NCBI GenBank assembly: GCA_041393415.1
Contig: JAWKKE010000009.1
Coordinates: forward strand, 2,571 to 66,570
Length of the DNA: 64,000 nt
DNA from: Thermoleophilia bacterium
GTDB taxonomy: Bacteria > Actinomycetota > Thermoleophilia > UBA2241
Direction of reading: 5' to 3'
The notes beneath the pieces are model-generated. The model did no database searches, had not been told where the DNA came from, and worked only from the letters and a program-made list of their open reading frames with translations. Positions 1 to 64,000 of the stretch are shown here, one piece after another; positions within the stretch are counted from its first letter, which is position 1, and each line of letters starts with the position of its first letter. A program made the translations under genes and the position numbers.

Positions 1-1078
1 CGTAGGTGACCGGACCGACGGTGTCGGGAGCGCCGCCCGTCCTGGTGGCGATCACGCGACCGAACAGATCGACCGCCCAACCGTGCTTGGCGTCGGCGAA
101 GCTGACGCCGGACAAGACGGTGGAGATAGCCAGCGGCTGGGACTGCCACGTGCCGCCACCGTCGGCGGTCGCCAGCACGCCGTCCCAGCCCACCGCCCAG
201 CCCCGATTCGCATCGAGGAAGCAGACGCCGAACAGCGGCAGCGACACCCAGGAGTCTTGCCGCGTCCAGGTGGCGCCGCCGTTGGCGGTGACGAGGATGG
301 TGCCGTCCTCGCCGACCGCCCAGCCGTGCTGAGCGTCGACGAAGTCGAGGCCATTGAGATCCGCCTCACCGCTCACGGGCTGCCGCTGCGTCGTCCAGGT
401 CGCGCCGCCGTCCGCGGTCGTGGCCACGACCCCCTGGCGGCCCGCCGCCCAGGCGTGATTGGCGTCGCCGACCGTCACGCAGACAAGGCCGTCCCACGCG
501 TAGTCCGCGACGACGTCGCTCAACGCGTGCTCACTCCAAGTGGCCCCACCGTCGGTCGTCGTCAGCAGCGCCGCCTCGTACGTGTCGAGATCGTAGCCGA
601 CGGCACAAGCGTGGAGAGCGTCCCAACAGGCGATGTCGTTCAGGGAGTATCTGTCGGTCGTCGTCTTCTTGACCGTCCAGGTGCTGCCGCCGTCGGCCGT
701 CGCCAGGATCCCCAGTTCGGCCACCACCCAGCCGTGCCGAGCATCGCTGAAGGCGACGCCCTTGAGGTCTGCGGTGATCCCCGGACGCTGTGCCTTCCAC
801 GTCGCACCGCCATCTACGGTGGCGCGTACGGTACCGCCGTCGCCCACGGCCCAACCGTGCAGCCCGTCGACGAAGACCACGTCGTTGAAGCCGAGGCTGT
901 AGTTGTCGAGCTGATACGCCTCGAACCAGCCCGAGTCGTCGCTGTAGGCGAGGGCAGGGCTCGCCCCCAGAACGAGGAGGAGGAGCATGCCGATTGCCGC
1001 GCCGAAGGCCACCGACCGAGGCACCGACACCCGACGACCGAGACCGAGACCGAGACCGAAAAGGGAACCTGATCGCAT
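1..1078 (-). CDS. Secreted BNR/Asp-box (Ycf48-like) beta-propeller repeat protein; C-terminus cut by the window edge
   Basis: Absent from the ORF track because it is open at the left edge. Minus-strand translation from ATG (1078-1076) gives MRSGSLFGLGLGLGRRVSVPRSVAFGAAIGMLLLLVLGASPALAYSD, which is signal-like. At least six ~45-aa units follow, each with an HGWAVG-type motif and a DGGxTW motif (TVDGGATWKA, TADGGSTWTV, TTDGGATWSE, TADGGATWTT, TANGGATWTR, TADGGGTWQS). Listed + strand ORFs 6..332 and 83..1072 are antisense shadows. Confidence 0.7.
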   Translation of the reverse strand, partial: MRSGSLFGLGLGLGRRVSVPRSVAFGAAIGMLLLLVLGASPALAYSDDSGWFEAYQLDNYSLGFNDVVFVDGLHGWAVGDGGTVRATVDGGATWKAQRPGITADLKGVAFSDARHGWVVAELGILATADGGSTWTVKKTTTDRYSLNDIACWDALHACAVGYDLDTYEAALLTTTDGGATWSEHALSDVVADYAWDGLVCVTVGDANHAWAAGRQGVVATTADGGATWTTQRQPVSGEADLNGLDFVDAQHGWAVGEDGTILVTANGGATWTRQDSWVSLPLFGVCFLDANRGWAVGWDGVLATADGGGTWQSQPLAISTVLSGVSFADAKHGWAVDLFGRVIATRTGGAPDTVGPVTY

Positions 1079-1428
1079 GGGGCAAACCTCCACGGGGCGG
1101 ACTCCTTCACACGTTGCGCCGTCTGCACAGCACAGCGAGCCTCACTCCCGATCCTATCACCACGATCACAGAGGACACGGTATGTTCTCAACCACATTCC
1201 GTAGTCTCGCTGAGTCTCCGCGAGTCACAGCAAGGTCCAAGAACCGATGCCTTCGACGAGGTACGAACCTTCCCCTATGCGCAATGAACTCAGGGGCCTC
1301 GGCGCCGGCGCGCGAGCACGGCGGCGCGCCCCGGGAATCTCGTCCGCCCATAGACAATCAGCGCCTCGCGCCGCAAAATGGCCAGAGACGCGACCACATA
1401 CAGGGCAGCGGACAAAGGGGAGAACAGT

Positions 1429-3027
1429 ATGCATGCGCTCAGCAGACGACGCCGGTCTCGCAGACGAGCAACGCCGACGATTCTTGCGGCGGCGCTGGTG
1501 GCGCTCCTCGCCGCCGCCGTCTTTGCGGCCTGCGGCGGCGATTCAACAGAGACGCCGAGCACGGCGAGCACGGCCATCAAGATGGGCGGCACGCTGCGCG
1601 TGGGGCAGCAGCCCGGCAACGGCGGGCTCGACCCCGTCCTGCACTCGGACAACGTCGCCGACATCATGGTCCAGGAGCAGATCCTGGAGAAGCTCGTGGA
1701 TCTCGATCCCGGCTTCACCGTCGTTCCGCGCCTGGCCACCGAGTGGAGCAGCGACGACAATATGGTCTGGAACTTCACGCTGCAGGACGGCGTGGAGTTC
1801 TCGAACGGTGATCCCTTCACCGCCGACGACGTGGTCTACAGCATGGGCCGCCTGCGCAGCAAGGAGCTGGGCTCGCCGATGGCCGACATCTTCGCCAACG
1901 TGACCGACGTCACCGCGGACGATGCCACCCACGTCACGTTCACGCTCAAGAAGGCCGACTCCGAGTTCCCGAGCTCGCTCACAGACTACCGTTGCCTGAT
2001 GCTCGACAAGAACATCAAGAACCCCAACAAGGAAGCCGTGGGCACCGGCCCGTTCATGCTCAAGTCGCAGTCGCTCGAGGACCGCACCATCCTCGTCAAG
2101 AACCCCAACTACTGGGGCACGGACGATGAGGGCAACCAGTTGCCGTATCTCGACTCGGTCGAGTTCATCTACTCGCCGGAGAAGTCGGCGCAGATCGAGG
2201 GGCTGCTCGGCAACCAGCTCGACTGGGTTGGCGGTCTCACCGCGGAACAGAAGCAGACCGTTGAGGCCAACAGCGACTTCCAGATCATCGATTCGACGAC
2301 CAACTACTGCTTCGAGCTGCAGATCCGCTGCGACGAAGGACCCGGCGCCGACCTCAAGTTCCGCCAGGCGCTCTTTGCCGGCACCAACCTGCAGGAGATC
2401 GTCGACCTGGCCGCTCCGGGCGTTGCCGATCCCGGCAACGGCACGCTGGTCGGCCCTGCCTACTCGCAGTACTACCTGCCCTCCACCGTCACGTACAACG
2501 TCGATACCGCCAAGCAATTGCTCGCCGAGTCCAGCTACGACGGCGAGCCCATCAAGCTCGTGACCCAGACCATCGACTTGGTGCCGGCGATGGCCACCGT
2601 ATGGCAGCAGCAGATGAAGGCGATCGGCGTCGACGTCGAGATTCAGCAGGTGACGCCGGACGTGTTCTACGCAGACAAGGGCACCGACAACTGGTACCAG
2701 GCAGACTTCTGCATCGTCGACTGGGGCTCCCGCGCCACGCCGGTCACGTACTTCCAGCTCGCGCTCACCAGCACCGCCGCGTGGAACTACTCGCGCTGGA
2801 ACAACGACGAGTTCGACACCCTCACCGCCGAGATCCCGACGGAGTCCGATGCGGACAAGCGCGCCGAGCTGTACAAGCAGGCGCAGGAGATCCTCATGGA
2901 CGAGGTGCCGATGATCAACTTCCTCGTCACCGAGGGCCTCGCCGCGCAGCCGAACACGGTCCAGGGCATCACCCTGCTGCCGGACTGGTCGCAGACGCTG
3001 TTCACGACCGCGCACTTCACCGAGTAA
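1429..3027 (+). CDS. ABC transporter substrate-binding lipoprotein, family 5 (peptide/nickel/opine type)
   Basis: ORF 1378..3027. Preferred start is ATG 1429, preceded by AAGGGGAG. The N-terminus MHALSRRRRSRRRATPTILAAALVALLAAAVFAACGG looks like a twin-arginine signal plus lipobox Cys. Length and sequence are typical of DppA/OppA-like binding proteins. Confidence 0.8.
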   Translation: MHALSRRRRSRRRATPTILAAALVALLAAAVFAACGGDSTETPSTASTAIKMGGTLRVGQQPGNGGLDPVLHSDNVADIMVQEQILEKLVDLDPGFTVVPRLATEWSSDDNMVWNFTLQDGVEFSNGDPFTADDVVYSMGRLRSKELGSPMADIFANVTDVTADDATHVTFTLKKADSEFPSSLTDYRCLMLDKNIKNPNKEAVGTGPFMLKSQSLEDRTILVKNPNYWGTDDEGNQLPYLDSVEFIYSPEKSAQIEGLLGNQLDWVGGLTAEQKQTVEANSDFQIIDSTTNYCFELQIRCDEGPGADLKFRQALFAGTNLQEIVDLAAPGVADPGNGTLVGPAYSQYYLPSTVTYNVDTAKQLLAESSYDGEPIKLVTQTIDLVPAMATVWQQQMKAIGVDVEIQQVTPDVFYADKGTDNWYQADFCIVDWGSRATPVTYFQLALTSTAAWNYSRWNNDEFDTLTAEIPTESDADKRAELYKQAQEILMDEVPMINFLVTEGLAAQPNTVQGITLLPDWSQTLFTTAHFTE

Positions 3028-3165
3028 CCGAAAGTGAACAGCCCGAAGCGATCTGAGTGAACAACGAAGGAGGGGGCGCGACCGCGCCCCCTCCTTCCAT
3101 CAGTACCCCAACACATGCCGGCGCCGCCCCCCGCGTCGCGGCGCTGCAAGCTGAAAGGACTCTGT

Positions 3166-4581
3166 ATGCCCACCGCGACCCTGACGCTCTGGAACGACGC
3201 CGACTGCCGGCGACTGCACGAGGCGACTCTGCAGCTGCTCGCCGAGGTCGGCGTGGAGGTGTTGCAGGACGAGGCCTCGCTGCGTCTGTACGCCGAGCTC
3301 GGCGCCGACGTGCAGGGCACGCGCGTGCGCTTCGCGCCGGAGCTGATCGAGCGCGCGCTGGCCGCGGCGCCGCGCGAGTGGGTCGTCAAGCCGCGCGGCG
3401 GCGAGACCGAGCCGATCGTACTCAGAGACGGTGACGTGTACTGGGGGACGGGGTCGGATTGCCTCTACGTCCGCGACCCCGACACCCATGAGCGCCGCCG
3501 CGCCGTCCTCGCCGACATCGAGGGCATGGCGGCGCTCGTCGAGAAGCTCCGCCACATGGACTTCGCCATGACCATGGCGTCGCCCGACGACGTCGACCCC
3601 GCGGTGGACGACGTCGTCCACGTGGCGGCGCTACTCAAAGGCACGCGCAAGCCGCTGCTGCTCACGCCGATCAACGGCCGGCGACTGGCCCGCATCCAGG
3701 AGATGGCCGCCGTCGCCGGCGAGAAAGACAGCATCGTCGTCTACGCGATGCCCTCGCCGCCGCTGCAGCACGACGCCGACGCACTGTCGAAGGTCGTCAA
3801 CTGCGCCGAGCTGCAGATTCCGCTCATTTACGCCCCGGCGCCCTGCGCCGGCACAACCGCCCCGCGTTCCGTCACGGCGACGGTGCTGGTGGCCAACGCC
3901 GAGACCCTCAGCGGTCTCGTCCTCCACCAGCACGTACGCCCCGGCGCGCCGTTCATCTACGGCGCCGGCGGCGGCGCCATGGACATGCGCACCATGAACG
4001 GCGACCCGTATGCGCTGCCCGAGGCGTGCCTTGCCCTGCAGGCCTGCTGCGACCTGGCACGCCACTACAAGCTGCCGAGCTTCTCCTACGCGGCCGACTC
4101 GGAGACCAAGCTGCTCGACGAGCAGTGGTCGGCGGAGGCCGCCCTGACGACAATGCTCGGCGGCCTCTCGCGCGCGACGCTGCTGCACGACGTGGGCTAC
4201 CTCGAAGACGGCATGCAGAGCTCGTACGAGTCCATCGTGCTCGGCGACGAGCTTGTGGGCTACGCTAAGGCGTTCATGCGCGAGGTGCCGCTCGACGAGT
4301 ACGCCCTCGCCATCGACGAGATCGCGGCCGCCGGCCCCGGCGGCAACCACCTGGGCACAAAGTACACACGCCGGCACTACCGTGAGTTCTGGAGCAGCGA
4401 TCTGTTCGACGACGGCGGCTACGAGCGCTGGGTGGCGGAGGGCTCGCAGACGCTCCTCGACCGGGTGCGCACCCGCGTGGCGCGCCTACGCTCCGAGCCG
4501 CGCGCCTTCGCACTCAGCAACGCGCAGCTCGGGGAGCTCGAGCGCATCGTCGCCGAGGAGCGCGCCGCCGCACAGACCTGA
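3166..4581 (+). CDS. MttB-superfamily (trimethylamine methyltransferase-like) protein, non-pyrrolysine type
   Basis: ORF 3115..4581. Preferred start is ATG 3166, after GAAAGGA. Full-length resemblance to the MttB/MtgB family (LHEATLQLLAEVGVEV, APxLIERALAAAP, SPPLQHD, NAETLSGLVLHQxVRPGAPFIYG, LGDELVGY, GPGGNHLG). No internal TAG. Confidence 0.75.
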   Translation: MPTATLTLWNDADCRRLHEATLQLLAEVGVEVLQDEASLRLYAELGADVQGTRVRFAPELIERALAAAPREWVVKPRGGETEPIVLRDGDVYWGTGSDCLYVRDPDTHERRRAVLADIEGMAALVEKLRHMDFAMTMASPDDVDPAVDDVVHVAALLKGTRKPLLLTPINGRRLARIQEMAAVAGEKDSIVVYAMPSPPLQHDADALSKVVNCAELQIPLIYAPAPCAGTTAPRSVTATVLVANAETLSGLVLHQHVRPGAPFIYGAGGGAMDMRTMNGDPYALPEACLALQACCDLARHYKLPSFSYAADSETKLLDEQWSAEAALTTMLGGLSRATLLHDVGYLEDGMQSSYESIVLGDELVGYAKAFMREVPLDEYALAIDEIAAAGPGGNHLGTKYTRRHYREFWSSDLFDDGGYERWVAEGSQTLLDRVRTRVARLRSEPRAFALSNAQLGELERIVAEERAAAQT

Positions 4582-4606
4582 CGGCCGCGCGCTCCTCGCG
4601 CGTTCG

Positions 4607-5161
4607 TTACGCCATCCTGATCCGCGAACTGCCGTAGCGCGTCCGAGCTCCCGGCGGCGGCATGAAGGCGGCGAAGACGCGCATGATGCCCAGCGCGATC
4701 AGGTAGACGCCGATCAGCCAAAGCAGCGCCAAGGCGCCGGCGCCGGGCGCGACGATGAACCAGATGCCGACGACGAGCGACAAGGCGCCGGCGAGACCGT
4801 GCCAGATCCTGTGGCTGCCGGCTCGGTCGCGCACGGCCGCCCAGAACTCCACGGCGCCGGTCACGAGCAGCCACGCGGCGATCAGATAGAGCAGCGTGAG
4901 CGCCGTGAGGCCAGGCCAGATGAGCACGATGACCCCGAAGAGGGCCGCAACAGCTCCAACGGCGATGAGCCAGGCCCGGCTCTCCGAATTCCCCATCAGG
5001 CCGCTGACCACGAGCACCACCCCGTAGCCGATGGTGAACAAGCCGATCAGGAGAAGGACGGTGGCGAGACTCGCGCCGGGCCGGGCCACGAAGAGACCGC
5101 CGAGCACGATCATGAGGATGCCGCTGACGAGCGATAGAGTGATCCAGAGCCCTCTGCTCAT
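4607..5161 (-). CDS. HdeD-family (DUF308) membrane protein
   Basis: C-terminal 184 codons of ORF 4607..5314. Start is ATG 5161-5159, preceded by GGGAGGTGG. Six predicted hydrophobic helices with the repeated pattern seen in HdeD-like proteins (GILMIVLGGLFV, LIGLFTIGYGV, LIAAWLLVTGAVEF, WLIGVYLIALGI). Confidence 0.65.
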   Translation of the reverse strand: MSRGLWITLSLVSGILMIVLGGLFVARPGASLATVLLLIGLFTIGYGVVLVVSGLMGNSESRAWLIAVGAVAALFGVIVLIWPGLTALTLLYLIAAWLLVTGAVEFWAAVRDRAGSHRIWHGLAGALSLVVGIWFIVAPGAGALALLWLIGVYLIALGIMRVFAAFMPPPGARTRYGSSRIRMA

Positions 5162-5453
5162 CGGTACCCACCTCCCTCGAGTCGAGATACAGGACTGCGA
5201 ATGATATGCCCCCGGAGGTATGTGCTCACACCCGGCACAAGACGAACCCCTCGGCCACGAGCTCGTCGCCGTCGGCGGTGACGACGTGTTGTCGGCCTGA
5301 TCCGCCGGTGACACGTCACAGGTCGCACCCGACCTTCACGGGCCCGGTCACGGGCCCGGTCGCCTCGCTCTCCGCGGCGCAGGGTATGATCAGTACACAA
5401 CGAATCGCTTCTGCGAGCGCGCGGGCGACAACGACGATCGAGGAGGCATCATC

Positions 5454-6095
5454 ATGGCAGTACTGGTGGAGGGCATCTCGGTCGTCGTGCGTCGCGACGC
5501 CATCGACGAGCGGCACGACGGCGGCCTGCCGGCGTTCACGGAGGCGGTTCCGTCGGTGCTGTTCGCCGCCGACGACTACATCGCGGTGGTCGGCTTTCAA
5601 GCCCCGGAAGAGGCCGAGGCCTACTGCGTCACCCTGGCCGAGGCCGGAATCAACTTCGGCGACGAAGATGACGACGATGTGCCCACCGACGTCGCCGTCG
5701 TCGATCAGTTCGAAGGCATCCTCACAGACACCGACTGGCTCGAATGTGCACGCTTCGACTTCGACGAACAGGGGCACGAGATCACGGTCTGCTGGTTCAT
5801 CACCGGCGAGCACCTGCACGGCGAGATCGACCTGCCCGGCGAGGAGCTCGACGTCGCCGTCCCCGCCGGCTGGGAGTACGAGCATTCGCTGAGCGCCGCC
5901 GCGCGCTACATTCCCGAGGACGAGGCGGCGGAACGCCTCGAGTTTCTGCGTCACGATCCGGCGGGCTACGACATCTACCGCGATCGCGAGACCGGTGAGG
6001 AACTCTGCGCCCCGTGCGAGCCACATGAGTGCTGCTGCGGCGAAGAGCACGGCGAAGACGAGGATGAGGGCGAGGACGACGAGCCGGCCAAGTAG
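5454..6095 (+). CDS. Hypothetical acidic cytoplasmic protein with Cys-rich, poly-acidic C-terminus
   Basis: ATG 5454 is preceded by GAGGAGG. Codon usage looks coding. The C-terminus is CAPCEPHECCCGEEHGEDEDEGEDDEPAK. No family recognised. Confidence 0.5.
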   Translation: MAVLVEGISVVVRRDAIDERHDGGLPAFTEAVPSVLFAADDYIAVVGFQAPEEAEAYCVTLAEAGINFGDEDDDDVPTDVAVVDQFEGILTDTDWLECARFDFDEQGHEITVCWFITGEHLHGEIDLPGEELDVAVPAGWEYEHSLSAAARYIPEDEAAERLEFLRHDPAGYDIYRDRETGEELCAPCEPHECCCGEEHGEDEDEGEDDEPAK

Positions 6096-6108
6096 GCTCG
6101 TCGGCAAG

Positions 6109-6168
6109 GCACGACCGCGGCCCGCGAAACACGACCGCGGTCCGCGAAGCACGACCGCGGCCCCATCG
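6109..6168. repeat. Tandem 20-bp repeat, about 3 copies, between convergent genes
   Basis: Copies are gcacgaccgcggcccgcgaa / acacgaccgcggtccgcgaa / gcacgaccgcggccccatcg. Each unit contains a CGCGG..CCGCG or GACCGCGGTC palindromic core. Confidence 0.85.
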
Positions 6169-6230
6169 TCGACGCGATGCCTCGCGCGCGCTGAGTCCGG
6201 CGAGGCGCTCAGATCAACGCGGCCGCCGCG

Positions 6231-8285
6231 TCACTTCACCGTGACGTAGCTCCGCGCCACCTGTGACTGCTGGTTGCCGGCGTAGTCAACAGTGTATACG
6301 GTCACCGAGTACCGCCCGGGCTTCAGCTTGCCCGGCGCGAACTTGAGGCTCCACGGCGTGTTGACCGCCTGCCATGTCTTGCCGCCCAGTGTCTTCACGA
6401 GCTTGCCCGCCTTCGTGCGCACCTTGATCGCGGTCAGTGCCGTACCGCTCGAGGGCAGATCGTCGCGAACCTCGTACTCGAGACGGCACGTGCGGCCGCG
6501 ACGGACCGACGGATGATTCAGCGCCACGGGTGTCGGCGTGTGACTGTCGATGCGCACGACGGTGTCGTGCGCATCCTCGAGATTGCCGGCGGAGTCCGTG
6601 GCGAAGTAGCGGAGGGTCGTCGCGCCTTCGGCGGCGATCGTGATGGGGCCGGTGTACATGGCAAAGGTCGCCGGCACGATTGCGTAGTCGAGGCGCTCGA
6701 TACCCGTCCCGCCACGGTCCTGCGCCGTCAGCGTCGCCGTCACGGCCGAGCGGAACCACCCGTGCCCGCCGGCCGTACCCACGAGCTCGGCGGCGCTGAC
6801 GGGCTCGCGCATGAAGTGCAGACTGACGTAGGCCTCGTCGCCCTCGCGCACAGAGCCCGTCTCGCCGCGGAGACCCTCGGTCTCGATCGGCGTGGTCGGG
6901 AGGTCGTCTGGTGAGCCCGACCACGTCCATATCCACGCCGCTCCGGGGACGATGTCGCAAAGCTCGTCTTCGTCGACGTCGGCGTCCCACAGCGCGTAGC
7001 TCAGCGAGAGCGACGCAACGTCCGGCTCGAGCGGCACGAGCGTGCGCCAGTAGTACGGGCTGATGTTGTCGGCGTCGATCACGACGCCGGTGTCGTAGCT
7101 CACCCCGTTGACGGTCATTACGGCGTAGAAGTCCGGCGGACTGCTCGAATCGATCCGATCACCCTGGATCGTCCTCTCAGCCACCCGCTGTGTGTCGATC
7201 GTGAGCCACTGTGGGCGCGGCACCGAGCTCGGTAGCGTCGTCGGGTACGGCTTCTCCGCCGGATCGGCAGTCATGATCGGGCAGTACCGCTTCCACGCGA
7301 TCAGGTAGGCATCGATCGTCTGCGAGCTCGAGTATGGCGACCAGAGGCCGAGGTGAATGGTGCGATAGGCGAGGATGGCTTGCAGCAGCTCGCTATCGTC
7401 GGCGCTGCCGGGGCCCTTCCAGACGCCGGCATACATCGAGAGCAGCCTGATGAAGCGCGCCTCTTGCGCAACGTCGCCGTCGCTGTAGGCCATCGCCTCG
7501 GCCCAGACGGCCTCACCGGCCCAGGCGCGCACCATCTTCGTCCACTCCCAGCTGGCGAGAAACGCTTCGTGGTAGGCGCGGTCGAAGTACGGCCGGCCCG
7601 CCCAGTCCTTGTTCATCTGGTCGTGCGGGCCCACCGTGAGTCCCAGATTCTGCTTGACGCCTTCGGCGACCTCGAACCAGGTCTCGTCGCGAATCGTGTT
7701 CGCGGGATGCGACCAGCCCGGGAAAGCCGTGGCATGAGCCCAATTGGAGTGCGCATAGAAGTCCTGCACCTCGTGCAGTCCCTGGCCGAGAACCACGAGC
7801 AGCGGCACGCCCCGGCTGCCCGCGGGCAACTGCTTCACGTCCTCGACGGCGGCGTAGCTGCCCACCAGGAGGCGATCCCAGCGAGCCTTGAGCGCCGCAT
7901 AGTCGGGACAGTCGGCGAAGTGCTCGTACTGGACGGACAGCCGACGCAGCTCGGCCGGACCGTAGATCGCGTCGAGAGAGTCGTGGATGGCGGCCGCGCG
8001 CGGATCCTCAAGCACGCTGATCGCGATCTGGAACATGTCGTCGTAGCAGTTGGCGACCTGCGCGACCTGGATGGCCGAGCGCCCGCCGCCCTCACGCGCG
8101 AGCGCGTCGGCGGTAAGATCGTAGTGGTAGCCGCTGTTGAAGGCGGCGGCGCCGGGTGGGTGCGTCAGCAGCGCCGCCGCCCCCGCAACACAGAGCACGA
8201 AGAGCAGTACCGCGCGACGCGCTACGCCGCGCGCGGCCCCCCGTGCCGGCCCGATTCGGACTCCCGAGTGGACCTCGCGTTCCAT
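6231..8285 (-). CDS. Secreted multidomain protein: N-terminal HET-C-like domain plus C-terminal Ig-like/chitobiase-C-like domains
   Basis: Signal-like N-terminus (RRAVLLFVLCVAGAAALLTHPPGAAA). The motif GLHEVQDFYAHSNWAH resembles, from memory, the HET-C domain signature. The C-terminal TLRYFATDSAGNLE motif is typical of chitobiase/hexosaminidase C-terminal Ig-like modules, and a further beta-sandwich-like tail follows. Confidence 0.5.
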   Translation of the reverse strand: MEREVHSGVRIGPARGAARGVARRAVLLFVLCVAGAAALLTHPPGAAAFNSGYHYDLTADALAREGGGRSAIQVAQVANCYDDMFQIAISVLEDPRAAAIHDSLDAIYGPAELRRLSVQYEHFADCPDYAALKARWDRLLVGSYAAVEDVKQLPAGSRGVPLLVVLGQGLHEVQDFYAHSNWAHATAFPGWSHPANTIRDETWFEVAEGVKQNLGLTVGPHDQMNKDWAGRPYFDRAYHEAFLASWEWTKMVRAWAGEAVWAEAMAYSDGDVAQEARFIRLLSMYAGVWKGPGSADDSELLQAILAYRTIHLGLWSPYSSSQTIDAYLIAWKRYCPIMTADPAEKPYPTTLPSSVPRPQWLTIDTQRVAERTIQGDRIDSSSPPDFYAVMTVNGVSYDTGVVIDADNISPYYWRTLVPLEPDVASLSLSYALWDADVDEDELCDIVPGAAWIWTWSGSPDDLPTTPIETEGLRGETGSVREGDEAYVSLHFMREPVSAAELVGTAGGHGWFRSAVTATLTAQDRGGTGIERLDYAIVPATFAMYTGPITIAAEGATTLRYFATDSAGNLEDAHDTVVRIDSHTPTPVALNHPSVRRGRTCRLEYEVRDDLPSSGTALTAIKVRTKAGKLVKTLGGKTWQAVNTPWSLKFAPGKLKPGRYSVTVYTVDYAGNQQSQVARSYVTVK

Positions 8286-8395
8286 GGCCCTCTCCCCTCT
8301 CCCCGTGCCCGAGCGCCCGTGACGCCGCTCTCTCCATCACGGTAGCACTATCGCAAGGGAAGGCCCAGATGAGCCGGTGGAACCGTGTTGCCGCC

Positions 8396-9082
8396 CTACT
8401 CCGACGTGAGGGCGCAGAACGTCTCGATCTTGCGCGTCAGCCCGGCGACCACGAACTCATCGCCGGGCTCGACCAGCGTGTCCGGCTTGGCGTAGACGAA
8501 GTCCTTGCCCTTGCGCTTGAGCCCAACCACCGTGACGCCGTACTTCGTGCGCACCCCCGATTCGTCGAACGTCTTGTTCCAGGTCTCGCGCGGCGCGGTC
8601 ATACGCGCGATGGTGAAGCCGTCTTCGAACTCGAGGTACTGCGACATGCCGCCGACGATGGCGTGCGCGACCTGCTCGCCGACCGACGTCTCTGGGTACA
8701 CCACGCGATGTGCGCCCACTCGGTTGAGGATTTCGCCGTGCTTGTGGCTCACCGCTCGCGCCCAGATGCTCGCCACCTCCGCCTTGGCCAGCGAGAGCGT
8801 CGTGAGCACGCTGGCCTCGATGTCGTTGCCGATGGCCACGACGGCGTGCTCAAAGTCGCCGACGCCGAGCTGCTCCAGAGCGTCGTCGTCCGTTGCATCT
8901 GCCAAGACGACGTGTGTGAAGTCGTCGGCGTAGCGCTGCACGAGCACGGGGTCGCTGTCGATGGCGAGCACTTCGTGACCCTGACGCACGAGCGACGCGC
9001 ATACGGCGTAGCCGAAGCGGCCGAGGCCTATTACGAGCACCGGCATGTCGCCGTTGTTGCGCTTGAACAGATGCCTAGCCAA
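8396..9082 (-). CDS. trkA: Trk/Ktr potassium uptake system, NAD-binding (RCK) subunit
   Basis: Contains VLVIGLGRFGYAVCASLVRQGHEVLAIDSD (Rossmann GxGxxG) plus a TrkA-C domain. The track start is TTG 9082, overlapping the trkH stop. ATG at 9046 is an alternative start. Confidence 0.85.
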   Translation of the reverse strand: MARHLFKRNNGDMPVLVIGLGRFGYAVCASLVRQGHEVLAIDSDPVLVQRYADDFTHVVLADATDDDALEQLGVGDFEHAVVAIGNDIEASVLTTLSLAKAEVASIWARAVSHKHGEILNRVGAHRVVYPETSVGEQVAHAIVGGMSQYLEFEDGFTIARMTAPRETWNKTFDESGVRTKYGVTVVGLKRKGKDFVYAKPDTLVEPGDEFVVAGLTRKIETFCALTSE

Positions 9083-10409
9083 TGATCGGCCGCTCCTCGG
9101 GCAGACGGTAGGCGCGGTGCCGCTGTCGCAGGGCGAGCGCAGAGGCCACCGTGACCGTACCGACGCGGCCGACGAACATCAACCCGATGATGACCACTTG
9201 TGCGCTCGGTGGGAGCAGGTGCGTGATGCCCGGACTGAGGCCCGTGGTGCTGAACGCCGACAGGACTTGGAAGAGTACGAGGTCGAGGGAGTAGTCGGTC
9301 ACGATCATCAGTACCATGGAGCCGGCGGCGACGAAGCCCACGGCGAGAAGGGCCACGGTAATCGCCTGACGCATCGTGTCGGTGGGCAACGAACGCCGGC
9401 CGATGACCACGTCGTGCTCACCGCGTATCTCGGACCAGAGCACGTAAGCGAGGACGACGAACGTACCCACCTTGAGACCGCCCGAGGTGCCGGCGCTTCC
9501 ACCGCCGATGAACATCAGCACGTCGTACATCGCCCATGTCTCGTGTGTCGCAAGGGCGTAGTCGAACGTGTTGAAGCCCGCGGTACGCACGGTAATGCCG
9601 CCGAAGAACGAGTTGAGCACCTTGTCGCCCAGTGACATGGGGCCCAGCGTGCCGGGGTTGCCCCACTCGAACAGGGCCACCCCGAAGACCCCGAGGACGA
9701 GTAGCCCCATGTAGCCGATCATCGTCACTCGCGTATGCATCGACCAGTCGCGAGGGCGGCGCCAGTGCGTGCTGACTTCATGGAAGACGGGAAAGCCCAC
9801 ACCCCCGGCGACGATGAGGAACATCATCGCCGCGAGAATCGTCACATCGCCGGAGAAGCCCACGAGGCTGTCGCTGTACAGGGTGAAGCCGGAATTGTTG
9901 AACCCCGAGACGGCATGGAAGACGCCGTGCCAGATGGCCGTGCCGAGTGTGTGGTCGTAGGCCGAGCGCAGCCTGGCCGAGATGACCACCGCCATCAGCG
10001 CTTCGAGCGACATCATCATGATGACGACCGTGGCGATGACGCCGCGGAGCTCGCCGAGATTAAGCGTGTGGGACTCCGTCTGAACGGTCAGCGACGAGCG
10101 CAAACCCATGCGGCCGGTGACCAGCACAGCGGCGAGCGTCGCCAGCGTCATGATGCCGAAACCGCCGATCTGCACGAGTACGAGGATCACCACCTGACCG
10201 AAGACGGTCCAGTAGGTGGCGGTATCGACGACCGTCAGACCGGTGATACAAGTCGCCGACACCGACGTGAAGAGCGCCGTGAGCAGAGGCGCGGGCTGTC
10301 CGGAGTCGGCCCGCGCCCATGGGGTCGAGAGCAACGCCGTGCCCACCAGCGCGGCGACGAGAAAGGCAAGAGGGATGAGCCGCGCAGGATGATTGAACAC
10401 TTTCGACAA
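9075..10409 (-). CDS. trkH: TrkH/KtrB-family potassium transporter membrane subunit
   Basis: 444-aa polytopic protein with the repeated pore-loop motifs of the TrkH family (TGLTVVDT, SGFNNSGF, RTAGFNT, STTGLSPG). TTG start at 10409 is preceded by GGAGG. It overlaps trkA by 8 nt. Confidence 0.85.
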   Translation of the reverse strand: MSKVFNHPARLIPLAFLVAALVGTALLSTPWARADSGQPAPLLTALFTSVSATCITGLTVVDTATYWTVFGQVVILVLVQIGGFGIMTLATLAAVLVTGRMGLRSSLTVQTESHTLNLGELRGVIATVVIMMMSLEALMAVVISARLRSAYDHTLGTAIWHGVFHAVSGFNNSGFTLYSDSLVGFSGDVTILAAMMFLIVAGGVGFPVFHEVSTHWRRPRDWSMHTRVTMIGYMGLLVLGVFGVALFEWGNPGTLGPMSLGDKVLNSFFGGITVRTAGFNTFDYALATHETWAMYDVLMFIGGGSAGTSGGLKVGTFVVLAYVLWSEIRGEHDVVIGRRSLPTDTMRQAITVALLAVGFVAAGSMVLMIVTDYSLDLVLFQVLSAFSTTGLSPGITHLLPPSAQVVIIGLMFVGRVGTVTVASALALRQRHRAYRLPEERPIIG

Positions 10410-10542
10410 CGGCGCCTCCGTTAGAGCCGCGTCGCACCTCGACGGCGCGGCCGTGACGGCCCGAGATCACAACCAGCAGAACGCTGAGTATCTCATCGGC
10501 GTCCGCCATCACGATAGCGCACGATGGCGCCCGGCGTCTGTA

Positions 10543-12972
10543 TCAACGAAGAGCGCCCAAGCGCGCCGCGACCAGATCCTCGGGCGCCTCCCCGGCCGGC
10601 GCCCGCACGCCACGGCCGGCCAGCCACAGAACCGCCTTGTCGGCGAGGAGCCGCCACTCGGCCTCACGGGCGGCGAAGTCGCGCCGCAGAAGTCCGAGCA
10701 CGAGCAGCGTCGGTGCGACCTCATCGAGCATGGCCGGCACATCTGCGTCGGCCGGCCCGAGTACATGCACAAGGTCGCTCATCAGCGCCATGGCAGCGGC
10801 GCGTTCGCCGCCGAACTCCCTCAGAATCTCGTCCGTCCAGGACCAGCGGCCGTCGGCGCGTTGACCACGAACGAGCGCCACCAGTGCGTCCGCGCCTTCG
10901 TCAACGGAGGAATCGGGCGCGGTGACGGCGTCGAAGCCGGGCGCGCCGGCCGTGGGCAAGCCCTGAACCGGCGCGCTACGAGCGCCCCTTCGCGCCCGCT
11001 TTGCGACCGCGGGAATGCCGGCCGCCAGCGGCGCCATCATCTTCCCCACGGTGAACGGCGCCGCCAGGCCGGTCGTTCCCGGCGCCGACTGCACGGTGAG
11101 AGCCGCCATCGGCCTGGCGCCCCAGGCGCCGCTGCCATGCCAATCTTTGAGCAGCGCGACGGGGATGCGGCGGAGCTCGGCCGCAGGCACGTCCGCCGCC
11201 GCGTCGCGTTCCTCGACGGCCACAAAGCTCGTGAGCGACGACATCAGCGTGTAGCGCGTCGCCAGCTCGCGGATCGCCGCATCGACGTGCTCGCGCGTGC
11301 GGGCGCGCTGCCGTGAACCCCGCTCGGCGCCACCGCGCCCTTCCTCCAGCTCACGCAGCGCCTCGCGCGCGAAAAGGCGCGGCAGCGCTTCGTCCACGAC
11401 CGCCGACGCCAGATCTGCTCGAGCGGCGAAGCGCACGGGGCCGTCGGCAGCGTCGGCAACGACGGCCACCTCCACCGACCCGCCGCTCGCATCCGCCACA
11501 TCCGCACGTGGCACCCGTCCGTACACCGTCAGCGACGTACCCGGATACAGCGCCGACGGCACCGCCGGCGCCACGAGATCGACCGGCAGTCCGCCCCAAT
11601 CCACGCGCACGTCCCCGAGTCGCGTCGCCCCCAGTCGGGTCATCTGTCGCATCACCACCGGCTCGATGCGCTCGTTCGGATGCACCGTCTCGGCGTAGCC
11701 GGCGGAGGCGCGTGCCAGAGCGCGCACCAGGTAGTCGCTGGCTCCGTAGCCGATGCCGATCGTGAACACATTCGTCGTGGCGGCGTGCTTGGCGACCAGC
11801 GCCGCGCACTCCTCCTCGTTGGCAACCTCGCCGTCGGTGAGCAGGAGGACGCGCCGTGGGAGTTCCATGCGCGGTGCCCGCAGAATGGTCTGCAACGGCG
11901 GCAGGAGCTCGGTGCCGCCCAGATCCGCGTCCCAGCCCTCTACTGCCCGACGCGCTTTCTCGAGGTGAGCGTCGTCGTAGGGCACGGCAGAAGGAAACAC
12001 GCTCTCGACCTGACTGCCGAAGCCCCAGACGTTGAACGTGTCGCCCTCGGCCAGCGAGGCGAGCGCGAGCAGCAGCGCGTTGCGCGCCTGCGCAATGCTC
12101 GAACCCATCATCGACCCCGAGCGATCGAGCAGGAGCACGGCCTCCACCGGGGCGCGCCGCGTCACGGCTGGCGGCCGCACGTGAAGCGCGACGATGGCGT
12201 CGCCCCGCTCGTCGCGCGCCACCTGCGCCGCCGTCGCCCCGGCAGGCGCCGACACGAAAGCGACGACCACGTCTTGGTCGAGCTGCACGTCGTCGCCCAT
12301 CAGATCAACGCGCGCCTCGCGCCCCGCCACGTGCACCTGGGCCGGGTGTGAGGCGCACTCCACCTTCGAGATCTCGCCGTCGCCCGTATACTCGATTGTC
12401 AACGCCAGACCGTACGGCACGCCGGCGAAGCTCATCGGCGGATTGAGATGATCGAACTCCGCGGGATCCATGCTGCGCAACTGCTTCTTGGGGACATAGC
12501 GCGGCGCGACCGTCGTCGGGATCCTGAGGCGTACGCGCTCGCCTTGCTCCTCAAGCGGCGCGACGTAGCGCACCGTGACCACCGCCTCCTGCCCCGGAAG
12601 GAGATTGCCCACCGACGCCGTGAAGAGATTCGGTCGGTCTTGATCGAGGAGATACGCGCCGTGACCCTCGGCGAGCGCCTGCTCGTACGCGTCGAACGCG
12701 GCCTCCGCCTCTTCGACGCGTCCGACCCACCGGCGCTCACCGATCTGCGCCGCGAAACCGTACACGGCGGCCTGCTCCTCGAGCGGGAAGCTGTACACGG
12801 CCTCCACCGGCACCTTCTCGCGATTCAGGTAACGCTGAGACACTGTGACCGCACTCGCCCGACCCCGTGCGCGCACCTCGATACGCACGCCCACGAGCGG
12901 CACATTCGCGGCGTTCGGCCGCTCGCCCGTGCCTGGTATGGCCGCTACGAGACCATAGGCTTGCTCGGTCAT
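10543..12972 (-). CDS. VIT domain plus von Willebrand factor A domain protein
   Basis: The N-terminal region resembles a VIT domain (VTVSQRYLNREKVPVEAVYSFPLEEQAAVYGF). A VWA MIDAS motif is present (LLLDRSGSMMGS). A ~250-aa C-terminal tail follows. Confidence 0.75.
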   Translation of the reverse strand: MTEQAYGLVAAIPGTGERPNAANVPLVGVRIEVRARGRASAVTVSQRYLNREKVPVEAVYSFPLEEQAAVYGFAAQIGERRWVGRVEEAEAAFDAYEQALAEGHGAYLLDQDRPNLFTASVGNLLPGQEAVVTVRYVAPLEEQGERVRLRIPTTVAPRYVPKKQLRSMDPAEFDHLNPPMSFAGVPYGLALTIEYTGDGEISKVECASHPAQVHVAGREARVDLMGDDVQLDQDVVVAFVSAPAGATAAQVARDERGDAIVALHVRPPAVTRRAPVEAVLLLDRSGSMMGSSIAQARNALLLALASLAEGDTFNVWGFGSQVESVFPSAVPYDDAHLEKARRAVEGWDADLGGTELLPPLQTILRAPRMELPRRVLLLTDGEVANEEECAALVAKHAATTNVFTIGIGYGASDYLVRALARASAGYAETVHPNERIEPVVMRQMTRLGATRLGDVRVDWGGLPVDLVAPAVPSALYPGTSLTVYGRVPRADVADASGGSVEVAVVADAADGPVRFAARADLASAVVDEALPRLFAREALRELEEGRGGAERGSRQRARTREHVDAAIRELATRYTLMSSLTSFVAVEERDAAADVPAAELRRIPVALLKDWHGSGAWGARPMAALTVQSAPGTTGLAAPFTVGKMMAPLAAGIPAVAKRARRGARSAPVQGLPTAGAPGFDAVTAPDSSVDEGADALVALVRGQRADGRWSWTDEILREFGGERAAAMALMSDLVHVLGPADADVPAMLDEVAPTLLVLGLLRRDFAAREAEWRLLADKAVLWLAGRGVRAPAGEAPEDLVAARLGALR

Positions 12973-13406
12973 GGTTCCTCCTCAACGTGCTGCGCCTGCC
13001 GGCGCATGACTCTCGCAACCGCGGCCGCCAAGTCCGCAGCCAGCGCCGGCGTCGGCGGCCCGAGATCGGCGGCGATCTCCAACGTCACACCTCGAGCGAC
13101 CTCAAGACGAACGACGGGACGCAGCCGCGGCGGTGAGACGCCGTCAACACGCGCGCTCCCCGCGTTCTCGCCGGGCAGCATCCCCTCCTCGGTAGCCGGG
13201 GACCCGATGTCGGCGAGCGACACGCCCTCGCTCTGGAGAGCACGCACGCGACGGATCTGCCGCAGGTGTCGCTCGTCGTAGTGGCGGCCGCGGCCGCGGC
13301 CAAGCGGCGGATCGATGAGCCGGCGCTGCACGTAGAAGTGCACCGTGCGCCGGCTCACCCCTGCCGCCTCGGCCAGATCGCCAATCGAGTAGCGCCGTCC
13401 GTTCAT
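12969..13406 (-). CDS. MerR-family transcriptional regulator
   Basis: Real start is ATG 13406-13404 inside ORF 12969..13640. The sequence MNGRRYSIGDLAEAAGVSRRTVHFYVQRRLI is a MerR HTH. Its stop overlaps the VIT-VWA start (ATGA at 12969-12972). Confidence 0.8.
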   Translation of the reverse strand: MNGRRYSIGDLAEAAGVSRRTVHFYVQRRLIDPPLGRGRGRHYDERHLRQIRRVRALQSEGVSLADIGSPATEEGMLPGENAGSARVDGVSPPRLRPVVRLEVARGVTLEIAADLGPPTPALAADLAAAVARVMRRQAQHVEEEP

Positions 13407-13425
13407 GTCCCAGTCATTCCCAATG

Positions 13426-13452
13426 TGACAGTCAATATAACAGTATGTGTCA
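13426..13452. promoter_or_regulatory. Candidate operator: inverted repeat TGACA-N17-TGTCA in an AT-rich divergent promoter region
   Basis: Sequence is tgtgacagtcaatataacagtatgtgtca, with three GTCATT copies nearby. It lies between the divergent merR-like gene and the M6 peptidase gene. This is the only AT-rich patch in that gap. Confidence 0.3.
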
Positions 13453-13594
13453 TTAGTGTCATTGCGCCGGCTCCCCACCACACGCACAGCGCCGACACGA
13501 CAGACACTCGCGCGGCCACCGCGTCCCTTGCGTAACACTCGCTCGGTCACCTCGTCCCTTGTATGCTCATTCCAGGCAACCCGAGGAGGTAACG

Positions 13595-15913
13595 GTGCGC
13601 AAAGTAGTACTGGGGGTCGCACTTGCGGCGCTGCTCTCATTCCTTATAGCGGCGCCGGCCGGAGCCGTCCCCGCCAACGAGGTGCTCATCGCCAAGAACC
13701 TCGAGCGCCTCGGCCTCATCCCGCCCTACGCGACCGCAGAGATGAAGAGCGCAACCGTCGGCGCCCTCGACGTCCAGGGCCCGCAGTACCCCAACAAGGC
13801 GCCCGTCGCGGGAGCAAAGAGCACGACGAGGTCGCTGGCCAAGGGCATCTCCAACCGCTCCGCTTCACTGAAGTCCGGCAGCACCTACGTCGCCAAGACG
13901 CTGGTGCTCCTCGTCGAGTTCGGCGACGACCCGTGGCCGGCCGGCTCATCGGCGCCCACGGGACCCAACCTCACCGGACCGCTGCACGGCAACATCCCGG
14001 CCCCGGAGGCCGGCGACAACGCCACCTTCTGGCTGGGCGACTTCTCCGCCGGCCAGTTCGACCAGATGCTCTTCGGCAACTCCTACACGATCTACGGCGA
14101 AGGAGCGAGCGGTGGACTCGTCGCCCGCGGCACCAGCACAGACACGATGCGCAACTACTACCTCGAGCAGTCGCACGGCACCTACACCGTAGACGGCGAC
14201 ATCGCCCAGTGGGTCCAGCTCGACATGCCCGAGTCGTGGTACGGCGCCGACAGCGTGCCCTGGGCCTCCACTGACGACCTCAACGGCCCCGTGTGGCGCG
14301 TGGCCCGCGACGCGCTCGTCAAGTTCGCCGAGCAGAACCCGGGGTTCGACTTCTCGCAGTACGACAAGGAGAACCCGTGGGGCCTCACCGGCGACAACTA
14401 CTTCCAGCCCGACGGCTACATCGACCACCTGATTCTCATCCACGCCGGCGCCGATGAGTCGGCCGGCGGCGGCAGCGAAGGGCCAGACGCCATTTGGGCC
14501 CACTCCTGGGACATCTACGAGAACCTCAGCGGTGGCCCCGGCAACGGCGCCGGCATGCTGATCCCCGGCACCGAGGGTCAAGGTCCGCAGGGCCTCGGCA
14601 TCTGGGCCTTCAACTACACCATCAACCCCGAAGACGGCGCGATCGGCGTGTTTTCGCACGAGTTCGGTCACGACCTCGGCCTCGACGATCAATACGACTA
14701 CGCAAGCGAGACCACCGGCGACGCCACCAGCGGCTTCTGGACCATCATGGCGAGCGGCTCGTGGCTGGGCAGCACTTGGGGTCTGGGCACCAAGCCGGCG
14801 CCTTTCAATGCCGACGACAAGGTGAATCTCGGCTTCATCAAGCCGAAGACGGTCAAGCGCAACAAGACCGCGACGGTCACCTTGCAGGCAGCGGCCACCG
14901 GTAACAGCAACCAGACCAGCGTCAAGATCGCCCTTCCCGACGCCTCGCACCCCGTTCCGCTGAGCGGCAAGGACGGGAGCAAGGAGTGGTACTCGACGCT
15001 CGGCAACAACCTCGACGTGACGCTCGCCACCACCAGCCCGATCCGCATCGCCGCGGGCGCCGACCTGACCTTCCGCACCTGGTACGAGATCGAGCCCGGC
15101 TACGACTTCGGCTACGTCGACATCTCAGACGACGGCGGCGCCACGTGGACCACGCTTGAGGTCTTCTCCGACATCGACACTTACAACTGGGCCAGCACTG
15201 TACGCGTCGACCTCGCCGAGTACGAGGGCAGCAACGCGCTCTTCCGCTTCCGCTACACGACCGACTACTCGGTCGTGGGCCGCGGCTGGGAGGTCACCGA
15301 CATCGCCGTCGGCGGGAGCGTCATCCCCGAGGGCAGCTTTACCTCGCACGGATGGGTGCGCACCGACGGTTCCTACACCATCAAGAGCACGCGCTACTAC
15401 ATCGCCGAGTACCGCACTCACCACGGCTTCGACGCCGCGCTCACCAAGTGCTACGAGTGGAACCGCGACGGCGTCAACCTGGTCGATTTCTACACCTACA
15501 ACACCGGCCTGCACCTCATCTACCGCGACACGTTCTACGACGACAACGACGTCGCCTCACACATCGGCTACGGGGCCCGCATGGTCGTCGACGCGCATCC
15601 GAAGCCGGACAAAGTCAGCTACGACGGCACAAACGGCTACTGGCGGCCGCGTATCCAGGTTCGCGACGCGGCCTTCAGCCTCAAGAAGACGGCCAGTCAG
15701 CGTATCTACTTCACCGACTACGACGCCGGTGAGCAAGTGGGCACGAAGACGGCTCCCGGCGAGACGGCGCAGCCGTGGTTCAACGACGCATGGACCTACT
15801 GGTACACGGCCACGCCCGAGGCTGGGGTCAAGATCCCGAAGCTCGGCGTGCGTATCAAGGTCGTGTCGCAGAAGTCGACCACGATGAAGATCTGGATCGA
15901 CAACAAGAAGTAA
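13595..15913 (+). CDS. Secreted M6-family (immune inhibitor A-like) metallopeptidase
   Basis: ORF 13559..15913. Preferred start is GTG 13595, after GAGGAGG. Signal peptide VRKVVLGVALAALLSFLIAAPAGA. The zinc motif HEFGHDLGLDDQYD matches the M6 HEFGHxLGLxDxY signature. Confidence 0.8.
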   Translation: MRKVVLGVALAALLSFLIAAPAGAVPANEVLIAKNLERLGLIPPYATAEMKSATVGALDVQGPQYPNKAPVAGAKSTTRSLAKGISNRSASLKSGSTYVAKTLVLLVEFGDDPWPAGSSAPTGPNLTGPLHGNIPAPEAGDNATFWLGDFSAGQFDQMLFGNSYTIYGEGASGGLVARGTSTDTMRNYYLEQSHGTYTVDGDIAQWVQLDMPESWYGADSVPWASTDDLNGPVWRVARDALVKFAEQNPGFDFSQYDKENPWGLTGDNYFQPDGYIDHLILIHAGADESAGGGSEGPDAIWAHSWDIYENLSGGPGNGAGMLIPGTEGQGPQGLGIWAFNYTINPEDGAIGVFSHEFGHDLGLDDQYDYASETTGDATSGFWTIMASGSWLGSTWGLGTKPAPFNADDKVNLGFIKPKTVKRNKTATVTLQAAATGNSNQTSVKIALPDASHPVPLSGKDGSKEWYSTLGNNLDVTLATTSPIRIAAGADLTFRTWYEIEPGYDFGYVDISDDGGATWTTLEVFSDIDTYNWASTVRVDLAEYEGSNALFRFRYTTDYSVVGRGWEVTDIAVGGSVIPEGSFTSHGWVRTDGSYTIKSTRYYIAEYRTHHGFDAALTKCYEWNRDGVNLVDFYTYNTGLHLIYRDTFYDDNDVASHIGYGARMVVDAHPKPDKVSYDGTNGYWRPRIQVRDAAFSLKKTASQRIYFTDYDAGEQVGTKTAPGETAQPWFNDAWTYWYTATPEAGVKIPKLGVRIKVVSQKSTTMKIWIDNKK

Positions 15914-15921
15914 CGAACGTC

Positions 15922-15968
15922 GGCACAGCCGCCGCGCCGACGACGAACCGGCGGCCGGCGGCTGTGCC
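15922..15968. terminator. Bidirectional hairpin between convergent genes
   Basis: GGCACAGCCGCCG (15922-15934) pairs perfectly with CGGCGGCTGTGCC (15956-15968). This gives a 13-bp stem. There is no clear T-tract. Confidence 0.5.
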
Positions 15969-15974
15969 ACGAAC

Positions 15975-18869
15975 TTACGGCTGGAGCTGATCGATGGTCT
16001 CGCCGAGCGCCTCGATCTGACGGGCAAATTCCTCGAGGTCGCCGGCGCGAAGCGCCGTTTGCGCCGCCTCGTACTGCTGGCTGGCCAGACGCGCCAGGCG
16101 GTCGAAATCGGCGCTGGTCGAGGCGCCGTTGCCCGAGGCCGGCTGCTCCAGATCCTGCGGCGCCCCGCCGAAGATCTCGGCCAGCGCCTCCTGGAGGGTC
16201 GGCGCCATGACGACGTTCTGTTGCTGGCCGGACGGCAGGTTCGGCTGCGCCGACGGCGATCGGTAGAACACGATCACGCGTTGCACCTGCGGCAGTTGCG
16301 TCTTCTCCGACTCCAGATACAGCGGCTGCACGTAAAGCAGCGAGTTCTCAATCGGCACCACAATGAGATTGCCGAAGATCACCCGCGAGCCGCGCTGCCC
16401 CCACAATGTGCGCTGCGACGAGATCACCGGATCCTGGTTGACGGCCGCCTCGACCTGAGCGGGTCCGTAGACGTTGAGATTGGCGGGGAACTCGAAGCTC
16501 ACCGCCTTGCCGTAGTTGGGCGCGTCCGACTGCGCCCCCAACCAGCCGATCATGTTGCTGCGCAGGTTGGGCGTAAACGGCAAGATGAGCACGAACTCCT
16601 CGGTCTTGCGCTCCGGCAGACGCATGATCATGTAGTACGGGCTCATCTGGCCAGACCCGGAGATGGAGACGTTGACCGGGATCTGCCACTGGTCGCCCTT
16701 GTTGTAGAGCACGCCCGGATCGGTGACGTGGTAGGTGGCGAACATCTCGGCTTGCACGGCGAAGAGGTCCTGCGGATAGCGGATGTGCTCTTGCAGCGTC
16801 GGATCCATGGCATCCGCCGACTGGAACATCTCCGGGAACATCTCCATGTACGCGCGGATGATGGGATCGTCCGTGTCGTAGACGTAGAACGAGAGCGAGC
16901 CGTCGTAGGCGTCGACGACCACTTTGACCGAGTTGCGGATGTAGTTGAGGTCGCCGAGCGACGCCGAGTAAGGCACCGAGCTGCTGGTCGTGTAGGCGTC
17001 CGCGATCCAGTACAGGCGCCCGTGCGCGATCACCATGTAGGGGGTGCGATCGAAGGCCAGGAATGGAGCAGCCTCGGCCAGGCGGTCCTTGATGTTGTTG
17101 TAGACGATCACGCGACTACCACTCTGAATCACCGAGGTGGTCAGGAACTTGATCGTGCGGTAGCGCACCGCGAAGGCAAGCCGGTTGAACGCCGAGTCGA
17201 TGGGGATGCCCCCATCGCCGCCGTAGCTGCGATACACGTCGCCGCTGGCGCCGGGGTGGTCGAACTCGGGGTTGGTCGTGTTGACGAGCACGTATTCGTT
17301 GCCGGCGAAGCCGTAGTAGATGCGCGGCTGCTTGACCTTGAGCTCCGCCGCGCTCGACGTCATGGGCACATCCTTGACGAGGAACTCGGGCGAGCCGTCG
17401 TCGGCGACCTGGTTGACCGCCGAGACGGCGACGCCGTAGCCGTGCGTGTAGGTGATGTGCTCGTTGACCCACGTGCGCGCCTCAGTCGGCAGGCCGTAGA
17501 CATTGAGTTCGCGCGGTGCCAGCATCGTCTGCCGCGACACGCCGTCGATCGTGTAGCGGTCGACACTCACCGTTGTGAACCCGTAGTACGGCCGCAACTG
17601 CTGGAGCTGCGTGTAGCTACGCAGCAACGTCTCCGGATCCCACATGCGTATGTTGTCGATCGTGCCGCTATTCGCCGCCAGGGACTCGCTCGAGAGGTCG
17701 CCGGTGAGGGCGTACGGCTCCTCGCTGATCGCGGTGAGATCGTAGGCGGAGCGCGTCGCCTTGAGCTGGTACCCGAGGTACTGCAGCTCCTTGTCGAGCT
17801 GGTTCGGATTGACGAAGACGGCTTGCCACGCGGTGGGGATGATTCCCATCAGCACGATCACCGCCGCGATCCAGCCACCCACCGCGAAACCCAGCCACCG
17901 GGGTCGCCGCTTGCGCGCGCAGTTGTAGACCATCCAGGCGGCGAGCGCCATGGCGACCACCATGAGCACGCGGATGATCGGCAGCCTGAGATGGACGTCC
18001 GTGTACCCTGCCCCCTCCACCGTGCCACCGGTCGAGACGAGCAGGTTCCAGGCACGCAACAGATAGCCGAGACCCCCAACGAAGAACAGCGCTGCCAGGA
18101 TCCCGGAGAGATGCGCCACGGCGGCCGGGACCAGTTCGACGCCGGAGATGCGCCGCACGCGATGAATTACCTCGCGAGGGCCCATCCCTTCGACCGCTTC
18201 GTCGACGGTGATCTTGCGCTCCACCGTGCGGAACTTCACCTCCACCCCGCCGAGTGCAAGGTGCGCGAGGACCGATGCGATCAACGCCACGATGAGCGTG
18301 GTGAAGACGGCCGAGTAGACGTACTGCCAAGCCGGCACGGTGAAGACGTAGAAGCTGATGTCGTGGTGGAAGATGGGATCGTCTGTCCCGAACGGCACAC
18401 TGTGCAGTGCACGCGCGAAGAGCACCCAGGCGCCGGCGGCTTGGAAGCCGACGGCGAGCGCGACGAGGCCGGCGAAGACGAGCGCCACGCGCCGCACCCA
18501 GAGAGCGGCGTCTTCGCGCACGTACTCGACATCGGCGATCCCCTCGAAGACCTGGTGCCGTGGCGCGAGCCGCCGCGCAAGCTCGACATTGCCGAAGACG
18601 ATGGCGAAGAAGAGAATGCCGGCCGCCGGACCGAGGACGGCGCCGTAGGCGAAGCGCCGCCAGAAGACCGCGTGCAGGCCCACCTCGCCGAACCAGAGCC
18701 AGTCGACATACAGACGCATGAATGTCTGGACGGCGACCGCGACGACGAAGAGGATCGCAGCGGCAATTACAAGGCGGTAGATCAGGCGTCGGCGTCGACG
18801 ACGTTGCTCCAGCCACGTGGGCGTGTCGCTCTTCGTGCGCCGGCCCTTGAACGGCCAAAGCTTCGACAT
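15975..18869 (-). CDS. UPF0182-family large membrane protein
   Basis: 964 aa. The N-terminal multi-TM region carries the LYVDWLWFGEVG motif characteristic of UPF0182, followed by a large extracytoplasmic domain. The + strand ORF 16059..18878 is an antisense shadow. Confidence 0.8.
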   Translation of the reverse strand: MSKLWPFKGRRTKSDTPTWLEQRRRRRRLIYRLVIAAAILFVVAVAVQTFMRLYVDWLWFGEVGLHAVFWRRFAYGAVLGPAAGILFFAIVFGNVELARRLAPRHQVFEGIADVEYVREDAALWVRRVALVFAGLVALAVGFQAAGAWVLFARALHSVPFGTDDPIFHHDISFYVFTVPAWQYVYSAVFTTLIVALIASVLAHLALGGVEVKFRTVERKITVDEAVEGMGPREVIHRVRRISGVELVPAAVAHLSGILAALFFVGGLGYLLRAWNLLVSTGGTVEGAGYTDVHLRLPIIRVLMVVAMALAAWMVYNCARKRRPRWLGFAVGGWIAAVIVLMGIIPTAWQAVFVNPNQLDKELQYLGYQLKATRSAYDLTAISEEPYALTGDLSSESLAANSGTIDNIRMWDPETLLRSYTQLQQLRPYYGFTTVSVDRYTIDGVSRQTMLAPRELNVYGLPTEARTWVNEHITYTHGYGVAVSAVNQVADDGSPEFLVKDVPMTSSAAELKVKQPRIYYGFAGNEYVLVNTTNPEFDHPGASGDVYRSYGGDGGIPIDSAFNRLAFAVRYRTIKFLTTSVIQSGSRVIVYNNIKDRLAEAAPFLAFDRTPYMVIAHGRLYWIADAYTTSSSVPYSASLGDLNYIRNSVKVVVDAYDGSLSFYVYDTDDPIIRAYMEMFPEMFQSADAMDPTLQEHIRYPQDLFAVQAEMFATYHVTDPGVLYNKGDQWQIPVNVSISGSGQMSPYYMIMRLPERKTEEFVLILPFTPNLRSNMIGWLGAQSDAPNYGKAVSFEFPANLNVYGPAQVEAAVNQDPVISSQRTLWGQRGSRVIFGNLIVVPIENSLLYVQPLYLESEKTQLPQVQRVIVFYRSPSAQPNLPSGQQQNVVMAPTLQEALAEIFGGAPQDLEQPASGNGASTSADFDRLARLASQQYEAAQTALRAGDLEEFARQIEALGETIDQLQP

Positions 18870-18998
18870 AGTGTGTAGTATGGGCTATTGTCGCGGCGCT
18901 GTCGCCTGCCCCCCATCAGCAACGCCGCGCTCAGCCGCTTGGGCTGTGTATGCTGTTACCTTCCGCACGCGCGGGCGCGCGAAGAAGAGAGAGGGACT

Positions 18999-20240
18999 GT
19001 GAGAGCACTGTTCGTACTGGGGCTTGGCGTTGCCATGGCCGTACTCACCCTCACCTGCGCTCCCGTAAGCTACGCGACGCCAGCACTCGCCCCCACCGCG
19101 ACGGATGCGTCGTGCACGGTCACCGGCGAGCTGCAGACGTTTGCCGGCGACCCTGTGAATGGCGCCTGGGTCGAACTCTTCGCGCAAGGCGGCGACGATG
19201 CCACCTGGCTCGCCGCTACGCTCACCGACGATCAGGGCGCGTTCAGCTTCAACTCCGTCCCCGAATGCTCGAGCGCCGAACTGCGCGTGCGCCGCGACGG
19301 CAGCACCTACCGCTCACTCGGTCATCGCTTCACGGCCGCCGGGCCAAACCGCGTTCTTCTGCGGCCCGGACACATCGGCATCTCCTTCATCACCACATCC
19401 TCGAGCTGGAGGCCGCCGCTGCTGGTCGAAACGTGGGGCAGCGGCGGCAGCACGCGCATGTGGCTCAACAGCCGTCAGGGGCAGGTCGACGCGCTCGCCC
19501 CTGCCTGCGAGTACGCCGTCGCCTACCCCTTCAACAACCAGGGCGTGGAGTGGTTCGGCGATGTGGCGGTTGCCCCAGGACAGCGCAGCGAGACGGTCAC
19601 GTTCAACCAGGCGGACGCCCGCAGCGCCTGGTTCGCGACGGCGACGTGGGCCTCAGGCGCTCCGGGCTCACGGATAGCGGTCGCGTTCTCCAACTGGCCG
19701 GCCGGGTACCAGCTCGAGTTCTCGGGCGTCGCCGACGCTCCCGATGCCGTCACGCAGACCTGGCCGTCGTTCACCACTGCCGGTCGCCTGCAGTTTCTTC
19801 GAACCGTTCGCATCCCCAAGAACGCCCCCGCCGGCTACGCCTACGAGATCCACGTTCGCCGCCTTGATCACAGCAGCCATCTCGACCTCGAGTTGCACTA
19901 TCAAGTCGCCACGCTGCAGACGTCGCGACGCACGAGCAAGGCAAGGCGGGCAATCACACTGAGCGGCGTGATCCCCACCGAGGGACACTGGGGCGACCGC
20001 AAAGGCAAGGCCAAGTCGGTGACGCTCTACCGGCGCACATCCGCAGCCGGTCAGCCGACTCACTGGAATCCCGCCAAGGACGGCTGGAAGAAGGTCGCAA
20101 CGCTCAGAGCGAGCCAATTCGGCAAGTACAAGAGTGCCGCGCTACACCCCTCGCGCACGACCTGGTACGTCGTTCGCTACCCTGGCGACGGCGAGTACGC
20201 GCGCGGCTTTACCTCCGTCGCAAAGGTGACGATACAGTGA
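18999..20240 (+). CDS. Secreted hypothetical protein with carboxypeptidase-regulatory-like N-terminal domain
   Basis: ORF 18888..20240. Preferred start is GTG 18999, after GAGAGGGA. Signal peptide VRALFVLGLGVAMAVLTLTCAPVSYA. The TGELQTFAGDPVNGAWVELF...DDQGAFSFNSV pattern is present. Confidence 0.55.
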   Translation: MRALFVLGLGVAMAVLTLTCAPVSYATPALAPTATDASCTVTGELQTFAGDPVNGAWVELFAQGGDDATWLAATLTDDQGAFSFNSVPECSSAELRVRRDGSTYRSLGHRFTAAGPNRVLLRPGHIGISFITTSSSWRPPLLVETWGSGGSTRMWLNSRQGQVDALAPACEYAVAYPFNNQGVEWFGDVAVAPGQRSETVTFNQADARSAWFATATWASGAPGSRIAVAFSNWPAGYQLEFSGVADAPDAVTQTWPSFTTAGRLQFLRTVRIPKNAPAGYAYEIHVRRLDHSSHLDLELHYQVATLQTSRRTSKARRAITLSGVIPTEGHWGDRKGKAKSVTLYRRTSAAGQPTHWNPAKDGWKKVATLRASQFGKYKSAALHPSRTTWYVVRYPGDGEYARGFTSVAKVTIQ

Positions 20241-20326
20241 CCGTCACCACGCTTGCGCACATTGACACAAGTGTGTAGGCTCACAACATTGTTCTTATTC
20301 TCACAAACTGCGAAGGGGGTGCCCAG

Positions 20327-20500
20327 ATGGCGAACAACTCCGGTATCGGTCGCGATCGTATGACCTGGAGACAGTGTGGAGAGGCGCTGGGGCGCCTTCA
20401 GAATTCGCTCTTCCTCGATCGCGACTACTGGGTCTGGGGCAACATGGAGCGGCGCGCCGCTCACAAGCCCGCCGAGAGTCGCACCCGCAAGAGCCGCTAG
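20327..20500 (+). CDS. Small hypothetical protein (57 aa), below the ORF-track size cut-off
   Basis: ATG 20327 lies 7 nt after GAAGGGGG, and an AT-rich stretch with TTGACA sits upstream. Translation: MANNSGIGRDRMTWRQCGEALGRLQNSLFLDRDYWVWGNMERRAAHKPAESRTRKSR. Confidence 0.35.
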   Translation: MANNSGIGRDRMTWRQCGEALGRLQNSLFLDRDYWVWGNMERRAAHKPAESRTRKSR

Positions 20501-20575
20501 GGCTTGCACCGGCTCGAAGTTGGCACCGCGCGGCGGCCCGGCCGCGCGGTGCGAAGTTTCATCGAGAGACACCGC

Positions 20576-20797
20576 ATGCTGCGGCCTATCGCCGGCGCGG
20601 TGCTTCTGGGCATCGGCCTCCTCGGCCTGCTCCTGCCCATCCTCCCCGGCTGGCTGCTCATCTTCGTGGGCCTGGCGCTACTCGGTGTCAGACTGCCGGT
20701 CGTCGAGCGCCTAAAGGCACGCCTGCTCACCGGTCGCCACCAGACCGACGCGCCGCCGAGGGGCGCGACGGGGGCACCCCCGGACGCGGAGCCCTAG
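20576..20797 (+). CDS. PGPGW-domain small membrane protein
   Basis: MLRPIAGAVLLGIGLLGLLLPILPGWLLIFVGLALLG resembles the PGPGW transmembrane family. The start is ATG 20576 inside ORF 20504..20797. Its TAG shares the tetranucleotide CTAG with the stop of the convergent zinc-ribbon gene. Confidence 0.55.
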   Translation: MLRPIAGAVLLGIGLLGLLLPILPGWLLIFVGLALLGVRLPVVERLKARLLTGRHQTDAPPRGATGAPPDAEP

Positions 20798-20964
20798 AAG
20801 GGGAACTTCTTGATGCCGGGCGACTTGAAAGCCGGCGTGAACACAGTCTCAACCGCGCGACTGCCGCATTTCGGGCAGACGGCCTTGTCGTCGCGCTCGT
20901 CCATGTGGCAGGTGACCTCGAACTGCTCGTTGCAGTCTTTGCACTTGAACTCGTAGAACGGCAT
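20794..20964 (-). CDS. FmdB-family putative regulatory zinc-ribbon protein
   Basis: These are the last 56 codons of ORF 20794..21687: MPFYEFKCKDCNEQFEVTCHMDERDDKAVCPKCGS (CxxC...CxxC). ATG 20964 is preceded by GGGAGG. Confidence 0.8.
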   Translation of the reverse strand: MPFYEFKCKDCNEQFEVTCHMDERDDKAVCPKCGSRAVETVFTPAFKSPGIKKFPF

Positions 20965-21076
20965 ACCGTCGACCTCCCACGCATGCGTTTGTCCTGGATC
21001 GTACCCGATCCGCATTCTACGCCATGGACAGAGCAACAGAGGACGGCCTTGGGGGGCGCCGGCGGGCGCGGCGAAG

Positions 21077-24000
21077 CTAACCGGCGCTATCAAGCGGCAC
21101 GACCGGTGATCCTCGCCGACCTGCGGCAGCAATGTCGGCGCGGGCGCGGGCGCGTAAGGCGTCGTCGACGGAGACGTGAATCTCGAGTTCGGCGGCCGCA
21201 GCGAGAAACACGACCTCGCGCACAGGCGTGGCGGTCGCCGCCTCCAGAGCGACAGCGTAGGCCGCACCCTGCGGCGTGTAACGCGCACGCAACGTCTCCG
21301 CCGTCGACGCACGATCGGTCTTGTAGTCGACGATGACCCAGGCGTCGCCGTCGCGGTAGAGGAGATCGACGGCGCCGTTGACGATGACGCCCTCCAGGCA
21401 CGCCCCGACGGCGAGCTCCCGATAGCACTCCGTGGCGCATGCGGCAGCGCGCACCGGTGCCGCCCGCCAGCAGGCAGAGGCCAGCGCCGCCACCTCACCG
21501 GCGAGGTCTGGGCGGCCGACTTCGGCCGCCGCCTCCTCGGCAAGGTCTGAAAGGCCGGCCGCGTCACTGAGGTCACAAAGCTCCATGACGCGGTGGACGG
21601 CCGAGCCGAGGGCAAGAGCGCCGGCCCGCCCGGGCGGAGCACCGGGCCCGCCGGCGAGCACGGCATCGTCAACCGTCTCGAGCGCACTCGGGCTCGTCGC
21701 CGGCACGGGCGCGCTCGCCCGCGCGAGGAGCGCGGCGCGCTCCTCGGCCCAACGACCGCGCGCCGTCAGCAGTTCCTCGACGTCGACGCGCGCAGCAGAC
21801 GCCGGGCGCCTCGCAGGCTCGCCCGGCATGATGATCGCCAAGCCGTCCTGCTCACACGTCTCGGCGACGGAACCGGCCACCGGCAGGTACTCGACCAGCG
21901 GCCCCAAAAGCACCTGCGCCGCGTCTCCCTTGCTCGTACGCAATGGCGGGCCAAAGAGCGTAATCACAAGCCGGTCGCGAGCGCGCGTCGCCGCCACGTA
22001 GAGAAGGCGCCGCGCCTCGCTGCGCGCCATCTCCTTTTCGCGCTCCTCGAGTTCGACGAAGTCGCGCGGCGCGAGCTCGCAGCTCGCTCCGGGCAGATCG
22101 GCGCGCAACTTGACCTGCAGGCAGCGACGCCGTCGATCCACGAGTGCCCTCGCTCCCCCGCTACGCCGCGCGTCCCCGCCACCCACGACCTGCGTCGAGG
22201 CTCCGCCGGCGAGCACCACAATCGGATACTCAAGACCCTTCGCCTTGTGGATCGTGAGGATGTGTACGACATCACTCTCGTCGTCGATGAGCGACTCCTG
22301 CTCGCCGGCGGTCTCTCCGGCCTCTGCGGCCCAGCGCAAGAAGGCGCCCAGCCCGGCCCCGCCGGCGCTCGAGAACGCCCGCGCTCGCTCCACCAGCTTC
22401 TCGAGATTGGCGAGCGCCTGCGGTGCGCCCTCCCCCGTGGCCGCCTGCATCTCCTCACAGTGCGTGGCTCTCAGCAGACGCTCGACGAGCTCGTACGCCT
22501 CGAGTTGCGGACGCTGGCGGTGCAGTTCGCGAAGCACCACGAGAGCGTCCACGATCGGAGCGTGCTCATCCGTCCCGAGCACATCGAGGCTCGCAAAGGG
22601 GTCGAAGCGCCCGCCGGCGGCCCAGAACAGGAAGAGCTCGTCGTCGCTGAACCCGAAGAGCGACGAGTGAAGGGCGCCGTACACCGCCGGGCCGTCGCTG
22701 GGGTCGTCCACGGCCCGCAGGCAGAGGAGGACGTCGGCAACCTCGCGCCGCGAGAAGTACGTCTTGCCCCCCTCCACACGATAGGGAATGCCGGCGTCGC
22801 GCAAGGCGTACTCGAAGCTCTCGAGGTCCGTGGTGGTGCGCACGAGAAGGGCGATGTCGCCCCAGCGCGGCGGCCGCATCGGCTCGCCGCCGCCGGCGTT
22901 CGCCCCCCGGTCACACACCGCCCACGCGCCGGTGACATCGTCGCGCATGTCGCGCAGCAGGGCCGCAACCGCCCGCGCCTCGTCTTGACGGCGCCGCTGG
23001 CTCTCACCCCGGCGAGCATACTCACCGCCGAGCAGAATGGCGACGCGTGCTCCGTCCGCCACGGGTCGATACGCCTCCGCCCATTGATAGTTGGGCTGCC
23101 GGCCAACCGCCGCGTTGGTGTCGAACACGTCGGCGAAGACGTTGTTCGTCCACGCCACGAGCGCCGGCGTGGTGCGGAAGTTCTGCTCTATGGCGACAGA
23201 CGTACCCTTACCTTCAGGTTGAGCTTGAATAAGTTCCTTGACCTCATCGTAGAGAGCAATGTCGGCGCGGCGGAAGCGATAGATCGACTGCTTCGGATCG
23301 CCGACCACGAACAGCTTGCCGGGTTCGAGCTCCACGTGCCGCCAGTCCGCAGCCTGCGGTTCGCGTTCGCAGAGGAGCAGGACGCTCTCCGCTTGCAGCG
23401 GATCCGTGTCTTGGAACTCGTCGACGAGTACGTAGCGTAAGCGGCGCTGCAGCTCCCCGCGGGCGCTGAGATTGGTGGCGAGCATGTTGCGGAGCTGCCC
23501 GAGCAGATCGGTGAAGTCGAGTTGACCCTGGGCCAGTTGCTGCGTGCCCGCCCAGCGAGCAAATGCGTCGGCGACGGCGACGGCCAGCGCGGCGACGTGA
23601 GCGGCGTACTCGTCGCGCAAGAGGGCGACTTCATCGGCAAGTGCCTTGTAGCGGTCGACGAACTCGCCCTTGCCTCCCTGGTCCACAGCCCAGTTCTTCA
23701 TGATGCCGCCTGGACCCTTGGGGCCGGTCTTGAGCGGCAGCGCCTGCAGACGCGCCATCTGCTCCTCGACGCGGCACGATCCGCCGGTCTCGTCGATCCA
23801 TGCGGCACAAGCGTCGAGACCTTCGACAAGCTCCATTGCGGTGCAGAAGCCGGCATCGCTGTGATTCACGCACGCTTGCTGGCAGTAGTGCCGCAACGCT
23901 GCGCTGGCGGCGCTAAGGTCGCGCAAGCGCCCGAGGACCTCGGGGGGCGCCGGCGGTTCGGGCGCCGGGTCGAGGTCGTAGCGCTCGGAGAAGGCGCCGC

Positions 24001-24628
24001 CAGGTCCGATGGCGAGCCGGCGCAGCGCGTCGAGACGCACGCCGATGGCGAGGAGCCGGCCGAGCCAGTCGCGCACGCGCGCGACCTCGGCCGGCTCCGA
24101 CTCTCCCGCCCCCGACGCGAGCTCGCTGAGCCACTCGTCCCAGAGCCGTCCGCGCTCGAGCTCGCCGGCGAGTTGATCGAGCTGTTCGAACGCAGGGTCG
24201 ATCGCCGCCTCAACCGCGTACTCGCGCAGGAGCCGGCCGGCGAACCCGTGGATGGTGCCGATGGGAGCGTCGTCGAGGTAGTCGAGGGCGCGGCGAATGG
24301 CGACAGAGTCGCCACTACCCGCGCCCGGCGTCGGATCTTGTGCTTCGCCTTGAGCCGCGACTCGCGCCTCAGCGGCAAGCGCCTCGAAGCGTTCGCGGAT
24401 GCGCTGCCTCAGCTCTCCGGCAGCCTTCTCCGTGAACGTGATGGCGGCAACTCTGCGCACGTCGCCGGCGCCGTCCTCCGGGTCGAGCACGCAGTTGACG
24501 TAACGATCGACGAGGACGCGCGTCTTGCCGGTGCCGGCACTCGCCTCCACCAGGAATGTGGTGCCGAGATCACCGGTGACGCGATCCCGGACCGCCTGGT
24601 CGCAGACCGGCCTCTCAAGCGGAGTCAT
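21077..24628 (-). CDS. addA: ATP-dependent helicase/nuclease subunit A (UvrD-like helicase plus PD-(D/E)XK nuclease)
   Basis: Walker A motif EASAGTGKT. UvrD/Rep motifs are present (VDEFQDTDP, HKAKGLEYPIV, YVAATRARD). The C-terminal RecB-type nuclease motif is GAVDLLYRDGDAWVIVDYKTD. Confidence 0.85.
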   Translation of the reverse strand: MTPLERPVCDQAVRDRVTGDLGTTFLVEASAGTGKTRVLVDRYVNCVLDPEDGAGDVRRVAAITFTEKAAGELRQRIRERFEALAAEARVAAQGEAQDPTPGAGSGDSVAIRRALDYLDDAPIGTIHGFAGRLLREYAVEAAIDPAFEQLDQLAGELERGRLWDEWLSELASGAGESEPAEVARVRDWLGRLLAIGVRLDALRRLAIGPGGAFSERYDLDPAPEPPAPPEVLGRLRDLSAASAALRHYCQQACVNHSDAGFCTAMELVEGLDACAAWIDETGGSCRVEEQMARLQALPLKTGPKGPGGIMKNWAVDQGGKGEFVDRYKALADEVALLRDEYAAHVAALAVAVADAFARWAGTQQLAQGQLDFTDLLGQLRNMLATNLSARGELQRRLRYVLVDEFQDTDPLQAESVLLLCEREPQAADWRHVELEPGKLFVVGDPKQSIYRFRRADIALYDEVKELIQAQPEGKGTSVAIEQNFRTTPALVAWTNNVFADVFDTNAAVGRQPNYQWAEAYRPVADGARVAILLGGEYARRGESQRRRQDEARAVAALLRDMRDDVTGAWAVCDRGANAGGGEPMRPPRWGDIALLVRTTTDLESFEYALRDAGIPYRVEGGKTYFSRREVADVLLCLRAVDDPSDGPAVYGALHSSLFGFSDDELFLFWAAGGRFDPFASLDVLGTDEHAPIVDALVVLRELHRQRPQLEAYELVERLLRATHCEEMQAATGEGAPQALANLEKLVERARAFSSAGGAGLGAFLRWAAEAGETAGEQESLIDDESDVVHILTIHKAKGLEYPIVVLAGGASTQVVGGGDARRSGGARALVDRRRRCLQVKLRADLPGASCELAPRDFVELEEREKEMARSEARRLLYVAATRARDRLVITLFGPPLRTSKGDAAQVLLGPLVEYLPVAGSVAETCEQDGLAIIMPGEPARRPASAARVDVEELLTARGRWAEERAALLARASAPVPATSPSALETVDDAVLAGGPGAPPGRAGALALGSAVHRVMELCDLSDAAGLSDLAEEAAAEVGRPDLAGEVAALASACWRAAPVRAAACATECYRELAVGACLEGVIVNGAVDLLYRDGDAWVIVDYKTDRASTAETLRARYTPQGAAYAVALEAATATPVREVVFLAAAAELEIHVSVDDALRARARADIAAAGRRGSPVVPLDSAG

Positions 24629-27600
24629 CGGCTTCCTCCGTCTGCACCTTGCCCGACTGCAACGCCACGACGGCGGCGAGTGCCTCGCCGTGACGTTTGC
24701 GCGCGCGCGTCCACTCCGAGGCGCCGCAGGCGTAACTCAGATCGCACCTACTGCACTGATCGGCAGCGGAACGCGCAAAGACGCCCGCCTCCACCAGGTC
24801 GGCGATCGCGCCAATCAGAAGCCGCAGGCGTGCGCCCGACGCTTCCTCACCGGCGTCGAGCGCATGTTCGTCGAAGGACCCGCGCCGCGTCACCATCCGA
24901 TACAGACATGCGATCTCGCCGTCGCCGACCTCCTGCGCGAGGGCCCGGCGCACCGCCAGGCGATACACGGGAAGCTGCAGACCGAGCCCGGCTTTGAGGA
25001 GTTGCTCCTCCGCCGCGCCGGCGCCCGTCTTGTAGTCGATGACGCGGGCGCCGTCGCGAGTCGCGTCCACACGGTCGACGCGACCGGCGAAGCGCACCTC
25101 GCGGCCGTCGGCGAGCGCCAGCGAGACCGATCGTCCCTCAGACTCGCCGAAGGCCCACTCCACAGCCAGCACACGCTCGCCGGATCGCGCGAAGATGGGA
25201 TCGCGAGCGACCGTCTCGAGGAGATCTTCGCGCAGTGCCTGACGGCGGGCCGTCCAGGCCAGTTCCGAACCCACGACCCCGCGCTGTTCCGCCTCCGCGC
25301 AGGCCTCCGACCAAGCAGTGTGGACCTTCGTCATGGCGTCTTCGCGACTGCCACCCGCCGCGATGAGAGCGGCGTACACCCGCTGCAAGATCTTGTGCGC
25401 CAGCGTACCGAACTCGCGCGGATCGATGTTGAGGTCGTCGCCGGGTTCTTCGGGGACGGCGAGGCCGAGAACGTCGCTGACGTAGAAGACGAACGGACAA
25501 CCGACGTAGCGCTCGAGGCGCGTGGGGTGCAGTTCGGCGGCGAAGAGACGCCGCGCCCGCAGCACATCCCGCGCCGCGGGGCCGAGCAGGCCGTCGAACA
25601 CGCCGGCGGCGACGGACCGCGCGGCGCGCCACTGCGACAGGCGGCGGTGCGCCGCGGCCTCGCCGTGCTGGTCACCGAGCGAGTTCGGCGACGGCGTGAG
25701 TACCGCCGCGAGAATCTCGCTCGCGGCCGCCTCGTCGACCACACCCGTCGCCAGCAACTCGGCCTGATCACGCTCACGCGCGTCGATCCAGGGATCGCGC
25801 GGACCGCCGCGGCCGGAGACGTACCGCCACACCGGCCGCAATGGCGCGCCGCTGAGGAACTCCTCGAGGCCGACGGCGTGTCCTCCCGCCGCCGTCGCCA
25901 GACTCAGGAGGACGCGCGAGGGCAGACGGGGGCGTCCGCTGGCGGCATCGGTACGCGGCGCCAGCATCACAAGGCGCTCGCGCGCCGACTCCACCGCGAG
26001 CGCAAAGAGCACGTCTTCCTCGGCCTCACGCGTCGCGGCCAGCGGCAGTCGCACGCCGACGGCCGCCGAGGTGCGCAGCCGCTCGGCGTCACCATAGAGT
26101 GGATCGGGGCGGCCGCGCGCCGGGAAGCCGCCCTCGGCAAGCCCCGTGAACACCACGGTGTGGAAGCGCAAGCCGCGGAGCTGCATCGGCGTCAGCAACG
26201 CGACGCCGTCACGGCCGACGCGACCCTCGCCGACCGTCGCGCCGGCGCACTGCTCACGCAGCGCCGCCGCCACTTCGCGCACGGCCACCTGCTCGCCCAC
26301 AACACCCAGCACGTGCAGCCGCTGGACAGCATCGCGCAACGCCGCGACGTCCGCGCCCGGAAACGCACGCTCGACGACCGTCGTGAGCGCGTTGGTCCAC
26401 GTCGCCCAGCTCGCCCGCGCCGGAAGCAGGCGGCAAGCACGCGCCAGATCGCCGACCGCCGCCTCCAGACTGGCCGCCGCCGCCAGACGCAACTCGACGT
26501 GCGCCGACGACTCCTCGATCTCGTCGCCCGGGTCTCCCCCGCCGCCGGATTGGATCTCCTGCAGACGCCGCTCCAGTCCGTAGCGGCGGCGACCGATGCG
26601 CTCGGTCCACTGCTCGACGCCGGCGACCACACCGGCGCGCCGCGCCTCGTCCAACCACAACGCCTGCACGGCGGCGGCGACCGGCGCCTCGTCGGCGACG
26701 ATGCGCGGCAGCGCCGCGGCGCTCGTCAGGAGATCGACGACGGCCGCGCGCGCAAACGCCCTACCGGCGACGGGCGCCAAACAATCGAGCAGGCGGACCA
26801 CGGTGCGCGAACCGAGAGCACGATCCGGGCGCCGCGCTGCGACCGGCACGCCGGCGGCGGCCAGCGCCGCGCTGAATCGCTCCAGTTCATCGGCGTGCGG
26901 CACGACGACGGCGCAATCCCAGAATTGCACCGGCAGGTGCGCATCCTCGCGGTCCCCGGCGTCGCCGCCATACGCGAGTCCGGCGGCGCCCTCCGCCTGC
27001 CCGGCCAACGAACGCAAGATCTCACGCACCGCCTCGCGCGCCTCCGCGCGCTCGTCCGGTACGGAGACGACGGCGATGCCGCCGTCGCCGCTCAAGGTGA
27101 GCGCAGGACCGTTGGAGGCGCCAGCGGTCGCCTGCTCGTCGGCTTCGTCCGCCGGCCTCAACGCCGCGGCGACGGCGGCAAGGTCGCCGGCGAGCGATGG
27201 GAGCTCCAGTTTGCGCTCACCCAGGCCCAGAGAACGCGCTCGGCACAGCGCCGGCGCATCGCTCGTGCCACCGGCGCGCGGCCGCGGCACGAACATGTCG
27301 GCGCCGCCGGCGAGCAGCGCGCCGACGAAGGCCTCTTGCGCGACGTTCAAGTCGTAGAGACCGTAGATGAGGGCGTGCCCAATCGCGGAACCTCGAGGCG
27401 GCACGCCCTCACCCAGCGACGCCGCCGCCGCGAAGTAGCGAGCACCGTCGTCCGTGAGCCCGCGATCGTCGAGCGCCGCGCAATACGCCGCGTAGAGCGC
27501 CTCAAGATCCGCGGCCTTGCCCGGCGCGGCGCACTGAGCCCAGCCAGTCCGCGGCGCGACTCCCGCCTGCCGTAGATCGTCGAAGGTCCGGGCGAACGCC

Positions 27601-27962
27601 TGCGCCACATGTGGCAGGGCGCAGACCGGCGCGAAGTAGCGCAGCTCGGAGGCAGAGGAACGCTCGGCGATGAGCACATGCATGATTCGCTCGCGCACGA
27701 GCGCACCGGCATGGCGCCCCGGCGCCAGATCGGCGGCCAACCGCGCCAGCGTGACGACGGAGACGCCGGCGAGCGCCCCCAGCCGGCGGGTCAGGAGATC
27801 GCCGATGTGCGTGCGCAGCGCCGCGGAGCCGACGACAAGCGTGAGCGGCGCCAACTGATGTCCCGCTCGGAGCTCGCCAACGCGCGCCACGAGCGCGTCT
27901 TCGAGCTCCGCGAACCGGCCGCAAACGAGCACGCCGAGGGTTTGTCGAGCGTCACTCTGCAT
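24615..27962 (-). CDS. addB: Helicase/nuclease subunit B (AddB-like, degenerate motor, Fe-S nuclease domain)
   Basis: Overlaps addA by 14 nt. No Walker A is seen at the N-terminus. The C-terminal nuclease motif is GRVDRVDATRDGARVIDYKTG, flanked by Cys residues (YVGCPFVFY ... CSRCDLSYAC), as in the AddB 4Fe-4S staple. Confidence 0.75.
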   Translation of the reverse strand: MQSDARQTLGVLVCGRFAELEDALVARVGELRAGHQLAPLTLVVGSAALRTHIGDLLTRRLGALAGVSVVTLARLAADLAPGRHAGALVRERIMHVLIAERSSASELRYFAPVCALPHVAQAFARTFDDLRQAGVAPRTGWAQCAAPGKAADLEALYAAYCAALDDRGLTDDGARYFAAAASLGEGVPPRGSAIGHALIYGLYDLNVAQEAFVGALLAGGADMFVPRPRAGGTSDAPALCRARSLGLGERKLELPSLAGDLAAVAAALRPADEADEQATAGASNGPALTLSGDGGIAVVSVPDERAEAREAVREILRSLAGQAEGAAGLAYGGDAGDREDAHLPVQFWDCAVVVPHADELERFSAALAAAGVPVAARRPDRALGSRTVVRLLDCLAPVAGRAFARAAVVDLLTSAAALPRIVADEAPVAAAVQALWLDEARRAGVVAGVEQWTERIGRRRYGLERRLQEIQSGGGGDPGDEIEESSAHVELRLAAAASLEAAVGDLARACRLLPARASWATWTNALTTVVERAFPGADVAALRDAVQRLHVLGVVGEQVAVREVAAALREQCAGATVGEGRVGRDGVALLTPMQLRGLRFHTVVFTGLAEGGFPARGRPDPLYGDAERLRTSAAVGVRLPLAATREAEEDVLFALAVESARERLVMLAPRTDAASGRPRLPSRVLLSLATAAGGHAVGLEEFLSGAPLRPVWRYVSGRGGPRDPWIDARERDQAELLATGVVDEAAASEILAAVLTPSPNSLGDQHGEAAAHRRLSQWRAARSVAAGVFDGLLGPAARDVLRARRLFAAELHPTRLERYVGCPFVFYVSDVLGLAVPEEPGDDLNIDPREFGTLAHKILQRVYAALIAAGGSREDAMTKVHTAWSEACAEAEQRGVVGSELAWTARRQALREDLLETVARDPIFARSGERVLAVEWAFGESEGRSVSLALADGREVRFAGRVDRVDATRDGARVIDYKTGAGAAEEQLLKAGLGLQLPVYRLAVRRALAQEVGDGEIACLYRMVTRRGSFDEHALDAGEEASGARLRLLIGAIADLVEAGVFARSAADQCSRCDLSYACGASEWTRARKRHGEALAAVVALQSGKVQTEEADDSA

Positions 27963-28071
27963 GGTGCCGGCAGGCTATCATGCGCCCCCGACGGACGACT
28001 GCCGGCCACCGCGACGGACGAGACGCTGGTCGGCCGCTCGGCATGCGGTCGCCGGGCGGCGACGTGACGAC

Positions 28072-28632
28072 TCAGGTGAAGTCGTGAATGAGTGCCCGGT
28101 GCTGCGGATACGCCGCCGTCAGCGCGGCGGCGTCACCGATCTCAAGATCCTCATAGACGAAACCGGGCGAGACGAGGCAAGCGACAAACGCCCAGGTACG
28201 AAGTCCCCGTGGATCTGGGTCCGCCAGCACGCGCGCGCCCTGCCAATGCCCGGCAGCCACGACGGCCTGAGAGACGACGGGCCGCATCTCGAACTCAGAT
28301 TCGGCCGTGCCCGCTTCGCCGGCGGCACGCACCCATCCCGGCGTGGTGAGGACGTTGCCGAGGACGAAGCAGCTCACAACGCCCTGATCGTCGAACGTCA
28401 CCACCTCCAACGGAGCGCCGCCGCGAAACACCCACAACTCGTCGCTCTCGATCCTGTGCAGACGGCTCACGCTCCCTTCCGGGAGCAGGTAGTCGGTCAT
28501 CGTGCTCAGCGGGCGGCTACCGCGCGGCGTGTCGACCGACAGCGGAGAGCAGAACGTCTCGCGGTAGTAGCCGCCCTCAACGTGCGGCTCGAGGCCGAGA
28601 ATGCGCACCACATCGGCGGTCGTCGGATTCAT
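28072..28632 (-). CDS. Cupin (DUF985-like) protein
   Basis: Start is ATG 28632-28630 inside ORF 28072..28875. The sequence MNPTTADVVRILGLEPHVEGGYYRETF is typical of the DUF985 cupin family. Confidence 0.65.
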   Translation of the reverse strand: MNPTTADVVRILGLEPHVEGGYYRETFCSPLSVDTPRGSRPLSTMTDYLLPEGSVSRLHRIESDELWVFRGGAPLEVVTFDDQGVVSCFVLGNVLTTPGWVRAAGEAGTAESEFEMRPVVSQAVVAAGHWQGARVLADPDPRGLRTWAFVACLVSPGFVYEDLEIGDAAALTAAYPQHRALIHDFT

Positions 28633-28677
28633 GCCATCAGCATACTCGCACTGCTGGCTTCGCGCACGAAATGGAAG

Positions 28678-28708
28678 GGCCCCTCCACCCGAAACCGGGC
28701 GAGGGGCC
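28678..28708 (-). terminator. Hairpin immediately 3' of the RNase P RNA
   Basis: Minus strand reads GGCCCCUC GCCCG GUUU CGGGUG GAGGGGCC. There is an 8-bp outer stem plus a 4-bp inner stem, followed by CUUCCAUUUCG. Confidence 0.45.
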
Positions 28709-28709
28709 T

Positions 28710-29097
28710 CCGTAGCAAGCCGTAAGCCGGATCCTGTCGTGGGTGGCCATCCATCTAGGACGCTCGTTGCCGAACGCCTCATGCGACCGAAACCCGGGAG
28801 CCTCGGACGAGCAACCCTCAAACGCTCCCCTATTTGGTCTTGCACCGGGCGGGGCTTGCCGAGCCGGCCTGTCACCAGGACCGCTGGTGAGCTCTTACCT
28901 CACCGTTTCACCCTTACCCGCACCTCCGAAGAGGCCGCTGGCGGTCTGCTCTCTGTTGCGCTTTCCCTCGGGTTTCCCCGGCTGGACGTTATCCAGCGCC
29001 CTGCTCTGCGGTGTCCGGACTTTCCTCGGGCGGATGCCTCGCGGGCTCCGAAGAGCTCCGCGACGCGGCCCGCTCGCGACCACCTGGCTTGCCCGTG
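28710..29097 (-). ncRNA. rnpB: RNase P RNA, bacterial type A
   Basis: The minus strand contains the universal blocks GAGGAAAGUCCGGAC, ACAGAGAGCA, GGUAAGGGUGAAACGGUGAGGUAAGAGCUCACC, CAAGACCAAAUAGGGG, CUAGAUGGAUGG and ACAGGAUCCGGCUUA. P1 is formed by GCAAGCC (about 29092-29086) pairing with GGCUUGC (about 28721-28715). The ends are approximate to within about 10 nt. Confidence 0.9.
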
Positions 29098-29301
29098 CAG
29101 TCTACCCCGTGACGCCATCCGTGAACAGACAGTCGCGGCGCCGTCGACCGAGTCCAAGGCATGCCCAAGGTCGCGTGAGCGACATACGTCGTCCACGTGA
29201 ATCATGTTTGGCAGCAGAAGTGACGATACCCGCGCAGGAGACGGCACACCACGGGAGAAGCTCACACCGCGTGTCCGTGGTTGCGGAGAAGTACGCTCGC
29301 G

Positions 29302-29318
29302 ACCATACTGCGAATGGT
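29302..29318. promoter_or_regulatory. Candidate TetR operator upstream of the MMPL-tetR operon
   Basis: ACCATactgcgaATGGT is a 5-bp inverted repeat with a 7-nt spacer. It lies 31 nt upstream of the MMPL ATG. Confidence 0.25.
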
Positions 29319-29348
29319 ATTTGCAATCACGAGGATGATTCGCGCTTG

Positions 29349-32300
29349 ATGAAACGCCCGGGATTCACTCAGCGGCTCGCCATGGCTTGCGCCCACCGGC
29401 CTTGGCTGACGATCGCCGTATGGGTCGTCCTGCTCGTCGCCTGCGGCACCGTCTACCTACTGTACGGCGATGTCTTCACCTCCTCGGTGAAGTTCCTCAA
29501 CAACCCCGATTCCAAAGTCGCCGCCGACCTCGTCCGCGAGCACGGCGGCGAGCAGATGGCCATTGCCCAGGCGAGTGATGCCATCGGAGAACTCGCCGAT
29601 GGCATCACCAAAGCCAACAACGGCGCGGGCAAGCTGGCCGACGGATCGAAGCAGCTGGCCACCGGCACCAAGAAGCTCGAGAAGGGCCTCGACAAGCTCG
29701 CCGGCGGAGCCGGGGAACTGAGCAGCGGCCAAGCGCAGGCCAGCTCGGGGGCCGGCGCGCTCAGCGCCGGTCTCCAGGACGCTTCGACGGGCGCCGACAG
29801 CCTCAGCTCCGGGCTCGGGCAAGTAAGCGGCGCCACCGGCACGATGAGCTCCGGACTGGCGCAACTGGCAAGCGGCGGCGAAACCCTCGCCGCGGGCGCA
29901 GACGATGTCGCCAGCGGCGCCAGCAGCGTCGCCGATGGCGCCGACAAGATGGCCGCCGGCGTGAAGGACTCAGCGGCGGCGGCCGGACAGGTTGCCGGCG
30001 GAGCGGACGCCCTCTCCGGCCTCATCAACTCATACCTGCAGGCGCACCCCGAGGCCGCGGACGATCCGGTCTTCCAGCAGATCATCGCGACATCGGGACA
30101 AGTCGCCAACGGAGCCGCAGGGCTCGCTGCCGGCCTCGACCAGCTCAGCGGCGGCGCCGCATCTCTCGCTTCGGGAGCGCAAGCGCTCTCCACGGGTGCG
30201 TCAAAGCTCGCTACAGGCGCCCACAGTCTGAGTTCCGGTCTCGACAAGAGCGCCGGCGGCGCGCAGCAACTCGATCAGAGTCTCGGAAAGCTGGCCTCCG
30301 GCAGCTCCCAGCTGGCCAGCGGCGTCAGCAGCGCCGCCCAAGGCTCACAACAACTGGCAGGGGGAGCGCAAGAACTCGCGGCCGGCTCCGCGGAACTCGC
30401 CTCGGGAACACGCAGCGCGGCGGACGGCGCCGGTCAAGTAGCCAAGGGCTCCAAAGAGCTCAGCACCGGAGCCAACGCGCTCAATACCGGCCTCACGTCG
30501 GTGTCAGACGGCGCCAACCAGTTGAATGATGCCCTGTCGTCGATGGGCTCCCTCAACGACCACGACAAAGAGGTCGTCGTCATCCACCACGACACGCTCA
30601 CGACCGACGACCCGCTCTATAAGGCCAAGGTCGTCGAGGTGCGCGACGCCATCGCGGCGTTACCCGAAGAAGACGTCGTCAGTGTCATGAGCGCCTACGA
30701 TAAGGGGCTCCAGAAGGAGGCCCGCAAGGCGCTCATCTCCGACGACAAACACACCACGTTGATGATGGTTGAGCTCGCCAGCTCCTCCGACGAAGCCGCC
30801 AACCACGTCACCGGCGTGTACGACATCGTCACCGATGCCGACCGGCAGAACGGGTTTCGAGTCGCGCTCACCGGCGCAGCCGCTTTCGGACACGACGCGC
30901 AAGCGCTCGCCGAGCAGGACCTGCGCCGCGGCGAGGCCGTCGGGGTCCCGATCGCCCTCATCATCCTCGTAGCCGTCTTCGGCGCCATGGTCGCCGCCGG
31001 ACTGCCCCTCATCCTCAGCGTCTTCGCCATCGTCATCGGCCTCACCATAGCAACCGGCGTCGGTTACATCACCGACATCTCGGTCTTCGCGCTCAACATC
31101 CTCACGGCCGTCGCGCTCGCAGTGGGCATCGACTACAGCCTCTTCATCGTCTCGCGCTACCGCGAAGAGGTACGTCACGGCCACGATCGCCGTGAGGCAC
31201 TGGCCATCGCCGCCGCAACGGCCTCGAACGCGGTCTTCTTCAGCGGCATGACTGTGGTGCTCGCTCTGGGGGGCCTCTTCATCGTGCCGCTCTCTATCTT
31301 CACCAGCCTCGGCGTCGGTGCCATGAGTGCCGTGCTCGTCGCCGTCGCCGCGGCGCTCACGCTTCTGCCGGCCATCCTCACCCTGCTCGGCAGCAAAGTC
31401 GACGCCCTGCCCGTTCCGTACCTCAGCCGCTACACCAGCCACGAACACGGCGGACTGTGGGGCAAGGCCGCCCGATTCACCATGCGGCGGCCCGCAATCA
31501 GCCTCGCTCTCGGCACCATCGTGCTGCTCGCCATCGCCGCGCCGGCCTTGATGATGAAGAGCGGCGGCTTCAGCGCCTCCACCTTCCCCGACGACTTCAC
31601 CTCGAAGCAGGGCCTCGAGATCCTCAAGCAGTCCTTCCCGGCGGGGTTCAGCGAACCGGTCGATGTGGTCGTCAGCGGCGACCTCTCAGACGAGACAGTC
31701 ACCAACGCGCTTCAGGACTTCATCGACACGATCGACGAAGACGAGCGCTTCACGCTGACCGGCGTCGCGACCAGCGCGGACGGCCAAGTGGCCGCAATCA
31801 CGCTCGTGCAGGACGCCGAAGGGATGAGCGATCAGGCCAGGGCCGCGGTACTCGACTTGCGTGAGCGCATCATCCCCGCGGCCTTCGACGGCACGCCGGC
31901 GGTTGCCTACGTCGGCGGCGTGACGGCGCACGACATCGACAGCGTCAATATCATCGACGGCAACCTGCCGATCGTCATCGGCGTCGTCCTGACTCTGAGC
32001 CTCATTCTTCTGTTGCTCGCTTTCCGCTCGGTGCTCGTCGCGGTGACGGCGATCATCATGAACCTCCTCTCCGTTGCCGCCGCCTACGGCGCCCTCACGC
32101 TGCTCTTCCAGGAGGGCCTCGGCGCCCAACTGTTCGGCCTCGGCGACGTGAAGGTCATCGAGTCGTGGGTGCCGCTGGTGATGTTCTGCATCCTCTTCGG
32201 GCTCAGCATGGACTATCAAGTCTTCCTCCTGAGCCGCATTCGCGAGCGCTGGATGCAGACAGGCGACAGCTACGGCTCAGTCATCTTCGGCGTGCAATCC

Positions 32301-32603
32301 ACCGCCGGTATCATCACCGGCGCGGCGCTCATCATGATGGCCGTCTTCGTGGGTATGGGCAGCGGCCAGCTCATCATCCTGCAGGAGTTCGGCGTCGGTC
32401 TCGCGATCGCGGTCTTCCTGGACGCGTTCGTCGTGCGTGTCATCGTCGCACCGTCGATGATCTCGCTGCTCGGTCATCACTACTGGCACACGCCACGCTG
32501 GCTCGAGTGGCTGCCGCGCATCGACATCGAAGCCGCACCGGAGAGCTCGGCGGAGGACACGCCCGCCATCCAGGTCGCCGCGACGAGCGAGAGCCCGGGA
32601 TGA
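29349..32603 (+). CDS. MMPL-family (RND-related) membrane transporter with large heptad-repeat insertion
   Basis: Real start is ATG 29349 (MKRPGFTQRLAMACAHRPWLTIAVWVVLLVA) inside ORF 28743..32603; the upstream part of that ORF overlaps rnpB. Two MMPL-type 5-6 TM bundles are present (GLPLILSVFAIVIGL..., DYSLFIVSRYREE; DYQVFLLSRIRE). Confidence 0.85.
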   Translation: MKRPGFTQRLAMACAHRPWLTIAVWVVLLVACGTVYLLYGDVFTSSVKFLNNPDSKVAADLVREHGGEQMAIAQASDAIGELADGITKANNGAGKLADGSKQLATGTKKLEKGLDKLAGGAGELSSGQAQASSGAGALSAGLQDASTGADSLSSGLGQVSGATGTMSSGLAQLASGGETLAAGADDVASGASSVADGADKMAAGVKDSAAAAGQVAGGADALSGLINSYLQAHPEAADDPVFQQIIATSGQVANGAAGLAAGLDQLSGGAASLASGAQALSTGASKLATGAHSLSSGLDKSAGGAQQLDQSLGKLASGSSQLASGVSSAAQGSQQLAGGAQELAAGSAELASGTRSAADGAGQVAKGSKELSTGANALNTGLTSVSDGANQLNDALSSMGSLNDHDKEVVVIHHDTLTTDDPLYKAKVVEVRDAIAALPEEDVVSVMSAYDKGLQKEARKALISDDKHTTLMMVELASSSDEAANHVTGVYDIVTDADRQNGFRVALTGAAAFGHDAQALAEQDLRRGEAVGVPIALIILVAVFGAMVAAGLPLILSVFAIVIGLTIATGVGYITDISVFALNILTAVALAVGIDYSLFIVSRYREEVRHGHDRREALAIAAATASNAVFFSGMTVVLALGGLFIVPLSIFTSLGVGAMSAVLVAVAAALTLLPAILTLLGSKVDALPVPYLSRYTSHEHGGLWGKAARFTMRRPAISLALGTIVLLAIAAPALMMKSGGFSASTFPDDFTSKQGLEILKQSFPAGFSEPVDVVVSGDLSDETVTNALQDFIDTIDEDERFTLTGVATSADGQVAAITLVQDAEGMSDQARAAVLDLRERIIPAAFDGTPAVAYVGGVTAHDIDSVNIIDGNLPIVIGVVLTLSLILLLLAFRSVLVAVTAIIMNLLSVAAAYGALTLLFQEGLGAQLFGLGDVKVIESWVPLVMFCILFGLSMDYQVFLLSRIRERWMQTGDSYGSVIFGVQSTAGIITGAALIMMAVFVGMGSGQLIILQEFGVGLAIAVFLDAFVVRVIVAPSMISLLGHHYWHTPRWLEWLPRIDIEAAPESSAEDTPAIQVAATSESPG
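29589..30550 (+). repeat. About 45 consecutive xLxxGxx heptads inside the first extracytoplasmic loop of the MMPL protein
   Basis: Example run: KLADGSK QLATGTK KLEKGLD KLAGGAG ELSSGQA ... through QLNDALS. This is the same repeat type as in YhgE/Pip-like proteins (recalled as the X-X-X-Leu-X-X-Gly heptad repeat family). Confidence 0.8.
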
Positions 32604-33250
32604 CCCAAGCGGGCACGGATGGCGCGGCCGGCGCCAGCGGGCGCCGCGCCAGAATCCACGCCCAAACCCGCGACGAGATCCTCGACGCCGCCGCAGAGCT
32701 GATCACGCGCCAAGGCATCGAGGCCTTCAGCCTCACCGACTTGGCGGCGCAAGCGGGCTTCGGCGGCGCCCCCTCTCTCTACCGCTATTTCACGAACAAG
32801 CAGGCGATCCTCGAGGCGCTCACCGAGCGAAGCCTGGAGCGCCTCGCCGTTCACCTGCGGCGGGTCCCCGAGACACTGCCCGCCGACGAGCAGATCGTCG
32901 AGCTCTGTCTCGCGTACCTCGACTACACGCGCATGCACCCCGGGGAGCGCACCCTACTCCTCACCACCGCCGCCAGCGTTGAGACGGAGTACCGCACCGC
33001 TCAACCTCCGGCCGAGCTTGTCGAGCGCGTGTTTCGTCTGCTACGCAGCGCGGTCGCCGACGGCATTCTGCGAGCGCATGACGAAGATGACGTGTTCGCA
33101 ATCATCCATGCCGGGTGGGCACTCGCCCACGGCATGGCCGAATACGACGCTGTCTATGCGGAGCGCGAGCGCGAGATGCTCCGCCGGCGCCATCGAGCGA
33201 TCTTCCGTGCCTGCGTCGCCGGCTTCAAGACAGACTGGACGGACGCGTAG
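32600..33250 (+). CDS. TetR/AcrR-family transcriptional regulator
   Basis: ATG 32600 overlaps the MMPL stop (ATGA). The sequence TRDEILDAAAELITRQGIEAFSLTDLAAQAGFGGAPSLYRYF is a TetR HTH. Confidence 0.85.
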   Translation: MTQAGTDGAAGASGRRARIHAQTRDEILDAAAELITRQGIEAFSLTDLAAQAGFGGAPSLYRYFTNKQAILEALTERSLERLAVHLRRVPETLPADEQIVELCLAYLDYTRMHPGERTLLLTTAASVETEYRTAQPPAELVERVFRLLRSAVADGILRAHDEDDVFAIIHAGWALAHGMAEYDAVYAEREREMLRRRHRAIFRACVAGFKTDWTDA

Positions 33251-33278
33251 CCGCCCCACCCGTCGCCGAGGCCGTGGC

Positions 33279-34028
33279 CTACAGCCGCAAGGCCGGATTG
33301 ACCTCGGCCGCGGCAGCCTCATCGAGAAGCCACAGCAGCTTGCCGTGAACCGGCGCGACCGCCTGCGCGGGGATCGCCCGCGGCACGCGCAGACCCTCCA
33401 GCACCTCGGCGACCATACCGGCCTTCTCGTCGCCGGCGACCAAGAACCAGACGTGGCGAGCGGCGTTGATCACCGGCAGTGTAACCGTCACGCGCGAGCC
33501 GCCCGACGGCGCCTCGGTGGCGACGGCCAGGTGCTCGTCGTCGTCCAGCACGTCACTGCGCGGAAAGAGCGAGGCAGTGTGGCCGTCTGCGCCGAGACCG
33601 AGCACGACCAGGTCGAAGACGGGCAGATCCACACGCGGGCGTTCGAGCGCCGCCAGGGCGGCGAGTTCGTCGGCGTAGCCGCTCGCCGCCACCTCAGGCG
33701 GCTCTTCGCCGTGCACGCGATGCACATTCACCGTCGGCACCGGCACGTGCTTGATGAATGTGTCTCTCGCCATGCCGTAGTTGCTCGCCGGATCGTCCAC
33801 CGGCACGCAGCGCTCGTCTACCCAGTAGAGATGCGTGCGGCGCCAGGGCACCTTCTGGCTGAACTGCTGTCTGGCGAGCATGCGGAAGAAGGCGCGCGGC
33901 GTGGCGCCGCCGCTCAGGGCGACGGCGAACCGGCCGCGCGCCGCAGCCGCCTCCTGTGCCGCCACGGCGAAGAGATCGGCGGCACGCAGAGCCAGTGTTT
34001 CGCCGTCCGGCAGGACCTCGATACTCAT
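33279..34028 (-). CDS. pgl: 6-phosphogluconolactonase
   Basis: Contains FAVALSGGATP, and the LGLGADGHTASLFP motif is typical of Pgl/DevB. Confidence 0.85.
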   Translation of the reverse strand: MSIEVLPDGETLALRAADLFAVAAQEAAAARGRFAVALSGGATPRAFFRMLARQQFSQKVPWRRTHLYWVDERCVPVDDPASNYGMARDTFIKHVPVPTVNVHRVHGEEPPEVAASGYADELAALAALERPRVDLPVFDLVVLGLGADGHTASLFPRSDVLDDDEHLAVATEAPSGGSRVTVTLPVINAARHVWFLVAGDEKAGMVAEVLEGLRVPRAIPAQAVAPVHGKLLWLLDEAAAAEVNPALRL

Positions 34029-34079
34029 GAGTCGCTCCTCAACCTCTACGTTCGCCGGTAGCGCGACGCCGGCGCACTT

Positions 34080-35663
34080 CTAGCTGCGCACCGCGTCTGG
34101 GCGCCGCCACTTGCGGCCGTCGGCGGCCAAGAGCGCATCCGCCGCCTCAGGCCCCCAGCTCCCCGCCTCGTACATCGGGATCGGCGTCTTCGGCCGCTCG
34201 CCCCAGGCCCGGAGCACCGGCTCGACGACCTCCCAGGCCTCCTCGGCCTGGTCGGCGCGCGTGAAGAGCGTCATGTCGCCCTCCATGACGTCGATCAGTA
34301 CCGTCTCGTATGCCCGGAAGGGCAGCTCGTACAACGTGCCGCCGTAGGAGTAGTTCATCGCCACCGGCTGCAGTTCCATTCCGTGGCCGGGAAGCTTGGA
34401 CTCGATGTGCAGCGAGAAACCTTCGTCCGGCTGCACACGCAACACGAGCACGTTGGGCTCGAGACCCTCGGCGGCCCCCGCATCCTGGAAGATCGTCACC
34501 GGGGGCCGCTTGAACTGGATCGCGATCTCGGTAAGACGCGCCGCCATACGCTTGCCGGTGCGCAGGTAGAAGGGCACCCCCTGCCAGCGCCAGTTGTCGA
34601 CCATCAGCTTGAGCGCCGCGTAGGTCTCCGTGTACGAGTCCGGCGGGATGCGGTGCTCGGCGCGGTAAGCGACGGCGACTTCACCGCCGATGGTCCCGTG
34701 CGCGTACTGGCCGCGCACAGCCCACTCGGCCACGGCGTCGTCGGGAATGCGGCGCACCGAACGCAGTACCTTGAGCTTCTCGTCGCGAACGGCGTCGGCG
34801 TCGAAGGCGACCGGCGGCTCCATCGCAACCAGCGTGAAGAGTTGCATGAGGTGCGGCGTCAGCATGTCGCGCAGGGCGCCGGCCTGCTCGTAGTAGGGGC
34901 CGCGCTCCTCAATCCCAAGCGTCTCGCACGCGGTGATCTGCACCTGATCGACGAAGCGCCGGTTCCAGATGGGCTCGAAGATGCCGTTGGCGAAGCGCAG
35001 CACGAGGAGGTTCTGCACCGTCTCCTTGGCCAGGTAGTGATCGATGCGGTAGATCTGCTGTTCGCTGAACGACTCGTTGATGGCGCGATCGAGCTCGATC
35101 GCGCTCTCCAGGTCCGTGCCGAACGGCTTCTCAACGACGATCCGCGTCCAGCCGGCGACCGGTTCCCCGAGGGCGTGATCTCCATCGCTGGCGCCGCGCC
35201 GCGAGAGTCCCGCGGCGCCGAGTTGCCGCACGATCACACCGAACTGGTCGGGCGGCGTGGCCAGGTAGAAGAGCCGATTGCCGGCAGTGCCGGCCTCGCG
35301 ATCGAGCTCGCCAAGGAGCGCCGCCAGACGCCGATACCCCTCCGGATCGTCGAACTCGCCGTGCACCCAGCGCGGCGTCTCCAGCACGCTGTCGCACAGA
35401 CCGGTGTCGGCTTGCCGGCCGTAGTGGTCGTCGACCGCCTTGCGCAACAACGCCCGGAAGCCCTCGTCGTCGAGCTCCTTGCGCCCGTAGCCGACGATGG
35501 TGAGACCGCACGGCATCACGCCGTGACACTGAAGATCGTAGAGCGCCGGCATGAGCTTGCGATGGGTGAGATCGCCGGTCGCGCCGAAGATGACGAGGCT
35601 GCACGGATCAGGGTAGCGCGGCCCACCGAACGGCGAGGGCGTCTCCCGCGCCGAGGGTGTCAT
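34080..35663 (-). CDS. zwf: Glucose-6-phosphate 1-dehydrogenase
   Basis: Contains [14 protein letters not shown] (NADP site), RIDHYLAKE (active-site motif) and [12 protein letters not shown]. Confidence 0.9.
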
Positions 35664-36565
35664 GACCCGGCCTCTTTGACGGCGTGGCCGCCGAACTCCT
35701 TGCGCAGCGCGGCCAGCACTTTGCCGCTAAACGTATCGTCCTGGCGCGAACGGAAGCGCATGAAGAGACTGGCGGCGATCGCCGGCATAGGCACGCTGTG
35801 AGCGATCGCCTGCTCAACCGTCCAGCGACCCTCGCCGGTGTCGTCGACGTAGCCGGTAATCGATTCGAGTCCCGGATCTCGAGCGAAAGCGCTCGCGGCA
35901 AGCTCCAGCAGCCATGAGCGCACCACGCTGCCGTTGTTCCAGAGGTCGGCAATCTTGGCCAGGTCGAGATCCCACTCGGTGGCTTCGAGCAGCTCGAACC
36001 CCTCGGCGTAGGCCTGCATAAGACCGTACTCAACCCCGTTATGGACCATCTTCACGAAGTGGCCGCTGCCGTGACCACCCATGTACTCGTAGCCGTGACC
36101 GGGTGGCGCCAGAGTGGCGAGCAGCGGCTCGATGTGGTCGTAGGCACTACGCTCGCCGCCGACCATCAGGCAGTAGCCGACCTCGAGACCCCAGACGCCC
36201 CCGCTGGTACCGGCGTCGAGGTAGCGGATGCCGTGTGGCGCCAGCGCGGCGCCGCGCTCGACGTCCAACTGGTAGGGCGAGTTGCCGCCGTCGACCAGAA
36301 TGTCGCCCGGCGCCAGTAGCGGCACGAGCGCGTCGATAACCTCCTGCGTGGGATCACCGTACGGCAGCATGAGCCAGATGACGCGCGGCGCCGCCAGGGC
36401 GGCCACCGCGTCGGTAAGCTCACGCACCGGTTCGGCGCCCTCGGACGCCAACGCCTCCGCCTTGGCGTACGTGCGGTTCCAGACGACGACGCGATGGCCG
36501 CCACGCAGCAAGCGGCGTGCCATGTTGGCGCCCATGCGCCCCAGGCCGAGCATCGCGATATCCAT
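35660..36565 (-). CDS. gnd: 6-phosphogluconate dehydrogenase (decarboxylating), short ~300-aa form
   Basis: Start is ATG 36565, after GAAGGAGGAAG (MDIAMLGLGRMGANMARRLL). The motifs GHFVKMVHNGVEYGLMQAYAEG are present. The upstream part of ORF 35660..36691 is an extension. Confidence 0.85.
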   Translation of the reverse strand: MDIAMLGLGRMGANMARRLLRGGHRVVVWNRTYAKAEALASEGAEPVRELTDAVAALAAPRVIWLMLPYGDPTQEVIDALVPLLAPGDILVDGGNSPYQLDVERGAALAPHGIRYLDAGTSGGVWGLEVGYCLMVGGERSAYDHIEPLLATLAPPGHGYEYMGGHGSGHFVKMVHNGVEYGLMQAYAEGFELLEATEWDLDLAKIADLWNNGSVVRSWLLELAASAFARDPGLESITGYVDDTGEGRWTVEQAIAHSVPMPAIAASLFMRFRSRQDDTFSGKVLAALRKEFGGHAVKEAGS

Positions 36566-36603
36566 GAGGCTTCCTCCTTCGCCGCGGAGCGCGCCTCGCC
36601 GCT

Positions 36604-38289
36604 CTACTCGGTGGCGGCGGCGATGAGGTCGGCGAGACGATCGAGACCGGCGGCCACGTCGTCTCCGAGACATACGCGCAGGGCGCGGCATTCGTGCGCC
36701 TGCAGGGCGGCGAGATCGCCGCGCGCCTGGGCGCGCTTGAGCACGCTGAAGCTGTACGGTTGATCAGGTATCTTCACGTCGCGTGGGTCATGTCCCACGA
36801 GCTGCAAGAAGTGGCCGCGGTTGGGCCCTCCCTTGTGATACTGACCGGTGGAGTGCAGGTAGCGCGGCCCGTACCCGAGCGTCGTCGCCACGCGCAGACG
36901 ATCGCGCAAGCGCAGGCGAGCGGACTGCAGCCGTTCCCAGATCGGGGCGGCCGGAGCTACATAGGCCTGCAGAGCGACGTAGTCGCCCGGCACCACCGCG
37001 GCGAAGAACTCGCGCAGCGCAGCCGGAAGCTCGTCGTCGCCCACGGGGAAGGCGCGCCGCGGACCGTCGCCGTCATCCGAGGCGGGCAGCTCCCCGTCGG
37101 CGGCATAGGCGCTCAGCAGTTTCGCCGTAACGTCCTTGCTCTCCTGAACATTCGGCTGGTCGAACGGATCGATACCGAGAACGAAGCCGGCGATGGCGGT
37201 GGCGAGCTCCCAGCGCAACATCTCGCCGGCGAGATCGTCCACCGCTGCCAATTCGTGCTCGAGCACGGGGTGCCCGGCGGCGGCGAGTTGCTCGAGGACT
37301 GCCGACGCGTACGGCACCCCGGCCACACGCACGACGCAGAAGACGCGGTCGGCAGCGTAGCTCTCGACGTCGTCCAGCGCCTCCAGATCGACGGGCAGGA
37401 TGCCCTTGCCCTCCTTGCCCGTGCTCTCGGCGACGAGTTGCTCGATCCAGACGCCGAGCGGCGCGAGCGGAGGAACGCAGACGAGCGTGAGCTTGTCGCG
37501 GCCGGCGGCGGCCAGCGCCCCCAGCGCCGCGCCCAATTGGAGCGCCGGGTTCTCGGCCGCCGGCACCTCAGCGGCGCAACTCCGGGCCATGGCCAAGGCA
37601 CCGTCGAGCAGACGCTCGAGATCGAGACCCAGCAGCGCCGCCGGCACAAGCCCAAAGAAGCTGAGGGCCGAGTAGCGGCCGCCGATGTCGCTCGCATTGA
37701 TGAACACGGCGCGGAAACCCTGCTCGACGGCGCGCCGCTCGAGGCTCGTGCCCTCATCAGTGATGGCGACGAAGTGCGCGCCCGCGTGATCGCCGCAGTG
37801 CTCCCTGAGGAGCGCGTAGAAGTAGTCGTGAAAACGCGCCGTCTCTGTGGTTCCGCCCGACTTGCTGGCGACAATGAAGAGCGTGCGATCGAGATCGATG
37901 GCGGCTTCGACCGCGTGCACCGCAGCCGGATCGGTGGAGTCGAGCACGTGCAGCTCGAGGCCATCGCCGCCGAGCACATCCCGGAAGACCTCGGGCGCTA
38001 GGCTGGAACCACCCATACCGAGCAGCACGGCGCTGCGAAAGCCCTCGGCGCGCACGTCGCCGACGAAGTCGCGCAGACCGTCGAGCTGCTCGCGCACGTC
38101 GTCGAAGACGGTGAGCCAACCGAGGGCGGCGGCGATGATCTCCTGATGTGCCGCCGCCTCCGGCTTCCAGAGCGACGTGTCGGCCGCCCACAGGCGCGCG
38201 ACGACGTCGTGTTCGTCGAGTCGACTCAGGCATGCCACGACTTCGGCACGCTGAGCCTCGGTGAGTCTCTGTCTGTCGAGATTAGGCAT
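36604..38289 (-). CDS. pgi: Glucose-6-phosphate isomerase (type found fused or adjacent to transaldolase)
   Basis: SIS-domain motifs are present (LGMGGSSLAPEV, IVASKSGGTTET, GGRYSALS). Confidence 0.8.
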   Translation of the reverse strand: MPNLDRQRLTEAQRAEVVACLSRLDEHDVVARLWAADTSLWKPEAAAHQEIIAAALGWLTVFDDVREQLDGLRDFVGDVRAEGFRSAVLLGMGGSSLAPEVFRDVLGGDGLELHVLDSTDPAAVHAVEAAIDLDRTLFIVASKSGGTTETARFHDYFYALLREHCGDHAGAHFVAITDEGTSLERRAVEQGFRAVFINASDIGGRYSALSFFGLVPAALLGLDLERLLDGALAMARSCAAEVPAAENPALQLGAALGALAAAGRDKLTLVCVPPLAPLGVWIEQLVAESTGKEGKGILPVDLEALDDVESYAADRVFCVVRVAGVPYASAVLEQLAAAGHPVLEHELAAVDDLAGEMLRWELATAIAGFVLGIDPFDQPNVQESKDVTAKLLSAYAADGELPASDDGDGPRRAFPVGDDELPAALREFFAAVVPGDYVALQAYVAPAAPIWERLQSARLRLRDRLRVATTLGYGPRYLHSTGQYHKGGPNRGHFLQLVGHDPRDVKIPDQPYSFSVLKRAQARGDLAALQAHECRALRVCLGDDVAAGLDRLADLIAAATE

Positions 38290-39433
38290 CGTCGCGCTCC
38301 AGCAGTTCGCGGCGCTTGGCGTCGATGATCGCGACTACACCGTCGAAGGACTTGACGAACAGATCGACGCCGTCGGCCTGCAGCCTGGCCCCGACGGCCT
38401 CAAGATCGATACCGAGCTGGCCCAAGTCGCGCAGCACACGATGGGCTTCGTCACCGTGCCGGTCGATCGTCGTTGCCAGCACACCGTGCTCACGGAAAGC
38501 CTTCCATGTCGCCTCCGGCAGCGTGTTGACGGTGTGCTCGCCGATGAGCTCGTCGACATAGAGCGTGTCCGGGTAGGCTGGATTCTTGGTGCTCGTGCTC
38601 GCCCAGAGCAGACGCTGAACCTTCGCGCCCGAGGCGGCGATGAGCTGCCAGTCGCGGCCGTTGAGGCCACTACGGAAACGCTCGTAGACGAACTTGCAGT
38701 TGGCCACGGCCGCCTTACCCTTGAGGCTCTGCAGACGCCGCCGCTCCGCCTCGTCGGCGGCGGCTGCGATGCGGTCGTCCAGCAGGGCGTCGACCATGGT
38801 ATCGACGCGTGAGACGAAGAAGCTCGCCACCGACGACGTCGCGCGCACCGTGCGATCGTGCTGCAGTCGGTACTCGAGCGCATCGCGATACGCACCCGCA
38901 ACCGCCTCGTACTGCGAGAGCGAGAAGAGCAGCGTGACGTTGATGTTGAGGCCGTCGCGCAGGCACTGATAGACGGCCGGGACGCATTCCTTAGTCCCGG
39001 GGATCTTGATCATCACGTTAGGCCGGTCCACGGCGGCGAAGACACGCTGTGCCTCGGCGACGGTCGCCTCGGCATCGTAGGCCAGATGGGGCGAGACCTC
39101 GATGGAGACGAAGCCGTCCTCGCCACCGCTGCTCATGTAGACCGGAGCGAGGATATCGCAGGCGGCACGCACGTCGGCCGTAGCCAGACGGTCGAAGATC
39201 TCGCTTGCGCTCAGCCCTTCGCGAGCGAGTTCGAGCACGTCCTTGTCGTAGGAACTGCCGGCGCCGATCGCCTTCTCGAAGATCGACGGATTGCTGGTGA
39301 CGCCGCCGAGGCCGTCCTTGTCGACCATCTTCTTGAGACCGCCACGCGAGACGAGCTCACGACTGATGTAGTCGAACCAGGGACTCTGGCCGAAGCGATG
39401 AAGCTGGGCGAGACGGCTCTCAGAGACGGGCAT
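38282..39433 (-). CDS. tal: Transaldolase
   Basis: Start is ATG 39433, after AAAGGAG. The sequence begins [25 protein letters not shown]. Also present are [19 protein letters not shown], and IKIPGT with the catalytic Lys. The upstream part of ORF 38282..39859 is an extension into tkt. Confidence 0.85.
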
Positions 39434-41477
39434 CGGGGATCGACACTCCTTTCGCCAGCAGGGCGTGCGCGTGTGCGTAGACGTTGTCGGCAGTGAAGCC
39501 GAACTGTTCGAAGAGGGTACCTGCGGGAGCCGAGGCGCCAAAGCGGTCGAGGCCGATGACATCACCGTCGAGGCCCACCCAGCGCTCCCAGCCGAAGGTG
39601 GCGGCCGCCTCGACCGCCAACCGGCGGCGGCAGGCGGCCGGCAGCACACTCTCGCGGTAGGCCGGGTCTTGATCCTGGAAGAGGCGCCAGGAGGCGAGAT
39701 TGACGACGCGCGAGCGCACGCCGTCGGCCGCGAGCCTCTCGTGGGCGTCCAGCGCGAGCTGCACTTCGCTGCCGCTGGCGAGCAGGATGACGTCGGGCAC
39801 GGCGCCGTCGCCGGAGTCGGCCAGCACGTAGCCGCCGCGGGCCACGCCGCTCGCAGCACCGTAGCGGGCGCGATCGATCACCGGCAGAGCCTGACGGGTG
39901 AGGATGAGCGCCACTGGGCCGTCTGACTTGGCGAGCGCGACCCTCCAAGCCTCGACCGTCTCGTTGGCGTCGGCCGGGCGCAACTCCGTCCAGCCCGGCG
40001 TTGACCGCAGTATCGCCAGGTGCTCAACCGGCTGGTGTGTCGGCCCGTCCTCGCCGAGCCCGATGCTGTCATGGGTGAGCACGTAAACAACCGGCTGCCC
40101 CATGAGCGCCGCCAGGCGCATCGACGGCCGCATGTAGTCGGCGAAGACGAAGAAGGTGGCGATGTACGGGCGTACACCGCCGTGCAACGCCATGCCGTTG
40201 GCGATCGCCGCCATACCGTGCTCGCGGACGCCGAAATGCAGGTTGCGGCCGACCGGCGTTTCGACCTGCTGCGCCGGCTCGCCCTTGATCCAGGTGTTGT
40301 TGGAGGGAGCGAGGTCGGCCGAGCCTCCCATCAGTGTGGGCAGGCAGGATGCCACGGCGTTGATGACCTGCCCCGAGGCAGCGCGTGTGGCGGGACCTTT
40401 GGCTTGAGCCTCGAAGACCGGCAAGTCGGCATCCCAGCCGTCTGGCAGCGCCCGCGTCCAGGCCGCATCCCACGCAGCCGCGCGGGCGCTGTCGACGTCG
40501 CGCCACGCTGCCAACTTCTGGCTCCAAGCAGCGTGCGCGGCGGCCCCGCGATCGCCGGCCGCCGCATACACAGCCCGCACGTCCGCGTCGACACAGAACG
40601 ACGGCTCGAGCGGGCAACCGAGGTTCTGCTTCGCCAGAGCCAGCTCTTCGCTGCCGAGCGGCTCGCCGTGCGCCTTGGACGTGTCTTGGCGATTGGGCGC
40701 ACCGAAGCCGATGTGCGTGCGCAGCGCGAGCAACGACGGCCGCTCGCACTCCGCCTTGGCGGCCTCGAGCGCCGCGTCGACGGCGGCGACATCGTTGCCG
40801 TCTGCGACGCGGAGCGTATGCCAGCCGTAGGCGGCAAAGCGCGCCACGACATCCTCGGTGAACGCCAGATCGGTGTCGCCGTCGATCGTGATGTGATTAT
40901 CATCGTAGAGAACGATCAGCTTGCCGAGTCCCTGGTGACCGGCAAAAGAGGCCGCCTCGGCCGACACGCCCTCCATGAGATCGCCGTCGCCGACAAGCAC
41001 GTACGTGAAGTGGTCCTGCACCGACGGACCGTCGCCGTTGAACGTCGCCGCCAGGAAACGCTCGGCCAGCGCCATCCCGACGGCGGTGGCAATCCCCTGC
41101 CCGAGTGGGCCAGTCGTCACTTCAACGCCCGGTGTGTGCCCGTACTCAGGGTGACCCGGCGTCTTGCTGCCCCATTGACGAAAGGCGCTCAGATCGTCGA
41201 CGCTGAGGTCGTAGCCGGTGAGGTGCAGCAACGAGTAGAGAAGCGCGCTGCCGTGCCCGGCGGAGAGCACGAAGCGGTCACGATCGGGCCAGGCGGGATC
41301 GTGCGGATCGAAGCGCAGATGCCGCGTGAACAGCGTGTAGGCCATCGCCGCAGCGCCCATCGGCAGGCCCGGATGTCCGGAGTTGGCCTGCTGCACGGCG
41401 TCGGCGGAGAGAAAGCGCAGCGTGTTGATACAGCGTTGCTCGAGACTCACATCGAGCGCGCCGGTGGGGTCGCTCAT
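39420..41477 (-). CDS. tkt: Transketolase
   Basis: Contains [21 protein letters not shown] (TPP motif), and [17 protein letters not shown]. Confidence 0.9.
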
Positions 41478-41561
41478 GCCACCTTCCTTGCGTGATCGTG
41501 GGGTGTCGCGTTAGTCAATGCCCTTCGCCGCCGTTTGACAAGGTTCGGCGCGGGCGCGATC

Positions 41562-41942
41562 TCAGTAGTCGCCCTCGGCGGGCACAATGCAGATGAACGA
41601 GAGCGGAGCGTCGGGCGCAGCGCGAAACTGATGCTCATGGTCGGAGGGCACGTAAGCGTACGACCCCGGGGAAAGAGGATACACCTCGCCGTCGAGCAGC
41701 AGCTCGCCACTCCCCGAAGCGACGAAGTTGATGTGTGGCCATGGATGGCCGTGGCGCGGCGTATGGCCCCCCGGTCCCACATCGAAGAGCCGCATCACCC
41801 ACCCATCCCACCCCTCTTCGGGTGAGACGAGCACGCGCTTGACGACGTCGACGATGCCCTCACCGATCATCTCGACGGCCGGCACCTCGTCCTTGGCGCC
41901 TACCACCCAACGGTCTTCGCCCTGCGTGCCGGCCATGTGCAC
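41562..41942 (-). CDS. Cupin-domain protein
   Basis: GGHTPRHGHPWPHINFVASGSGELLLDGEVYPLSPGSYAYVPSDHEHQF is the two-motif cupin signature. Confidence 0.7.
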   Translation of the reverse strand: MHMAGTQGEDRWVVGAKDEVPAVEMIGEGIVDVVKRVLVSPEEGWDGWVMRLFDVGPGGHTPRHGHPWPHINFVASGSGELLLDGEVYPLSPGSYAYVPSDHEHQFRAAPDAPLSFICIVPAEGDY

Positions 41943-42181
41943 CTCATTCTCTCGACGTTGCCCGCATCACCGGGCCCTCACACCGCCGAATCCTACCGCA
42001 GCGACCATCGGTTCGGCGGCAAGCAAGCTGCTCGTACGTCCACTCGCTCGACGACAGATGACCCTGGCTCAAACACCTCACGCGGGGTAGAGTCCAAGAG
42101 TCGGGTCGCATTACGGCCCGATCCAGGGTGCGCGCTACGGGGAGCCGCCAGGGGAGCGCTCCGCGAGCAGGGGGGGGAACC

Positions 42182-45100
42182 ATGCGTCGCTTGTACGTTC
42201 ACGCAGGTCTGCGGACTATCGTGCTCACACTACTTACAGTGGTCACCGTCGCCATGATGGCGCCGCCGGGCGCGGCGGCCGAAACGACGCCCAATGCGTC
42301 CGGCCGCTACGACACCCTTGTCTTGCGCGACCTCGGCGGCAAGCAGGCGGCGCTCGTGCAACTCCTCGCCGACGGCACCAGCTTCACCCAGCGCGAGCTC
42401 TGGCGCAGCAAGAAGGGCGCGTTCGACGTGCGCAAGGCGACGTTTGTCGCCGCCGACGTCAACGGCGACGGCATCGCCGACGGCGTCGTGCTCTACGACC
42501 TCGGCCGCAGCCGCTCGCGCCTCCTCATCTACGAGAACAACGGCTACACCGCCAAGCAGCGCACGGGATGGACTTCACGCGCGGGCGCCTTCGCGCGCAC
42601 AAACGCCAAGCTCGCCGTCAGCGATCTCGACCGCGACGGGCGCGACGACCTCCTCGCCCTCTACAAGACCGGTACTGGCGTCGCCCTCTACCGCTTCATC
42701 TCCAAGGGCACGAAATTCACGCAGTCGCTCGGCTACTCCACGCGCAGCGGGCTCACCTGGACGAAGGCTCAACTCGCCGCCGGCGACGTTACCGGCGACG
42801 GTCGCGGCGACGGTGTCGTGCTCTACGCCAAGAGCAGTTCGCGCGCGCAACTCTTCGTCTTCTCGGGCACAGGCACAAAGCTCACCAAGAAGACATACTG
42901 GAGCGGCACCTACGTGGCGAGCCGCGCGCGGCTCGCCGTCGGCGACGCCGACAGCGACGGCCGCGCGGACGTCGTCTGCCTGTATCGGCCCGGTGGAAGC
43001 AGCAGGCTCGATGTCTTCCGCTCTAAAGGCAAGAGCTTCGCCGCGCCGCGCACGTGGTACCAGAACGGCTCGACGCCGGTGCCGGTCACCAGCCGTTTCT
43101 GCATCGGCGACGACCGGCGCGACGGCCGCGACGTCGCACCGCGGCCGCCACCGGCTCACGCACCTGCTTCATCACCTGGAGTTCGACCGGCACGGCCTTC
43201 GCCGCAGTCAGGCTTTCCACGGCCGCGTGGGCCGTACGCAAAGGTCAGCCTCGGTGTGGCCCCAGCGGCCGGTCTCGTCGTCGCCGACGGGACCGAGCCG
43301 CTCTCCAACACCACGATGCGCAGTCTGCGCGCGGTGGAAGCCGACGGCACATTGGAGTTCGCCAGCAAGACCGGGCAGCTCGCCCGGCTCGAGACCGGCA
43401 ACGTGCTCCTCTCGGGCGCCACGCCGCAGTTCCCCGACGGCCTCTGCCGCAAAGTCACGTCCGTGAGCGAACAGGGCGGCCGAGTGGTCGTCGAGACCAC
43501 CCCCGCCGCCCTCAGTGACGTCATCGACCAGGGCGAGATCGCCTTCCAGATGAACCTCACCGCCGCCGACCTCCCAGACGACGGCATCGCCGCCCCCGGC
43601 GTAAAGCTCATCCGCGACCGCGCGGCGCCCAAGTTCCCCTCCACGCCCCTCGGCAGCGCCACCGACGGGTTCGGCTTCTCGCTCACGACCACCATCCTCG
43701 GCTTCGCTGAGGCCGAGGGCGAGATATGGCTCGATCCCGACGCCTACTGCGACTGGGAGATCGGCTGGGGCGGCCTGGAGAGCGCCTACTACCGTCAGGT
43801 CCTCAACACGACGACCGACCTCACGGTCAGCATGAAGAAGGACTACACCGGCACCAAAGAGATCACCCTGTACAAACGAACGCTCACGGCGATCACCATC
43901 ATGGCGGGGCCGGTGCCGGTGGTGATCACACCCGAGCTCGAAGTGAAGGTCGGCGTCGAAGGCGAGATCGTTGCCGGAGTGACAGCGGGAATGACGCTGG
44001 GCACGTCGACATGGGCCGAGGTGAGCTACGACGACGGTTGGGGCCTCGACTACGGCTCCACGTATGACTGCACGCCGCAACCGCCGCAGCTTTTCGGCGG
44101 GCTGGAGGTAACCGGCTTCACGAGCGGCGGCCTTGCCTTCGAGCTCTACGGCGTCGCCGGCCCGGAGGCCGCGCTCAAGCCGTATGTGAAGCTCGAGGCG
44201 GCCACCAACGCCGATCCATGGTGGCAGCTCAAAGCCGGGCTGGACGGCGAGATCGGCATGAAGGCCGAGCTCCTCGACCACGAGATCGCCAGCAAGGAGT
44301 ACACGTTCAACTTCTTCGAGTATGTCCTCGACCAAGCCGGCTCGGACTCGTCCGGCGGCGGCTCGAGCGGCTACGAGATGCCGAGCGTCCGCGGCAAGAT
44401 CCTCGACGCCAGCAGCGGCCAGGTCGTGCGGTCGGCATCGGTGGAGATCTCGCAGGGAGACACGACGCTCCGCCAGACGAGCTCGGCCGCCGACGGCACG
44501 TACGTCTTCTCTGGGCTCGCCCCGGGCACGTACACCGTCACCGCCGGCAAGAACGGCTACGCCGACAACACGCGCTCGGTGACCGTGGTCAGCGGGCAGA
44601 CTACCCTCAACCAAGACGTGCAGCTCACCAGGTTGCAGTTCCAGGGCGTCAAGGGATACGTCCTCACCGACGCCGGCCACTCCCCCATCTTCCAGGCGCA
44701 GGTTGAACTCTACGAGCCCGACGACCGCAGCTACTCTGGCTGGTGGCACCTCGGAACCGTCTCCACCTTGTCGGACGGCTCCTACGAGTTCACGGGCCTC
44801 TCTCCGGGCACCTACCGCCTAGTCGCCAAGCACCCCTACTACTACTCCGAGAGCCTCGAGGTGACCATCAGCGGTGGTCAGCTGGCCGAGAACAAGAACC
44901 TCTACCTCGTCCACTACAGCAACCAGGGCGTGCACGGACGGGTAATCGACAGCCTCAACGGACTTCCCGTGAGCGGCGCCAGAGTCGTCGTCTTCGAGGG
45001 CGGCGGCGAGGGCGGCTACTTCGAAAGCGAAACCACAACCAGCGGCGACGGCTCGTTCTTCGTCGACGCGCTCGACAACGAGGGTCTCGCGGTCGGCACA

Positions 45101-45889
45101 CACGGACTCATCATCAGCAAGCAGGGCTACGTGGAGTACCGGCGCGACTTCCAGATCTCACGCGGCGCCATCACACAGCTCGGCGACATCAGACTCCAGC
45201 AGGTGGGCGGTCACAGCATGAGATCCGAGAGAGGCAGCAGCATCATCTGGACCGATGGCGCCCCGACGGCGACAGGTCGAGGCACCTACGAGTTCTGGTA
45301 CCGGCCGCTGGCGCTCTTCGGAACGGAGTGGGGCAACCAGATCGCCCAAGTCGCCTGGAGCTACCCCGACTGGCAAGGCACAGGCGCGGCGCAGTACGCC
45401 GCCATGGTGATCAGCGCCCAGGAGGTGCCCGTCGGCGGCTCGTACGCACCGGTGATCTTCTTCCATGTCGTCGAGAACAAGCAGGGCGCGGACCCCAGTG
45501 AACCAGGGACGTATCACACGCTCCAGGGCACCACGCCGCTGACGCTCGGAACCTGGTATCACATCGCCGCCCAGTACGGGCCCAACGGCATGAAGCTCTT
45601 CGTCAACGGCCATCTCGAGGCCTCCAACTCATACGCCGGCGCGCCGGAACCGTTTGCCGGCGCCAGCGGCAGCGCCTGGTTCAGCCTCGGCGAGCACTAC
45701 CTGGATGGCTCAGGACGCCCCCACACCGCCGGCGGCGACTACCGCGGCCTGCGCGTGTCGGAGTGGGACGAGTACGACGGCAACTTCACGCCGTACGACC
45801 TGCCCAGCGCCAACTCGGATACGCTGGTCTACGACGAGCTCGACGGATCGACGAACGGCGTCAACGAGGGCTTCGTGCCGACGCCCTGA
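42182..45889 (+). CDS. Large secreted protein: FG-GAP/VCBS-like repeats, three carboxypeptidase-regulatory-like domains, C-terminal LamG-like domain
   Basis: Start is ATG 42182 (MRRLYVHAGLRTIVLTLLTVVTVAMMAPPGAAA). There are four ~55-aa units with DxxxDGxxD...LY motifs (DVNGDGIADGVVLY, DLDRDGRDDLLALY, DVTGDGRGDGVVLY, DADSDGRADVVCLY). Three units of the pattern GxVxD...DGxYxFxGLxPGTY follow. The C-terminal part contains LTLGTWYHIAAQYGPNGMKLFVNGHLE. Confidence 0.75.
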   Translation: MRRLYVHAGLRTIVLTLLTVVTVAMMAPPGAAAETTPNASGRYDTLVLRDLGGKQAALVQLLADGTSFTQRELWRSKKGAFDVRKATFVAADVNGDGIADGVVLYDLGRSRSRLLIYENNGYTAKQRTGWTSRAGAFARTNAKLAVSDLDRDGRDDLLALYKTGTGVALYRFISKGTKFTQSLGYSTRSGLTWTKAQLAAGDVTGDGRGDGVVLYAKSSSRAQLFVFSGTGTKLTKKTYWSGTYVASRARLAVGDADSDGRADVVCLYRPGGSSRLDVFRSKGKSFAAPRTWYQNGSTPVPVTSRFCIGDDRRDGRDVAPRPPPAHAPASSPGVRPARPSPQSGFPRPRGPYAKVSLGVAPAAGLVVADGTEPLSNTTMRSLRAVEADGTLEFASKTGQLARLETGNVLLSGATPQFPDGLCRKVTSVSEQGGRVVVETTPAALSDVIDQGEIAFQMNLTAADLPDDGIAAPGVKLIRDRAAPKFPSTPLGSATDGFGFSLTTTILGFAEAEGEIWLDPDAYCDWEIGWGGLESAYYRQVLNTTTDLTVSMKKDYTGTKEITLYKRTLTAITIMAGPVPVVITPELEVKVGVEGEIVAGVTAGMTLGTSTWAEVSYDDGWGLDYGSTYDCTPQPPQLFGGLEVTGFTSGGLAFELYGVAGPEAALKPYVKLEAATNADPWWQLKAGLDGEIGMKAELLDHEIASKEYTFNFFEYVLDQAGSDSSGGGSSGYEMPSVRGKILDASSGQVVRSASVEISQGDTTLRQTSSAADGTYVFSGLAPGTYTVTAGKNGYADNTRSVTVVSGQTTLNQDVQLTRLQFQGVKGYVLTDAGHSPIFQAQVELYEPDDRSYSGWWHLGTVSTLSDGSYEFTGLSPGTYRLVAKHPYYYSESLEVTISGGQLAENKNLYLVHYSNQGVHGRVIDSLNGLPVSGARVVVFEGGGEGGYFESETTTSGDGSFFVDALDNEGLAVGTHGLIISKQGYVEYRRDFQISRGAITQLGDIRLQQVGGHSMRSERGSSIIWTDGAPTATGRGTYEFWYRPLALFGTEWGNQIAQVAWSYPDWQGTGAAQYAAMVISAQEVPVGGSYAPVIFFHVVENKQGADPSEPGTYHTLQGTTPLTLGTWYHIAAQYGPNGMKLFVNGHLEASNSYAGAPEPFAGASGSAWFSLGEHYLDGSGRPHTAGGDYRGLRVSEWDEYDGNFTPYDLPSANSDTLVYDELDGSTNGVNEGFVPTP

Positions 45890-45904
45890 CGATAGCGAAC
45901 TGGC

Positions 45905-46435
45905 ATGATGAACACTGATCAGATCGTCATCACTCCGGTCGGTGTCGTGCGTAGCGACCAGAAGGAGCTCGTCTGGAGGCCGGAGTCGGGCGCGCTGTCA
46001 TGGAACGACCGTGTGCGCCGAGAGAGAGCGAGCGCAGAGGCGGTCTCACGAATCGACATCGATCCGGCGCTGGACGGCATCCTCGACGGCATCGACGAGT
46101 ACTCACACCTGGTCGTCCTGTGGTGGCCGGACAGGAATCAAGCAGCGTCCGGCCCGCGAGTGCGCGTGCGGCCGATGGGGCGTCAGGATCTGCCGCTCGT
46201 CGGCGTCTTCGCCACACGCAGTCCGATGCGACCCAACTCCATCCTCGCGACCGTCGTCACGCTCGTGCGGCGTCAAGGCCAGACGCTCGAGGTGAGGGGC
46301 CTCGACGCAGTCGACGGCACCCCCATTCTCGACATCAAGCCGCTGACGCCACACGACTGTCCTCCGGAAGAACGTCGTATACCGGAGTGGCTACAGCGCC
46401 TAGACCGCGAACGGGCAGCAGTAGACGACGAGTAG
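45905..46435 (+). CDS. trmO: TsaA/TrmO (YaeB)-family SAM-dependent methyltransferase
   Basis: Contains ITPVGVVRSD, DEYSHLVVLWW, GVFATRSPMRPNSILATVVTLV and LDAVDGTPILDIKPL. Confidence 0.75.
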   Translation: MMNTDQIVITPVGVVRSDQKELVWRPESGALSWNDRVRRERASAEAVSRIDIDPALDGILDGIDEYSHLVVLWWPDRNQAASGPRVRVRPMGRQDLPLVGVFATRSPMRPNSILATVVTLVRRQGQTLEVRGLDAVDGTPILDIKPLTPHDCPPEERRIPEWLQRLDRERAAVDDE

Positions 46436-46449
46436 AAGATGAGCGAATG

Positions 46450-46490
46450 CGCCGCGGGTGGTGAGGCACGATGCCCCACCGCCCGCGGCG
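46450..46490. terminator. Hairpin between the convergent trmO and peroxiredoxin genes
   Basis: CGCCGCGGG-TGGTG ... CCACC-G-CCCGCGGCG. There is a 9-bp perfect outer stem plus a 4-bp inner stem with one bulge. Confidence 0.45.
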
Positions 46491-46521
46491 TTCCTCACAC
46501 TGCGAAGCCGGGAGACGTGAC

Positions 46522-47130
46522 TTACTCGTCGGCCGGGCTCCACACCTCCCACACGCGACCCACGAGGTCCGGGCCGGGATGAAGCACCTTCTTACCCGGC
46601 TCCCAGCCAGACGGGGTCACCTCGGCGCCCTTGGTGGCGCGCACATGCTGGAATGCCTTGAGCTGACGGATCGTCTCCGCCACCTTGCGGCCCACAGGCG
46701 GTGTAAGAACCTCCATGGCCTGGACCACGCCGTCGGGATCGATGATGAATCGGCCGCGTACATCGACTCCCGCTTGCTCGTCGTACACGCCGAACGCCGT
46801 CCCCAGATGCCCCGCCGAGTCGGCGAGCATCGGGAACGGCACGCCGCCGTCGACCATCTTGGTGAGCTCGTTCTCGTTCCACATCTTGTGGACGAACTGG
46901 GAGTCAACGCTGACTGAGAGCACTTCTGCGTCCAGAGCCTGAAACTCGCTGTACTTCTCGGCGACCGCCGAGATCTCCGTAGGTCAGACGAAGGTGAAGT
47001 CGCCCGGGTAGAAGCACAGGACGACCCAACGCCCGAGCAGATCGGAGAGCTTGACCTGAGTGAAGGCGCCTTTGTGGTACGCAGGGGCGGCGAAGTCCGG
47101 CGCCGGACGACCCACCATGATGCTACTCAC
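46522..47130 (-). CDS. prxU: Peroxiredoxin (AhpC/Prx1 type) with in-frame TGA (46986-46984) at the peroxidatic-Cys codon; predicted selenocysteine
   Basis: Track ORFs 46984..47235 and 46522..46923 are contiguous in one frame: ...[54 protein letters not shown]... The start is GTG 47130, 5 nt after GAAGGAGGAGG, or ATG 47118. A SECIS-like hairpin follows the TGA. Confidence 0.75.
46956..46973 (-). promoter_or_regulatory. Candidate bacterial SECIS hairpin
   Basis: Minus strand reads UGA-CCUACGGAGA-UCUCGGC-GGUC-GCCGAGA. The stem is 7 bp with a GGUC loop starting 17 nt after the UGA. Confidence 0.6.
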
Positions 47131-47238
47131 GCTTGCCTCCTCCTTCACGCGCATCGTCGACTCGCCCTTCGCCGTCGGCTGCGCACCGACGACTGACCCA
47201 GTTGGACGAGCACAACCGATTGCCGGCTCCTCCATGTC

Positions 47239-48159
47239 TCACGCACCTCCTTGGCTTGGCTCGCTTTCATCGGACTCGGAATCAGCATAACAGTCCTCAT
47301 CGGCAGTTCCGCCGACCACAGCGACGACAACGTCGCTGAACGCCTGCGCCGCCGGCAAGTCCGTGCCCGAGAGCACGAACGGGTTGCCGCTGTCGCCTCC
47401 CTCTCCGATGCGCGGATCGAGCGGGATGCGGGCCACAAGCGGGACGTTCATCTCGCGCGCCAGCCTCTCCCCTCCCGGCCCCGGGAAGGCAGTGACCGAC
47501 GAGCCGCAGTGCGGACAGACGAGGTAGCTCATGTTCTCGACGATTCCGAGCACGGGCACCGAGAGCTGCCGGCAGAAGTTGATCGAGCGGCGCACGTCGG
47601 CGAGAGCGACGTCCTGCGGCGTCGTGATGACCAGGGCGCCGTACACGTCGGGCACAAGCTGGAGCACCGAGAGCGGCTCGTCGCCGGTGCCCGGCGGAAG
47701 ATCGATGATGAGGTAGTCGAGCTCGCCCCACTCGGTCTCGCCGAGCAGTCGCATGATCGACGAGTACTTGAGCGGGCCGCGCCAGATCACCGCGTCGTCG
47801 TCGCTACGCAGAAAGTACTTGATCGACATGACGGCGATTCCCTGACCGGCCGACACCGGCAGCATGCCCTCAGCGCCCGGCACAATATGCGCCGACTCGC
47901 ACCCGAGAAGCTGTGGCACACTGGGCCCGTGCAGATCCGCGTCGAGGATGCCGACGCGCAGACCCCGTCGCGCCAGAGCGACGGCGAGGTTGACGGCCAC
48001 CGTGCTCTTGCCCACGCCGCCTTTGCCGGAGAGGACGGCGATCGTACGTCCAATGTGCTCAAACCGGCGCTGTATCAGTTCCTCGCCCGAGGGTTGTTCC
48101 GCCGCGGGCTGAGCTTGAGCTGCGCGGCGATCGTCGTCGCCGGAATGTCGCTCGTTCAA
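47239..48159 (-). CDS. apbC: Mrp/NBP35 (ApbC)-family iron-sulfur cluster carrier ATPase
   Basis: Contains VLSGKGGVGKSTVAVNLAVALA (deviant Walker A), DLPPGTGD, and CPHCG (the cluster-bridging CxxC). TTG start at 48159 is preceded by GGAAGG. Confidence 0.85.
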   Translation of the reverse strand: MNERHSGDDDRRAAQAQPAAEQPSGEELIQRRFEHIGRTIAVLSGKGGVGKSTVAVNLAVALARRGLRVGILDADLHGPSVPQLLGCESAHIVPGAEGMLPVSAGQGIAVMSIKYFLRSDDDAVIWRGPLKYSSIMRLLGETEWGELDYLIIDLPPGTGDEPLSVLQLVPDVYGALVITTPQDVALADVRRSINFCRQLSVPVLGIVENMSYLVCPHCGSSVTAFPGPGGERLAREMNVPLVARIPLDPRIGEGGDSGNPFVLSGTDLPAAQAFSDVVVAVVGGTADEDCYADSESDESEPSQGGA

Positions 48160-48185
48160 TGGATCCTGCCTTCCCGATGAGTTCC

Positions 48186-48209
48186 TGCTACAGTATAGGG
48201 CATATGCCC
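48186..48209 (+). promoter_or_regulatory. Extended -10 (TGcTACAGT) followed by palindrome GGGCATATGCCC spanning the MBL start codon
   Basis: TGCTACAGT lies at 48186-48194. The palindrome lies at 48198-48209, and its central ATG (48204) is the predicted start. Confidence 0.45.
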
Positions 48210-48941
48210 ACTAGTGCCGCAGACGTCACGATCTTGTTCGACAACGAGGCGAGCACCCCCGGCCTTACGGCCCTGTGGGGGTTCGCGGCGCTGATCGAGA
48301 TCGGTGCGTTACGGATTCTGTTCGACACCGGCAGCAACGGCCGCGTGCTCTTGCGGAACATGGCCGCCCTGGGACTCCGGAGCGACGCGCTCGACATGCT
48401 CTTCCTCTCCCACGCCCACTGGGATCACAGCGGCGGCATCGACTCGGTGCTTGAGCTCAACGAACGCATCACCGTCGTACTGCACGACGGGTTCTCCTTG
48501 CACTTCATCGAGGATCTGCGCCGACTCTGCGGCGAGGTGATCGTCGTCGGCGCCGACCCGCAGGAACTGGCGCCCGGCGTCTTCAGCACTGGCAGACTCG
48601 ACGGTCCGCCGGCCGAGCACGGCATGGTGCTCGACGTCGGCGGCATCAGCGCGACCGTCGCTGGCTGTGCCCACCCGGGCGTCGAACGCATCGTGGCGAG
48701 CGGCGGCGCGCTCCTGGGGAGGCCGGTCGACTGGGCGATCGGCGGCTTTCATCTCCTCGCGACGGAACCGCCGGAAGTCGACCGGCGCATTCACAGATTG
48801 CGCGCCCTAGGTGTGACGAACGTGGTGCCGACGCATTGCACCGGTGAGGCGGCCCAGCACGCCTTTCGGGCCGCCTACGGCGAGCACTGCCACACCGGCG
48901 GCGTCGGTCGCCGCTTCGCGCTCGCCGCTCCACAACTCTGA
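48204..48941 (+). CDS. MBL-fold metallo-hydrolase (COG1237-like)
   Basis: Start is ATG 48204 (MPTSAADVTILFDNEA) inside ORF 48159..48941. The SHAHWDHSGG motif (HxHxDH) is present. The N-terminal xITxLxDN pattern is typical of this subfamily. Confidence 0.75.
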   Translation: MPTSAADVTILFDNEASTPGLTALWGFAALIEIGALRILFDTGSNGRVLLRNMAALGLRSDALDMLFLSHAHWDHSGGIDSVLELNERITVVLHDGFSLHFIEDLRRLCGEVIVVGADPQELAPGVFSTGRLDGPPAEHGMVLDVGGISATVAGCAHPGVERIVASGGALLGRPVDWAIGGFHLLATEPPEVDRRIHRLRALGVTNVVPTHCTGEAAQHAFRAAYGEHCHTGGVGRRFALAAPQL

Positions 48942-48975
48942 CCGCAGCCACGTCCTCGTACTCCCCTGTTCGCCC

Positions 48976-49015
48976 TTGACACTCCTCCTCAGGCTCGTAT
49001 ACTGAGCATATGCTC
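48976..49015 (+). promoter_or_regulatory. Near-consensus sigma-70 promoter TTGACA-16-TATACT abutting perfect palindrome GAGCATATGCTC
   Basis: TTGACA is at 48976-48981 and TATACT at 48998-49003. The palindrome is at 49004-49015. AAAGGAGG and ATG 49042 follow. Confidence 0.65.
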
Positions 49016-49041
49016 ATAATACAGACTGCAAAGGAGGATTC

Positions 49042-49401
49042 ATGCCTCATGGAGACAGCACTGGGCCCAGAGCCGCAGGACGCATGACAGGCCGCGGAGC
49101 AGGCTACTGTGGCGGCGGCAACGCGCCCGGCTACGAGAGTTCCCCCGGCGGCGGCCGGCGCGGCGGCGTTTCTCCCGAAGGAGTTTCGACGTGGCCGCGG
49201 CCACCGCAGTCGCTTCCTGGCCACCGGGCTGACCGGTTGGGAACGCGAGTCCGCGGCCCTGGTCCGCGTTCGATCGCTCCGCCGGCCACGCCGGACAGCT
49301 CTCACGAGCGCGATTGTCACCCTGCGAGCACACAAAACGAGCGTATCGAGCGGGCGCTCGGCGACATCCGTCAGCGCCTGGCGGACCTTGAGGCCAAGTG
49401 A
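49042..49401 (+). pseudogene. DUF5320-like gene with at least two internal frame changes
   Basis: The frame of ATG 49042 gives MPHGDSTGPRAAGRMTGRGAGYCGG, the family N-terminal motif, and the C-terminal coiled coil NERIERALGDIRQRLADLEAK. The central family motif FRRGRGHRSRFLATGLTGWER is encoded in the frame of ORF 49109..49486. Confidence 0.6.
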
Positions 49402-49900
49402 CGTACACCACAGCACCGTGGCTGACGGCGGCGGGAAGCCCAGCACAGCGACGCAGGACCTTCAGGTTCATCGGCGTCGCACCTGACCGGGATGCGCAGC
49501 ACCCCGGTGCAGCCCTTCTTTCGCCGCGGGCAACGCCGGACGTATCGAGATTCTGATGCGTTCGCCGATGGTCTCGACCGACGTCGACGGCTTCTCGCAC
49601 ATCCACGTCCTGTACTGGCTGCACAAGCGCCAAGCCCAGCAGCGCTGCACGCGTCGTCCCCTTCCTCGACACCGAGCCACACGGAATTCCGCGACGGTCG
49701 CCAAACCGGCCCAACGCCATCGGACTGAGCGTCCTACGCCCGTTGCGCGGCACGGGACCACGCTCGTCGTCGAAGACGTCGACATCCTGACGGCACGCCA
49801 GTGCTCGACATCAAGCCCTACTTCGCACGCCTGACGCCCGCCACGACGCGCGCAGCGGATGGGTCGACAATTGTCGACGAAGACGCACACCGTGGTCAGA
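49398..49900 (+). pseudogene. TsaA/YaeB-like gene fragmented by many frame changes
   Basis: Family motifs are spread over all three frames: FRFIGV, PVQP, DAFADGL, IEIL...DVDGFSHIHVLYWLHK, VVPFLDTEPHG, RRSPNRPNAIGLSVLR, TTLVVEDVDIL, LDIKPYF and RSGWVD. A possible GTG start at 49398 overlaps the preceding stop. The 3' end is approximate. Confidence 0.55.
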
Positions 49901-50063
49901 GCGCCTGGCAGGACACACGCCTGACGATCCAGACGTCACAGCGGTTCAGGCGCCCTGGCTGGCGCGCGTGGCGCGGCTCAGAGCGACACGCCGCACGCGA
50001 CGGGGCTCCCGCCACGTTTCTCCCACTCCGGGCCGCCGCTTGTACCGCGCCCACATTGGCGGC

Positions 50064-50075
50064 GAGCATATGCCC
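50064..50075. promoter_or_regulatory. Third copy of the cluster palindrome (GAGCATATGCCC)
   Basis: It lies 46 nt upstream of the GTG of the first MinD-type ATPase, whose RBS is AGAGAGGAGG. TTATAT follows it immediately. Confidence 0.4.
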
Positions 50076-50120
50076 CTTATATCGACCCCTACAGGCTTCA
50101 CGCAGAGAGGAGGTAGCGCA

Positions 50121-50987
50121 GTGCGCGTCGCACACAGCGGAAAGGGTGGCACCGGGAAGACGCTTCGGCGACGACCGCCGCTGACACTGCCGCGTGCAGG
50201 GACTGGCAGTCCAACTGCTCGACGCTGACGTCGAGGAGCCGAAACCGCCATCTCTCCTGCGCCCCAGGCCGACCGCACCGAGACGGTGCACGTCCCGATC
50301 CCTCATGGTCGACGAATCGCGCCGCAGCGGCTGCGGCGCTTGGTGCCGGCGTTTGCGCCTTTCGCGCACTTGCGGTCGTAGGGATCATCCGTGCTCGTGT
50401 TCCCCGAGATCTGTCACTCGTGTGGCGCCTGCGTGCGGTACTGCCCCGAACAGGCGCTGCATGAGGAGATGCCCCAATGGAGCCGTGTGGAGCATGCGAG
50501 CGCCAACGCCTGTGGCCGGCCGGTCTTCTCCAGTTGGTGACGGGCACGCTCGCGATCGGCGAGGCGAAAGCGGTACCTGTCACCAAGGCCGTCGTGGCGA
50601 CCGCCAGCGAAGACGCCGACGTGGTGACGCTCTCCTGGCACCTCGTGTCCGGCGATCGCAGCCGTGGCCGACGCCGACTTCGTCGTGCTCGTGACCGAGC
50701 CGACGCCGTTTGGGCCCACGATCTCGAACTGGCTGTAGAGATGGTCCGCGCGCCTGGGCTGTCGCGAAGCCGCTGTCAATCGCGTCGTGGCGGGCGACCA
50801 CAGGGTGCGGCAGCACTGTGCAGCCGAACGCCTCGAGATCGTCGCGGAGCTGTCGGACGACCGCCGCATCGAAGCCCATGCCCGCGGCCAACTCATGGTC
50901 GACGCCGTCCCCGCCCTGGAGCGGGAGCTGGCCACAGTTTGGGAGCGGATCGCGGCGGCGGCGGAACGCAAAGAGGTGCACGCATGA
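50121..50987 (+). pseudogene. MinD-superfamily P-loop ATPase with 2x[4Fe-4S] ferredoxin insert (COG1149-like), broken by at least nine frame changes
   Basis: Recognisable pieces, with frame given as coordinate mod 3:
- 50121-50162 (f0): VRVAHSGKGGTGKT
- 50203-50245 (f1): LAVQLLDADVEEP
- 50286-50303 (f0): VHVPIP
- 50305-50337 (f1): MVDESRRSGCGA
- about 50339-50383 (f2): GAGVCAFRALAVVG
- 50391-50468 (f0): VLVFPEICHSCGACVRYCPEQALHEE
- 50525-50635 (f2): LLQLVTGTLAIGEAKAVPVTKAV...DVVTLS
- 50631-50714 (f0): SPGTSCPAIAAVADADFVVLVTEPTPFG
- 50714-50761 (f2): AHDLELAVEMVRAPGL
- 50760-50987 (f0): C-terminus; its stop overlaps the next ATG. Confidence 0.65.
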
Positions 50988-51886
50988 GCGCCGTGCGCCA
51001 ACTCGTCGTCATCAGCGGAAAGGGAGGCACCGGGAAGACGAGCGTCGTGGGTGCGTTTGCGGCGCTGGCCGACGGAGCCGTCCTCGCCGACTGCGACGTC
51101 GACGCCGCCAACCTGCACCTCATCCTCGAGCCGCGATTGGGCGAGCCGCACGACTTCAGCGGCCGCAACCGCGCAATCATCGACCAGACTGCCTGCCGCG
51201 CCTGCGGTCGCTGTGCCGACATGTGCCGCTTCGACGCCGTCTCGGTGCGTGACGGGCAGTACGTCATCAACCCGCTGGCCTGCGAGGGCTGCGAATTCTG
51301 CCGCAGAGAGTGCCCCTGGAACGCCATACACATGGAGCCCGTGGTCAACGGCACCTGGATGGTCTCGGAGACGAGCTTCGGACCGCTGGTGCACGCGCGA
51401 CTCGGGATCGCGGAGGACAACTCCGGCAAGCTGGTGACACTGGTACGCCAGCAGGCGCAGGAGGTAGCCGAGCAGCGCGACCTCCCGCTTGTGATCGTCG
51501 ACGGCGCGCCCGGCATCGGCTGTCCGGTGATCGCGTCGCTCACCGGCGCCGACGTGGTACTCGCCGTCACCGAGCCCACCGTCTCCGGCCGTCACGACTT
51601 GGCACGCGTGCTCGAGGTCGTGCGGCGCTTCAAGCTGCCCTTCGGCGTCTGCGTCAACAAGGCAGACCTCAACCCGGAGATCAGCGAGCACATCGTCGCC
51701 GAGGCGGTGGAGCGCGGCGCACTGTTCGTGGCGCACGTCGGCTACGACGCTGCCGTTACACGGGCGCAGGTGGCCGGGCTCGACTTGGTGACCTACGGCG
51801 GCACCGCCGTGCAGGAGATCCGCATGCTCTGGGACTCGGTCGCCGCCGCACTGAACACCTCGCGGCGAAAGGCGGTCGACACGTGA
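50984..51886 (+). CDS. MinD-superfamily P-loop ATPase with 2x[4Fe-4S] ferredoxin insert (COG1149-like), intact
   Basis: Begins MSAVRQLVVISGKGGTGKTSV. Two CxxCxxCxxxC motifs are present (CRACGRCADMC, CEGCEFCRREC). Also contains DGAPGIGCPVIAS. The start overlaps the previous stop (ATGA). Confidence 0.85.
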   Translation: MSAVRQLVVISGKGGTGKTSVVGAFAALADGAVLADCDVDAANLHLILEPRLGEPHDFSGRNRAIIDQTACRACGRCADMCRFDAVSVRDGQYVINPLACEGCEFCRRECPWNAIHMEPVVNGTWMVSETSFGPLVHARLGIAEDNSGKLVTLVRQQAQEVAEQRDLPLVIVDGAPGIGCPVIASLTGADVVLAVTEPTVSGRHDLARVLEVVRRFKLPFGVCVNKADLNPEISEHIVAEAVERGALFVAHVGYDAAVTRAQVAGLDLVTYGGTAVQEIRMLWDSVAAALNTSRRKAVDT

Positions 51887-51994
51887 CGCCGCAGAACACG
51901 CACGACGAGGCTTGCCTCGCAGCTTGCCTCGCACCGTGCTGCACGAGGACACCGCGTTCTTGGCGGCGTCCGCAACAAGAGAGGAGCCATCATA

Positions 51995-52360
51995 GTGAAG
52001 ATCATCATCAGCGCTCAGGGAAACGATATCGACTCCCTGACTGATCCCAGATTCGGACGCTGTCGCTACCTCATCGCCGTCGAGACGACCAGCGGCGAGT
52101 GGCACGCGCACGACAACCAAGACAACGCGGCCGCGAGCGGTGGCGCCGGAGTGGAAGCCAGCAATCGCGTCGTATCGCTGGGCGCGGCGGCTGTGATTAC
52201 CGGGAATCTCGGTCCGAATGCGGCACGCGTACTGGACGCGGCGCACATCGCCGTCTATCGCGCCGAGAACGGCGCCACGGTGCGCGAGGCTGTGGCCGCG
52301 TTTGCCGCCGACGGCCTGGAGAGAATCGACGCGCCCACCGTCCAGGGACACTGGATGTGA
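51995..52360 (+). CDS. NifX/NifB-C-terminal-like (dinitrogenase FeMo-cofactor-binding domain family) protein
   Basis: GTG 51995 lies 8 nt after GAGAGGAG. Begins MKIIISAQGNDIDSLTDPRFGRCRYLIAV, with ITGNLGPNAARVL later. This is typical of the small NifX-like family. Confidence 0.75.
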   Translation: MKIIISAQGNDIDSLTDPRFGRCRYLIAVETTSGEWHAHDNQDNAAASGGAGVEASNRVVSLGAAAVITGNLGPNAARVLDAAHIAVYRAENGATVREAVAAFAADGLERIDAPTVQGHWM

Positions 52361-52791
52361 TGGCCATGATCGCGAACAGACAAGGCGGCGGCCGCGGTCA
52401 GTACCAGCGCCAGAGACGCAGAGACGGCTCGGGACCCAACTGCGGCGGCCGCGGCGCGCGGCGTTGCGGCGGAAGCCGGCAGGAACAGGCCGGAGCTCCG
52501 CGCGCGGCCACGAGTACCCTCATTGCCGCAGGTACCTACCTCATCCACGACGTGCGCGACGCCGACGGTCTGGTGCGGCCGCTGCTGCGCCGGGCCGCAC
52601 TCTCCCTCGTCACCTGCCCCTACTACTCGGCGCGGCGCCTCGCCGGCGCGTACTTGCGACTCGATCCACCGCCGCCGGCGCCGCTGCCGCCGGCGACAGT
52701 AGAGTCACACCGGCTGTCGGCAGCTCACGATGCCCCCGCGCTGCCGACGCGCGTCGCGGGCGCCGAGCCCAACGACGCGCTGCTACAATGA
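52360..52791 (+). CDS. Hypothetical Arg/Gly-rich protein (distant DUF5320-like N-terminal motif RRDGSGPNCGGRGARRCGG)
   Basis: ATG 52360 overlaps the preceding TGA by one base. The frame is open in GC-rich DNA, so coding status is uncertain. The promoter of the next gene lies in its 3' end. Confidence 0.3.
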   Translation: MAMIANRQGGGRGQYQRQRRRDGSGPNCGGRGARRCGGSRQEQAGAPRAATSTLIAAGTYLIHDVRDADGLVRPLLRRAALSLVTCPYYSARRLAGAYLRLDPPPPAPLPPATVESHRLSAAHDAPALPTRVAGAEPNDALLQ

Positions 52792-52808
52792 TGATTGAGC
52801 ATATGCCA
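52781..52808 (+). promoter_or_regulatory. Extended -10 (TGcTACAAT) followed by palindrome-like GAGCATATGCCA upstream of the DUF134 gene
   Basis: TGCTACAAT is at 52781-52789 and the motif at 52797-52808. AAGGAG and ATG 52828 follow. Confidence 0.55.
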
Positions 52809-52827
52809 ACAAGGAGATAATCCCCGC

Positions 52828-53334
52828 ATGCCTCGCCCACCCATCGCACGTACCGTCGGCGGAGTCCCCAGACACACGCTCTTCAAGCCCGCGGGCATCC
52901 CGGCCCGTGAGCTCGAACACTTGGCGCTGGCAGTCGACGAGCTGGAGGCGATCCGTCTCGTCGACTTCGAAGGCCTCAGCCATGAGCAGGCGGCCGTCGC
53001 CATGGGCGTCTCCCGCCAGACGATCGGCCGCGTCCTCGAGCACGGGCGCGCTCAGGTGGCCGAGGCACTCGTGACGGGCAAGGCAATCCTCATCGGCGGC
53101 GGTCAATATCGAGTCGAGGCGCGGGTGCTCTGTTGCGCCTCGTGCGGAGCCGCGTGGACAGAGGCGCCCGACGGGCCGCCGCCGGACGCCTGCCCAGATT
53201 GCGGCGCGCCGACGGTCAGCACCTGCTGGCATGAGGGACGGCACGAAGGACGGCGCGGCAACACATGGCGCGGCGGACGCTGCCGGGGCCGCGCCACCAC
53301 CTACGCAGACGCGAATAACCAGAGAACGGAGTGA
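52828..53334 (+). CDS. DUF134 (UPF0251) predicted DNA-binding protein with C-terminal zinc-ribbon extension
   Basis: Begins MPRPPIARTVGGVPRHTLFKPAGIP. DELEAIRLVDFEGLSHEQAAVAMGVSRQTIGRVL is a sigma-70 region-4-like HTH. The C-terminal part carries CCASCG...CPDCG. Confidence 0.8.
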   Translation: MPRPPIARTVGGVPRHTLFKPAGIPARELEHLALAVDELEAIRLVDFEGLSHEQAAVAMGVSRQTIGRVLEHGRAQVAEALVTGKAILIGGGQYRVEARVLCCASCGAAWTEAPDGPPPDACPDCGAPTVSTCWHEGRHEGRRGNTWRGGRCRGRATTYADANNQRTE

Positions 53335-53342
53335 CTTCACAC

Positions 53343-53726
53343 ATGAGCGAAACGAACGCATCCAAGAAACGCGTGGCAGTCCCGTCGGAAGCGCCTGGCG
53401 GTCTCGACGCGAGAAGGTCGGGCCACTTCGGACGTTGCGACTGTTTCACGGTCGTCGAGGTCGAGAACGGCAACCTGGGAGCTGTGGAAGTGGTCGTCAA
53501 TCCACCGCATCATGAGGGTGGGTGCATGCGTCCGGTGGTGCTCCTGGCCGAGAACACCGTCGACGCAATCGTCGTGGACGGAATCGGCGGTCGGCCTCTG
53601 CTAGGCTTCAATCAGGTCGGCATCGCCGTGCACGCAGGCACCGGCACAGACGTACAGACCGCGGTGAGAGCGTATGCGCAGGGATCGCTGCCCGAGGTCG
53701 GACTCGAGGGTGCGTGTCGCCACTAG
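53343..53726 (+). CDS. NifX/NifB-C-terminal-like domain protein (second copy)
   Basis: Contains KRVAVPSEAPGGLDARRSGHFGRCDCFTVVEV and VDAIVVDGIGGRPLLGF. ATG 53343 is preferred; the track start is GTG 53331. Confidence 0.7.
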   Translation: MSETNASKKRVAVPSEAPGGLDARRSGHFGRCDCFTVVEVENGNLGAVEVVVNPPHHEGGCMRPVVLLAENTVDAIVVDGIGGRPLLGFNQVGIAVHAGTGTDVQTAVRAYAQGSLPEVGLEGACRH

Positions 53727-53789
53727 GCAGATCGGGCAAACCGGCAGCGACAGCGTGACCACGAAAACCGCAGCAGGCAAGGAGTCAAC

Positions 53790-54695
53790 ATGACATCCGT
53801 CGAGACGATCCAGAGGGAGCGCGGCATCATCGGTCGCAATCGCGAGCTGCGGCGCGCGTTGGCTGTACTCAACTCCGGACGCCATCTCCTTCTCGAGGGG
53901 CCGGTCGGTGTCGGCAAGACTCGTGTCGCGCTCGCCGTCTGCGCCCACCTGCAACGCGGCGTCGAGCGCGTAGACGGCGACGACCGGTACTCGGAGAGCA
54001 AGCTCACGGGCTGGTTCGACCCGCCCGTGGTCCTCAAGCAGGGATACAGCGAGGAGTCGTTCTTCGCCGGCCCGCTGGTCAACGCCATGCGCCAAGGCAA
54101 GATCCTCTTCATCAACGAGCTCAACCGCATGCCGGAGACAGTCCAGAACGTGCTCCTGCCGGCACTGGACGAGCACATCCTGCAAGTGCCGCACATCGGC
54201 GAAGTACGCGCCGCCCCCGGATTCCAGGTTGTTGCCACCCAGAACCCCGTAGAGTACATCGCCACCGGTCACCTCTCGGAGGCCCTGCGCGACCGCTTCG
54301 AGCACCTGCGCCTCGACTACCAGTCGGCCACTGAAGAGGAAGCGATCGTGTGCGCCGAGACGGACTGCGACAACCTCGACCTCATCCGCACCGCCGTGCG
54401 CCTGGCGCGGGCAACGCGCCGCCATCCGCTCTTCCGCCGCGGCGCCTCGGTGCGCGCGCCCATGGCCACCGTGATGGTTGCCGAGGAGCTGCGCAAGGCC
54501 GACGGTCGCCCGGCCGGCCAGATCGATCGGGCGACTCTCTGGTGCGCCGCCGAGGCCGGCTTCACCACCCGCGTGCACATGCGCGACGAGAGCAACATGG
54601 ACTTCGCGACCGCGTTCGGCGAGGTCTTCGAGCTCGTCGTCGACCGCGGGCTCGACCCCGACGAGGCACTTACCCCGCCTGCCCCAAAAGCCTGA
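53790..54695 (+). CDS. MoxR-like AAA+ ATPase
   Basis: AAGGAG lies before ATG 53790. Walker A is LLEGPVGVGKT and Walker B is ILFINELNR. Also contains VVATQNP. Confidence 0.8.
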   Translation: MTSVETIQRERGIIGRNRELRRALAVLNSGRHLLLEGPVGVGKTRVALAVCAHLQRGVERVDGDDRYSESKLTGWFDPPVVLKQGYSEESFFAGPLVNAMRQGKILFINELNRMPETVQNVLLPALDEHILQVPHIGEVRAAPGFQVVATQNPVEYIATGHLSEALRDRFEHLRLDYQSATEEEAIVCAETDCDNLDLIRTAVRLARATRRHPLFRRGASVRAPMATVMVAEELRKADGRPAGQIDRATLWCAAEAGFTTRVHMRDESNMDFATAFGEVFELVVDRGLDPDEALTPPAPKA

Positions 54696-54772
54696 GCGCC
54701 CTGCGGGCGCTCGAGGAGACCTATCGCGATCTGGCGGCGCTGCCGCTCGAGCCAGATCTGCTGCACGAAGAG

Positions 54773-55573
54773 ATGGACGACGACGAGTTCCTCGCCTTCA
54801 TCGCCCGGCACACCGAGGGCAGCGAGGGCGTCGTCGACGCAGCGCCGCACTTCTACGCCGTGCGGCCGCGCGTAGAAGACGTGCTCGCGCAGGCGGCGAG
54901 CATCGTCGGCCCGTTGCGCGCGGCCACTACCACCGTGCGCGAGATCATGCGCGAGCCGTACATCGGCGAGCTCGACATCGACGCGACGCTCGAGAACATG
55001 GTCGGCAAGGAGTTCCCGGAGCGAGACGACTGGATCGTCCAGATCCGCGAGGAGCGTCGCCATCAGGTCGTCATGATGATGGATGCCTCGCTCTCCATGG
55101 CCGGCGAGAACCTCTCCGTAGCCGCGGTCGCGGTCGCCATCATGGCCTTCAAGATCAAACCTGAGGATCTCGCGGTGGTCGTCTTCGAGGACGAAGCGCG
55201 CGTCGTCACCCGCCTCGACGCAACCGACTCGCCGCAAGACGTGATCCGCAGCATGCTCGATCAGCCGGGGTTGGGCGTCACCGACATCGAAGCGGCGCTG
55301 CTCAAGGGGGCCAGAGAGATCACGCGGGCGCGAAACCCGCGCCGTAGCGGCCTACTGGTGACCGACGGCCGGCCCACAAAGGGGGCCGCCGATCCCTCCG
55401 ACATCGCGTACCTCTTCCCTCACCTGCACGTCCTGCTCACCGAGGACAAATACATGGACGAGGAGCTCTGCCAGTCAATCGCCGCCGCCGGCAACGGTGA
55501 GGTGTTCCCGGTGCGTACGATTCAGGAACTGCCGCAGCGCATGCTCGACGTGGCCAACGGCGTGCTGCGATAG
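54773..55573 (+). CDS. von Willebrand factor A domain protein (partner of the MoxR ATPase)
   Basis: The MIDAS motif is VVMMMDASLSMAG. ATG 54773 is the first canonical start in the frame of ORF 54350..55573. The frame stays open and protein-like for about 75 nt upstream without ATG/GTG/TTG, so the true start is uncertain. Confidence 0.7.
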   Translation: MDDDEFLAFIARHTEGSEGVVDAAPHFYAVRPRVEDVLAQAASIVGPLRAATTTVREIMREPYIGELDIDATLENMVGKEFPERDDWIVQIREERRHQVVMMMDASLSMAGENLSVAAVAVAIMAFKIKPEDLAVVVFEDEARVVTRLDATDSPQDVIRSMLDQPGLGVTDIEAALLKGAREITRARNPRRSGLLVTDGRPTKGAADPSDIAYLFPHLHVLLTEDKYMDEELCQSIAAAGNGEVFPVRTIQELPQRMLDVANGVLR

Positions 55574-55585
55574 ATCAGGAGCAGA

Positions 55586-55624
55586 GGAGCGGGCGCCGGT
55601 TCAATGCGAGGCGGCGCCCGCTCC
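55586..55624. terminator. Hairpin at the junction of convergent genes
   Basis: GGAGCGGGCGCC (55586-55597) pairs perfectly with GGCGCCCGCTCC (55613-55624). It overlaps the last codons of the minus-strand gene. Confidence 0.45.
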
Positions 55625-56695
55625 GCGTTTGAAGCTGAAGCCGAAGCCAGGTGCCTGCGTGAGCGGCTCCAGCGGGCTCCGCGGCACGCCTGCATGCGCC
55701 TCGCCGTGGTAGTCGATGGGCGCAACATCGTTAGGCCCATAGGGATACAGCAGGCTGGCGAGCGCCTGGATCTGCGCCCTTCCCACGCCGAGCTCGAACT
55801 GGCCACCGCCGTAGAGCACGATGCCTTCGGCGAGGGCGCGATCGACGCAGTCGAGGAGCGCCGAGAGCGAGCCGAAGCGTGACGGCTTGATGTTGAGAAA
55901 GCGCGGATGTTCGGGCAACGCCTCCACATCCGCCCAGGAGTGGATGGGCGCGTCGAAACTGAAGCGCGCCTCTTCCCCGTCAAGCGCCGCGCGCGCCGGC
56001 CCCTCAAGGGCCGGATCCTCGAGAATGGCGTCGGGGAAGGCCGCCGCCACCGCCCGGTACTGCGCCGCATCCGGCGGATTGTCGACCGGCGAGCCGTGAT
56101 AGAAGGCCTTGAAATCGAGCACCCGCACTCTGCCCGTCGCAGCCACGCGCGCGATGGTCCCTCCATCCCATTCGGGCGTGGGATCGAGCTTGAACTCGAG
56201 CTCCGGGTTCACCGCCAGCCAAGGCATGACGTCGAGCCGCGTGGAGACGGCAAAGCGAACGGGATGGTAGTCGTGGTCAAGCGCCGCGCCAAACGACTTG
56301 CCCTGCTGCCGCAGGGCAAGGTCCAGCGCGGCGCTCTCGAACGCCCAGCGCCGGTAGTTGCGATACGTGTCCGACTCCGGTGGCCTGTCGGGGAACAGGT
56401 CCAGGCCGCCGATCAACTGTGAGAAGCCGTCGAGCGTCGTCTGGCCGCGCAACGGCAGCGCCAGCGGATAGGGATCGTGATCCGCGGCCGCGTAGGTCAC
56501 GTCTTCGCCGCGGCCCTCGTGCCCGCTACCGCGCAGCACGACAACCGTCGTCACGCGGCGAAAACCGCTCGAGACGTCGCGCTCCAGCCGCTCGCAGCCG
56601 TAGTCCTCTACCGTCAGAGGCAAGCCCGCGATGCGCGCGTATGGACCCTCGTCTACCCGCACTTGACCGATGTGAGTGTTGTCGCGCGCGTCCAC
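55601..56695 (-). CDS. Enolase-superfamily-like (MR/MLE C-terminal domain-like) protein
   Basis: Preferred start is GTG 56695, after GAGAGGACGGAGG. The pattern FLNIKPSRFGSLSALLDCVDRALAEGIVLYGGGQFELGVGRAQIQALASL resembles the barrel C-terminal half of OSBS/racemase-like enzymes. The assignment is tentative. Confidence 0.45.
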   Translation of the reverse strand: MDARDNTHIGQVRVDEGPYARIAGLPLTVEDYGCERLERDVSSGFRRVTTVVVLRGSGHEGRGEDVTYAAADHDPYPLALPLRGQTTLDGFSQLIGGLDLFPDRPPESDTYRNYRRWAFESAALDLALRQQGKSFGAALDHDYHPVRFAVSTRLDVMPWLAVNPELEFKLDPTPEWDGGTIARVAATGRVRVLDFKAFYHGSPVDNPPDAAQYRAVAAAFPDAILEDPALEGPARAALDGEEARFSFDAPIHSWADVEALPEHPRFLNIKPSRFGSLSALLDCVDRALAEGIVLYGGGQFELGVGRAQIQALASLLYPYGPNDVAPIDYHGEAHAGVPRSPLEPLTQAPGFGFSFKRGAGAASH

Positions 56696-56756
56696 GCCTC
56701 CGTCCTCTCTGACCTCGCGTCGCCCTGCGCCTTCGCCCGTGCCCACGCCCCAAACC

Positions 56757-57125
56757 CTACTCAGGCACTCGTGACGAGTGATGTTCGATGATGCGCCAGC
56801 CGTCCGCGCTCTGGCGATAGACGTACGTGAAGCGCGCCGCGACCACCGATCCGTCGGCAAAGGCGAATGTGTAGCGCCCCGAGCTGACGGCCAAGTCACC
56901 GAAGACGCGCACGTTGGCCTCGTCGATCACGCCGCGCGGACCCCCGGCGACGACCTGTTCGAAGTAGTCGCGGATCTCGGCGTGGTTGCGGCGCACCCGG
57001 CTGGAGACCGTCGGCAGAAGGATGGCGTCGCTTGCGTACAGCTCCGTGACCTTGCCGGCGTCGCCGGCCTGCAGCGCCGCGATCCAGGCTTCGAGCAACG
57101 CCAGAATCTCGCTCTCGGAGCCCAC
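56757..57125 (-). CDS. SnoaL-like/DUF4440 (NTF2-fold) protein
   Basis: 122 aa. Contains ILALLEAWIAALQAGDAGKVTELYASDAILLPT and WRIIEHHSS. Confidence 0.65.
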   Translation of the reverse strand: MGSESEILALLEAWIAALQAGDAGKVTELYASDAILLPTVSSRVRRNHAEIRDYFEQVVAGGPRGVIDEANVRVFGDLAVSSGRYTFAFADGSVVAARFTYVYRQSADGWRIIEHHSSRVPE

Positions 57126-57566
57126 TCACACCTCCCTCGCCGCCGCCTCGCCGCCGCAACACTGACAGAAAGCCCATCGCCACGCCACTAGCGCCGGCAG
57201 ATTGCGGAAACCTGCGACGCGAAAAGGCCGCGGACACCGGTCGCGCCGGTTCACGGAGGTCGTCGGCGTGGCATGTCGCTGCTTGGTCAAGACGGCAGAA
57301 GTGCTGGTGAGGCGGATGAATCGAGGCGAACGATACTGAACCGGAGACCGCACGGCGGCAGCCCCCTCAAAACGGTCACCTAGTTCCCCTACCCCATCCA
57401 GCAGACGAACGTCTTCAACTTCCCCAAGTACTCGACCAAGGCTACGGTCTTCGCCAAGGCACGGAGTCAACTAGTGGAGAGCATCGAGAAGGCGCAATAG
57501 TGGACAGGGCAGCGCAGGCCAAGGAGAATGGTCGCAACGAAACTGGGTCGTCTCGGAGGTCGTGAA

Positions 57567-58049
57567 ATGCGCAAGCGCTTATGGGTTCTGGCATTCGTCG
57601 TCGCACTGGCACTGACTGTGGTGGGCTGCGGCAGCTCCGATGAACCTGTCAGCGAGGCAACACCGTCCGACACGACAGCCGCGTCAGCATCGCCGGACGC
57701 AAGCCCCGCGACCGCGAGCTGGACGACCGTCACGACACTCAAGTCGAGCGACCCGCAGAAGATCGAAGGCATACTCATCAGCGAGCCTTTCGAGGTTCAC
57801 GGAACCGCCAAGCTGAAGCTCGACATGCCGGACGGCGGCAGGCTCGACGGCGTCATCGGGGTCATCATCCCGTCGGACAAGGCTACCGATTCCAGCACCA
57901 TCCTCAAAGCAATCACGGACGGGGTGTCCGTTACCTTGATGCCGTCAGCGGCAACCCAGGAGATCCCAGACCTGGACGGCACCTACGTTCTCGTGGACTC
58001 CGTGCCGACTGACAAGACGTGGTCGGTCAAGATCATGACGCAGAAGTGA
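57567..58049 (+). CDS. Hypothetical lipoprotein
   Basis: ATG 57567 lies after GGAGG. MRKRLWVLAFVVALALTVVGCGSS contains a lipobox. Confidence 0.6.
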   Translation: MRKRLWVLAFVVALALTVVGCGSSDEPVSEATPSDTTAASASPDASPATASWTTVTTLKSSDPQKIEGILISEPFEVHGTAKLKLDMPDGGRLDGVIGVIIPSDKATDSSTILKAITDGVSVTLMPSAATQEIPDLDGTYVLVDSVPTDKTWSVKIMTQK

Positions 58050-58113
58050 CGACGGTGACGTGGCCGTGTCGACCAGCGCAACCGCTGGCACCGCAGAGGG
58101 GATAGAACGAAAC

Positions 58114-58139
58114 TGAGACCGGCCCATGGGCCGGTCTCA
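58114..58139. terminator. Perfect hairpin between convergent genes
   Basis: TGAGACCGGCC-CATG-GGCCGGTCTCA. This gives an 11-bp stem. Confidence 0.6.
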
Positions 58140-58181
58140 GCAATCGCACTCCACTGTGCGACGTTGCCGCCAGATCAGCGG

Positions 58182-58757
58182 CTAGCGACTGAGCCACTTG
58201 TGCAAAGACGCGTAGAACCCATCGTCGCCAGTATGGAAGTTGTAGCCAAAGCAGCCCAGCTCGTGCGGCTCAATTGGAATGCTGGGCACCATGATCGTCC
58301 ATTCACCGTCCGCGACCCAGAACTCGTTGAGAGCGAAATCGCCGCCGACGAGCTCGGTCGGGACAACGCCGGTGAAGTCGAAGCTGAACACACCGTCGAG
58401 CGGGCTACTCGCGGGCACATAGCCGTAGTTCTGGATCGTGCCCCATACCTTCACGATAACCTTGGCCTTCACACGATCCCAGCCTTGGTTCATCTTCACG
58501 TCGCCGAGAGCACCGCTCCACTGGATGTTGCTGCCGTTGGGGTCTACGACGAGGCCGGTAACAGCCGGTTCGCTCGTCGCATCAAACGTGAAGGTTCCGT
58601 AGCCACCACTGCTGACCCAGCACATCGACCAGACATGGAGGCCATGTTCTGCGGCATTGTTGCTTGCCGGCGTCGCCAGCGCTGGAACAGACATCGCCAA
58701 GAGCATGACGGCGCTCACGACCAGAAGGCCAAAGTGTTTCCTATACCGTTTCATCAC
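58182..58757 (-). CDS. Hypothetical secreted protein
   Basis: Signal peptide MMKRYRKHFGLLVVSAVMLLAMSVPALA. No family recognised. Local GC is visibly lower than in the flanks. Confidence 0.55.
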   Translation of the reverse strand: MMKRYRKHFGLLVVSAVMLLAMSVPALATPASNNAAEHGLHVWSMCWVSSGGYGTFTFDATSEPAVTGLVVDPNGSNIQWSGALGDVKMNQGWDRVKAKVIVKVWGTIQNYGYVPASSPLDGVFSFDFTGVVPTELVGGDFALNEFWVADGEWTIMVPSIPIEPHELGCFGYNFHTGDDGFYASLHKWLSR

Positions 58758-59123
58758 GACGCTCCTTCAGAGTGGACGTTCCAATTCGTGGAGCTTTCGC
58801 CATGCATCTTCACCCCCTCTGACCTCCTTGCTGCCCTTCCCGCCGACGACGACCCACAGGAGATTCTCGAGACGCAGACCGCAGACACGCGCACGCGTAT
58901 CTGCGGTCCCACGGCGTCACTCCCCTCTCAGAGACGCTTGCCCTACGATGGAAGTCTGGACGCGGCACAGCAGGTTGACAATGTCCGAAGGGACAGGCCA
59001 ACAGACAGTCTTCGCGACGATGGGACTGTCCCGCCGGACAGTGCTCGGCAGATCGAGAGGCCAACGCCCTCTGCCGCCGCTTCGAGAGCGACGCAACGAT
59101 CGCCGCTGAGCCACAGATCGGAC

Positions 59124-59876
59124 TCAGTGCACCGCTTCCCCCTCCTCGCCGGCGGATGTGAGACGAAAGCCCACACCGGGCTCCGTAAGGATGTAGCGCT
59201 CGTTCGTCCCGCCCTCGGCGAGCTTGCGGCGCAGGTGGCTGACGTGCACACGCAGCGCCTGGCGGTCTTCCCCCCACTCCGCTCCCCAGACGCGCTCCAG
59301 GATCATCCGCTGCGTTACGACGCAGTCGACGTTGCGCGCCAGGATGGCGAGGATGTCGAACTCGGTGGGCGTGAGAGCGACCTTCCGCCCGGCCACGGCC
59401 ACCAGTCGCCGGCCGAGGTCGATGCTGAGATCGCGCACGCGCACGACCGGCGGCGGCGACGTCTGGCTCGCGGCGCGGCGCAGTAGCGCCCGCACACGAG
59501 CCAGCAGTTCGCCGGCCGAGAACGGCTTGGTGAGGTAGTCGTCGGCGCCCTCGTCCAGTGCCGTGATCTTGTCGACGTCGTCGGCCCGAACAGAGAGAAT
59601 CAGGATCGGGCCTGAGTACCAAGCGCGGAGTTCCCGGCACACGTCGACTCCCGACATGTCCGGCAGCATCAAGTCGAGGATGACGAGGTCCGGCAACTTG
59701 TCGATCGCCGCGATCAGCGCCTCCTCCCCCGTCGTCGCCTCCGCGACGCTGTACTTGCGTGTCTTAAGGATTGAGCGCAGCGCACGGCGAATCTGCTCCT
59801 CGTCGTCGACCACCAGCACCGTGAGCGCCCGCTCGCGGATCGCGCTCTCTTCCGGAGATGTGGCGAGGTGATTCAT
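59124..59876 (-). CDS. OmpR/KdpE-type response regulator
   Basis: The receiver domain contains VLVVDDEEQIRRAL...DLVILDLMLPDMSG. The winged-helix domain contains LTPTEFDILAILARN...VHVSHLRRKL. ATG 59876 overlaps the kinase stop (ATGA). Confidence 0.85.
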   Translation of the reverse strand: MNHLATSPEESAIRERALTVLVVDDEEQIRRALRSILKTRKYSVAEATTGEEALIAAIDKLPDLVILDLMLPDMSGVDVCRELRAWYSGPILILSVRADDVDKITALDEGADDYLTKPFSAGELLARVRALLRRAASQTSPPPVVRVRDLSIDLGRRLVAVAGRKVALTPTEFDILAILARNVDCVVTQRMILERVWGAEWGEDRQALRVHVSHLRRKLAEGGTNERYILTEPGVGFRLTSAGEEGEAVH

Positions 59877-61411
59877 GCACACCCGCTCGCGCCGTTGACG
59901 ATTGGGAGTTCGACGACGAAACGCGCACCGTGCGGAGACACGTCCTCGACCCTGATCGTGCCGCTGTACTCAAGGACGATTTCGCGCGCGATCGCCAAAC
60001 CAAGACCGGTACCGAACGGTCGCGAGACGCTTGTCTCCGCTCCCCGATAGAACTTCTCGAAGATGAGCTCCTTCTCACCGTCGCTCACCCCGCATCCTTG
60101 GTCCTCCACCCAGACGCGCACGGCGCCATTCCGCGAGCGAGCGCCGACGACGACTGGGGCATCACTGCCGTAGAAGAGGGCGTTCTCGAGCACGTTCTGG
60201 AGAACTCTGCTGACTTGGCCGAAGTCAACACATATCGGCGGCAGATCCGCAGGCAGGTCGAGCTGAACGCGACCGCGCAGATGAACCGGCAGCGCATCGA
60301 GACTGGAGAGCACGATCTCCTCAAGGTCGTTCCAGTCCTTGTTCGGCTTCCACGAGCGCGCCTCCAACCGTGACAGATCGAGAAGCGAGCTGATGCTGTG
60401 GTTGAGTCTGGTCACGTCGACGATGATTGCCCGCAACTCCTCCCTGACAGCCGCCTCCTGCCACTCCGTGTCGCCCTCGAGTAGATTGCTGATCGTCGCC
60501 GTGAGCGCCGCGAGCGGAGTCTTGAGCTCGTGCGACACAGAAGACAGGAGGGTCGACTTGAGCTCGTCCGCTTCACGCAAGGCGTTCGCCCGCGCCGCAG
60601 CGTCCAGCAGGTGCTGGCGCTCAAGGAAGGCCGCCGCAAGATTGGCGACAGACTGAAGCAGCCGGATCTCGGCCTCCGACAGCGTCTCTCGGTCGGCAGG
60701 CTCGACGGCCAACACGCCGTGTGATCGACCGGCGGTCTGCACCGGCAGGTAGATGCCGTGACTCGCAGTCTCCGACTCCCCCGTAATGGCCTCCGAAGGC
60801 AGCGTAAGCGGGCTGACGGCGTCGTGCACCCATGCCGCCGCCTTGAGCTGCGTTGGCCCCATCGGCCGACCATCCTCCGGCGAGACAGCCAATACCCGGC
60901 AACCGGCTCCGTCGTTGCCCACGAACAGCATCACCCGAGCGGTCCGCAGCAGTCGTGACACCTTGGACACGAGCGTGCGCCCCATGGTCTCGCTCGAGCT
61001 CTCCGAGACGAGCGACGTGCTCAGCTCAACCAGCAGGTCCGATTCACGTGCGTGGGCGACCGCCTTGGCTTCTCTCTCCCTCAGTCGCCCCGTCTGCAGT
61101 CCGACCACCAGCCCCACGATGAGCAGCGCACCGAGCGTGAGCCAGTCCTCGCTCGCCGTGACGCGCAGGCTGTGATAGGGGGGCAGAATGAAGTAGTACC
61201 AGGCAAGAAAGCAGAGAACCGCCGACAGGAGCGCGGGCCCAGCTCCGCCGGCCCGCGCAATCAGCGCGACCGTGAGCAGATACAGCAGCGCCCACTGACC
61301 CCTGTCCAGGTACGGCCGGCCGAGCACGAACAGCGCGGTCGCTGCAGCCACTGCCAGCACGGCGACGATGTACGGATGTGAGCGGACGACGGCCCGCAAG
61401 CGACGGCTCAT
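59873..61411 (-). CDS. Sensor histidine kinase, KdpD C-terminal type (DUF4118 membrane domain, GAF-like, HisKA, HATPase_c), without the KdpD N-terminal sensor domain
   Basis: Four TM helices with ALLYLLTVALIARAGG...YYFILPPYHSL. The H-box is SSVSHELKTPLAAL. The ATPase domain contains NVLENALFY...GTGLGLAIA. Confidence 0.8.
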   Translation of the reverse strand: MSRRLRAVVRSHPYIVAVLAVAAATALFVLGRPYLDRGQWALLYLLTVALIARAGGAGPALLSAVLCFLAWYYFILPPYHSLRVTASEDWLTLGALLIVGLVVGLQTGRLREREAKAVAHARESDLLVELSTSLVSESSSETMGRTLVSKVSRLLRTARVMLFVGNDGAGCRVLAVSPEDGRPMGPTQLKAAAWVHDAVSPLTLPSEAITGESETASHGIYLPVQTAGRSHGVLAVEPADRETLSEAEIRLLQSVANLAAAFLERQHLLDAAARANALREADELKSTLLSSVSHELKTPLAALTATISNLLEGDTEWQEAAVREELRAIIVDVTRLNHSISSLLDLSRLEARSWKPNKDWNDLEEIVLSSLDALPVHLRGRVQLDLPADLPPICVDFGQVSRVLQNVLENALFYGSDAPVVVGARSRNGAVRVWVEDQGCGVSDGEKELIFEKFYRGAETSVSRPFGTGLGLAIAREIVLEYSGTIRVEDVSPHGARFVVELPIVNGASGCA

Positions 61412-61595
61412 GGGGCGATGATAACTCGCCCGACCGCCGCGTGAAGATGTGCGGCCGCAGACCTCGCAGTACAGCCGCCGTCACCGTCGGTTCTTCACGC
61501 TTTCTTAGCGCTCGCAGCGCCTACTTTCACGCCTGCTTCACGCGGCTCTCCCTAGCATGATCCCATCGGTAGGTTCGTCTTCGGAGAGGATTGCC

Positions 61596-61778
61596 ATGAC
61601 CAGTGCGCAGATTGTCCCGTTCTTGGAGAAGGTCAAGTTCCCCGCCGCAAAGGCTGAGATCAAGAAGCAGGTCAAGAAGGCCGGCGGGTCTGCGGATGTT
61701 CTGCAGACGCTCGACAAGCTCGAGTTCAAGTGCTACATGCGCCAGAGCGAGGTCGTCGCCGCTCTCGATCTCGCCTGA
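61596..61778 (+). CDS. DUF2795-family small protein
   Basis: ATG 61596 lies after GGAGAGGA. The sequence is MTSAQIVPFLEKVKFPAAKAEIKKQVKKAGGSADVLQTLDKLEFKCY. Confidence 0.6.
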   Translation: MTSAQIVPFLEKVKFPAAKAEIKKQVKKAGGSADVLQTLDKLEFKCYMRQSEVVAALDLA

Positions 61779-61899
61779 CTCGAACAAACGGACCGCGGGC
61801 CCCGGAACGCACGCGACGGCAACGTCGCCAATCCGGTGACACACTGGCGCGCCAAAGCGCCCGCGTAGTCCGCAGATAGTATTCGCAGCTTCGACCATC

Positions 61900-61945
61900 G
61901 GGGCCATTCCTTCACTTCTGAGAACAGCAGTGAAGGAATGGCCCC
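61900..61945. repeat. Perfect 16-bp inverted repeat with 14-nt loop in a ~390-bp non-coding gap
   Basis: GGGGCCATTCCTTCAC (61900-61915), loop ttctgagaacagca, then GTGAAGGAATGGCCCC (61930-61945). Confidence 0.85.
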
Positions 61946-62172
61946 TACGTCTGCCGCCAAGGTACCCCCAACTGTCACTCGATCGCCAGCGCGCGAGAAC
62001 CGAGCAGTCCGCCGCAACCCAAAGGCAATCATCATGACAGCAGCTAGTACGGAGAAGATCGTAGGGCGGCATCAAGACTCCGAGGCAGGAGCCGATAGAG
62101 AGCGAGAGAGAAACGGACCTGCAGAAGTATGCGAGGCGCATTACAGGTCGAATCGGTCCGCGGAGGAGTGCC

Positions 62173-63603
62173 GTGCGAATAACGCGCAAGGTATTTACCG
62201 ATCTCGCCATCTGGCAGGTCGTCCTAGGTCTAGTGATCGGCGCGGTCTTCCCCTTCTTCGTGATGGGTTTGGGAGTGCCGAGGAGTTACGCGCTGACATC
62301 GCAGTTCATCATCAGCTGCCTGCTTGCCGGGGTCACCGCCGGACTCGCCAACCAGTTCATATCGCATCGCGTCGTGGCCACCCGCCTGAAGCGACTGGTC
62401 GACAGCGTCGAGCGCGTACTCAGCGGCGTCGCCAACGATCGCGGCCTGTGTCGCGACAGCCCTGACGCGTGCATGATCCCAGTCGATTCCGACGACGAGA
62501 TCGGCGAGAGCGCGAGAGCCTACAACAAGGTCGTAGCGGCTCTCGCGCAGTCGATGCGCTCGCAGGCCGCGGTACGATCGTTCTCGGAGATGCTGGCCGG
62601 CGAGCTCGAGATCGAGGGCCTCGCCGACCACGCGCTGCGTGAATTCGCGACGCACGCCCACGCGGCCGCCGGCCTCATCGCGTACCAGCGAGACGGCGAA
62701 CTCGCGATCGCCGCCTCGCGCGGCTTCGTCGATGCCTCGACAATCGCCGCCAACGACTACGTGCGCCGCGCCATGGACACGGGGGAGCGCCAGAGGATCG
62801 CGATTCCAGCTGACGCGAGAATCAATGCCGTGGCCGCCGACTTCCGGCCCGCCGAGATTGTCGTGCTCCCCATCGAGCATAAGGGCGACCCCTTGGGGGC
62901 GATTGTTCTGGCGGCCACCAGTCCGTTCGGCGCCGACGAGTATGCCCGCATCGACCTCTTCACCCAGGGACTGGGGCTGGCGCTCAACAACGCCATGGCA
63001 CACGACCGCCTCCAGCGGCTGGCCGCTCTCGATCCGTTGACGGGCATCTACAATCGCCGTTTCGGCCTCAGGCGCTTGCGCGAGGAGTTCGGTCGCACGG
63101 TCCGCGCGCAGTCCCCCCTCGGCGTGCTGATGCTCGACATCGATCGCTTCAAGGCGGTTAACGACAGGTACGGTCACCTCGTCGGCGACAGAGTACTGAA
63201 GCACGTGGCCACCGCCACGCGCTCCGCCATTCGCGAGGGCGACATCCTGCTCCGCTACGGCGGTGAGGAGCTCGTCGTCGTCTTGCCGACGGCTTCCGCG
63301 GAGGACGTACGCGTGCTGGCCGAGCGCATCCGCGAGACGGTCGCCGGCAGCGAAGTCGCGGACGGCGGCAGATCTGTGCGCGTGACGGTGAGCGTCGGCG
63401 CGGTCGCCTTCCATCCCGACGAGGACTCGGCGGAGACCGTCAACAGCGAGGAGACGCTTCTCCAGCTGGCCGACGAGTCCCTCTACCGCGCCAAGGCGTT
63501 GGGCCGCAATCGCGTGATAATCGCCGGGGAATCGGCCCTACGACGCGGCGAAACCGACCGCATGGCCGCGTTCGACGCCGTCCCTCCCGATCTGCACGCG
63601 TGA
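62173..63603 (+). CDS. Membrane-anchored diguanylate cyclase (HAMP-like, GAF, GGDEF)
   Basis: GTG 62173 lies after GGAGGAG. Two N-terminal TM helices are present. The GGDEF domain has active-site RYGGEELVVVL and an RxxD-like I-site region. Confidence 0.8.
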   Translation: MRITRKVFTDLAIWQVVLGLVIGAVFPFFVMGLGVPRSYALTSQFIISCLLAGVTAGLANQFISHRVVATRLKRLVDSVERVLSGVANDRGLCRDSPDACMIPVDSDDEIGESARAYNKVVAALAQSMRSQAAVRSFSEMLAGELEIEGLADHALREFATHAHAAAGLIAYQRDGELAIAASRGFVDASTIAANDYVRRAMDTGERQRIAIPADARINAVAADFRPAEIVVLPIEHKGDPLGAIVLAATSPFGADEYARIDLFTQGLGLALNNAMAHDRLQRLAALDPLTGIYNRRFGLRRLREEFGRTVRAQSPLGVLMLDIDRFKAVNDRYGHLVGDRVLKHVATATRSAIREGDILLRYGGEELVVVLPTASAEDVRVLAERIRETVAGSEVADGGRSVRVTVSVGAVAFHPDEDSAETVNSEETLLQLADESLYRAKALGRNRVIIAGESALRRGETDRMAAFDAVPPDLHA

Positions 63604-63652
63604 TCCACCACGCATCGGCCGGGCGCGGCCGTCCAGCGCCCGCCCCGCTCTC

Positions 63653-64000
63653 TCACGCGCTCTTCGCGCCCCCACTCAGGAACTCCACCAGCGGCGCCTC
63701 CTTCTGGATACCGGTTCGCGTGGAGACGAGCGTACCCCCCTCGATGAACGCCAAGTAGGGAACGCCAAGAACGCCGTACGCGGACGCTGCCTTGCGATCG
63801 GTCGCCGCGTTGACCTTGAAGATCGCGCCGGGATAACGCTTCATGAGCCTATTGACGACGGGGTCGACAGCCTGACAGGCGCGGCACGAGGGAGTGTGAA
63901 AGTAGAGGATCGTTCTCGCCCCCGACTTGATCCGCTTGGCGGATGCCTTGTGCGGCGTCGGCGCCGGCTTGCCCTTGAGCTTGGCTCCTTTGGCAGCCAT
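63653..64000 (-). CDS. Thioredoxin-fold protein (CxxC = SCRAC)
   Basis: Contains ILYFHTPSCRACQAVDPVV...YGVLGVPYLAF. The ATG sits exactly at the window edge, so the true start could lie beyond the window. Confidence 0.65.
   Translation of the reverse strand: MAAKGAKLKGKPAPTPHKASAKRIKSGARTILYFHTPSCRACQAVDPVVNRLMKRYPGAIFKVNAATDRKAASAYGVLGVPYLAFIEGGTLVSTRTGIQKEAPLVEFLSGGAKSA

Follow-up and report, generated by a model that had tools for sequence, protein, structure and literature searches.

A prxU gene for a probable selenocysteine peroxiredoxin in an uncultured Thermoleophilia-class actinobacterium

Two minus-strand open reading frames (46984..47235 and 46522..46923) lie in one shared frame and are separated by a single stop, the TGA at 46986-46984. 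The question raised by this arrangement is whether the TGA terminates a gene or is decoded as selenocysteine (Sec) inside a longer one. All coordinates are given in the numbering of the window, i.e., the whole 64-kb stretch of DNA that was analyzed, and the gene is on its minus strand. A first-pass annotation of the window had assigned the locus to a PrxU-type selenocysteine peroxiredoxin with a SECIS hairpin, and this assignment was supported here by profile HMM matches, by a TGA in 81/81 family sequences, by covariation of the hairpin and by the dN/dS downstream of the TGA. We therefore consider, with a probability of roughly 0.92, that the locus is prxU and encodes a Prx1/AhpC-type peroxiredoxin with selenocysteine as its peroxidatic residue, in an uncultured Thermoleophilia-class actinobacterium. 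The organism was placed among uncultured Thermoleophilia by its transketolase, which is 80-81% identical to that of the nearest MAGs.

The read-through gene and its family

Reading through the TGA adds 153 sense codons before the next stop, a TAA, and the positions of the resulting gene and of the features around it are listed in Table 1. As the first-pass annotation had stated, the in-frame TGA falls at the peroxidatic position of an AhpC/Prx1-type peroxiredoxin, and its description of coding-quality sequence after the TGA agreed with the 153 intact codons and with a dN/dS of about 0.1 over 150 codons. The long-form start, ATG 47235, has its own Shine-Dalgarno site upstream. With standard gene calling prxU would come out split or truncated, and the selenoprotein call by itself is an annotation correction only.

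Table 1. Positions of prxU, its sequence elements and the neighbouring genes in the window.
Feature	Position	Strand	Details
prxU coding sequence, long form	46522..47235	-	237 residues; ATG 47235 to TAA 46524-46522; Sec is codon 84
UGA read as Sec (predicted), peroxidatic residue, motif PGDFTFV-U-PTE	46984..46986	-	TGA in 81/81; TGC/TGT in five Cys orthologues
SECIS hairpin (predicted)	46956..46973	-	7-bp perfect stem, 46973-46967 with 46962-46956; GGUC loop 46966-46963
Cys74 codon, 10 residues before Sec, in VVLCFYPGD	47014..47016	-	family-specific; Cys in 81/81
Conserved N-terminal arm (first 17 residues, GCARPTG motif)	47185..47235	-	Cys8 codon 47214-47212; variable linker to about 47119
Candidate second start: internal Shine-Dalgarno-like AAGGAGGAGG (47145-47136), GTG 47130-47128, ATG 47118-47116	47116..47145	-	arm-less form of about 198-202 residues
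Shine-Dalgarno AAGGAGG of the long-form start	47246..47252	-	within the 3' end of Mrp; read from sequence
Mrp/NBP35-type Fe-S carrier ATPase gene	47239..48159	-	PF10609, 319 bits
Metallo-beta-lactamase-fold gene	48159-48941		
CbiA/MinD gene	ends 51886		two 4Fe-4S motifs
NifX/NifB-type Nitro_FeMo-Co gene	about 52010-52360		
TrmO-like gene	45905-46435		convergent to prxU
Inverted repeat, 19-nt arms	46450..46490	.	between the convergent prxU and TrmO-like genes; possible terminator without T tract

The read-through protein matched the curated NCBIfam equivalog NF040737 (peroxi_PrxU, thioredoxin-dependent peroxiredoxin) with 396.3 bits (cut-off 270), residues 6-234 covering profile positions 2-231 of 233, so that the N-terminal extension was included in the match. 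The next-best NCBIfam model, AhpC TIGR03137, reached 196 bits and stayed below its own cut-off of 272. In the Pfam profile search, for which Cys was written at the stop codon, AhpC-TSA (134 bits) and 1-cysPrx_C were matched. The active-site motif PxxxTxxU reads P77-G-D-F-T81-F-V-U84. R160 and R162 were invariant in an 88-sequence alignment, in keeping with the conserved catalytic Arg of the Prx1/AhpC group, and the placement of the PxxxTxxC motif and of the Arg agreed in the alignment to 4fh8 and 7kj1.

The best matches among solved structures (E about 1e-46) were human Prx2 (1qmv, 7kj1), hookworm AcePrx-1 (4fh8) and Amphibacillus AhpC (1we0). The protein shares with these typical 2-Cys peroxiredoxins the domain, the PxxxTxxC motif and the conserved Arg, and a dimer/decamer architecture is probably common to both. 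It differs from them in carrying Sec for the peroxidatic Cys, Thr for the resolving Cys of GEVCPAGW and Cys for Phe at the position 10 residues before Sec (Sec-10). It also has an extra N-terminal arm, its first ~33 residues lying outside every matched solved chain.

Selenocysteine peroxiredoxins with a TxxU motif are an experimentally verified prokaryotic selenoprotein family (PMC13188914), with PrxU of Eubacterium (Peptoclostridium) acidaminophilum as described by Sohling et al. (2001, as cited in PMC13188914). The family had been called known but rare in the first-pass annotation. It is indeed known, but it is not rare, being the seventh most frequent bacterial selenoprotein family with 91 proteins in 78 organisms among >5200 genomes (PMC5029168). 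Actinobacteria, moreover, are one of three selenoprotein-rich phyla (PMC1794560). Since the Sec-peroxiredoxins are a long-known and common bacterial selenoprotein family, the novelty of the locus is low: the prxU described here is an ordinary member of the known PrxU family, and the features for which the literature searched gave no description are limited to the conserved Cys-bearing N-terminal arm and the second internal start.

Compared with the E. acidaminophilum protein, the present one has the same Prx1/AhpC fold with Sec for the peroxidatic Cys in TxxU, the same lack of the canonical C-terminal resolving Cys and a SECIS hairpin directly after the UGA. The host, in contrast, is a high-G+C Thermoleophilia actinobacterium and not a clostridium, a long form with an N-terminal Cys arm is clearly encoded, and prxU is linked to a gene for an Mrp protein. 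The E. acidaminophilum PrxU is reportedly 203 residues long with Sec at position 47, a size that would fit the short form of the prxU gene described below.

Conservation of the UGA codon and the hairpin

A scan of one genome per species yielded 80 related loci at 65-85% identity, giving 81 sequences together with the window. The relatives were distributed in Thermoleophilia, Coriobacteriia, Thermodesulfobacteriota, Acidobacteriota, Chloroflexota, Cloacimonadota, Leptospirales, Clostridia and other groups. TGA was found at the peroxidatic column in 80/80 of them (81/81 with the window), in the context FTFV-TGA-[PA]TE, and the closest relatives (82-85% identical) had both the TGA and the hairpin. 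Among the best 120 database homologues the Sec column showed W in 96 and C in 22; the W residues are probably the result of gene callers reading through TGA as Trp. The DNA of five Cys orthologues was fetched, and all five had genuine TGC or TGT codons. The alternation of TGA and TGC at this column, which the first-pass annotation had suggested looking for, was thus observed as TGA in 81/81 Sec forms and TGC/TGT in the five true Cys orthologues, and such TGA/TGY alternation at one column classically marks a Sec/Cys pair.

Selection on the codons after the TGA was estimated against the four closest relatives. The dN/dS over these 150 codons was 0.08-0.13 at a dS of about 0.8-1.3, the same level as the 0.06-0.16 obtained for the 44 codons before the TGA. 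On the evidence of these substitution ratios, the 150 codons downstream of the TGA are under strong purifying selection.

The UGA is followed by a 10-nt spacer, CCUACGGAGA, and then by UCUCGGC / GGUC / GCCGAGA, which confirmed the 7-bp stem with a GGUC loop 10 nt after the UGA that had been proposed in the first-pass annotation. Folded as a single sequence, the hairpin was not significantly more stable than dinucleotide shuffles in its GC-rich context (z = -0.32 and -0.18), therefore the single-sequence fold is no evidence for it. A scan of the window against Rfam gave no match at the hairpin, the sole match in the window being RNase P.

The comparative data were different in kind. In a gap-free alignment of the 81 sequences, with 500 shuffles and slid pairing partners as controls, 96.5% of the cells in the 7-bp stem were paired; none of the 500 shuffles attained the observed pairing or covariation, and pairing fell to 33-75% when the partners were slid. 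Compensatory double changes were found in four of the seven stem pairs and in 117 cells. One column pair, for example, was UA in 43 sequences, GC in 21, CG in nine and AU in five, and another was GC in 43, AU in 30, UA in four and CG in three. RNAalifold independently predicted the same helix. The loop was RGUY across the family, mostly as AGUU (50 sequences) or GGUC (29 sequences), with G34 and U35 invariant in all 81 sequences and the first and last bases covarying (A..U in 50, G..C in 29). At the sequence level, the TGA in 81/81 and the covarying stem make the comparative data decisive.

At least six of the seven stem pairs were kept in 79/81 Sec forms, the window having 7/7. The five Cys forms kept only 3-5 of the seven pairs and had lost the RGUY loop, even where the peptide was still SAVA. 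Since the hairpin decays in Cys forms although the peptide is retained, the constraint acts at the RNA level and is tied to the UGA, as in a SECIS. Bacterial SECIS elements commonly share a small apical loop that contains a conserved guanosine (PMC1088965), and their stem-loop is expected to begin about 11 nt after the UGA. The stem-loop found here lies in the coding sequence after a 10-nt spacer, is kept by selection and has a small apical loop with GU. By these comparative marks the hairpin is a SECIS element, with SelB binding and recoding predicted.

The SECIS of E. coli fdhF had been named as a close likeness. Its sequence, which was confirmed in 5419 of 5426 E. coli genomes, places the GGUC loop at nt 22-25 (the U of the UGA being nt 1), while in the window the loop is at nt 21-24; the two loop positions differ by 1 nt. 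Both hairpins lie within the coding sequence just after the UGA and present a GGUC tetraloop with its G and U at a nearly equal distance. Unlike that of fdhF, the helix in the window has seven uninterrupted base pairs and no bulged U, and it lacks the long lower stem that extends to the UGA.

The machinery for Sec decoding was not seen near the gene. SelA, SelB or SelD domains were not detected in about 40 ORFs scanned in the 64-kb window, tRNA genes including tRNA-Sec were not found in the window, and tblastn with E. coli SelD gave no match in the window or in the regions flanking 85 loci. At one Spirochaetales locus a tRNA-Sec is located about 860 nt from prxU. These results bear on two other explanations of the TGA. 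It could have arisen by nonsense mutation, or be an artifact of sequencing or assembly, in what is otherwise an ordinary Cys peroxiredoxin gene; the locus would then be a pseudogene or a misread gene. Such a change would need only a single base (TGC to TGA), and the non-significant stability of the single hairpin and the lack of Sec machinery within the window would agree with it. The same TGA in 80/80 independent relatives, the closest of which share both TGA and hairpin, the covariation of the hairpin and the 153 intact codons with a dN/dS of about 0.1 make a mutation or an error very unlikely. A different possibility is that the Sec machinery was lost and the UGA is suppressed at a low level by a near-cognate or Cys-charged tRNA; the product would then be a weakly expressed enzyme with Cys or Trp, or the gene would be decaying. 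Losses of selenoproteins are known to have occurred among Actinobacteria (PMC1794560), and the machinery was not seen in the 64-kb window of the host genome. The SECIS is intact, though, with 7/7 pairs and the GGUC loop, the sequence downstream is strongly constrained, and in the Cys orthologues, which no longer need it, the hairpin has decayed. We regard loss of the machinery as very unlikely. From the intact UGA, the SECIS and the constraint, this uncultured Thermoleophilia lineage is very probably Sec-decoding.

The 96 W residues among the 120 best database homologues would also fit a genome-wide reading of UGA as a standard amino acid (code 4 or 25), in which case the residue would be Trp or Gly and not Sec. 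However, those W residues are probably gene-caller read-through of TGA, as noted above, and other genes in the window use TGA as a normal stop: it ends the well-supported MttB, Mrp, transketolase and MMPL genes. Because the Pfam matches of these genes end just before their TGA stops, genome-wide reassignment can be taken as excluded for practical purposes. In addition, no conserved genes in the window were seen with an in-frame TGA at Trp or Gly columns, the genome is actinobacterial with 67% G+C, and Trp or Gly at the peroxidatic site would be inactive. The chance of reassignment is accordingly negligible.

Cysteines, translation starts and a possible mechanism

Alignment to solved 2-Cys peroxiredoxins confirmed the earlier remark that the resolving Cys is replaced: the canonical position reads AEVTPSGW here, compared with GEVCPAGW in those structures, and Thr occupied it in 73/81 family sequences. 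The further claim that the chemistry rests on the single Sec was not supported, because two other cysteines are conserved, Cys8 in an N-terminal arm (77/81) and Cys74 at Sec-10, where Cys was present in 81/81 family sequences and Phe is found in solved 2-Cys peroxiredoxins.

The Cys-bearing arm was found in 77/81 sequences. Its motif across phyla is typically VGCARPTGGPVGE, and the Chloroflexota have the variant C-V-x-P-A-x-G-P. The entropies of the three codon positions over the motif were 0.75, 0.68 and 1.73 bits, a pattern that indicates selection on the protein. Cys8 fell in a single invariant column in 88 long-form homologues, a set that had been chosen for a Cys in the first 25 residues. 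The linker after the motif consists of about 20 residues and is variable and of low complexity. In the AlphaFold2 model of an 80%-identical Cys orthologue, the pLDDT was above 90 in the core, about 50-62 in the arm and below 50 in the linker. The model fits an arm and linker that may act as a flexible tether, and given the low confidence in the arm no docking site can be claimed. The NCBIfam profile NF040737 already covers the arm. In the open literature searched, no description of the N-terminal arm, Cys74, the dual start or a PrxU mechanism was found.

We also considered whether the arm and the canonical resolving Cys are complementary, which was not the case: in the three members with the canonical Cys it occurs together with the arm, and the three that lack the arm have Thr at that position. 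The arm-less members (L046, L068 and L079) have not regained the canonical C-terminal Cys, therefore Cys74 or direct reduction by thioredoxin stays in play. Mammalian MsrB1 (selenoprotein R) has its resolving Cys near the N-terminus. Its fold and substrate are unrelated to those of PrxU, and it provides an analogy only; the likeness is that its Sec form needs a unique resolving Cys, unlike the Cys homologues (PMC1278935).

A Shine-Dalgarno site and a start codon upstream of the arm Cys were identified in 50/53 relatives. A second, internal site is located between the arm and the peroxiredoxin domain: the motif AAGGAGGAGG lies 5 nt before GTG 47130, with ATG 47118 further on. A strong internal Shine-Dalgarno (AAGGAGG or GGAGG) was present in 61/72 relatives, 6-10 nt before an in-frame ATG where the Prx domain begins, and the same motif occurred at 6.4% of the in-frame positions elsewhere in the same genes. 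The residues encoded over the internal motif vary (KEE, KEV, QEV, MEE, GGG), while GGAGG is constant. The Glu codon GAG made up 76% of Glu codons in this stretch compared with 44% elsewhere (Fisher p = 4e-9, indicative only as the sequences are related). All five Cys forms have the internal motif, and in the arm-less L046 the internal site is the sole start.

The first-pass annotation had ended the gene at 47130. This truncates it, since the ORF begins at ATG 47235; yet the conservation of the internal Shine-Dalgarno and start indicates that GTG 47130 is probably a real second start. With two in-frame ribosome-binding sites, two products are probably made, the long form having 237 residues here and the short form about 198-202.

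Combining these features, a mechanism may be proposed. The hairpin 10 nt after UGA-84 would present its GU-containing tetraloop about 18-19 nt past the codon, where SelB with its Sec-tRNA(Sec) would bind, and Sec would be inserted in place of termination, as in established bacterial Sec biology. The selenolate of Sec84 would then reduce peroxide and become a selenenic acid, which could be resolved to a selenenylsulfide by Cys8 of the flexible arm or by the invariant Cys74. Thioredoxin would be the presumed reductant of this selenenylsulfide. Tentatively, and with rather less than even confidence, we suggest that PrxU-type proteins are a distinct mechanistic class, in which the resolving Cys has moved to an N-terminal arm (C-x-[RK]-P-x-x-G, followed by a ~20-residue disordered linker) or to Sec-10, and in which each gene yields two isoforms from tandem in-frame ribosome-binding sites. 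If this is true, the isoform ratio could set the share of arm-bearing subunits in the oligomer. The arm, the Sec-10 Cys and the internal ribosome-binding site all bear on how a Sec peroxiredoxin without the canonical resolving Cys is recycled.

Gene neighbourhood

The upstream Mrp/NBP35 gene reported in the first-pass annotation was recovered as a P-loop NTPase of the family given in Table 1. There are 3 nt between its TGA stop (47241-47239) and the ATG of prxU, and the two genes are probably co-transcribed as one operon. The neighbours of the Mrp cluster were not shared by the four closest relatives (L001-L004). In three Chloroflexota loci (L062, L070 and L071) prxU is located within a cluster of such genes, which are co-oriented. 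It is only a guess that prxU might protect an oxygen-sensitive cluster assembly.

A scan for consensus terminators found nothing, and the inverted repeat downstream of prxU is the possible terminator listed in Table 1. A second selenoprotein candidate in the window was considered and rejected. A TGA lies between the CbiA/Fer4 ORF, which ends at 51886, and an in-frame NifX-like ORF, and the translation was that of an ordinary stop followed by a separate downstream gene.

Conserved elements of prxU and its product

At position Sec-10 of the prxU product, Cys occurred in all 81 family members (the window and 80 Sec relatives), while ordinary Prx1/AhpC enzymes have Phe at this position. Judged from the sequences, this Cys is a candidate for the resolving residue. 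A further Cys is carried by the N-terminal arm, where it is invariant within the general motif C-x-[RK]-P-x-x-G; the arm is attached to a disordered linker. The Cys-bearing arm was present in 77 of the 81 family members and in both Sec and Cys forms, and it is covered by no solved peroxiredoxin structure.

The internal Shine-Dalgarno motif of prxU was detected in 61 of 72 relatives compared with a background of 6.4%; besides the window, the observation applies to the loci L006-L080 and to the five Cys-form orthologue loci L081-L085. The GGAGG at this site was constant while the residues it encodes differed among the relatives. This sequence pattern suggests a second isoform without the N-terminal arm, which would be initiated at the internal start.

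Features identified in the window and in a relative
Feature	Position (window unless stated)	Strand	Remarks
MttB-family methyltransferase gene	1378-4581	plus	PF06253, 248 bits; after family-5 solute-binding protein gene
RNase P RNA, bacterial class A	28712-29091	minus	271 bits
Pentose-phosphate operon	33279-41477	minus	
Inverted repeat	46450-46490		two 19-nt arms (89% complementary) around a 3-nt loop; located where prxU and the TrmO-like gene converge
Cys at Sec-10, in VVLCFYPGD	47014-47016	minus	invariant in family
Internal Shine-Dalgarno motif and in-frame start	47116-47145	minus	opens Prx domain; conserved in relatives
N-terminal arm with Cys, GCARPTG	47185-47235	minus	conserved in family
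tRNA-SeC gene, anticodon TCA	L031 239-328	minus	Spirochaetales MAG; about 860 nt upstream of prxU

SECIS tetraloop and the Sec column

The first and last bases of the SECIS tetraloop covaried in the gap-free alignment of the 81 sequences across the UGA and the hairpin (column 33, at window position 46966, and column 36, at 46963), with 29 G..C, 50 A..U and two exceptions. On this comparative evidence, the outer bases behave as if they were a closing pair enclosing the invariant GU. When the protein collection was searched, 96 of the 120 closest homologues displayed Trp at the Sec column (matches P0003-P0120), probably reflecting TGA read through as W by gene callers. This selenoprotein family looks to be systematically mistranslated in metagenome-derived protein sets.

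Gene neighbourhood of prxU

The genes around prxU (window 45905-52360) encode Mrp/NBP35, two CbiA/MinD-ferredoxin proteins and NifX-like Nitro_FeMo-Co, TrmO-like and metallo-beta-lactamase-fold proteins. Three MAGs of Chloroflexota (L062, L070 and L071) carry the same gene types, which surround prxU as a co-oriented cluster. The closest relatives among the actinobacteria (L001-L004) lack this cluster. The inverted repeat downstream of prxU is a possible bidirectional terminator that lacks a T tract; it was not reported by a consensus terminator scan. The CbiA/Fer4 ORF closes with a TGA and is followed in the same frame by the NifX-like ORF (window 50477-52360, plus strand). This junction was considered as a second read-through candidate and rejected, as translation showed that the TGA is an ordinary stop and that the downstream gene has its own start.

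Other genes in the window

The mechanical ORF 28743..32603 (plus strand) overlaps the RNase P RNA, therefore the start of this MMPL-family gene must be located further downstream. The pentose-phosphate operon comprises genes for transketolase, transaldolase, glucose-6-phosphate dehydrogenase, 6-phosphogluconolactonase and PGI-like and 6-phosphogluconate dehydrogenase-like proteins. The MttB-family gene contains zero in-frame stop codons, and its product looks like a non-pyrrolysine MttB homologue; a quaternary amine may be the substrate for homologues of this kind.

Follow-up and report, generated by a model that had tools for sequence, protein, structure and literature searches.

What is the metallocofactor gene cluster carried by this 64,000-nt window (the whole stretch of Thermoleophilia DNA that was analyzed), and do the MoxR-VWA pair and the selenocysteine peroxiredoxin at its two ends belong to it? 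The original prediction placed all of these genes in one extended module at 47239 to 55573. Pfam and NCBIfam searches showed that the listed genes are all present in the predicted order and on the predicted strands, although the peroxiredoxin gene (46522 to 47235) lies outside the start of that span. Almost all junctions had been described as overlapping or shorter than 60 nt; in the intact gene calls of contig L237, the gaps were 100, 42, 176, -4, 108, 5, 36, 8, 63, and -4 to 77 nt, such that the description fits several junctions but not those of 100, 176, 108, and 63 nt. We consider it likely, with a probability of roughly 80%, that an anaerobic Thermoleophilia bacterium carries an ORP (orange protein complex)-type cluster at this locus and that MoxR-VWA is a separate, neighboring module. 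Clusters of this type have been described in Desulfovibrio and other anaerobes.

Within the window, frame damage is found in the DUF5320 gene, whose middle is out of frame, the TsaA-like gene (at least 6 frameshifts), and the gene for the first MinD-type ATPase, ATPase1 (at least 10 frameshifts). While at least 16 frameshifts in 1.7 kb could imply that the cluster is decaying and that these three genes are true pseudogenes, the damage is confined to a stretch (49183 to 50877) in which 88 mismatches and 90 indel bases separate the window from a short-read Logan contig (L236); on both sides of this stretch, L236 is 100% identical to the window, except for two mismatches near 48162. Since the flanks match L236 and all three genes are intact both in L236 and in an NCBI metagenome-assembled genome (MAG) contig (L237), independent assemblies that represent two strains of this species 0.5% apart, the frameshifts almost certainly reflect a low-quality assembly stretch. 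Eleven neighboring genes (~8.5 kb) carry zero frameshifts, and genuine decay is thus highly improbable.

The core of the cluster comprises two ATPases, two NifX-like proteins, and an Mrp/NBP35 carrier. ATPase1 (50121 to 50987, plus strand; 293 amino acids [aa] when intact, as in L236 and L237) and ATPase2 (50984 to 51886, plus strand; Pfam CbiA and Fer4) overlap by 4 nt, and each carries two 4Fe-4S motifs, which in ATPase1 are CSGCGACAGVC and CHSCGACVRYCP; their domain and motif content marks both as Orp3/Orp4-like MinD-type proteins. NifX1 (51995 to 52360, plus strand) is an orange protein (Orp8)-like Di-Nase domain protein (PF02579) that matched the solved structures of the Desulfovibrio gigas orange protein (PDB 2WFB; E = 3.6e-15) and MTH1175 (E = 2.8e-15). 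The Mrp/NBP35 Fe-S carrier ATPase (47239 to 48159, minus strand; Pfam ParA/NUBPL, 319 bits) has a GKGGVGKS Walker A motif and a CPHC motif, and its best NCBIfam family was MrpORP (348.5 bits, compared to 252 bits for ApbC), of which it covers model positions 2 to 255 of 365. NifX2 (starting at 53331 or 53343 and ending at 53726, plus strand; PF02579) matched positions 257 to 364 of the same model and has the HFGxC, PPH, and C-terminal CxH motifs in common with it. Judged by these matches, MrpORP is split in two here, with the Mrp gene as its P-loop half and NifX2 as the stand-alone equivalent of its Di-Nase domain.

We collected 80 diverse ORP-type loci from many phyla with ATPase2 as the anchor and counted the neighbors within 5 kb. 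A second ATPase was found in 76 loci, NifX in 72, DUF5320 in 41, Mrp in 38, a metallo-beta-lactamase-fold (MBL) hydrolase in 19, DUF134 in 17, TrmO in 6, and Prx in 2, whereas MoxR, VWA, and DUF8230 were each found in none of the 80; flanks of up to 10 kb likewise yielded no scoring relative of MoxR or VWA. True MrpORP equivalogs (512 to 550 bits, cutoff of 450) stood beside the tandem ATPases in 6 loci found with ATPase2, and PAS-sigma54-HTH activators with the OrpR architecture were present in 6 loci. Such recurrence of the core, in 80 loci of many phyla, puts its clustering far beyond chance. The original prediction that the NifX-like, COG1149 ATPase, DUF134, and DUF5320 genes form, together with Mrp, a single conserved module that handles Fe-S or metal-sulfide clusters is borne out. 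The neighborhood comparison that it called for favored the membership of Mrp (38/80, with MrpORP as the top NCBIfam match), went against MoxR-VWA (0/80), and showed Prx to be sporadic (2/80).

The core had also been thought to lack an assigned function, but its Desulfovibrio counterpart has been described: MrpORP transfers Fe-S clusters to Orp3-Orp4-Orp8, and ORP expression is under redox potential control (PMC6345978, PMC8359166). By analogy, the two paralogous ATPases, each a MinD/ParA-type protein into which a 2x[4Fe-4S] ferredoxin domain is inserted, would form a working complex with NifX1. Mrp may take up Fe-S clusters and pass them to this ATPase/NifX-fold complex, which, when conditions are strongly reducing, would hold metal-sulfide clusters or hand them on.

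Several further genes accompany the core. The MBL hydrolase (48159 to 48941, with a possible start at 48177, plus strand; Pfam Lactamase_B/B_2) is divergent from Mrp, and the DUF5320 protein (49042 to 49401, plus strand; PF17253; 121 aa when intact in L236 and L237) is preceded by a sigma-70-like promoter match (48976 to 49003, plus strand; TTGACA-16-TATACT, 11/12), which is a consensus match only. Together with the TsaA-like TrmO_N protein (about 49440 to 49965, plus strand; PF01980, 129 bits; 175 aa when intact in L236 and L237), these are recurrent accessory genes. An Arg/Gly-rich open reading frame (ORF) of 141 aa (52366 to 52791, plus strand), called as a gene in L237, has 7 homologs in related loci and is conserved only in Thermoleophilia clusters; it had no Pfam match, and hhalign showed no relation to DUF5320. 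The DUF134 helix-turn-helix (HTH) protein (starting at 52795 or 52828 and ending at 53334, plus strand) combines PF02001 (84.5 bits) with a sigma-70 region-4-like HTH and has a CxxC...CxxC motif at its C terminus. In wider windows, DUF134 accompanied 18 clusters and never occurred together with an OrpR-like activator in the same cluster. DUF134 is probably the local transcription regulator, standing in for the sigma-54 activator OrpR.

The peroxiredoxin is a genuine selenoprotein, as predicted, but also an ordinary member of the PrxU family (minus strand; NCBIfam NF040737 peroxi_PrxU, 382 bits, cutoff of 270), and ORP-type genes adjoin only ~5% of PrxU loci. An in-frame TGA (46984 to 46986) takes the place of the peroxidatic Cys codon, and the same site is occupied by an in-frame stop in all 80 relatives. 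A SECIS-like hairpin (46956 to 46973, minus strand; UCUCGGC-GGUC-GCCGAGA) begins 13 nt after the UGA; it is identical in the related locus L001, and a deltaproteobacterial locus (L102) has a hairpin of other sequence at the same position (UUGGCGGC-AGUU-GCCUCCAA). The hairpin had no Rfam match, and the z-score for the whole 66-nt fold was not significant. Since the PrxU start codon lies 3 nt past the Mrp stop, the two genes probably share a transcript, and PrxU probably shields the oxygen-labile ORP-type proteins.

At the other end of the cluster, the MoxR-class AAA+ ATPase (AAA_5, NorQ/CbbQ/GvpN-like; 53790 to 54695, plus strand) is followed by its partner, a CoxE-like VWA protein with the MIDAS motif DASLS (starting at 54692 or 54773 and ending at 55573, plus strand). 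CoxD/CoxE mature a Mo-Cu-S centre, and this chemistry recalls the Mo-Cu-S cluster of the orange protein, although it is a resemblance only. Beyond a perfect 13-bp hairpin (55586 to 55624) that may be a terminator lies the convergent gene for DUF8230 (55601 to 56746, minus strand; PF26684/PF26685), a divergent enolase-superfamily-like protein with NIKP and FDAP motifs (PDB 1sja, E = 1.6e-5).

In this species, MoxR has the same orientation as NifX2 and begins 63 nt beyond it, no terminator-like site was predicted in the gap, and the junction was confirmed in three independent assemblies (L237, L238, and L239), such that co-transcription of NifX2 and MoxR is possible. Despite rearrangements, four related genomes also have MoxR or MoxR-VWA genes directly beside the ORP cluster, and L002 even has an additional MoxR copy that is divergent from DUF5320; like the 63-nt junction, this counts against treating the pair as a separate module. 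Given that MoxR-VWA pairs are known metal-insertion chaperones, e.g., NorQ/NorD (PMC9976466, PMC13036017), and that MoxR genes flank the cluster in L001 to L003, the pair might have been recruited in this clade to remodel the ORP-type complex or insert its metal, as a dedicated chaperone transcribed together with it. We regard this as unlikely. MoxR and VWA were absent near the 80 ORP-type loci from other lineages; conversely, VWA was paired with MoxR in essentially all of 77 MoxR loci, yet just 3 of these loci, L001 to L003 from the closest relatives, had ORP genes no more than 10 kb from the MoxR relative. The four adjacent cases are close relatives and therefore amount to one evolutionary event. 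In L001 to L003 the pair is convergent, and other genes separate it from the ORP cluster in two of the three (an IS-like fragment in L001 and FeoB in L003). Two other Thermoleophilia MAGs hold both systems far apart: in one they are on separate contigs, and in the other a single contig carries them ~800 kb from each other. Because the adjacency is confined to a small clade, MoxR-VWA is probably not part of the ORP system, contrary to the original prediction.

The usual neighbors of MoxR-VWA are instead DUF8230, SnoaL, FakA, and PntAB, and the ancestral neighbors DUF8230 and SnoaL are kept on the other side of the pair. In ~34 of 42 close loci, a DUF8230 gene of the same orientation is found upstream of MoxR-VWA; FakA and PntAB follow downstream in 31 to 36 loci, and L004 shows the backbone DUF8230-MoxR-VWA, followed by a convergent surface protein gene, without ORP genes. 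This gene order, the frequent presence of two MoxR-VWA pairs with short gaps, and the retained enolase-superfamily motifs raise the possibility that MoxR-VWA activates or metal-loads DUF8230, as CbbQ/CbbO act on Rubisco, which would be compatible with our main reading. This proposal is tentative and somewhat doubtful: the linkage was found in 0 of 38 more distant DUF8230 homologs (Gaiellaceae and haloarchaea), the genes are convergent in the window, and the conservation of the housekeeping genes FakA and PntAB in the same block means that plain synteny suffices to explain the linkage. Its restriction to one lineage also weighs against our main reading, in which MoxR-VWA is a separate chaperone module of a Thermoleophilia syntenic block (SnoaL, DUF8230, MoxR, and VWA) that a clade-specific rearrangement put beside the ORP cluster, co-directionally in this species.

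Compared to NorQ/NorD, CbbQ/CbbO, CoxD/CoxE, and GvpN, the pair has the same arrangement, in which the gene for an AAA_5 MoxR ATPase precedes one for a VWA protein that carries a MIDAS motif and a CoxE-type VWA domain, and the closest solved bacterial protein to MoxR is NorQ (E = 2.9e-16). Unlike those pairs, it lacks a known client gene in its vicinity (nor, cbb, cox, or gvp), its Walker B motif has NE rather than DE, and its conserved neighbor is DUF8230, not the ORP cluster. The likeness of the CoxE-like VWA protein to a system that matures a Mo-Cu-S centre, a resemblance only, speaks against separating the pair from an ORP cluster. PrxU, first described in Eubacterium acidaminophilum, resembles known family members in its equivalog-level score, its UGA for the peroxidatic Cys codon, and its downstream hairpin; unlike most of them, it follows the Mrp gene of an ORP-type cluster, a setting seen in a few percent of PrxU loci. 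NifX1 and NifX2 share the PF02579 fold family with the FeMo-cofactor carriers NifX/NafY/NifB-C and the thioferrate storage protein IssA. The sequences closest to the small proteins, however, are those of the orange protein and MTH1175 rather than NifX or NafY, and the predicted absence of nifHDK, nifEN, and nifB held in a scan limited to 20 large ORFs elsewhere in the window.

The closest counterpart is the ORP cluster of Desulfovibrio vulgaris Hildenborough, which consists of orp3-orp4-orp5 and orp7-orp8-orp9 (Fievet et al. 2011; PMC6345978; PMC8359166). Here, the host is an actinobacterium, and any orthology to Orp3, Orp4, and Orp5 is putative. Two differences count against our main reading: MrpORP is two genes here but fused in D. 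vulgaris, and the place of OrpR and sigma-54 control is taken by an HTH protein (DUF134) together with a sigma-70-like promoter match. The Thermoleophilia cluster also has extra genes (DUF5320, MBL, TrmO_N, and the Arg/Gly-rich ORF) and a PrxU coupled to Mrp. Both clusters nevertheless have two adjacent MinD-like ATPases with two [4Fe-4S] motifs each, an orange-protein-type PF02579 protein, an MrpORP-type Mrp/NBP35 carrier with a Di-Nase domain, and divergent arms, and both are restricted to anaerobes.

All of the genes named in the original prediction were found, in the order and on the strands that it gave. On the minus strand lie Mrp (47239-48159) and the peroxiredoxin PrxU (46522-47235), whose start is 3 nt downstream of Mrp, and the plus strand carries, in order, an MBL hydrolase, DUF5320, a TrmO_N (TsaA-like) protein, two MinD-type ATPases with ferredoxin inserts (ATPase1 and ATPase2), the NifX-fold gene NifX1, an Arg/Gly-rich ORF, DUF134, a second NifX-fold gene (NifX2), a MoxR AAA+ ATPase, and a VWA protein. 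Profile comparison found no relation between the Arg/Gly-rich ORF and DUF5320, and an exact-protein look-up with NifX2 returned no record, its called start probably being different. A second, TrmO_N-only paralog is intact at 45905-46435 (plus strand), convergent with PrxU, and a Thermoleophilia locus from the PrxU scan (L240) carries a TrmO_N gene ~1.6 kb upstream of PrxU.

Real as these genes are, this assembly presents three of them in corrupted form. ATPase1 required at least 10 frame corrections to match its ortholog and the TsaA-like gene at least 6, and the middle portion of DUF5320 reads in a different frame. An exact-protein look-up located a short-read contig (L236; Logan, SRR28338172) that spans window positions 46709-52695. 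Outside 49183-50877, this contig is 100% identical to the window save for two mismatches near 48162; inside that 1.7-kb stretch, 88 mismatches and 90 indel bases separate the two. L236 carries intact copies of ATPase1 (293 aa, two CxxCxxCxxxC motifs), TrmO_N (175 aa), and DUF5320 (121 aa), and so does L237, an NCBI metagenome-assembled genome (MAG) contig from a strain 0.5% different from L236. Given these intact copies and the zero frameshifts in eleven adjacent window genes (~8.5 kb), we concluded that 49183-50877 is an assembly or consensus error rather than gene decay, and its biology should therefore be taken from L236 and L237. The reading of the frameshifts as pseudogenes was rejected because all three genes are intact in independent assemblies; flagging the error matters since the 1.7 kb would otherwise be taken for three pseudogenes. 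A GC3 frame plot of the whole window, used as a homolog-free search for frameshift zones, was too noisy to decide.

The orange protein (ORP) complex of Desulfovibrio vulgaris comprises Orp3, Orp4, Orp5, Orp8, and Orp9; Orp3 and Orp4 are two similar proteins with two [4Fe-4S] motifs each, Orp8 is the orange protein, which holds a Mo-Cu-S cluster, and Orp9 is MrpORP (PMC6345978, PMC8359166). The two window ATPases, with ATPase2 intact in the window and ATPase1 in L236 and L237, match the Orp3/Orp4 pattern, being adjacent paralogs with CbiA/ParA and Fer4 domains and two CxxCxxCxxxC motifs each. NifX1 is of the Orp8 type, since it matches the Desulfovibrio gigas orange protein (PDB 2WFB) over residues 2-106 with an E value of 3.6e-15; among solved proteins, the orange protein and MTH1175 are its nearest matches, one as good as the other. 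Unlike the nitrogenase carriers NifX and NafY, it has no genomic tie to nifHDK, nifEN, or nifB in the window: none of the 20 large ORFs scanned outside the cluster carries a nitrogenase or NifB-type radical-SAM domain (0/20), which, for these ORFs, bears out the earlier claim that nif genes are absent. In L002, a close relative from the MoxR scan, positions 9354-10028 (minus strand) hold NifX1 with a ~95-amino-acid piece of a radical-SAM domain (CTYDCIYC) ahead of it in frame, so that the whole resembles a truncated NifB; this piece is absent from the window.

Among NCBIfam families, Mrp scores highest against MrpORP (348.5 bits, versus 252 bits for ApbC), which identifies it as an MrpORP-type carrier. 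Its score is below the MrpORP equivalog cutoff of 450 bits, and Mrp is not the two-domain fusion of a P-loop and a Di-Nase domain. Mrp covers positions 2 to 255 of the 365-position model, and NifX2 aligns to the leftover positions 257 to 364 and has the HFGxC, PPH, and C-terminal CxH motifs in common with the MrpORP Di-Nase domain. Given this division of the model, MrpORP is present here split over two genes, Mrp and NifX2. All genes from PrxU to SnoaL were identified, and none encodes an OrpR-type PAS/sigma-54 activator; in place of OrpR, the cluster has DUF134 and a sigma-70-like promoter match. Orp7 (DVU2107) may be a DUF134 protein, a point on which nothing here is based.

The same genes recur well beyond this lineage. 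A scan anchored on ATPase2, with one genome per species and with neighbors annotated by profiles built for this analysis, gave 80 loci spanning Bacillota, Planctomycetota, Desulfobacterota, Acidobacteriota, Omnitrophota, Thermotogae, Methanohalophilus, and others. Within 5 kb of the anchor, a second ATPase was found in 76/80 loci and a NifX-fold gene in 72/80, followed by DUF5320 (41/80), Mrp (38/80), MBL (19/80), DUF134 (17/80), TrmO_N (6/80), and Prx (2/80). Six of the 80 loci carry a fused MrpORP above the equivalog cutoff (512 to 550 bits) directly beside the ATPases, and PAS-sigma54-HTH activators of OrpR architecture stand beside six ORP-type clusters (L085, L093, L117, L119, L140, and L149) whose hosts are Acidobacteria, Brocadiia, Bacillota, and other groups. 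Eighteen clusters have DUF134 alongside, and no locus combines it with an OrpR-like activator, a pattern that fits DUF134 as an alternative regulator, with numbers too small for significance.

Taken together, the matches of NifX1, Mrp, and NifX2, the recurrent neighbors, and the loci with MrpORP or OrpR-like activators place the window cluster among the ORP-type clusters, in the kind that has DUF134. Mrp and MBL are true members that recur in such clusters; Mrp in particular, at 38 of the 80 loci, is not a chance neighbor in one genome. The earlier interpretation was thus right to treat the core and Mrp as one module, which turns out to be one already known, as ORP, so that the locus shows no new kind of system. 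For annotation, DUF134, DUF5320, the COG1237-type MBL, and these NifX-like genes can now be linked to the ORP system.

The MoxR-VWA pair just past NifX2 (MoxR, 53790-54695; VWA, 54692-55573; plus strand) is a true pair of its kind (AAA_5, 86 bits; VWA_CoxE, 33.7 bits; a DASLS [MIDAS] motif seen in the sequence). MoxR has NE rather than DE at Walker B: around residues 100 to 110 it reads FINELNR, and in the printed alignment its Asn is paired with the Walker B Asp of midasin. Six search patterns, the peptide FINELNRM among them, brought up several hundred relatives. In the MoxR scan (77 loci), a VWA gene followed MoxR in essentially all cases. Because alternative-frame ORFs in high-GC DNA blurred the single-linkage clusters of the MoxR neighborhoods, only Pfam-confirmed clusters were used. 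The usual upstream setting of the pair is the order SnoaL, DUF8230, MoxR, VWA along a single strand, in many cases together with another MoxR-VWA pair; FakA and PntAB lie downstream.

The original prediction took the cluster to be extended by MoxR-VWA, which is not a conserved addition. MoxR, VWA, and DUF8230 were each absent within 5 kb of ATPase2 in all 80 ORP-type loci, and ORP genes lay within 10 kb of MoxR in only 3/77 loci (L001, L002, and L003), so conserved linkage does not mark the ORP cluster as a client of MoxR-VWA. Since these three are the closest relatives (83 to 85% identity), they count as one evolutionary event, and each carries its ORP cluster on the other strand, convergent with VWA. 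The cluster and VWA directly adjoin in L002; in L001, an IS-like HTH_21 fragment, a short-chain dehydrogenase, and PrxU lie between them. This transposase fragment occupies 12840-13658 of L001, between VWA and PrxU. L003 has a gene for FeoB, a ferrous iron transporter, directly downstream of its ORP-type cluster, between it and VWA (11870-13866, minus strand).

A fourth relative, L004, has DUF8230, MoxR, and VWA in one direction, then a convergent homolog of the window's large surface protein, and no ORP genes. Against this backbone, the window has an inserted ORP block and an inverted MoxR-VWA pair. The inverted segment has no flanking inverted repeats of note, only a 13-bp hairpin between VWA and DUF8230. 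In two Thermoleophilia MAGs that carry both systems, these are widely separated: one MAG has them on different contigs, the other on a single contig with ~800 kb between them. MoxR-VWA is therefore most likely a neighbor by rearrangement. The order NifX2, MoxR, co-directional, is the same in the window, L237, and two ENA contigs (L238 and L239), and the 63-nt gap between the two genes has a ribosome-binding site and no terminator-like site. Conservation in an alignment of MoxR upstream regions, searched for a promoter of its own, was limited to the ribosome-binding site. Co-transcription of NifX2 and MoxR in this species is thus possible, and local adjacency is the one support for a functional tie between the pair and the ORP cluster. 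It is unlikely, on this balance, that a small Thermoleophilia clade captured MoxR-VWA into an ORP-type operon as a cluster-insertion or remodeling chaperone, with the Mrp-coupled Sec PrxU guarding labile clusters; if true, capture would mean that the ORP system has a chaperone and would offer a first clue to what it assembles.

DUF8230 (55601-56746, minus strand) is a divergent protein resembling the enolase superfamily; it keeps the NIKP and FDAP motifs and had no match in the copy of Pfam searched. In ~34/42 close Thermoleophilia loci (≥65% identity; L158 to L198), one or two MoxR-VWA pairs lie downstream of it; none of 38 more distant homologs (Gaiellaceae and haloarchaea) has them there. 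This linkage is lineage-level synteny and not strong functional evidence, and DUF8230 is a possible client of MoxR-VWA.

PrxU scores 382 bits against NCBIfam NF040737 (cutoff, 270 bits) and carries, in place of the peroxidatic cysteine codon, an in-frame TGA (46984-46986) ([13 protein letters not shown]). An in-frame stop occurs at the same site in 80/80 PrxU relatives found, from Thermoleophilia, Coriobacteriia, Spirochaetota, Desulfobacterota, Acidobacteriota, and others. Beginning 13 nt downstream of the UGA is a 7-bp stem capped by a GGUC loop, a hairpin also present in L001, and the deltaproteobacterial locus L102 has a hairpin of other sequence at the equivalent position; the fold of the whole 66-nt stretch has a z-score of only -0.6. 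No SECIS element was matched in Rfam, where a gathering-threshold search gave only RNase P RNA and an E-value search of the Prx region only chance miRNA matches. PrxU is a genuine selenoprotein beside the cluster, as had been proposed; it belongs to a known family that is only loosely associated with ORP genes, which lie near ~4 to 5 of 80 PrxU loci (L240, L284, L286, and L294) and near PrxU in L102 and L001. By a rough estimate, inferred rather than computed, co-location is in several-fold excess over chance. This sporadic link would fit protection of oxygen-labile Fe-S proteins, not core membership.

Window G+C is 64 to 73%, close relatives of window genes all come from Thermoleophilia (Actinomycetota) MAGs, and the 20 large ORFs scanned beyond the cluster are of ordinary kinds, among them pentose-phosphate enzymes, an AddAB-like helicase-nuclease, MMPL, an MttB-family methyltransferase, and a KdpD-like two-component system. 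The methyltransferase adjoins a family-5 solute-binding protein (1354-4578, plus strand), bacterial class A RNase P RNA lies at 28712-29091 (minus strand; 271 bits), and no tRNA was found within the 64 kb. A large VIT-VWA protein (10546-12981, minus strand) is not related to the MoxR-associated VWA. The alignment of L237 to the window ends at 57198, beyond which L237 carries other genes (a HisKA_7TM protein), meaning that either the strains differ by a rearrangement or one of the two assemblies is mis-joined. The ORP-type locus marks the organism as an anaerobe.

In D. vulgaris, MrpORP hands Fe-S clusters to Orp3-Orp4-Orp8 in vitro (PMC6345978), and the orp operons are on only at very low redox potential, via the redox-sensing sigma-54 activator OrpR; a role in cell division is so far the working hypothesis for the complex (PMC8359166). 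The complex is common in anaerobes and turned off as redox potential climbs. That the proteins form a complex, that Mrp passes Fe-S clusters on, and that cell morphology is affected are known only from experiments in Desulfovibrio (PMC6345978, PMC8359166), and domain content, conserved gene neighborhoods, the split MrpORP, and the Sec codon are established for the window cluster. If Fe-S flow is as in Desulfovibrio, an Mrp-type carrier would load the ATPase/NifX complex here too, with DUF134 as the probable regulator and PrxU as a putative protector; MoxR-VWA would work independently, possibly on DUF8230. Compared with Desulfovibrio ORP, the cluster described here has MrpORP split, DUF134 at the place of OrpR, PrxU beginning 3 nt downstream of Mrp, and an actinobacterial (Thermoleophilia) host.

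Follow-up and report, generated by a model that had tools for sequence, protein, structure and literature searches.

A conserved 16-bp palindrome on core promoters as a probable operator of the DUF134 (UPF0251) protein family

Background

The orp operons of Desulfovibrio vulgaris Hildenborough are regulated by OrpR, a sigma-54 enhancer-binding protein whose sensor is of the Fe-S PAS type (PMC8359166, PMC3897727). The Desulfovibrio ORP cluster includes MinD-like ATPases with a ferredoxin insert and Nitro_FeMo-Co proteins (PMC8359166), and OrpR is reportedly confined to Deltaproteobacteria (PMC8359166).

We analysed a 64-kb stretch of DNA (the window) in which an ORP-type cluster surrounds a gene of the DUF134 (UPF0251) family. 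The two systems are alike in placing a dedicated regulator, here a candidate, inside a cluster with an Mrp/NBP35 carrier, MinD-like ATPases and NifX-like proteins; in both, palindromic sites lie at divergent promoters, and both could plausibly respond to a redox or metal-cluster signal. They differ in that OrpR, binding far upstream, is an activator of the sigma-54 type, whereas the putative DUF134 sites lie on sigma-70 core promoters, which implies repression. In addition, DUF134 is a region-4-like helix-turn-helix (HTH) protein of about 100-170 aa with no homology to OrpR.

Small autoregulated repressors can have operators that are conserved family-wide, as with HrcA and CIRCE, NrdR and its boxes, and LexA and its boxes. 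The palindrome described below resembles these in being a near-unchanged inverted repeat across phyla, situated on the core promoters of a coherent regulon that would include the regulator's own gene. The fold and regulon of DUF134 are different. At 50% identity, a single-sequence search gave about 3,700 clusters for the family. The literature and databases searched offered neither a published operator or function nor a solved structure or curated name for DUF134/UPF0251, in agreement with the initial annotation of this DNA, which had known of no defined operator for the family.

Results and discussion

A 16-bp palindrome at four promoter regions of one gene cluster

The initial annotation had read four copies of a 12-bp palindrome, at 48198-48209, 49004-49015, 50064-50075 and 52797-52808. 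All four positions were correct, but the unit was too short: the repeat behind all four is a 16-bp inverted repeat, ATGRGCATATGCYCAT, with the half-site ATGRGCAT. As shown in Table 1, the copies all lie in promoter regions of a single gene cluster. GCATATGC occurs four times in the window against 0.46 expected, and GRGCATATGCYM gave seven strand-matches at four places against 0.05 expected, a count reached in none of 100 shuffles. The CATATG hexamer, thought at first to be rare in this DNA, is indeed absent from the window outside the four palindromes; however, its four occurrences compare with 3.2 expected. The bare hexamer is therefore not rare, and the signal is the extended palindrome. When the window was scanned with a weight matrix trained on relatives' sites only, the sites ranked 2, 4, 1, 3 with the scores given in Table 1, and the runner-up position scored 2.3 bits.

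Table 1. Candidate operators and genes of the DUF134 cluster in the window
Feature	Position	Strand	Remarks
Mrp/NBP35 Fe-S carrier gene (mrp), MrpORP-like	47239-48159	-	leftward unit 46522..48159
Peroxiredoxin gene	after mrp within 46522..48159	-	split into two ORFs
Candidate operator site 1, TAGGGCATATGCCCAC	48196..48211	.	between divergent mrp (-) and MBL (+); 16.5 bits
MBL-fold hydrolase gene (MBL)	48204..48941	+	ATG inside site 1
Candidate operator site 2, CTGAGCATATGCTCAT	49002..49017	.	best copy; precedes DUF5320; 35.4 bits
DUF5320 gene	49042..49401	+	first gene 3' of site 2
Candidate operator site 3, GCGAGCATATGCCCCT	50062..50077	.	precedes first MinD-ferredoxin ATPase (GTG 50121); 13.0 bits
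Two MinD/CbiA ATPase genes with inserted 4Fe-4S ferredoxin domain	50121..51886	+	
NifX-like gene 1	51995-52360	+	end of ATPase operon
Conserved 143-aa protein gene	52360-52791	+	end of ATPase operon; no family match
Candidate operator site 4, TTGAGCATATGCCAAC	52795..52810	.	putative autoregulatory site; centre 25 nt 5' of DUF134 ATG; 21.2 bits
DUF134/UPF0251 gene	52828..53334	+	168 aa; Pfam PF02001; candidate regulator
NifX-like (Nitro_FeMo-Co) gene 2 (NifX2)	53343..53726	+	8 nt past DUF134 stop; candidate sensor
MoxR AAA ATPase and VWA-like genes	within 53790..55573	+	3' of NifX2; VWA label read from the sequence

The promoter of site 2, TTGACA (48976-48981)-16-TATACT (48998-49003), matches the consensus at 11 of 12 positions, and the last 2 nt of its -10 box are overlapped by the 16-mer. 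At site 1, the 16-mer starts 1 nt past the plus-strand -10 box TGcTACAGT (48186-48194), and on the minus strand TATACT (48197-48192) comes directly after the operator; this site probably serves the two divergent promoters of mrp and MBL. As the MBL start codon falls within the site, its transcript is probably leaderless. Site 4 begins 5 nt past the extended -10 box TGcTACAAT (52781-52789), a promoter without a -35 box. The 12-mer of site 3 ends 45 nt ahead of the GTG of the first ATPase and has a weak candidate promoter (TTGGCG 50056-50061, TTATAT 50077-50082), in whose spacer the operator would fall; in a related strain the site is ATGAGCATATGCCC, with the substitutions 50062 G>A and 50063 C>T. 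The promoter contexts reported initially also proved accurate, with the 12-mer 3 nt after TGcTACAGT at site 1, abutting TTGACA-16-TATACT at site 2 and 7 nt after TGcTACAAT at site 4.

Metatranscriptome contigs of a close strain, the ends of which are not mapped transcription starts, began at 49033 for DUF5320, 50092 for the ATPase and 52846 for DUF134, with little coverage just 5' of sites 2 and 3. These starts are compatible, and no more than compatible, with an operator over the -35/-10 or start region.

Conservation of the palindrome beside DUF134 genes

The palindrome was examined by forward footprinting at 80 DUF134 loci from other genomes, 53 of them Actinomycetota. An exact GCATATGC was found 5' of DUF134 in 48 of these 53 loci, and the remaining five had a copy with 1-2 mismatches, three of them at the same place. 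The motif overlaps the -10 box, and its centre lies 25 nt from the start codon in 41 Actinomycetota loci. Overall, GCATATGC occurred 95 times in 727 kb of Actinomycetota loci, compared with 4.7 expected; about 76% of this DNA is predicted to be coding, yet only two sites were clearly intragenic. DUF134 is preceded by the same core in Planctomycetota, Acidobacteriota and unclassified MAGs, while Treponema (Spirochaetota) carries the variant ATGGTCATATGACCAT and variants also occur in Chloroflexota. Bacillota sites precede a DUF5320 gene that adjoins DUF134, and a DUF5320 gene was preceded by a site in 18 relatives. The motif is thereby spread with DUF134 genes over at least six bacterial phyla, and a few DUF134 loci (e.g. 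L057, L059 and L069) had no recognisable site. The check in related DUF134 genomes that the initial annotation had proposed thus found the core kept before DUF134, both in the Actinomycetota and in other phyla.

For the reverse test, metagenomes were scanned for exact ATGRGCATATGCYCAT, blind to gene identity, yielding 80 loci with a GC content of 28-70%. A PF02001 ORF started beside the site in 39 of the 80, mostly 16-47 nt 3' of it. The next non-HTH families had 3-4 members each, and other regulator families three at most. No DUF134 gene was present in 36 of the 80 loci, many of them on short contigs; some of these matches may be chance occurrences or other members of the regulon. Both directions of comparison favour the initial choice of DUF134 as the likely regulator of its own gene.

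The architecture of the promoters was also conserved. About 15 relatives repeat the layout of site 2, as TTGCAT-17-TATAAT followed by ATGGGCATATGCTCAT, and elsewhere the layout is TTGACN-N4-5-operator-AAT or TATAAT-N4-operator. Spacers of these promoters and of site 2 measure 16-17 nt, with hexamers near consensus. Thermoleophilia and Bacillota-type promoters have the site over the transcription start, 3' of the -10 box, and in many phyla it occupies the spacer between the -35 and -10 boxes, ahead of the start. Both placements are consistent with the repressor architecture that had been suggested for a palindrome over the transcription start.

The DUF134 protein and its NifX-like partner

The DUF134 protein matched PF02001 (COG1342) over residues 3-96 at 83.2 bits (cut-off 27), and its only NCBIfam match, 'PRK04217 hypothetical protein', was under the cut-off. 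Residues 36-82 form a sigma-70 region-4-like three-helix HTH. Among sigma models, region 4 alone matched (residues 34-81). Identity as an ECF sigma factor was rejected, as region 2 is absent, the protein has 168 aa and structural matches are limited to region 4. In the structure model the HTH is confident, and regions outside the HTH and the ribbon are poor (mean pLDDT 66). Among solved structures, sequence matches below E = 0.05 were absent, and Foldseek gave none at E <=0.001. The closest structural matches of the HTH, all weak (E about 0.04-0.3; segments of about 40-50 residues, rmsd <1 A), were ECF sigma region 4 and the N-terminal DNA-binding domain of Bacillus subtilis DeoR, of the DeoR/SorC type. 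DeoR likewise represses via a palindromic operator; DUF134 differs from these proteins in having neither a SorC sugar-binding domain nor sigma region 2, and in having a conserved arm at the N-terminus and, within this lineage, a Cys4 ribbon.

This Cys-rich, zinc-ribbon-like module contains C103, C106, C122, C125 and C133. The C103/C106 and C122/C125 pairs are invariant in alignment A1, and the predicted beta elements have a pLDDT of 80-92; there was also a weak structural match to rubrerythrin. About half of the DUF134 family lacks the module. The recognition helix, S-R-x-T-[FVL]-x-R, is nearly invariant family-wide, as is the operator. We sought co-variation between helix and operator and found none that was usable, the exact operator being paired with SRATFGR, SRPTFQR and SRQTFGR; one suggestive pair, SRATFHT with TAACATATGTCAGA, was seen in Chloroflexota alone.

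A NifX-like gene lies directly 3' of DUF134 in nearly all loci compared, and fusions of DUF134 with a Nitro_FeMo-Co domain were found at four loci and in six of ten long family representatives. From this recurrent adjacency and fusion we infer that the NifX-like protein is a likely sensor, its candidacy no weaker than that of the zinc ribbon named by the initial annotation. The partner or fused domain belongs to the NifX/NafY/orange protein family of metal-cluster binders (Nitro_FeMo-Co). To our knowledge, no transcription factor has been reported to use a member of that family as its sensor domain.

Gene cluster and predicted regulon

The cluster is an ORP-like iron-sulfur/metal-cluster module of a kind typical of anaerobes. 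Two CbiA plus Fer4 ATPases and two Nitro_FeMo-Co genes stand together in it, as in the Desulfovibrio ORP cluster; the reading frame of the first ATPase is broken in this sequence, and the second (50984-51886) is intact. The Mrp protein covers MrpORP positions 2-255 (348 bits against a cut-off of 450) and the NifX2 protein positions 260-364, so that the two domains of MrpORP are here split over two genes. Control by an OrpR/sigma-54 system was rejected, as the promoters are of the sigma-70 type and the annotated cluster genes include no enhancer-binding protein.

Judged from its sites, the DUF134 regulon would correspond to this ORP-like cluster, with DUF5320, the two MinD-ferredoxin ATPases, Mrp and the NifX-like proteins, and variably peroxiredoxin, nitroreductase, MBL and MoxR. 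The mrp-peroxiredoxin unit may be controlled by site 1; a peroxiredoxin gene also adjoins sites in L029 and L019. The MoxR and VWA-like genes possibly share the DUF134-NifX transcript, and in L001 MoxR has a site of its own 13 nt before its start. Divergent DUF1847, GNAT and MoaE-like genes adjoin the operon site in relatives and were not counted as members; DUF1847 was left out because it appears to have its own -10 boxes 80-140 nt away.

Proposed mechanism and alternative explanations

The motif, its placement at promoters and its conservation beside DUF134 genes are direct observations. We consider it likely that the palindrome is the operator of DUF134, acting as a promoter-blocking repressor of its own cluster. 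Binding by DUF134, repression and response to a signal are here deduced, with the assignment to this protein drawn from co-occurrence and the direction of control and the signal from promoter geometry and gene content. The sites sit on the -10 box or start, or in the -35/-10 spacer, of promoters close to consensus, and the likeliest role of DUF134 is therefore that of a dimeric repressor controlling its own gene. The dimer would most likely bind ATGRGCATATGCYCAT with one region-4-like HTH per ATGRGCAT half-site. Every site overlaps a core promoter, and bound DUF134 should therefore exclude RNA polymerase. Site 4 would control the regulator's own operon of DUF134 and NifX-like genes, perhaps with MoxR and VWA, site 2 the DUF5320 promoter, site 3 the ATPase promoter and site 1 the divergent mrp-peroxiredoxin and MBL pair. 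Release from DNA probably follows a metal-cluster or redox signal, which might be read by either or both of two elements, the downstream NifX-like protein (in many relatives fused to DUF134) and the Cys-rich module at the C-terminus.

An unlikely alternative is that DUF134 binds the palindrome as an activator or dual regulator, through MerR-like remodelling of the spacer or region-4-like recruitment of polymerase. MerR-type activators bind between -35 and -10, where the operator lies in many phyla, the HTH is similar to sigma region 4, and the Desulfovibrio ORP genes are positively controlled by OrpR (PMC8359166). However, MerR promoters have spacers of 19-20 nt, and DUF134 has no MerR domain, for which reasons a MerR-type spacer-binding activator was rejected. 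Spacers of 16-17 nt with near-consensus hexamers fit repression and not activation, since promoters such as TTGACA-16-TATACT and TTGCAT-17-TATAAT should fire unaided, and activators do not bind over the start, 3' of the -10 box, as the Thermoleophilia and Bacillota-type sites would require. It is distinctly improbable that another transcription factor binds the palindrome and that DUF134 is merely one of its targets. Co-occurrence is what links DUF134 to the palindrome, helix and operator gave no co-variation, and a few sites (L029 and two or three reverse-test loci) have ArsR-type genes beside them. Against this, DUF134 is the sole gene consistently beside the motif across the whole GC range and in varied neighbourhoods, and a fixed 25-nt distance to its start is the usual signature of autoregulation.

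Least probable, and very improbable in our estimation, is that the motif serves some purpose other than protein binding, whether as an RNA hairpin or terminator, as a target of restriction-modification, or as a repeat or recombination element. In favour of this, the palindrome is perfect and includes CATATG, the type II restriction site of NdeI, and the folding of sites 1 and 2 is somewhat better than that of shuffled sequence. For sites 3 and 4 there was no such advantage over shuffles (z = -0.07 and +0.28), and a hairpin was rejected on this inconsistency among the four sites; moreover, the motif lies at the 5' and not the 3' ends of genes, and in many phyla within the promoter spacer, upstream of the transcription start. 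Restriction-site avoidance was rejected because the depletion of CATATG elsewhere than in the motif is mild (19 against about 33 expected in 727 kb), and flanking repeat structures were absent.

Beyond repression by DUF134, we put forward tentatively, as possible rather than probable, that DUF134 together with a NifX-type domain, either fused or from the next gene, is an unrecognised metal-cluster-sensing repressor with the cofactor-binding Nitro_FeMo-Co domain as its sensor. Its almost invariant 16-bp operator, over at least six phyla, would switch the ORP-like Fe-S/Mo module of anaerobes and linked redox-defence genes, as a general counterpart of Desulfovibrio OrpR.

Conclusions

With a probable operator, a likely circuit of autoregulation and a set of candidate target genes, the widespread DUF134/UPF0251 family becomes a directly testable transcription factor. 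DUF134 would supply the missing regulator for ORP-like Fe-S/metal-cluster clusters outside Deltaproteobacteria, where OrpR is reportedly absent (PMC8359166). The 16-mer offers a simple sequence tag with which to find co-regulated genes in uncultured anaerobes, and the recurrent NifX-type fusion hints at a new kind of transcription-factor sensor domain.

Four palindrome copies in one gene cluster

Direct reading of 47900-53400 and a pattern search of the window located matches to GRGCATATGCYM starting at 48198, 49004, 50064 and 52797. The initial annotation had reported the palindrome at these four places, and the promoter contexts it named were correct at every site. Three of the sites match the pattern on both strands, so the four places give seven strand-matches, against 0.05 expected, and none of 100 shuffles reached seven. 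The CATATG core of the putative operator (ATGAGCATATGCTCAT) had been thought rare and confined to these copies. It does occur nowhere else in the 64 kb, but 3.2 occurrences are expected, so the bare hexamer is not unusual and the signal lies in its extension. For the 8-mer GCATATGC the count was four, where 0.46 would be expected. When the window was scored with a weight matrix derived from relatives only, the sites reached 35.4, 21.2, 16.5 and 13.0 bits and the next-best position 2.3.

Genes were called from Pfam and NCBIfam scans and an ORF list. The peroxiredoxin gene is broken by a frameshift, or else the break arose in assembly.

Features of the DUF134 cluster (sites are given as 16-mers)
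Feature	Position	Strand	Remark
Peroxiredoxin	46522-47235	-	Two ORFs (83 aa and 133 aa), downstream of mrp; Pfam/NCBIfam and ORF list
Mrp/NBP35 carrier	47239-48159	-	Matches MrpORP positions 2-255
Site 1	48196-48211		
MBL-fold hydrolase	48204-48941	+	
Site 2	49002-49017		
DUF5320	49042-49401	+	
TrmO-like remnant	about 49500-49900	+	
Site 3	50062-50077		
MinD-ferredoxin ATPase 1	50121 to about 50980	+	Broken frame
MinD-ferredoxin ATPase 2	50984-51886	+	
NifX-like 1	51995-52360	+	
Conserved 143-aa protein	52360-52791	+	No family match
Site 4	52795-52810		
DUF134	52828-53334	+	
NifX-like 2	53343-53726	+	Matches C-terminal domain of MrpORP
MoxR + VWA-like gene	53790-55573	+	VWA label from sequence reading, not from Pfam

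A second TrmO-like gene (PF01980) near the cluster, at 45905-46432, is intact, and the tabulated copy is degraded. In relatives such genes often adjoin the cluster, and the copy at locus L013 has two sites before it. When set against a contig from a very close strain (run X1, Illumina-based), the window shows 98 gap positions over 47900-52695, with many gaps of 1-3 nt in 49329-50900. Neither the TrmO-like gene nor the first ATPase has an intact reading frame in the window, which suggests either errors in the window consensus or gene decay in this strain.

Conservation of the site upstream of DUF134

The DUF134 protein of the window has hundreds of close relatives, mostly from MAGs of Thermoleophilia and other Actinomycetota. 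An alignment of 27 relatives (A1) was used to retrieve 80 loci from one-genome-per-species contigs. In this search of related genomes, which the initial annotation had proposed, exact GCATATGC preceded DUF134 in 48 of the 53 Actinomycetota sequences with enough upstream DNA (52 loci and the window). In the remaining five the copy departed from it by one or two mismatches, and three of these five copies kept the usual position. The motif centre lies 25 nt from the DUF134 start codon in 41 loci, and the usual promoter reads TTGAAG-N17-TAnnAT followed by GAGCATATGCTAAK, with the operator reaching over the final two bases of the -10 box. A similar motif density outside promoters across the genome had been named as evidence against an operator. 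The 727 kb of Actinomycetota sequences, about 76% predicted coding, held 95 copies of GCATATGC (4.7 expected), of which only two were clearly intragenic, both without the extended flanks.

Another site is conserved as the perfect palindrome ATGGGCATATGCTCAT; it lies directly after TTGCAT-17-TATAAT and precedes an operon that begins with DUF5320 and includes two MinD-Fer4 genes, (Mrp), a NifX-like gene and the 143-aa protein. Sites were also found before nitroreductase genes (eight loci), repeatedly before SQR-like oxidoreductases, and in single cases before a TrmO-like gene (L013), a 1-Cys peroxiredoxin (L029), a NifX-like gene and MoxR. Beyond Actinomycetota, the core precedes DUF134 in Planctomycetota (L053, L054, L060), Acidobacteriota (L055) and unclassified MAGs (L066, L068). 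The CATATG centre is kept in the variants of Treponema (ATGGTCATATGACCAT) and Chloroflexota (TAACATATGTCAGA) and in paired variant sites ahead of DUF5320 in Bacillota.

In several Thermoleophilia genomes, DUF134/ORP-like clusters with the same operator occur as two or three paralogues (L019 and L020, about 60 kb apart on one contig; L018 and L023 in one MAG; L008, L012 and L039 in another), and cross-regulation between them is therefore likely. A different conserved context of GCATATGC, ATACGCATATGCGGTC, does not match the 16-mer flanks and lies away from the cluster (L031 at 14222, L036 at 15410); in L036 the ORF of a 289-aa protein, secreted-looking by sequence reading, begins about 220 nt from it. 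The DUF5320 operon site is often flanked by a DUF1847 gene that points the other way (L036, L042, L050, L006, L013, L031, L032). This gene seems to have its own -10 box immediately before the start, as leaderless genes do, and it is doubtful whether it belongs to the regulon.

Prediction of DUF134 from the motif alone

A metagenome collection was scanned for the bare 16-mer ATGRGCATATGCYCAT, which gave at least 80 loci with GC contents of 28% to 70%. On each side of a site, the longest ORF beginning no more than 300 nt away was taken, giving 131 ORFs among the matches listed. Within these matches DUF134 was present at 39 of 80 loci (one per locus), by a local HMM and by Pfam, and most of these ORFs began 16-47 nt beyond the site. 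Among the 131 ORFs, every other regulator family was represented three times at most; the next non-HTH families were a zinc-ribbon domain (4), Nitro_FeMo-Co (3) and MoaE (3). In very different organisms, the 16-mer alone thus leads to a DUF134 gene in roughly every second case, as would be expected of an autoregulatory operator.

Promoter geometry and direction of control

Two promoter layouts are found repeatedly. In form (a), TTGACN-N4-5-[operator]AAT, the operator fills the 16-17-nt spacer and its final CAT with AAT makes the -10 box; in form (b), TATAAT is followed after 0-4 nt by the operator, which covers roughly -6 to +16. In both, a bound dimer would occupy the position that RNA polymerase needs. 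With such near-consensus hexamers, high activity is to be expected of these promoters when nothing blocks them, and the geometry favours repression as the probable outcome. The normal spacer length (16-17 nt) argues against a MerR-like mechanism.

At site 1, TGcTACAGT (48186-48194) lies 3 nt ahead of the 12-mer on the plus strand and TATACT comes directly after the operator on the minus strand, so a single operator may act on the MBL promoter and the mrp-peroxiredoxin promoter alike. The 12-mer of site 2 abuts TTGACA-16-TATACT (48976-49003, 11/12) and follows form (b). Site 3 ends 45 nt ahead of the GTG at 50121, with a weak candidate promoter. The extended -10 box of site 4, TGcTACAAT (52781-52789), lies 7 nt ahead of the 12-mer and 5 nt ahead of the 16-mer. 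This DUF134 promoter (52781-52810) has about five extra bases (GATGAT-like) between -10 box and operator, compared with the relatives' TACCAT followed by GAGCATATGC, and no recognisable -35 box.

Upstream of DUF134 (L001-L052) the site is an imperfect palindrome (GCTAAK), with A at position 14 of the 16-mer in 47 of 48, whereas the operon site is perfect (GCTCAT); the two copies may provide graded affinity.

The locus was found in wastewater, sludge and digester metagenomes. In two metatranscriptomes, close-strain contigs covered DUF5320 from 49033, ATPase 1 from 50092 and DUF134/NifX2 from 52846, with little coverage directly upstream of sites 2 and 3. These assembled RNA contigs are evidence of transcription and, although they do not themselves map the starts, are compatible with the predicted ones.

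The DUF134 protein and its NifX-like partner

The structure model, from which the conserved N-terminal 29 residues are absent, contains a confidently predicted three-helix HTH (residues 36-82, pLDDT about 84-92) and a small beta-ribbon with two CxxC pairs (pLDDT 80-92). Foldseek returned weak matches throughout, to ECF sigma region 4 and the DeoR/SorC DNA-binding domain, and no solved structure was found among sequence relatives. Because it lacks sigma region 2, the protein is no sigma factor. Across phyla the helix motif S-R-x-T-[FVL]-x-R hardly varies, which fits the near-invariant operator; with both so constant, there is no scope for a co-variation test.

The Cys ribbon is missing in about half of the motif-adjacent DUF134 proteins and therefore cannot be a universal sensor. 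A Nitro_FeMo-Co gene lies downstream of DUF134 in nearly every locus (8 nt away in the window), and both domains occur in single polypeptides at L044, L051, L052 and L089, the fusion taking the place of most of the ribbon in L051 and L052. Six of ten long representatives of separate 50%-identity clusters are likewise fused (P0124, P0143, P0145, P0196, P0204, P0245). As the fusion recurs, the NifX-type domain appears to work with the HTH and is the leading candidate for receiving the signal; that the signal is read through this partner is a tentative proposal.

Discussion

The motif is almost certainly a conserved regulatory site tied to DUF134, and the DUF134 protein probably binds it, acting mainly as a repressor. 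The comparative evidence strongly supports the autoregulated repressor-operator arrangement suggested initially from the sequence. The window gene set resembles the Desulfovibrio orange-protein (ORP) cluster, which is driven by the sigma-54 activator OrpR, said to be confined to Deltaproteobacteria (PMC8359166). The DUF134 system looks like a non-deltaproteobacterial counterpart, although the two share neither homology nor mechanism.

Functionally the proposed system is of an ordinary kind, in which a small HTH repressor controls its own gene through a palindromic operator. In line with the earlier statement that no operator had been defined for the family, no functional study of it was found in the full-text literature. 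What is new is the assignment of this probable role to a family still named DUF134 in Pfam and hypothetical protein in NCBIfam (June 2026).
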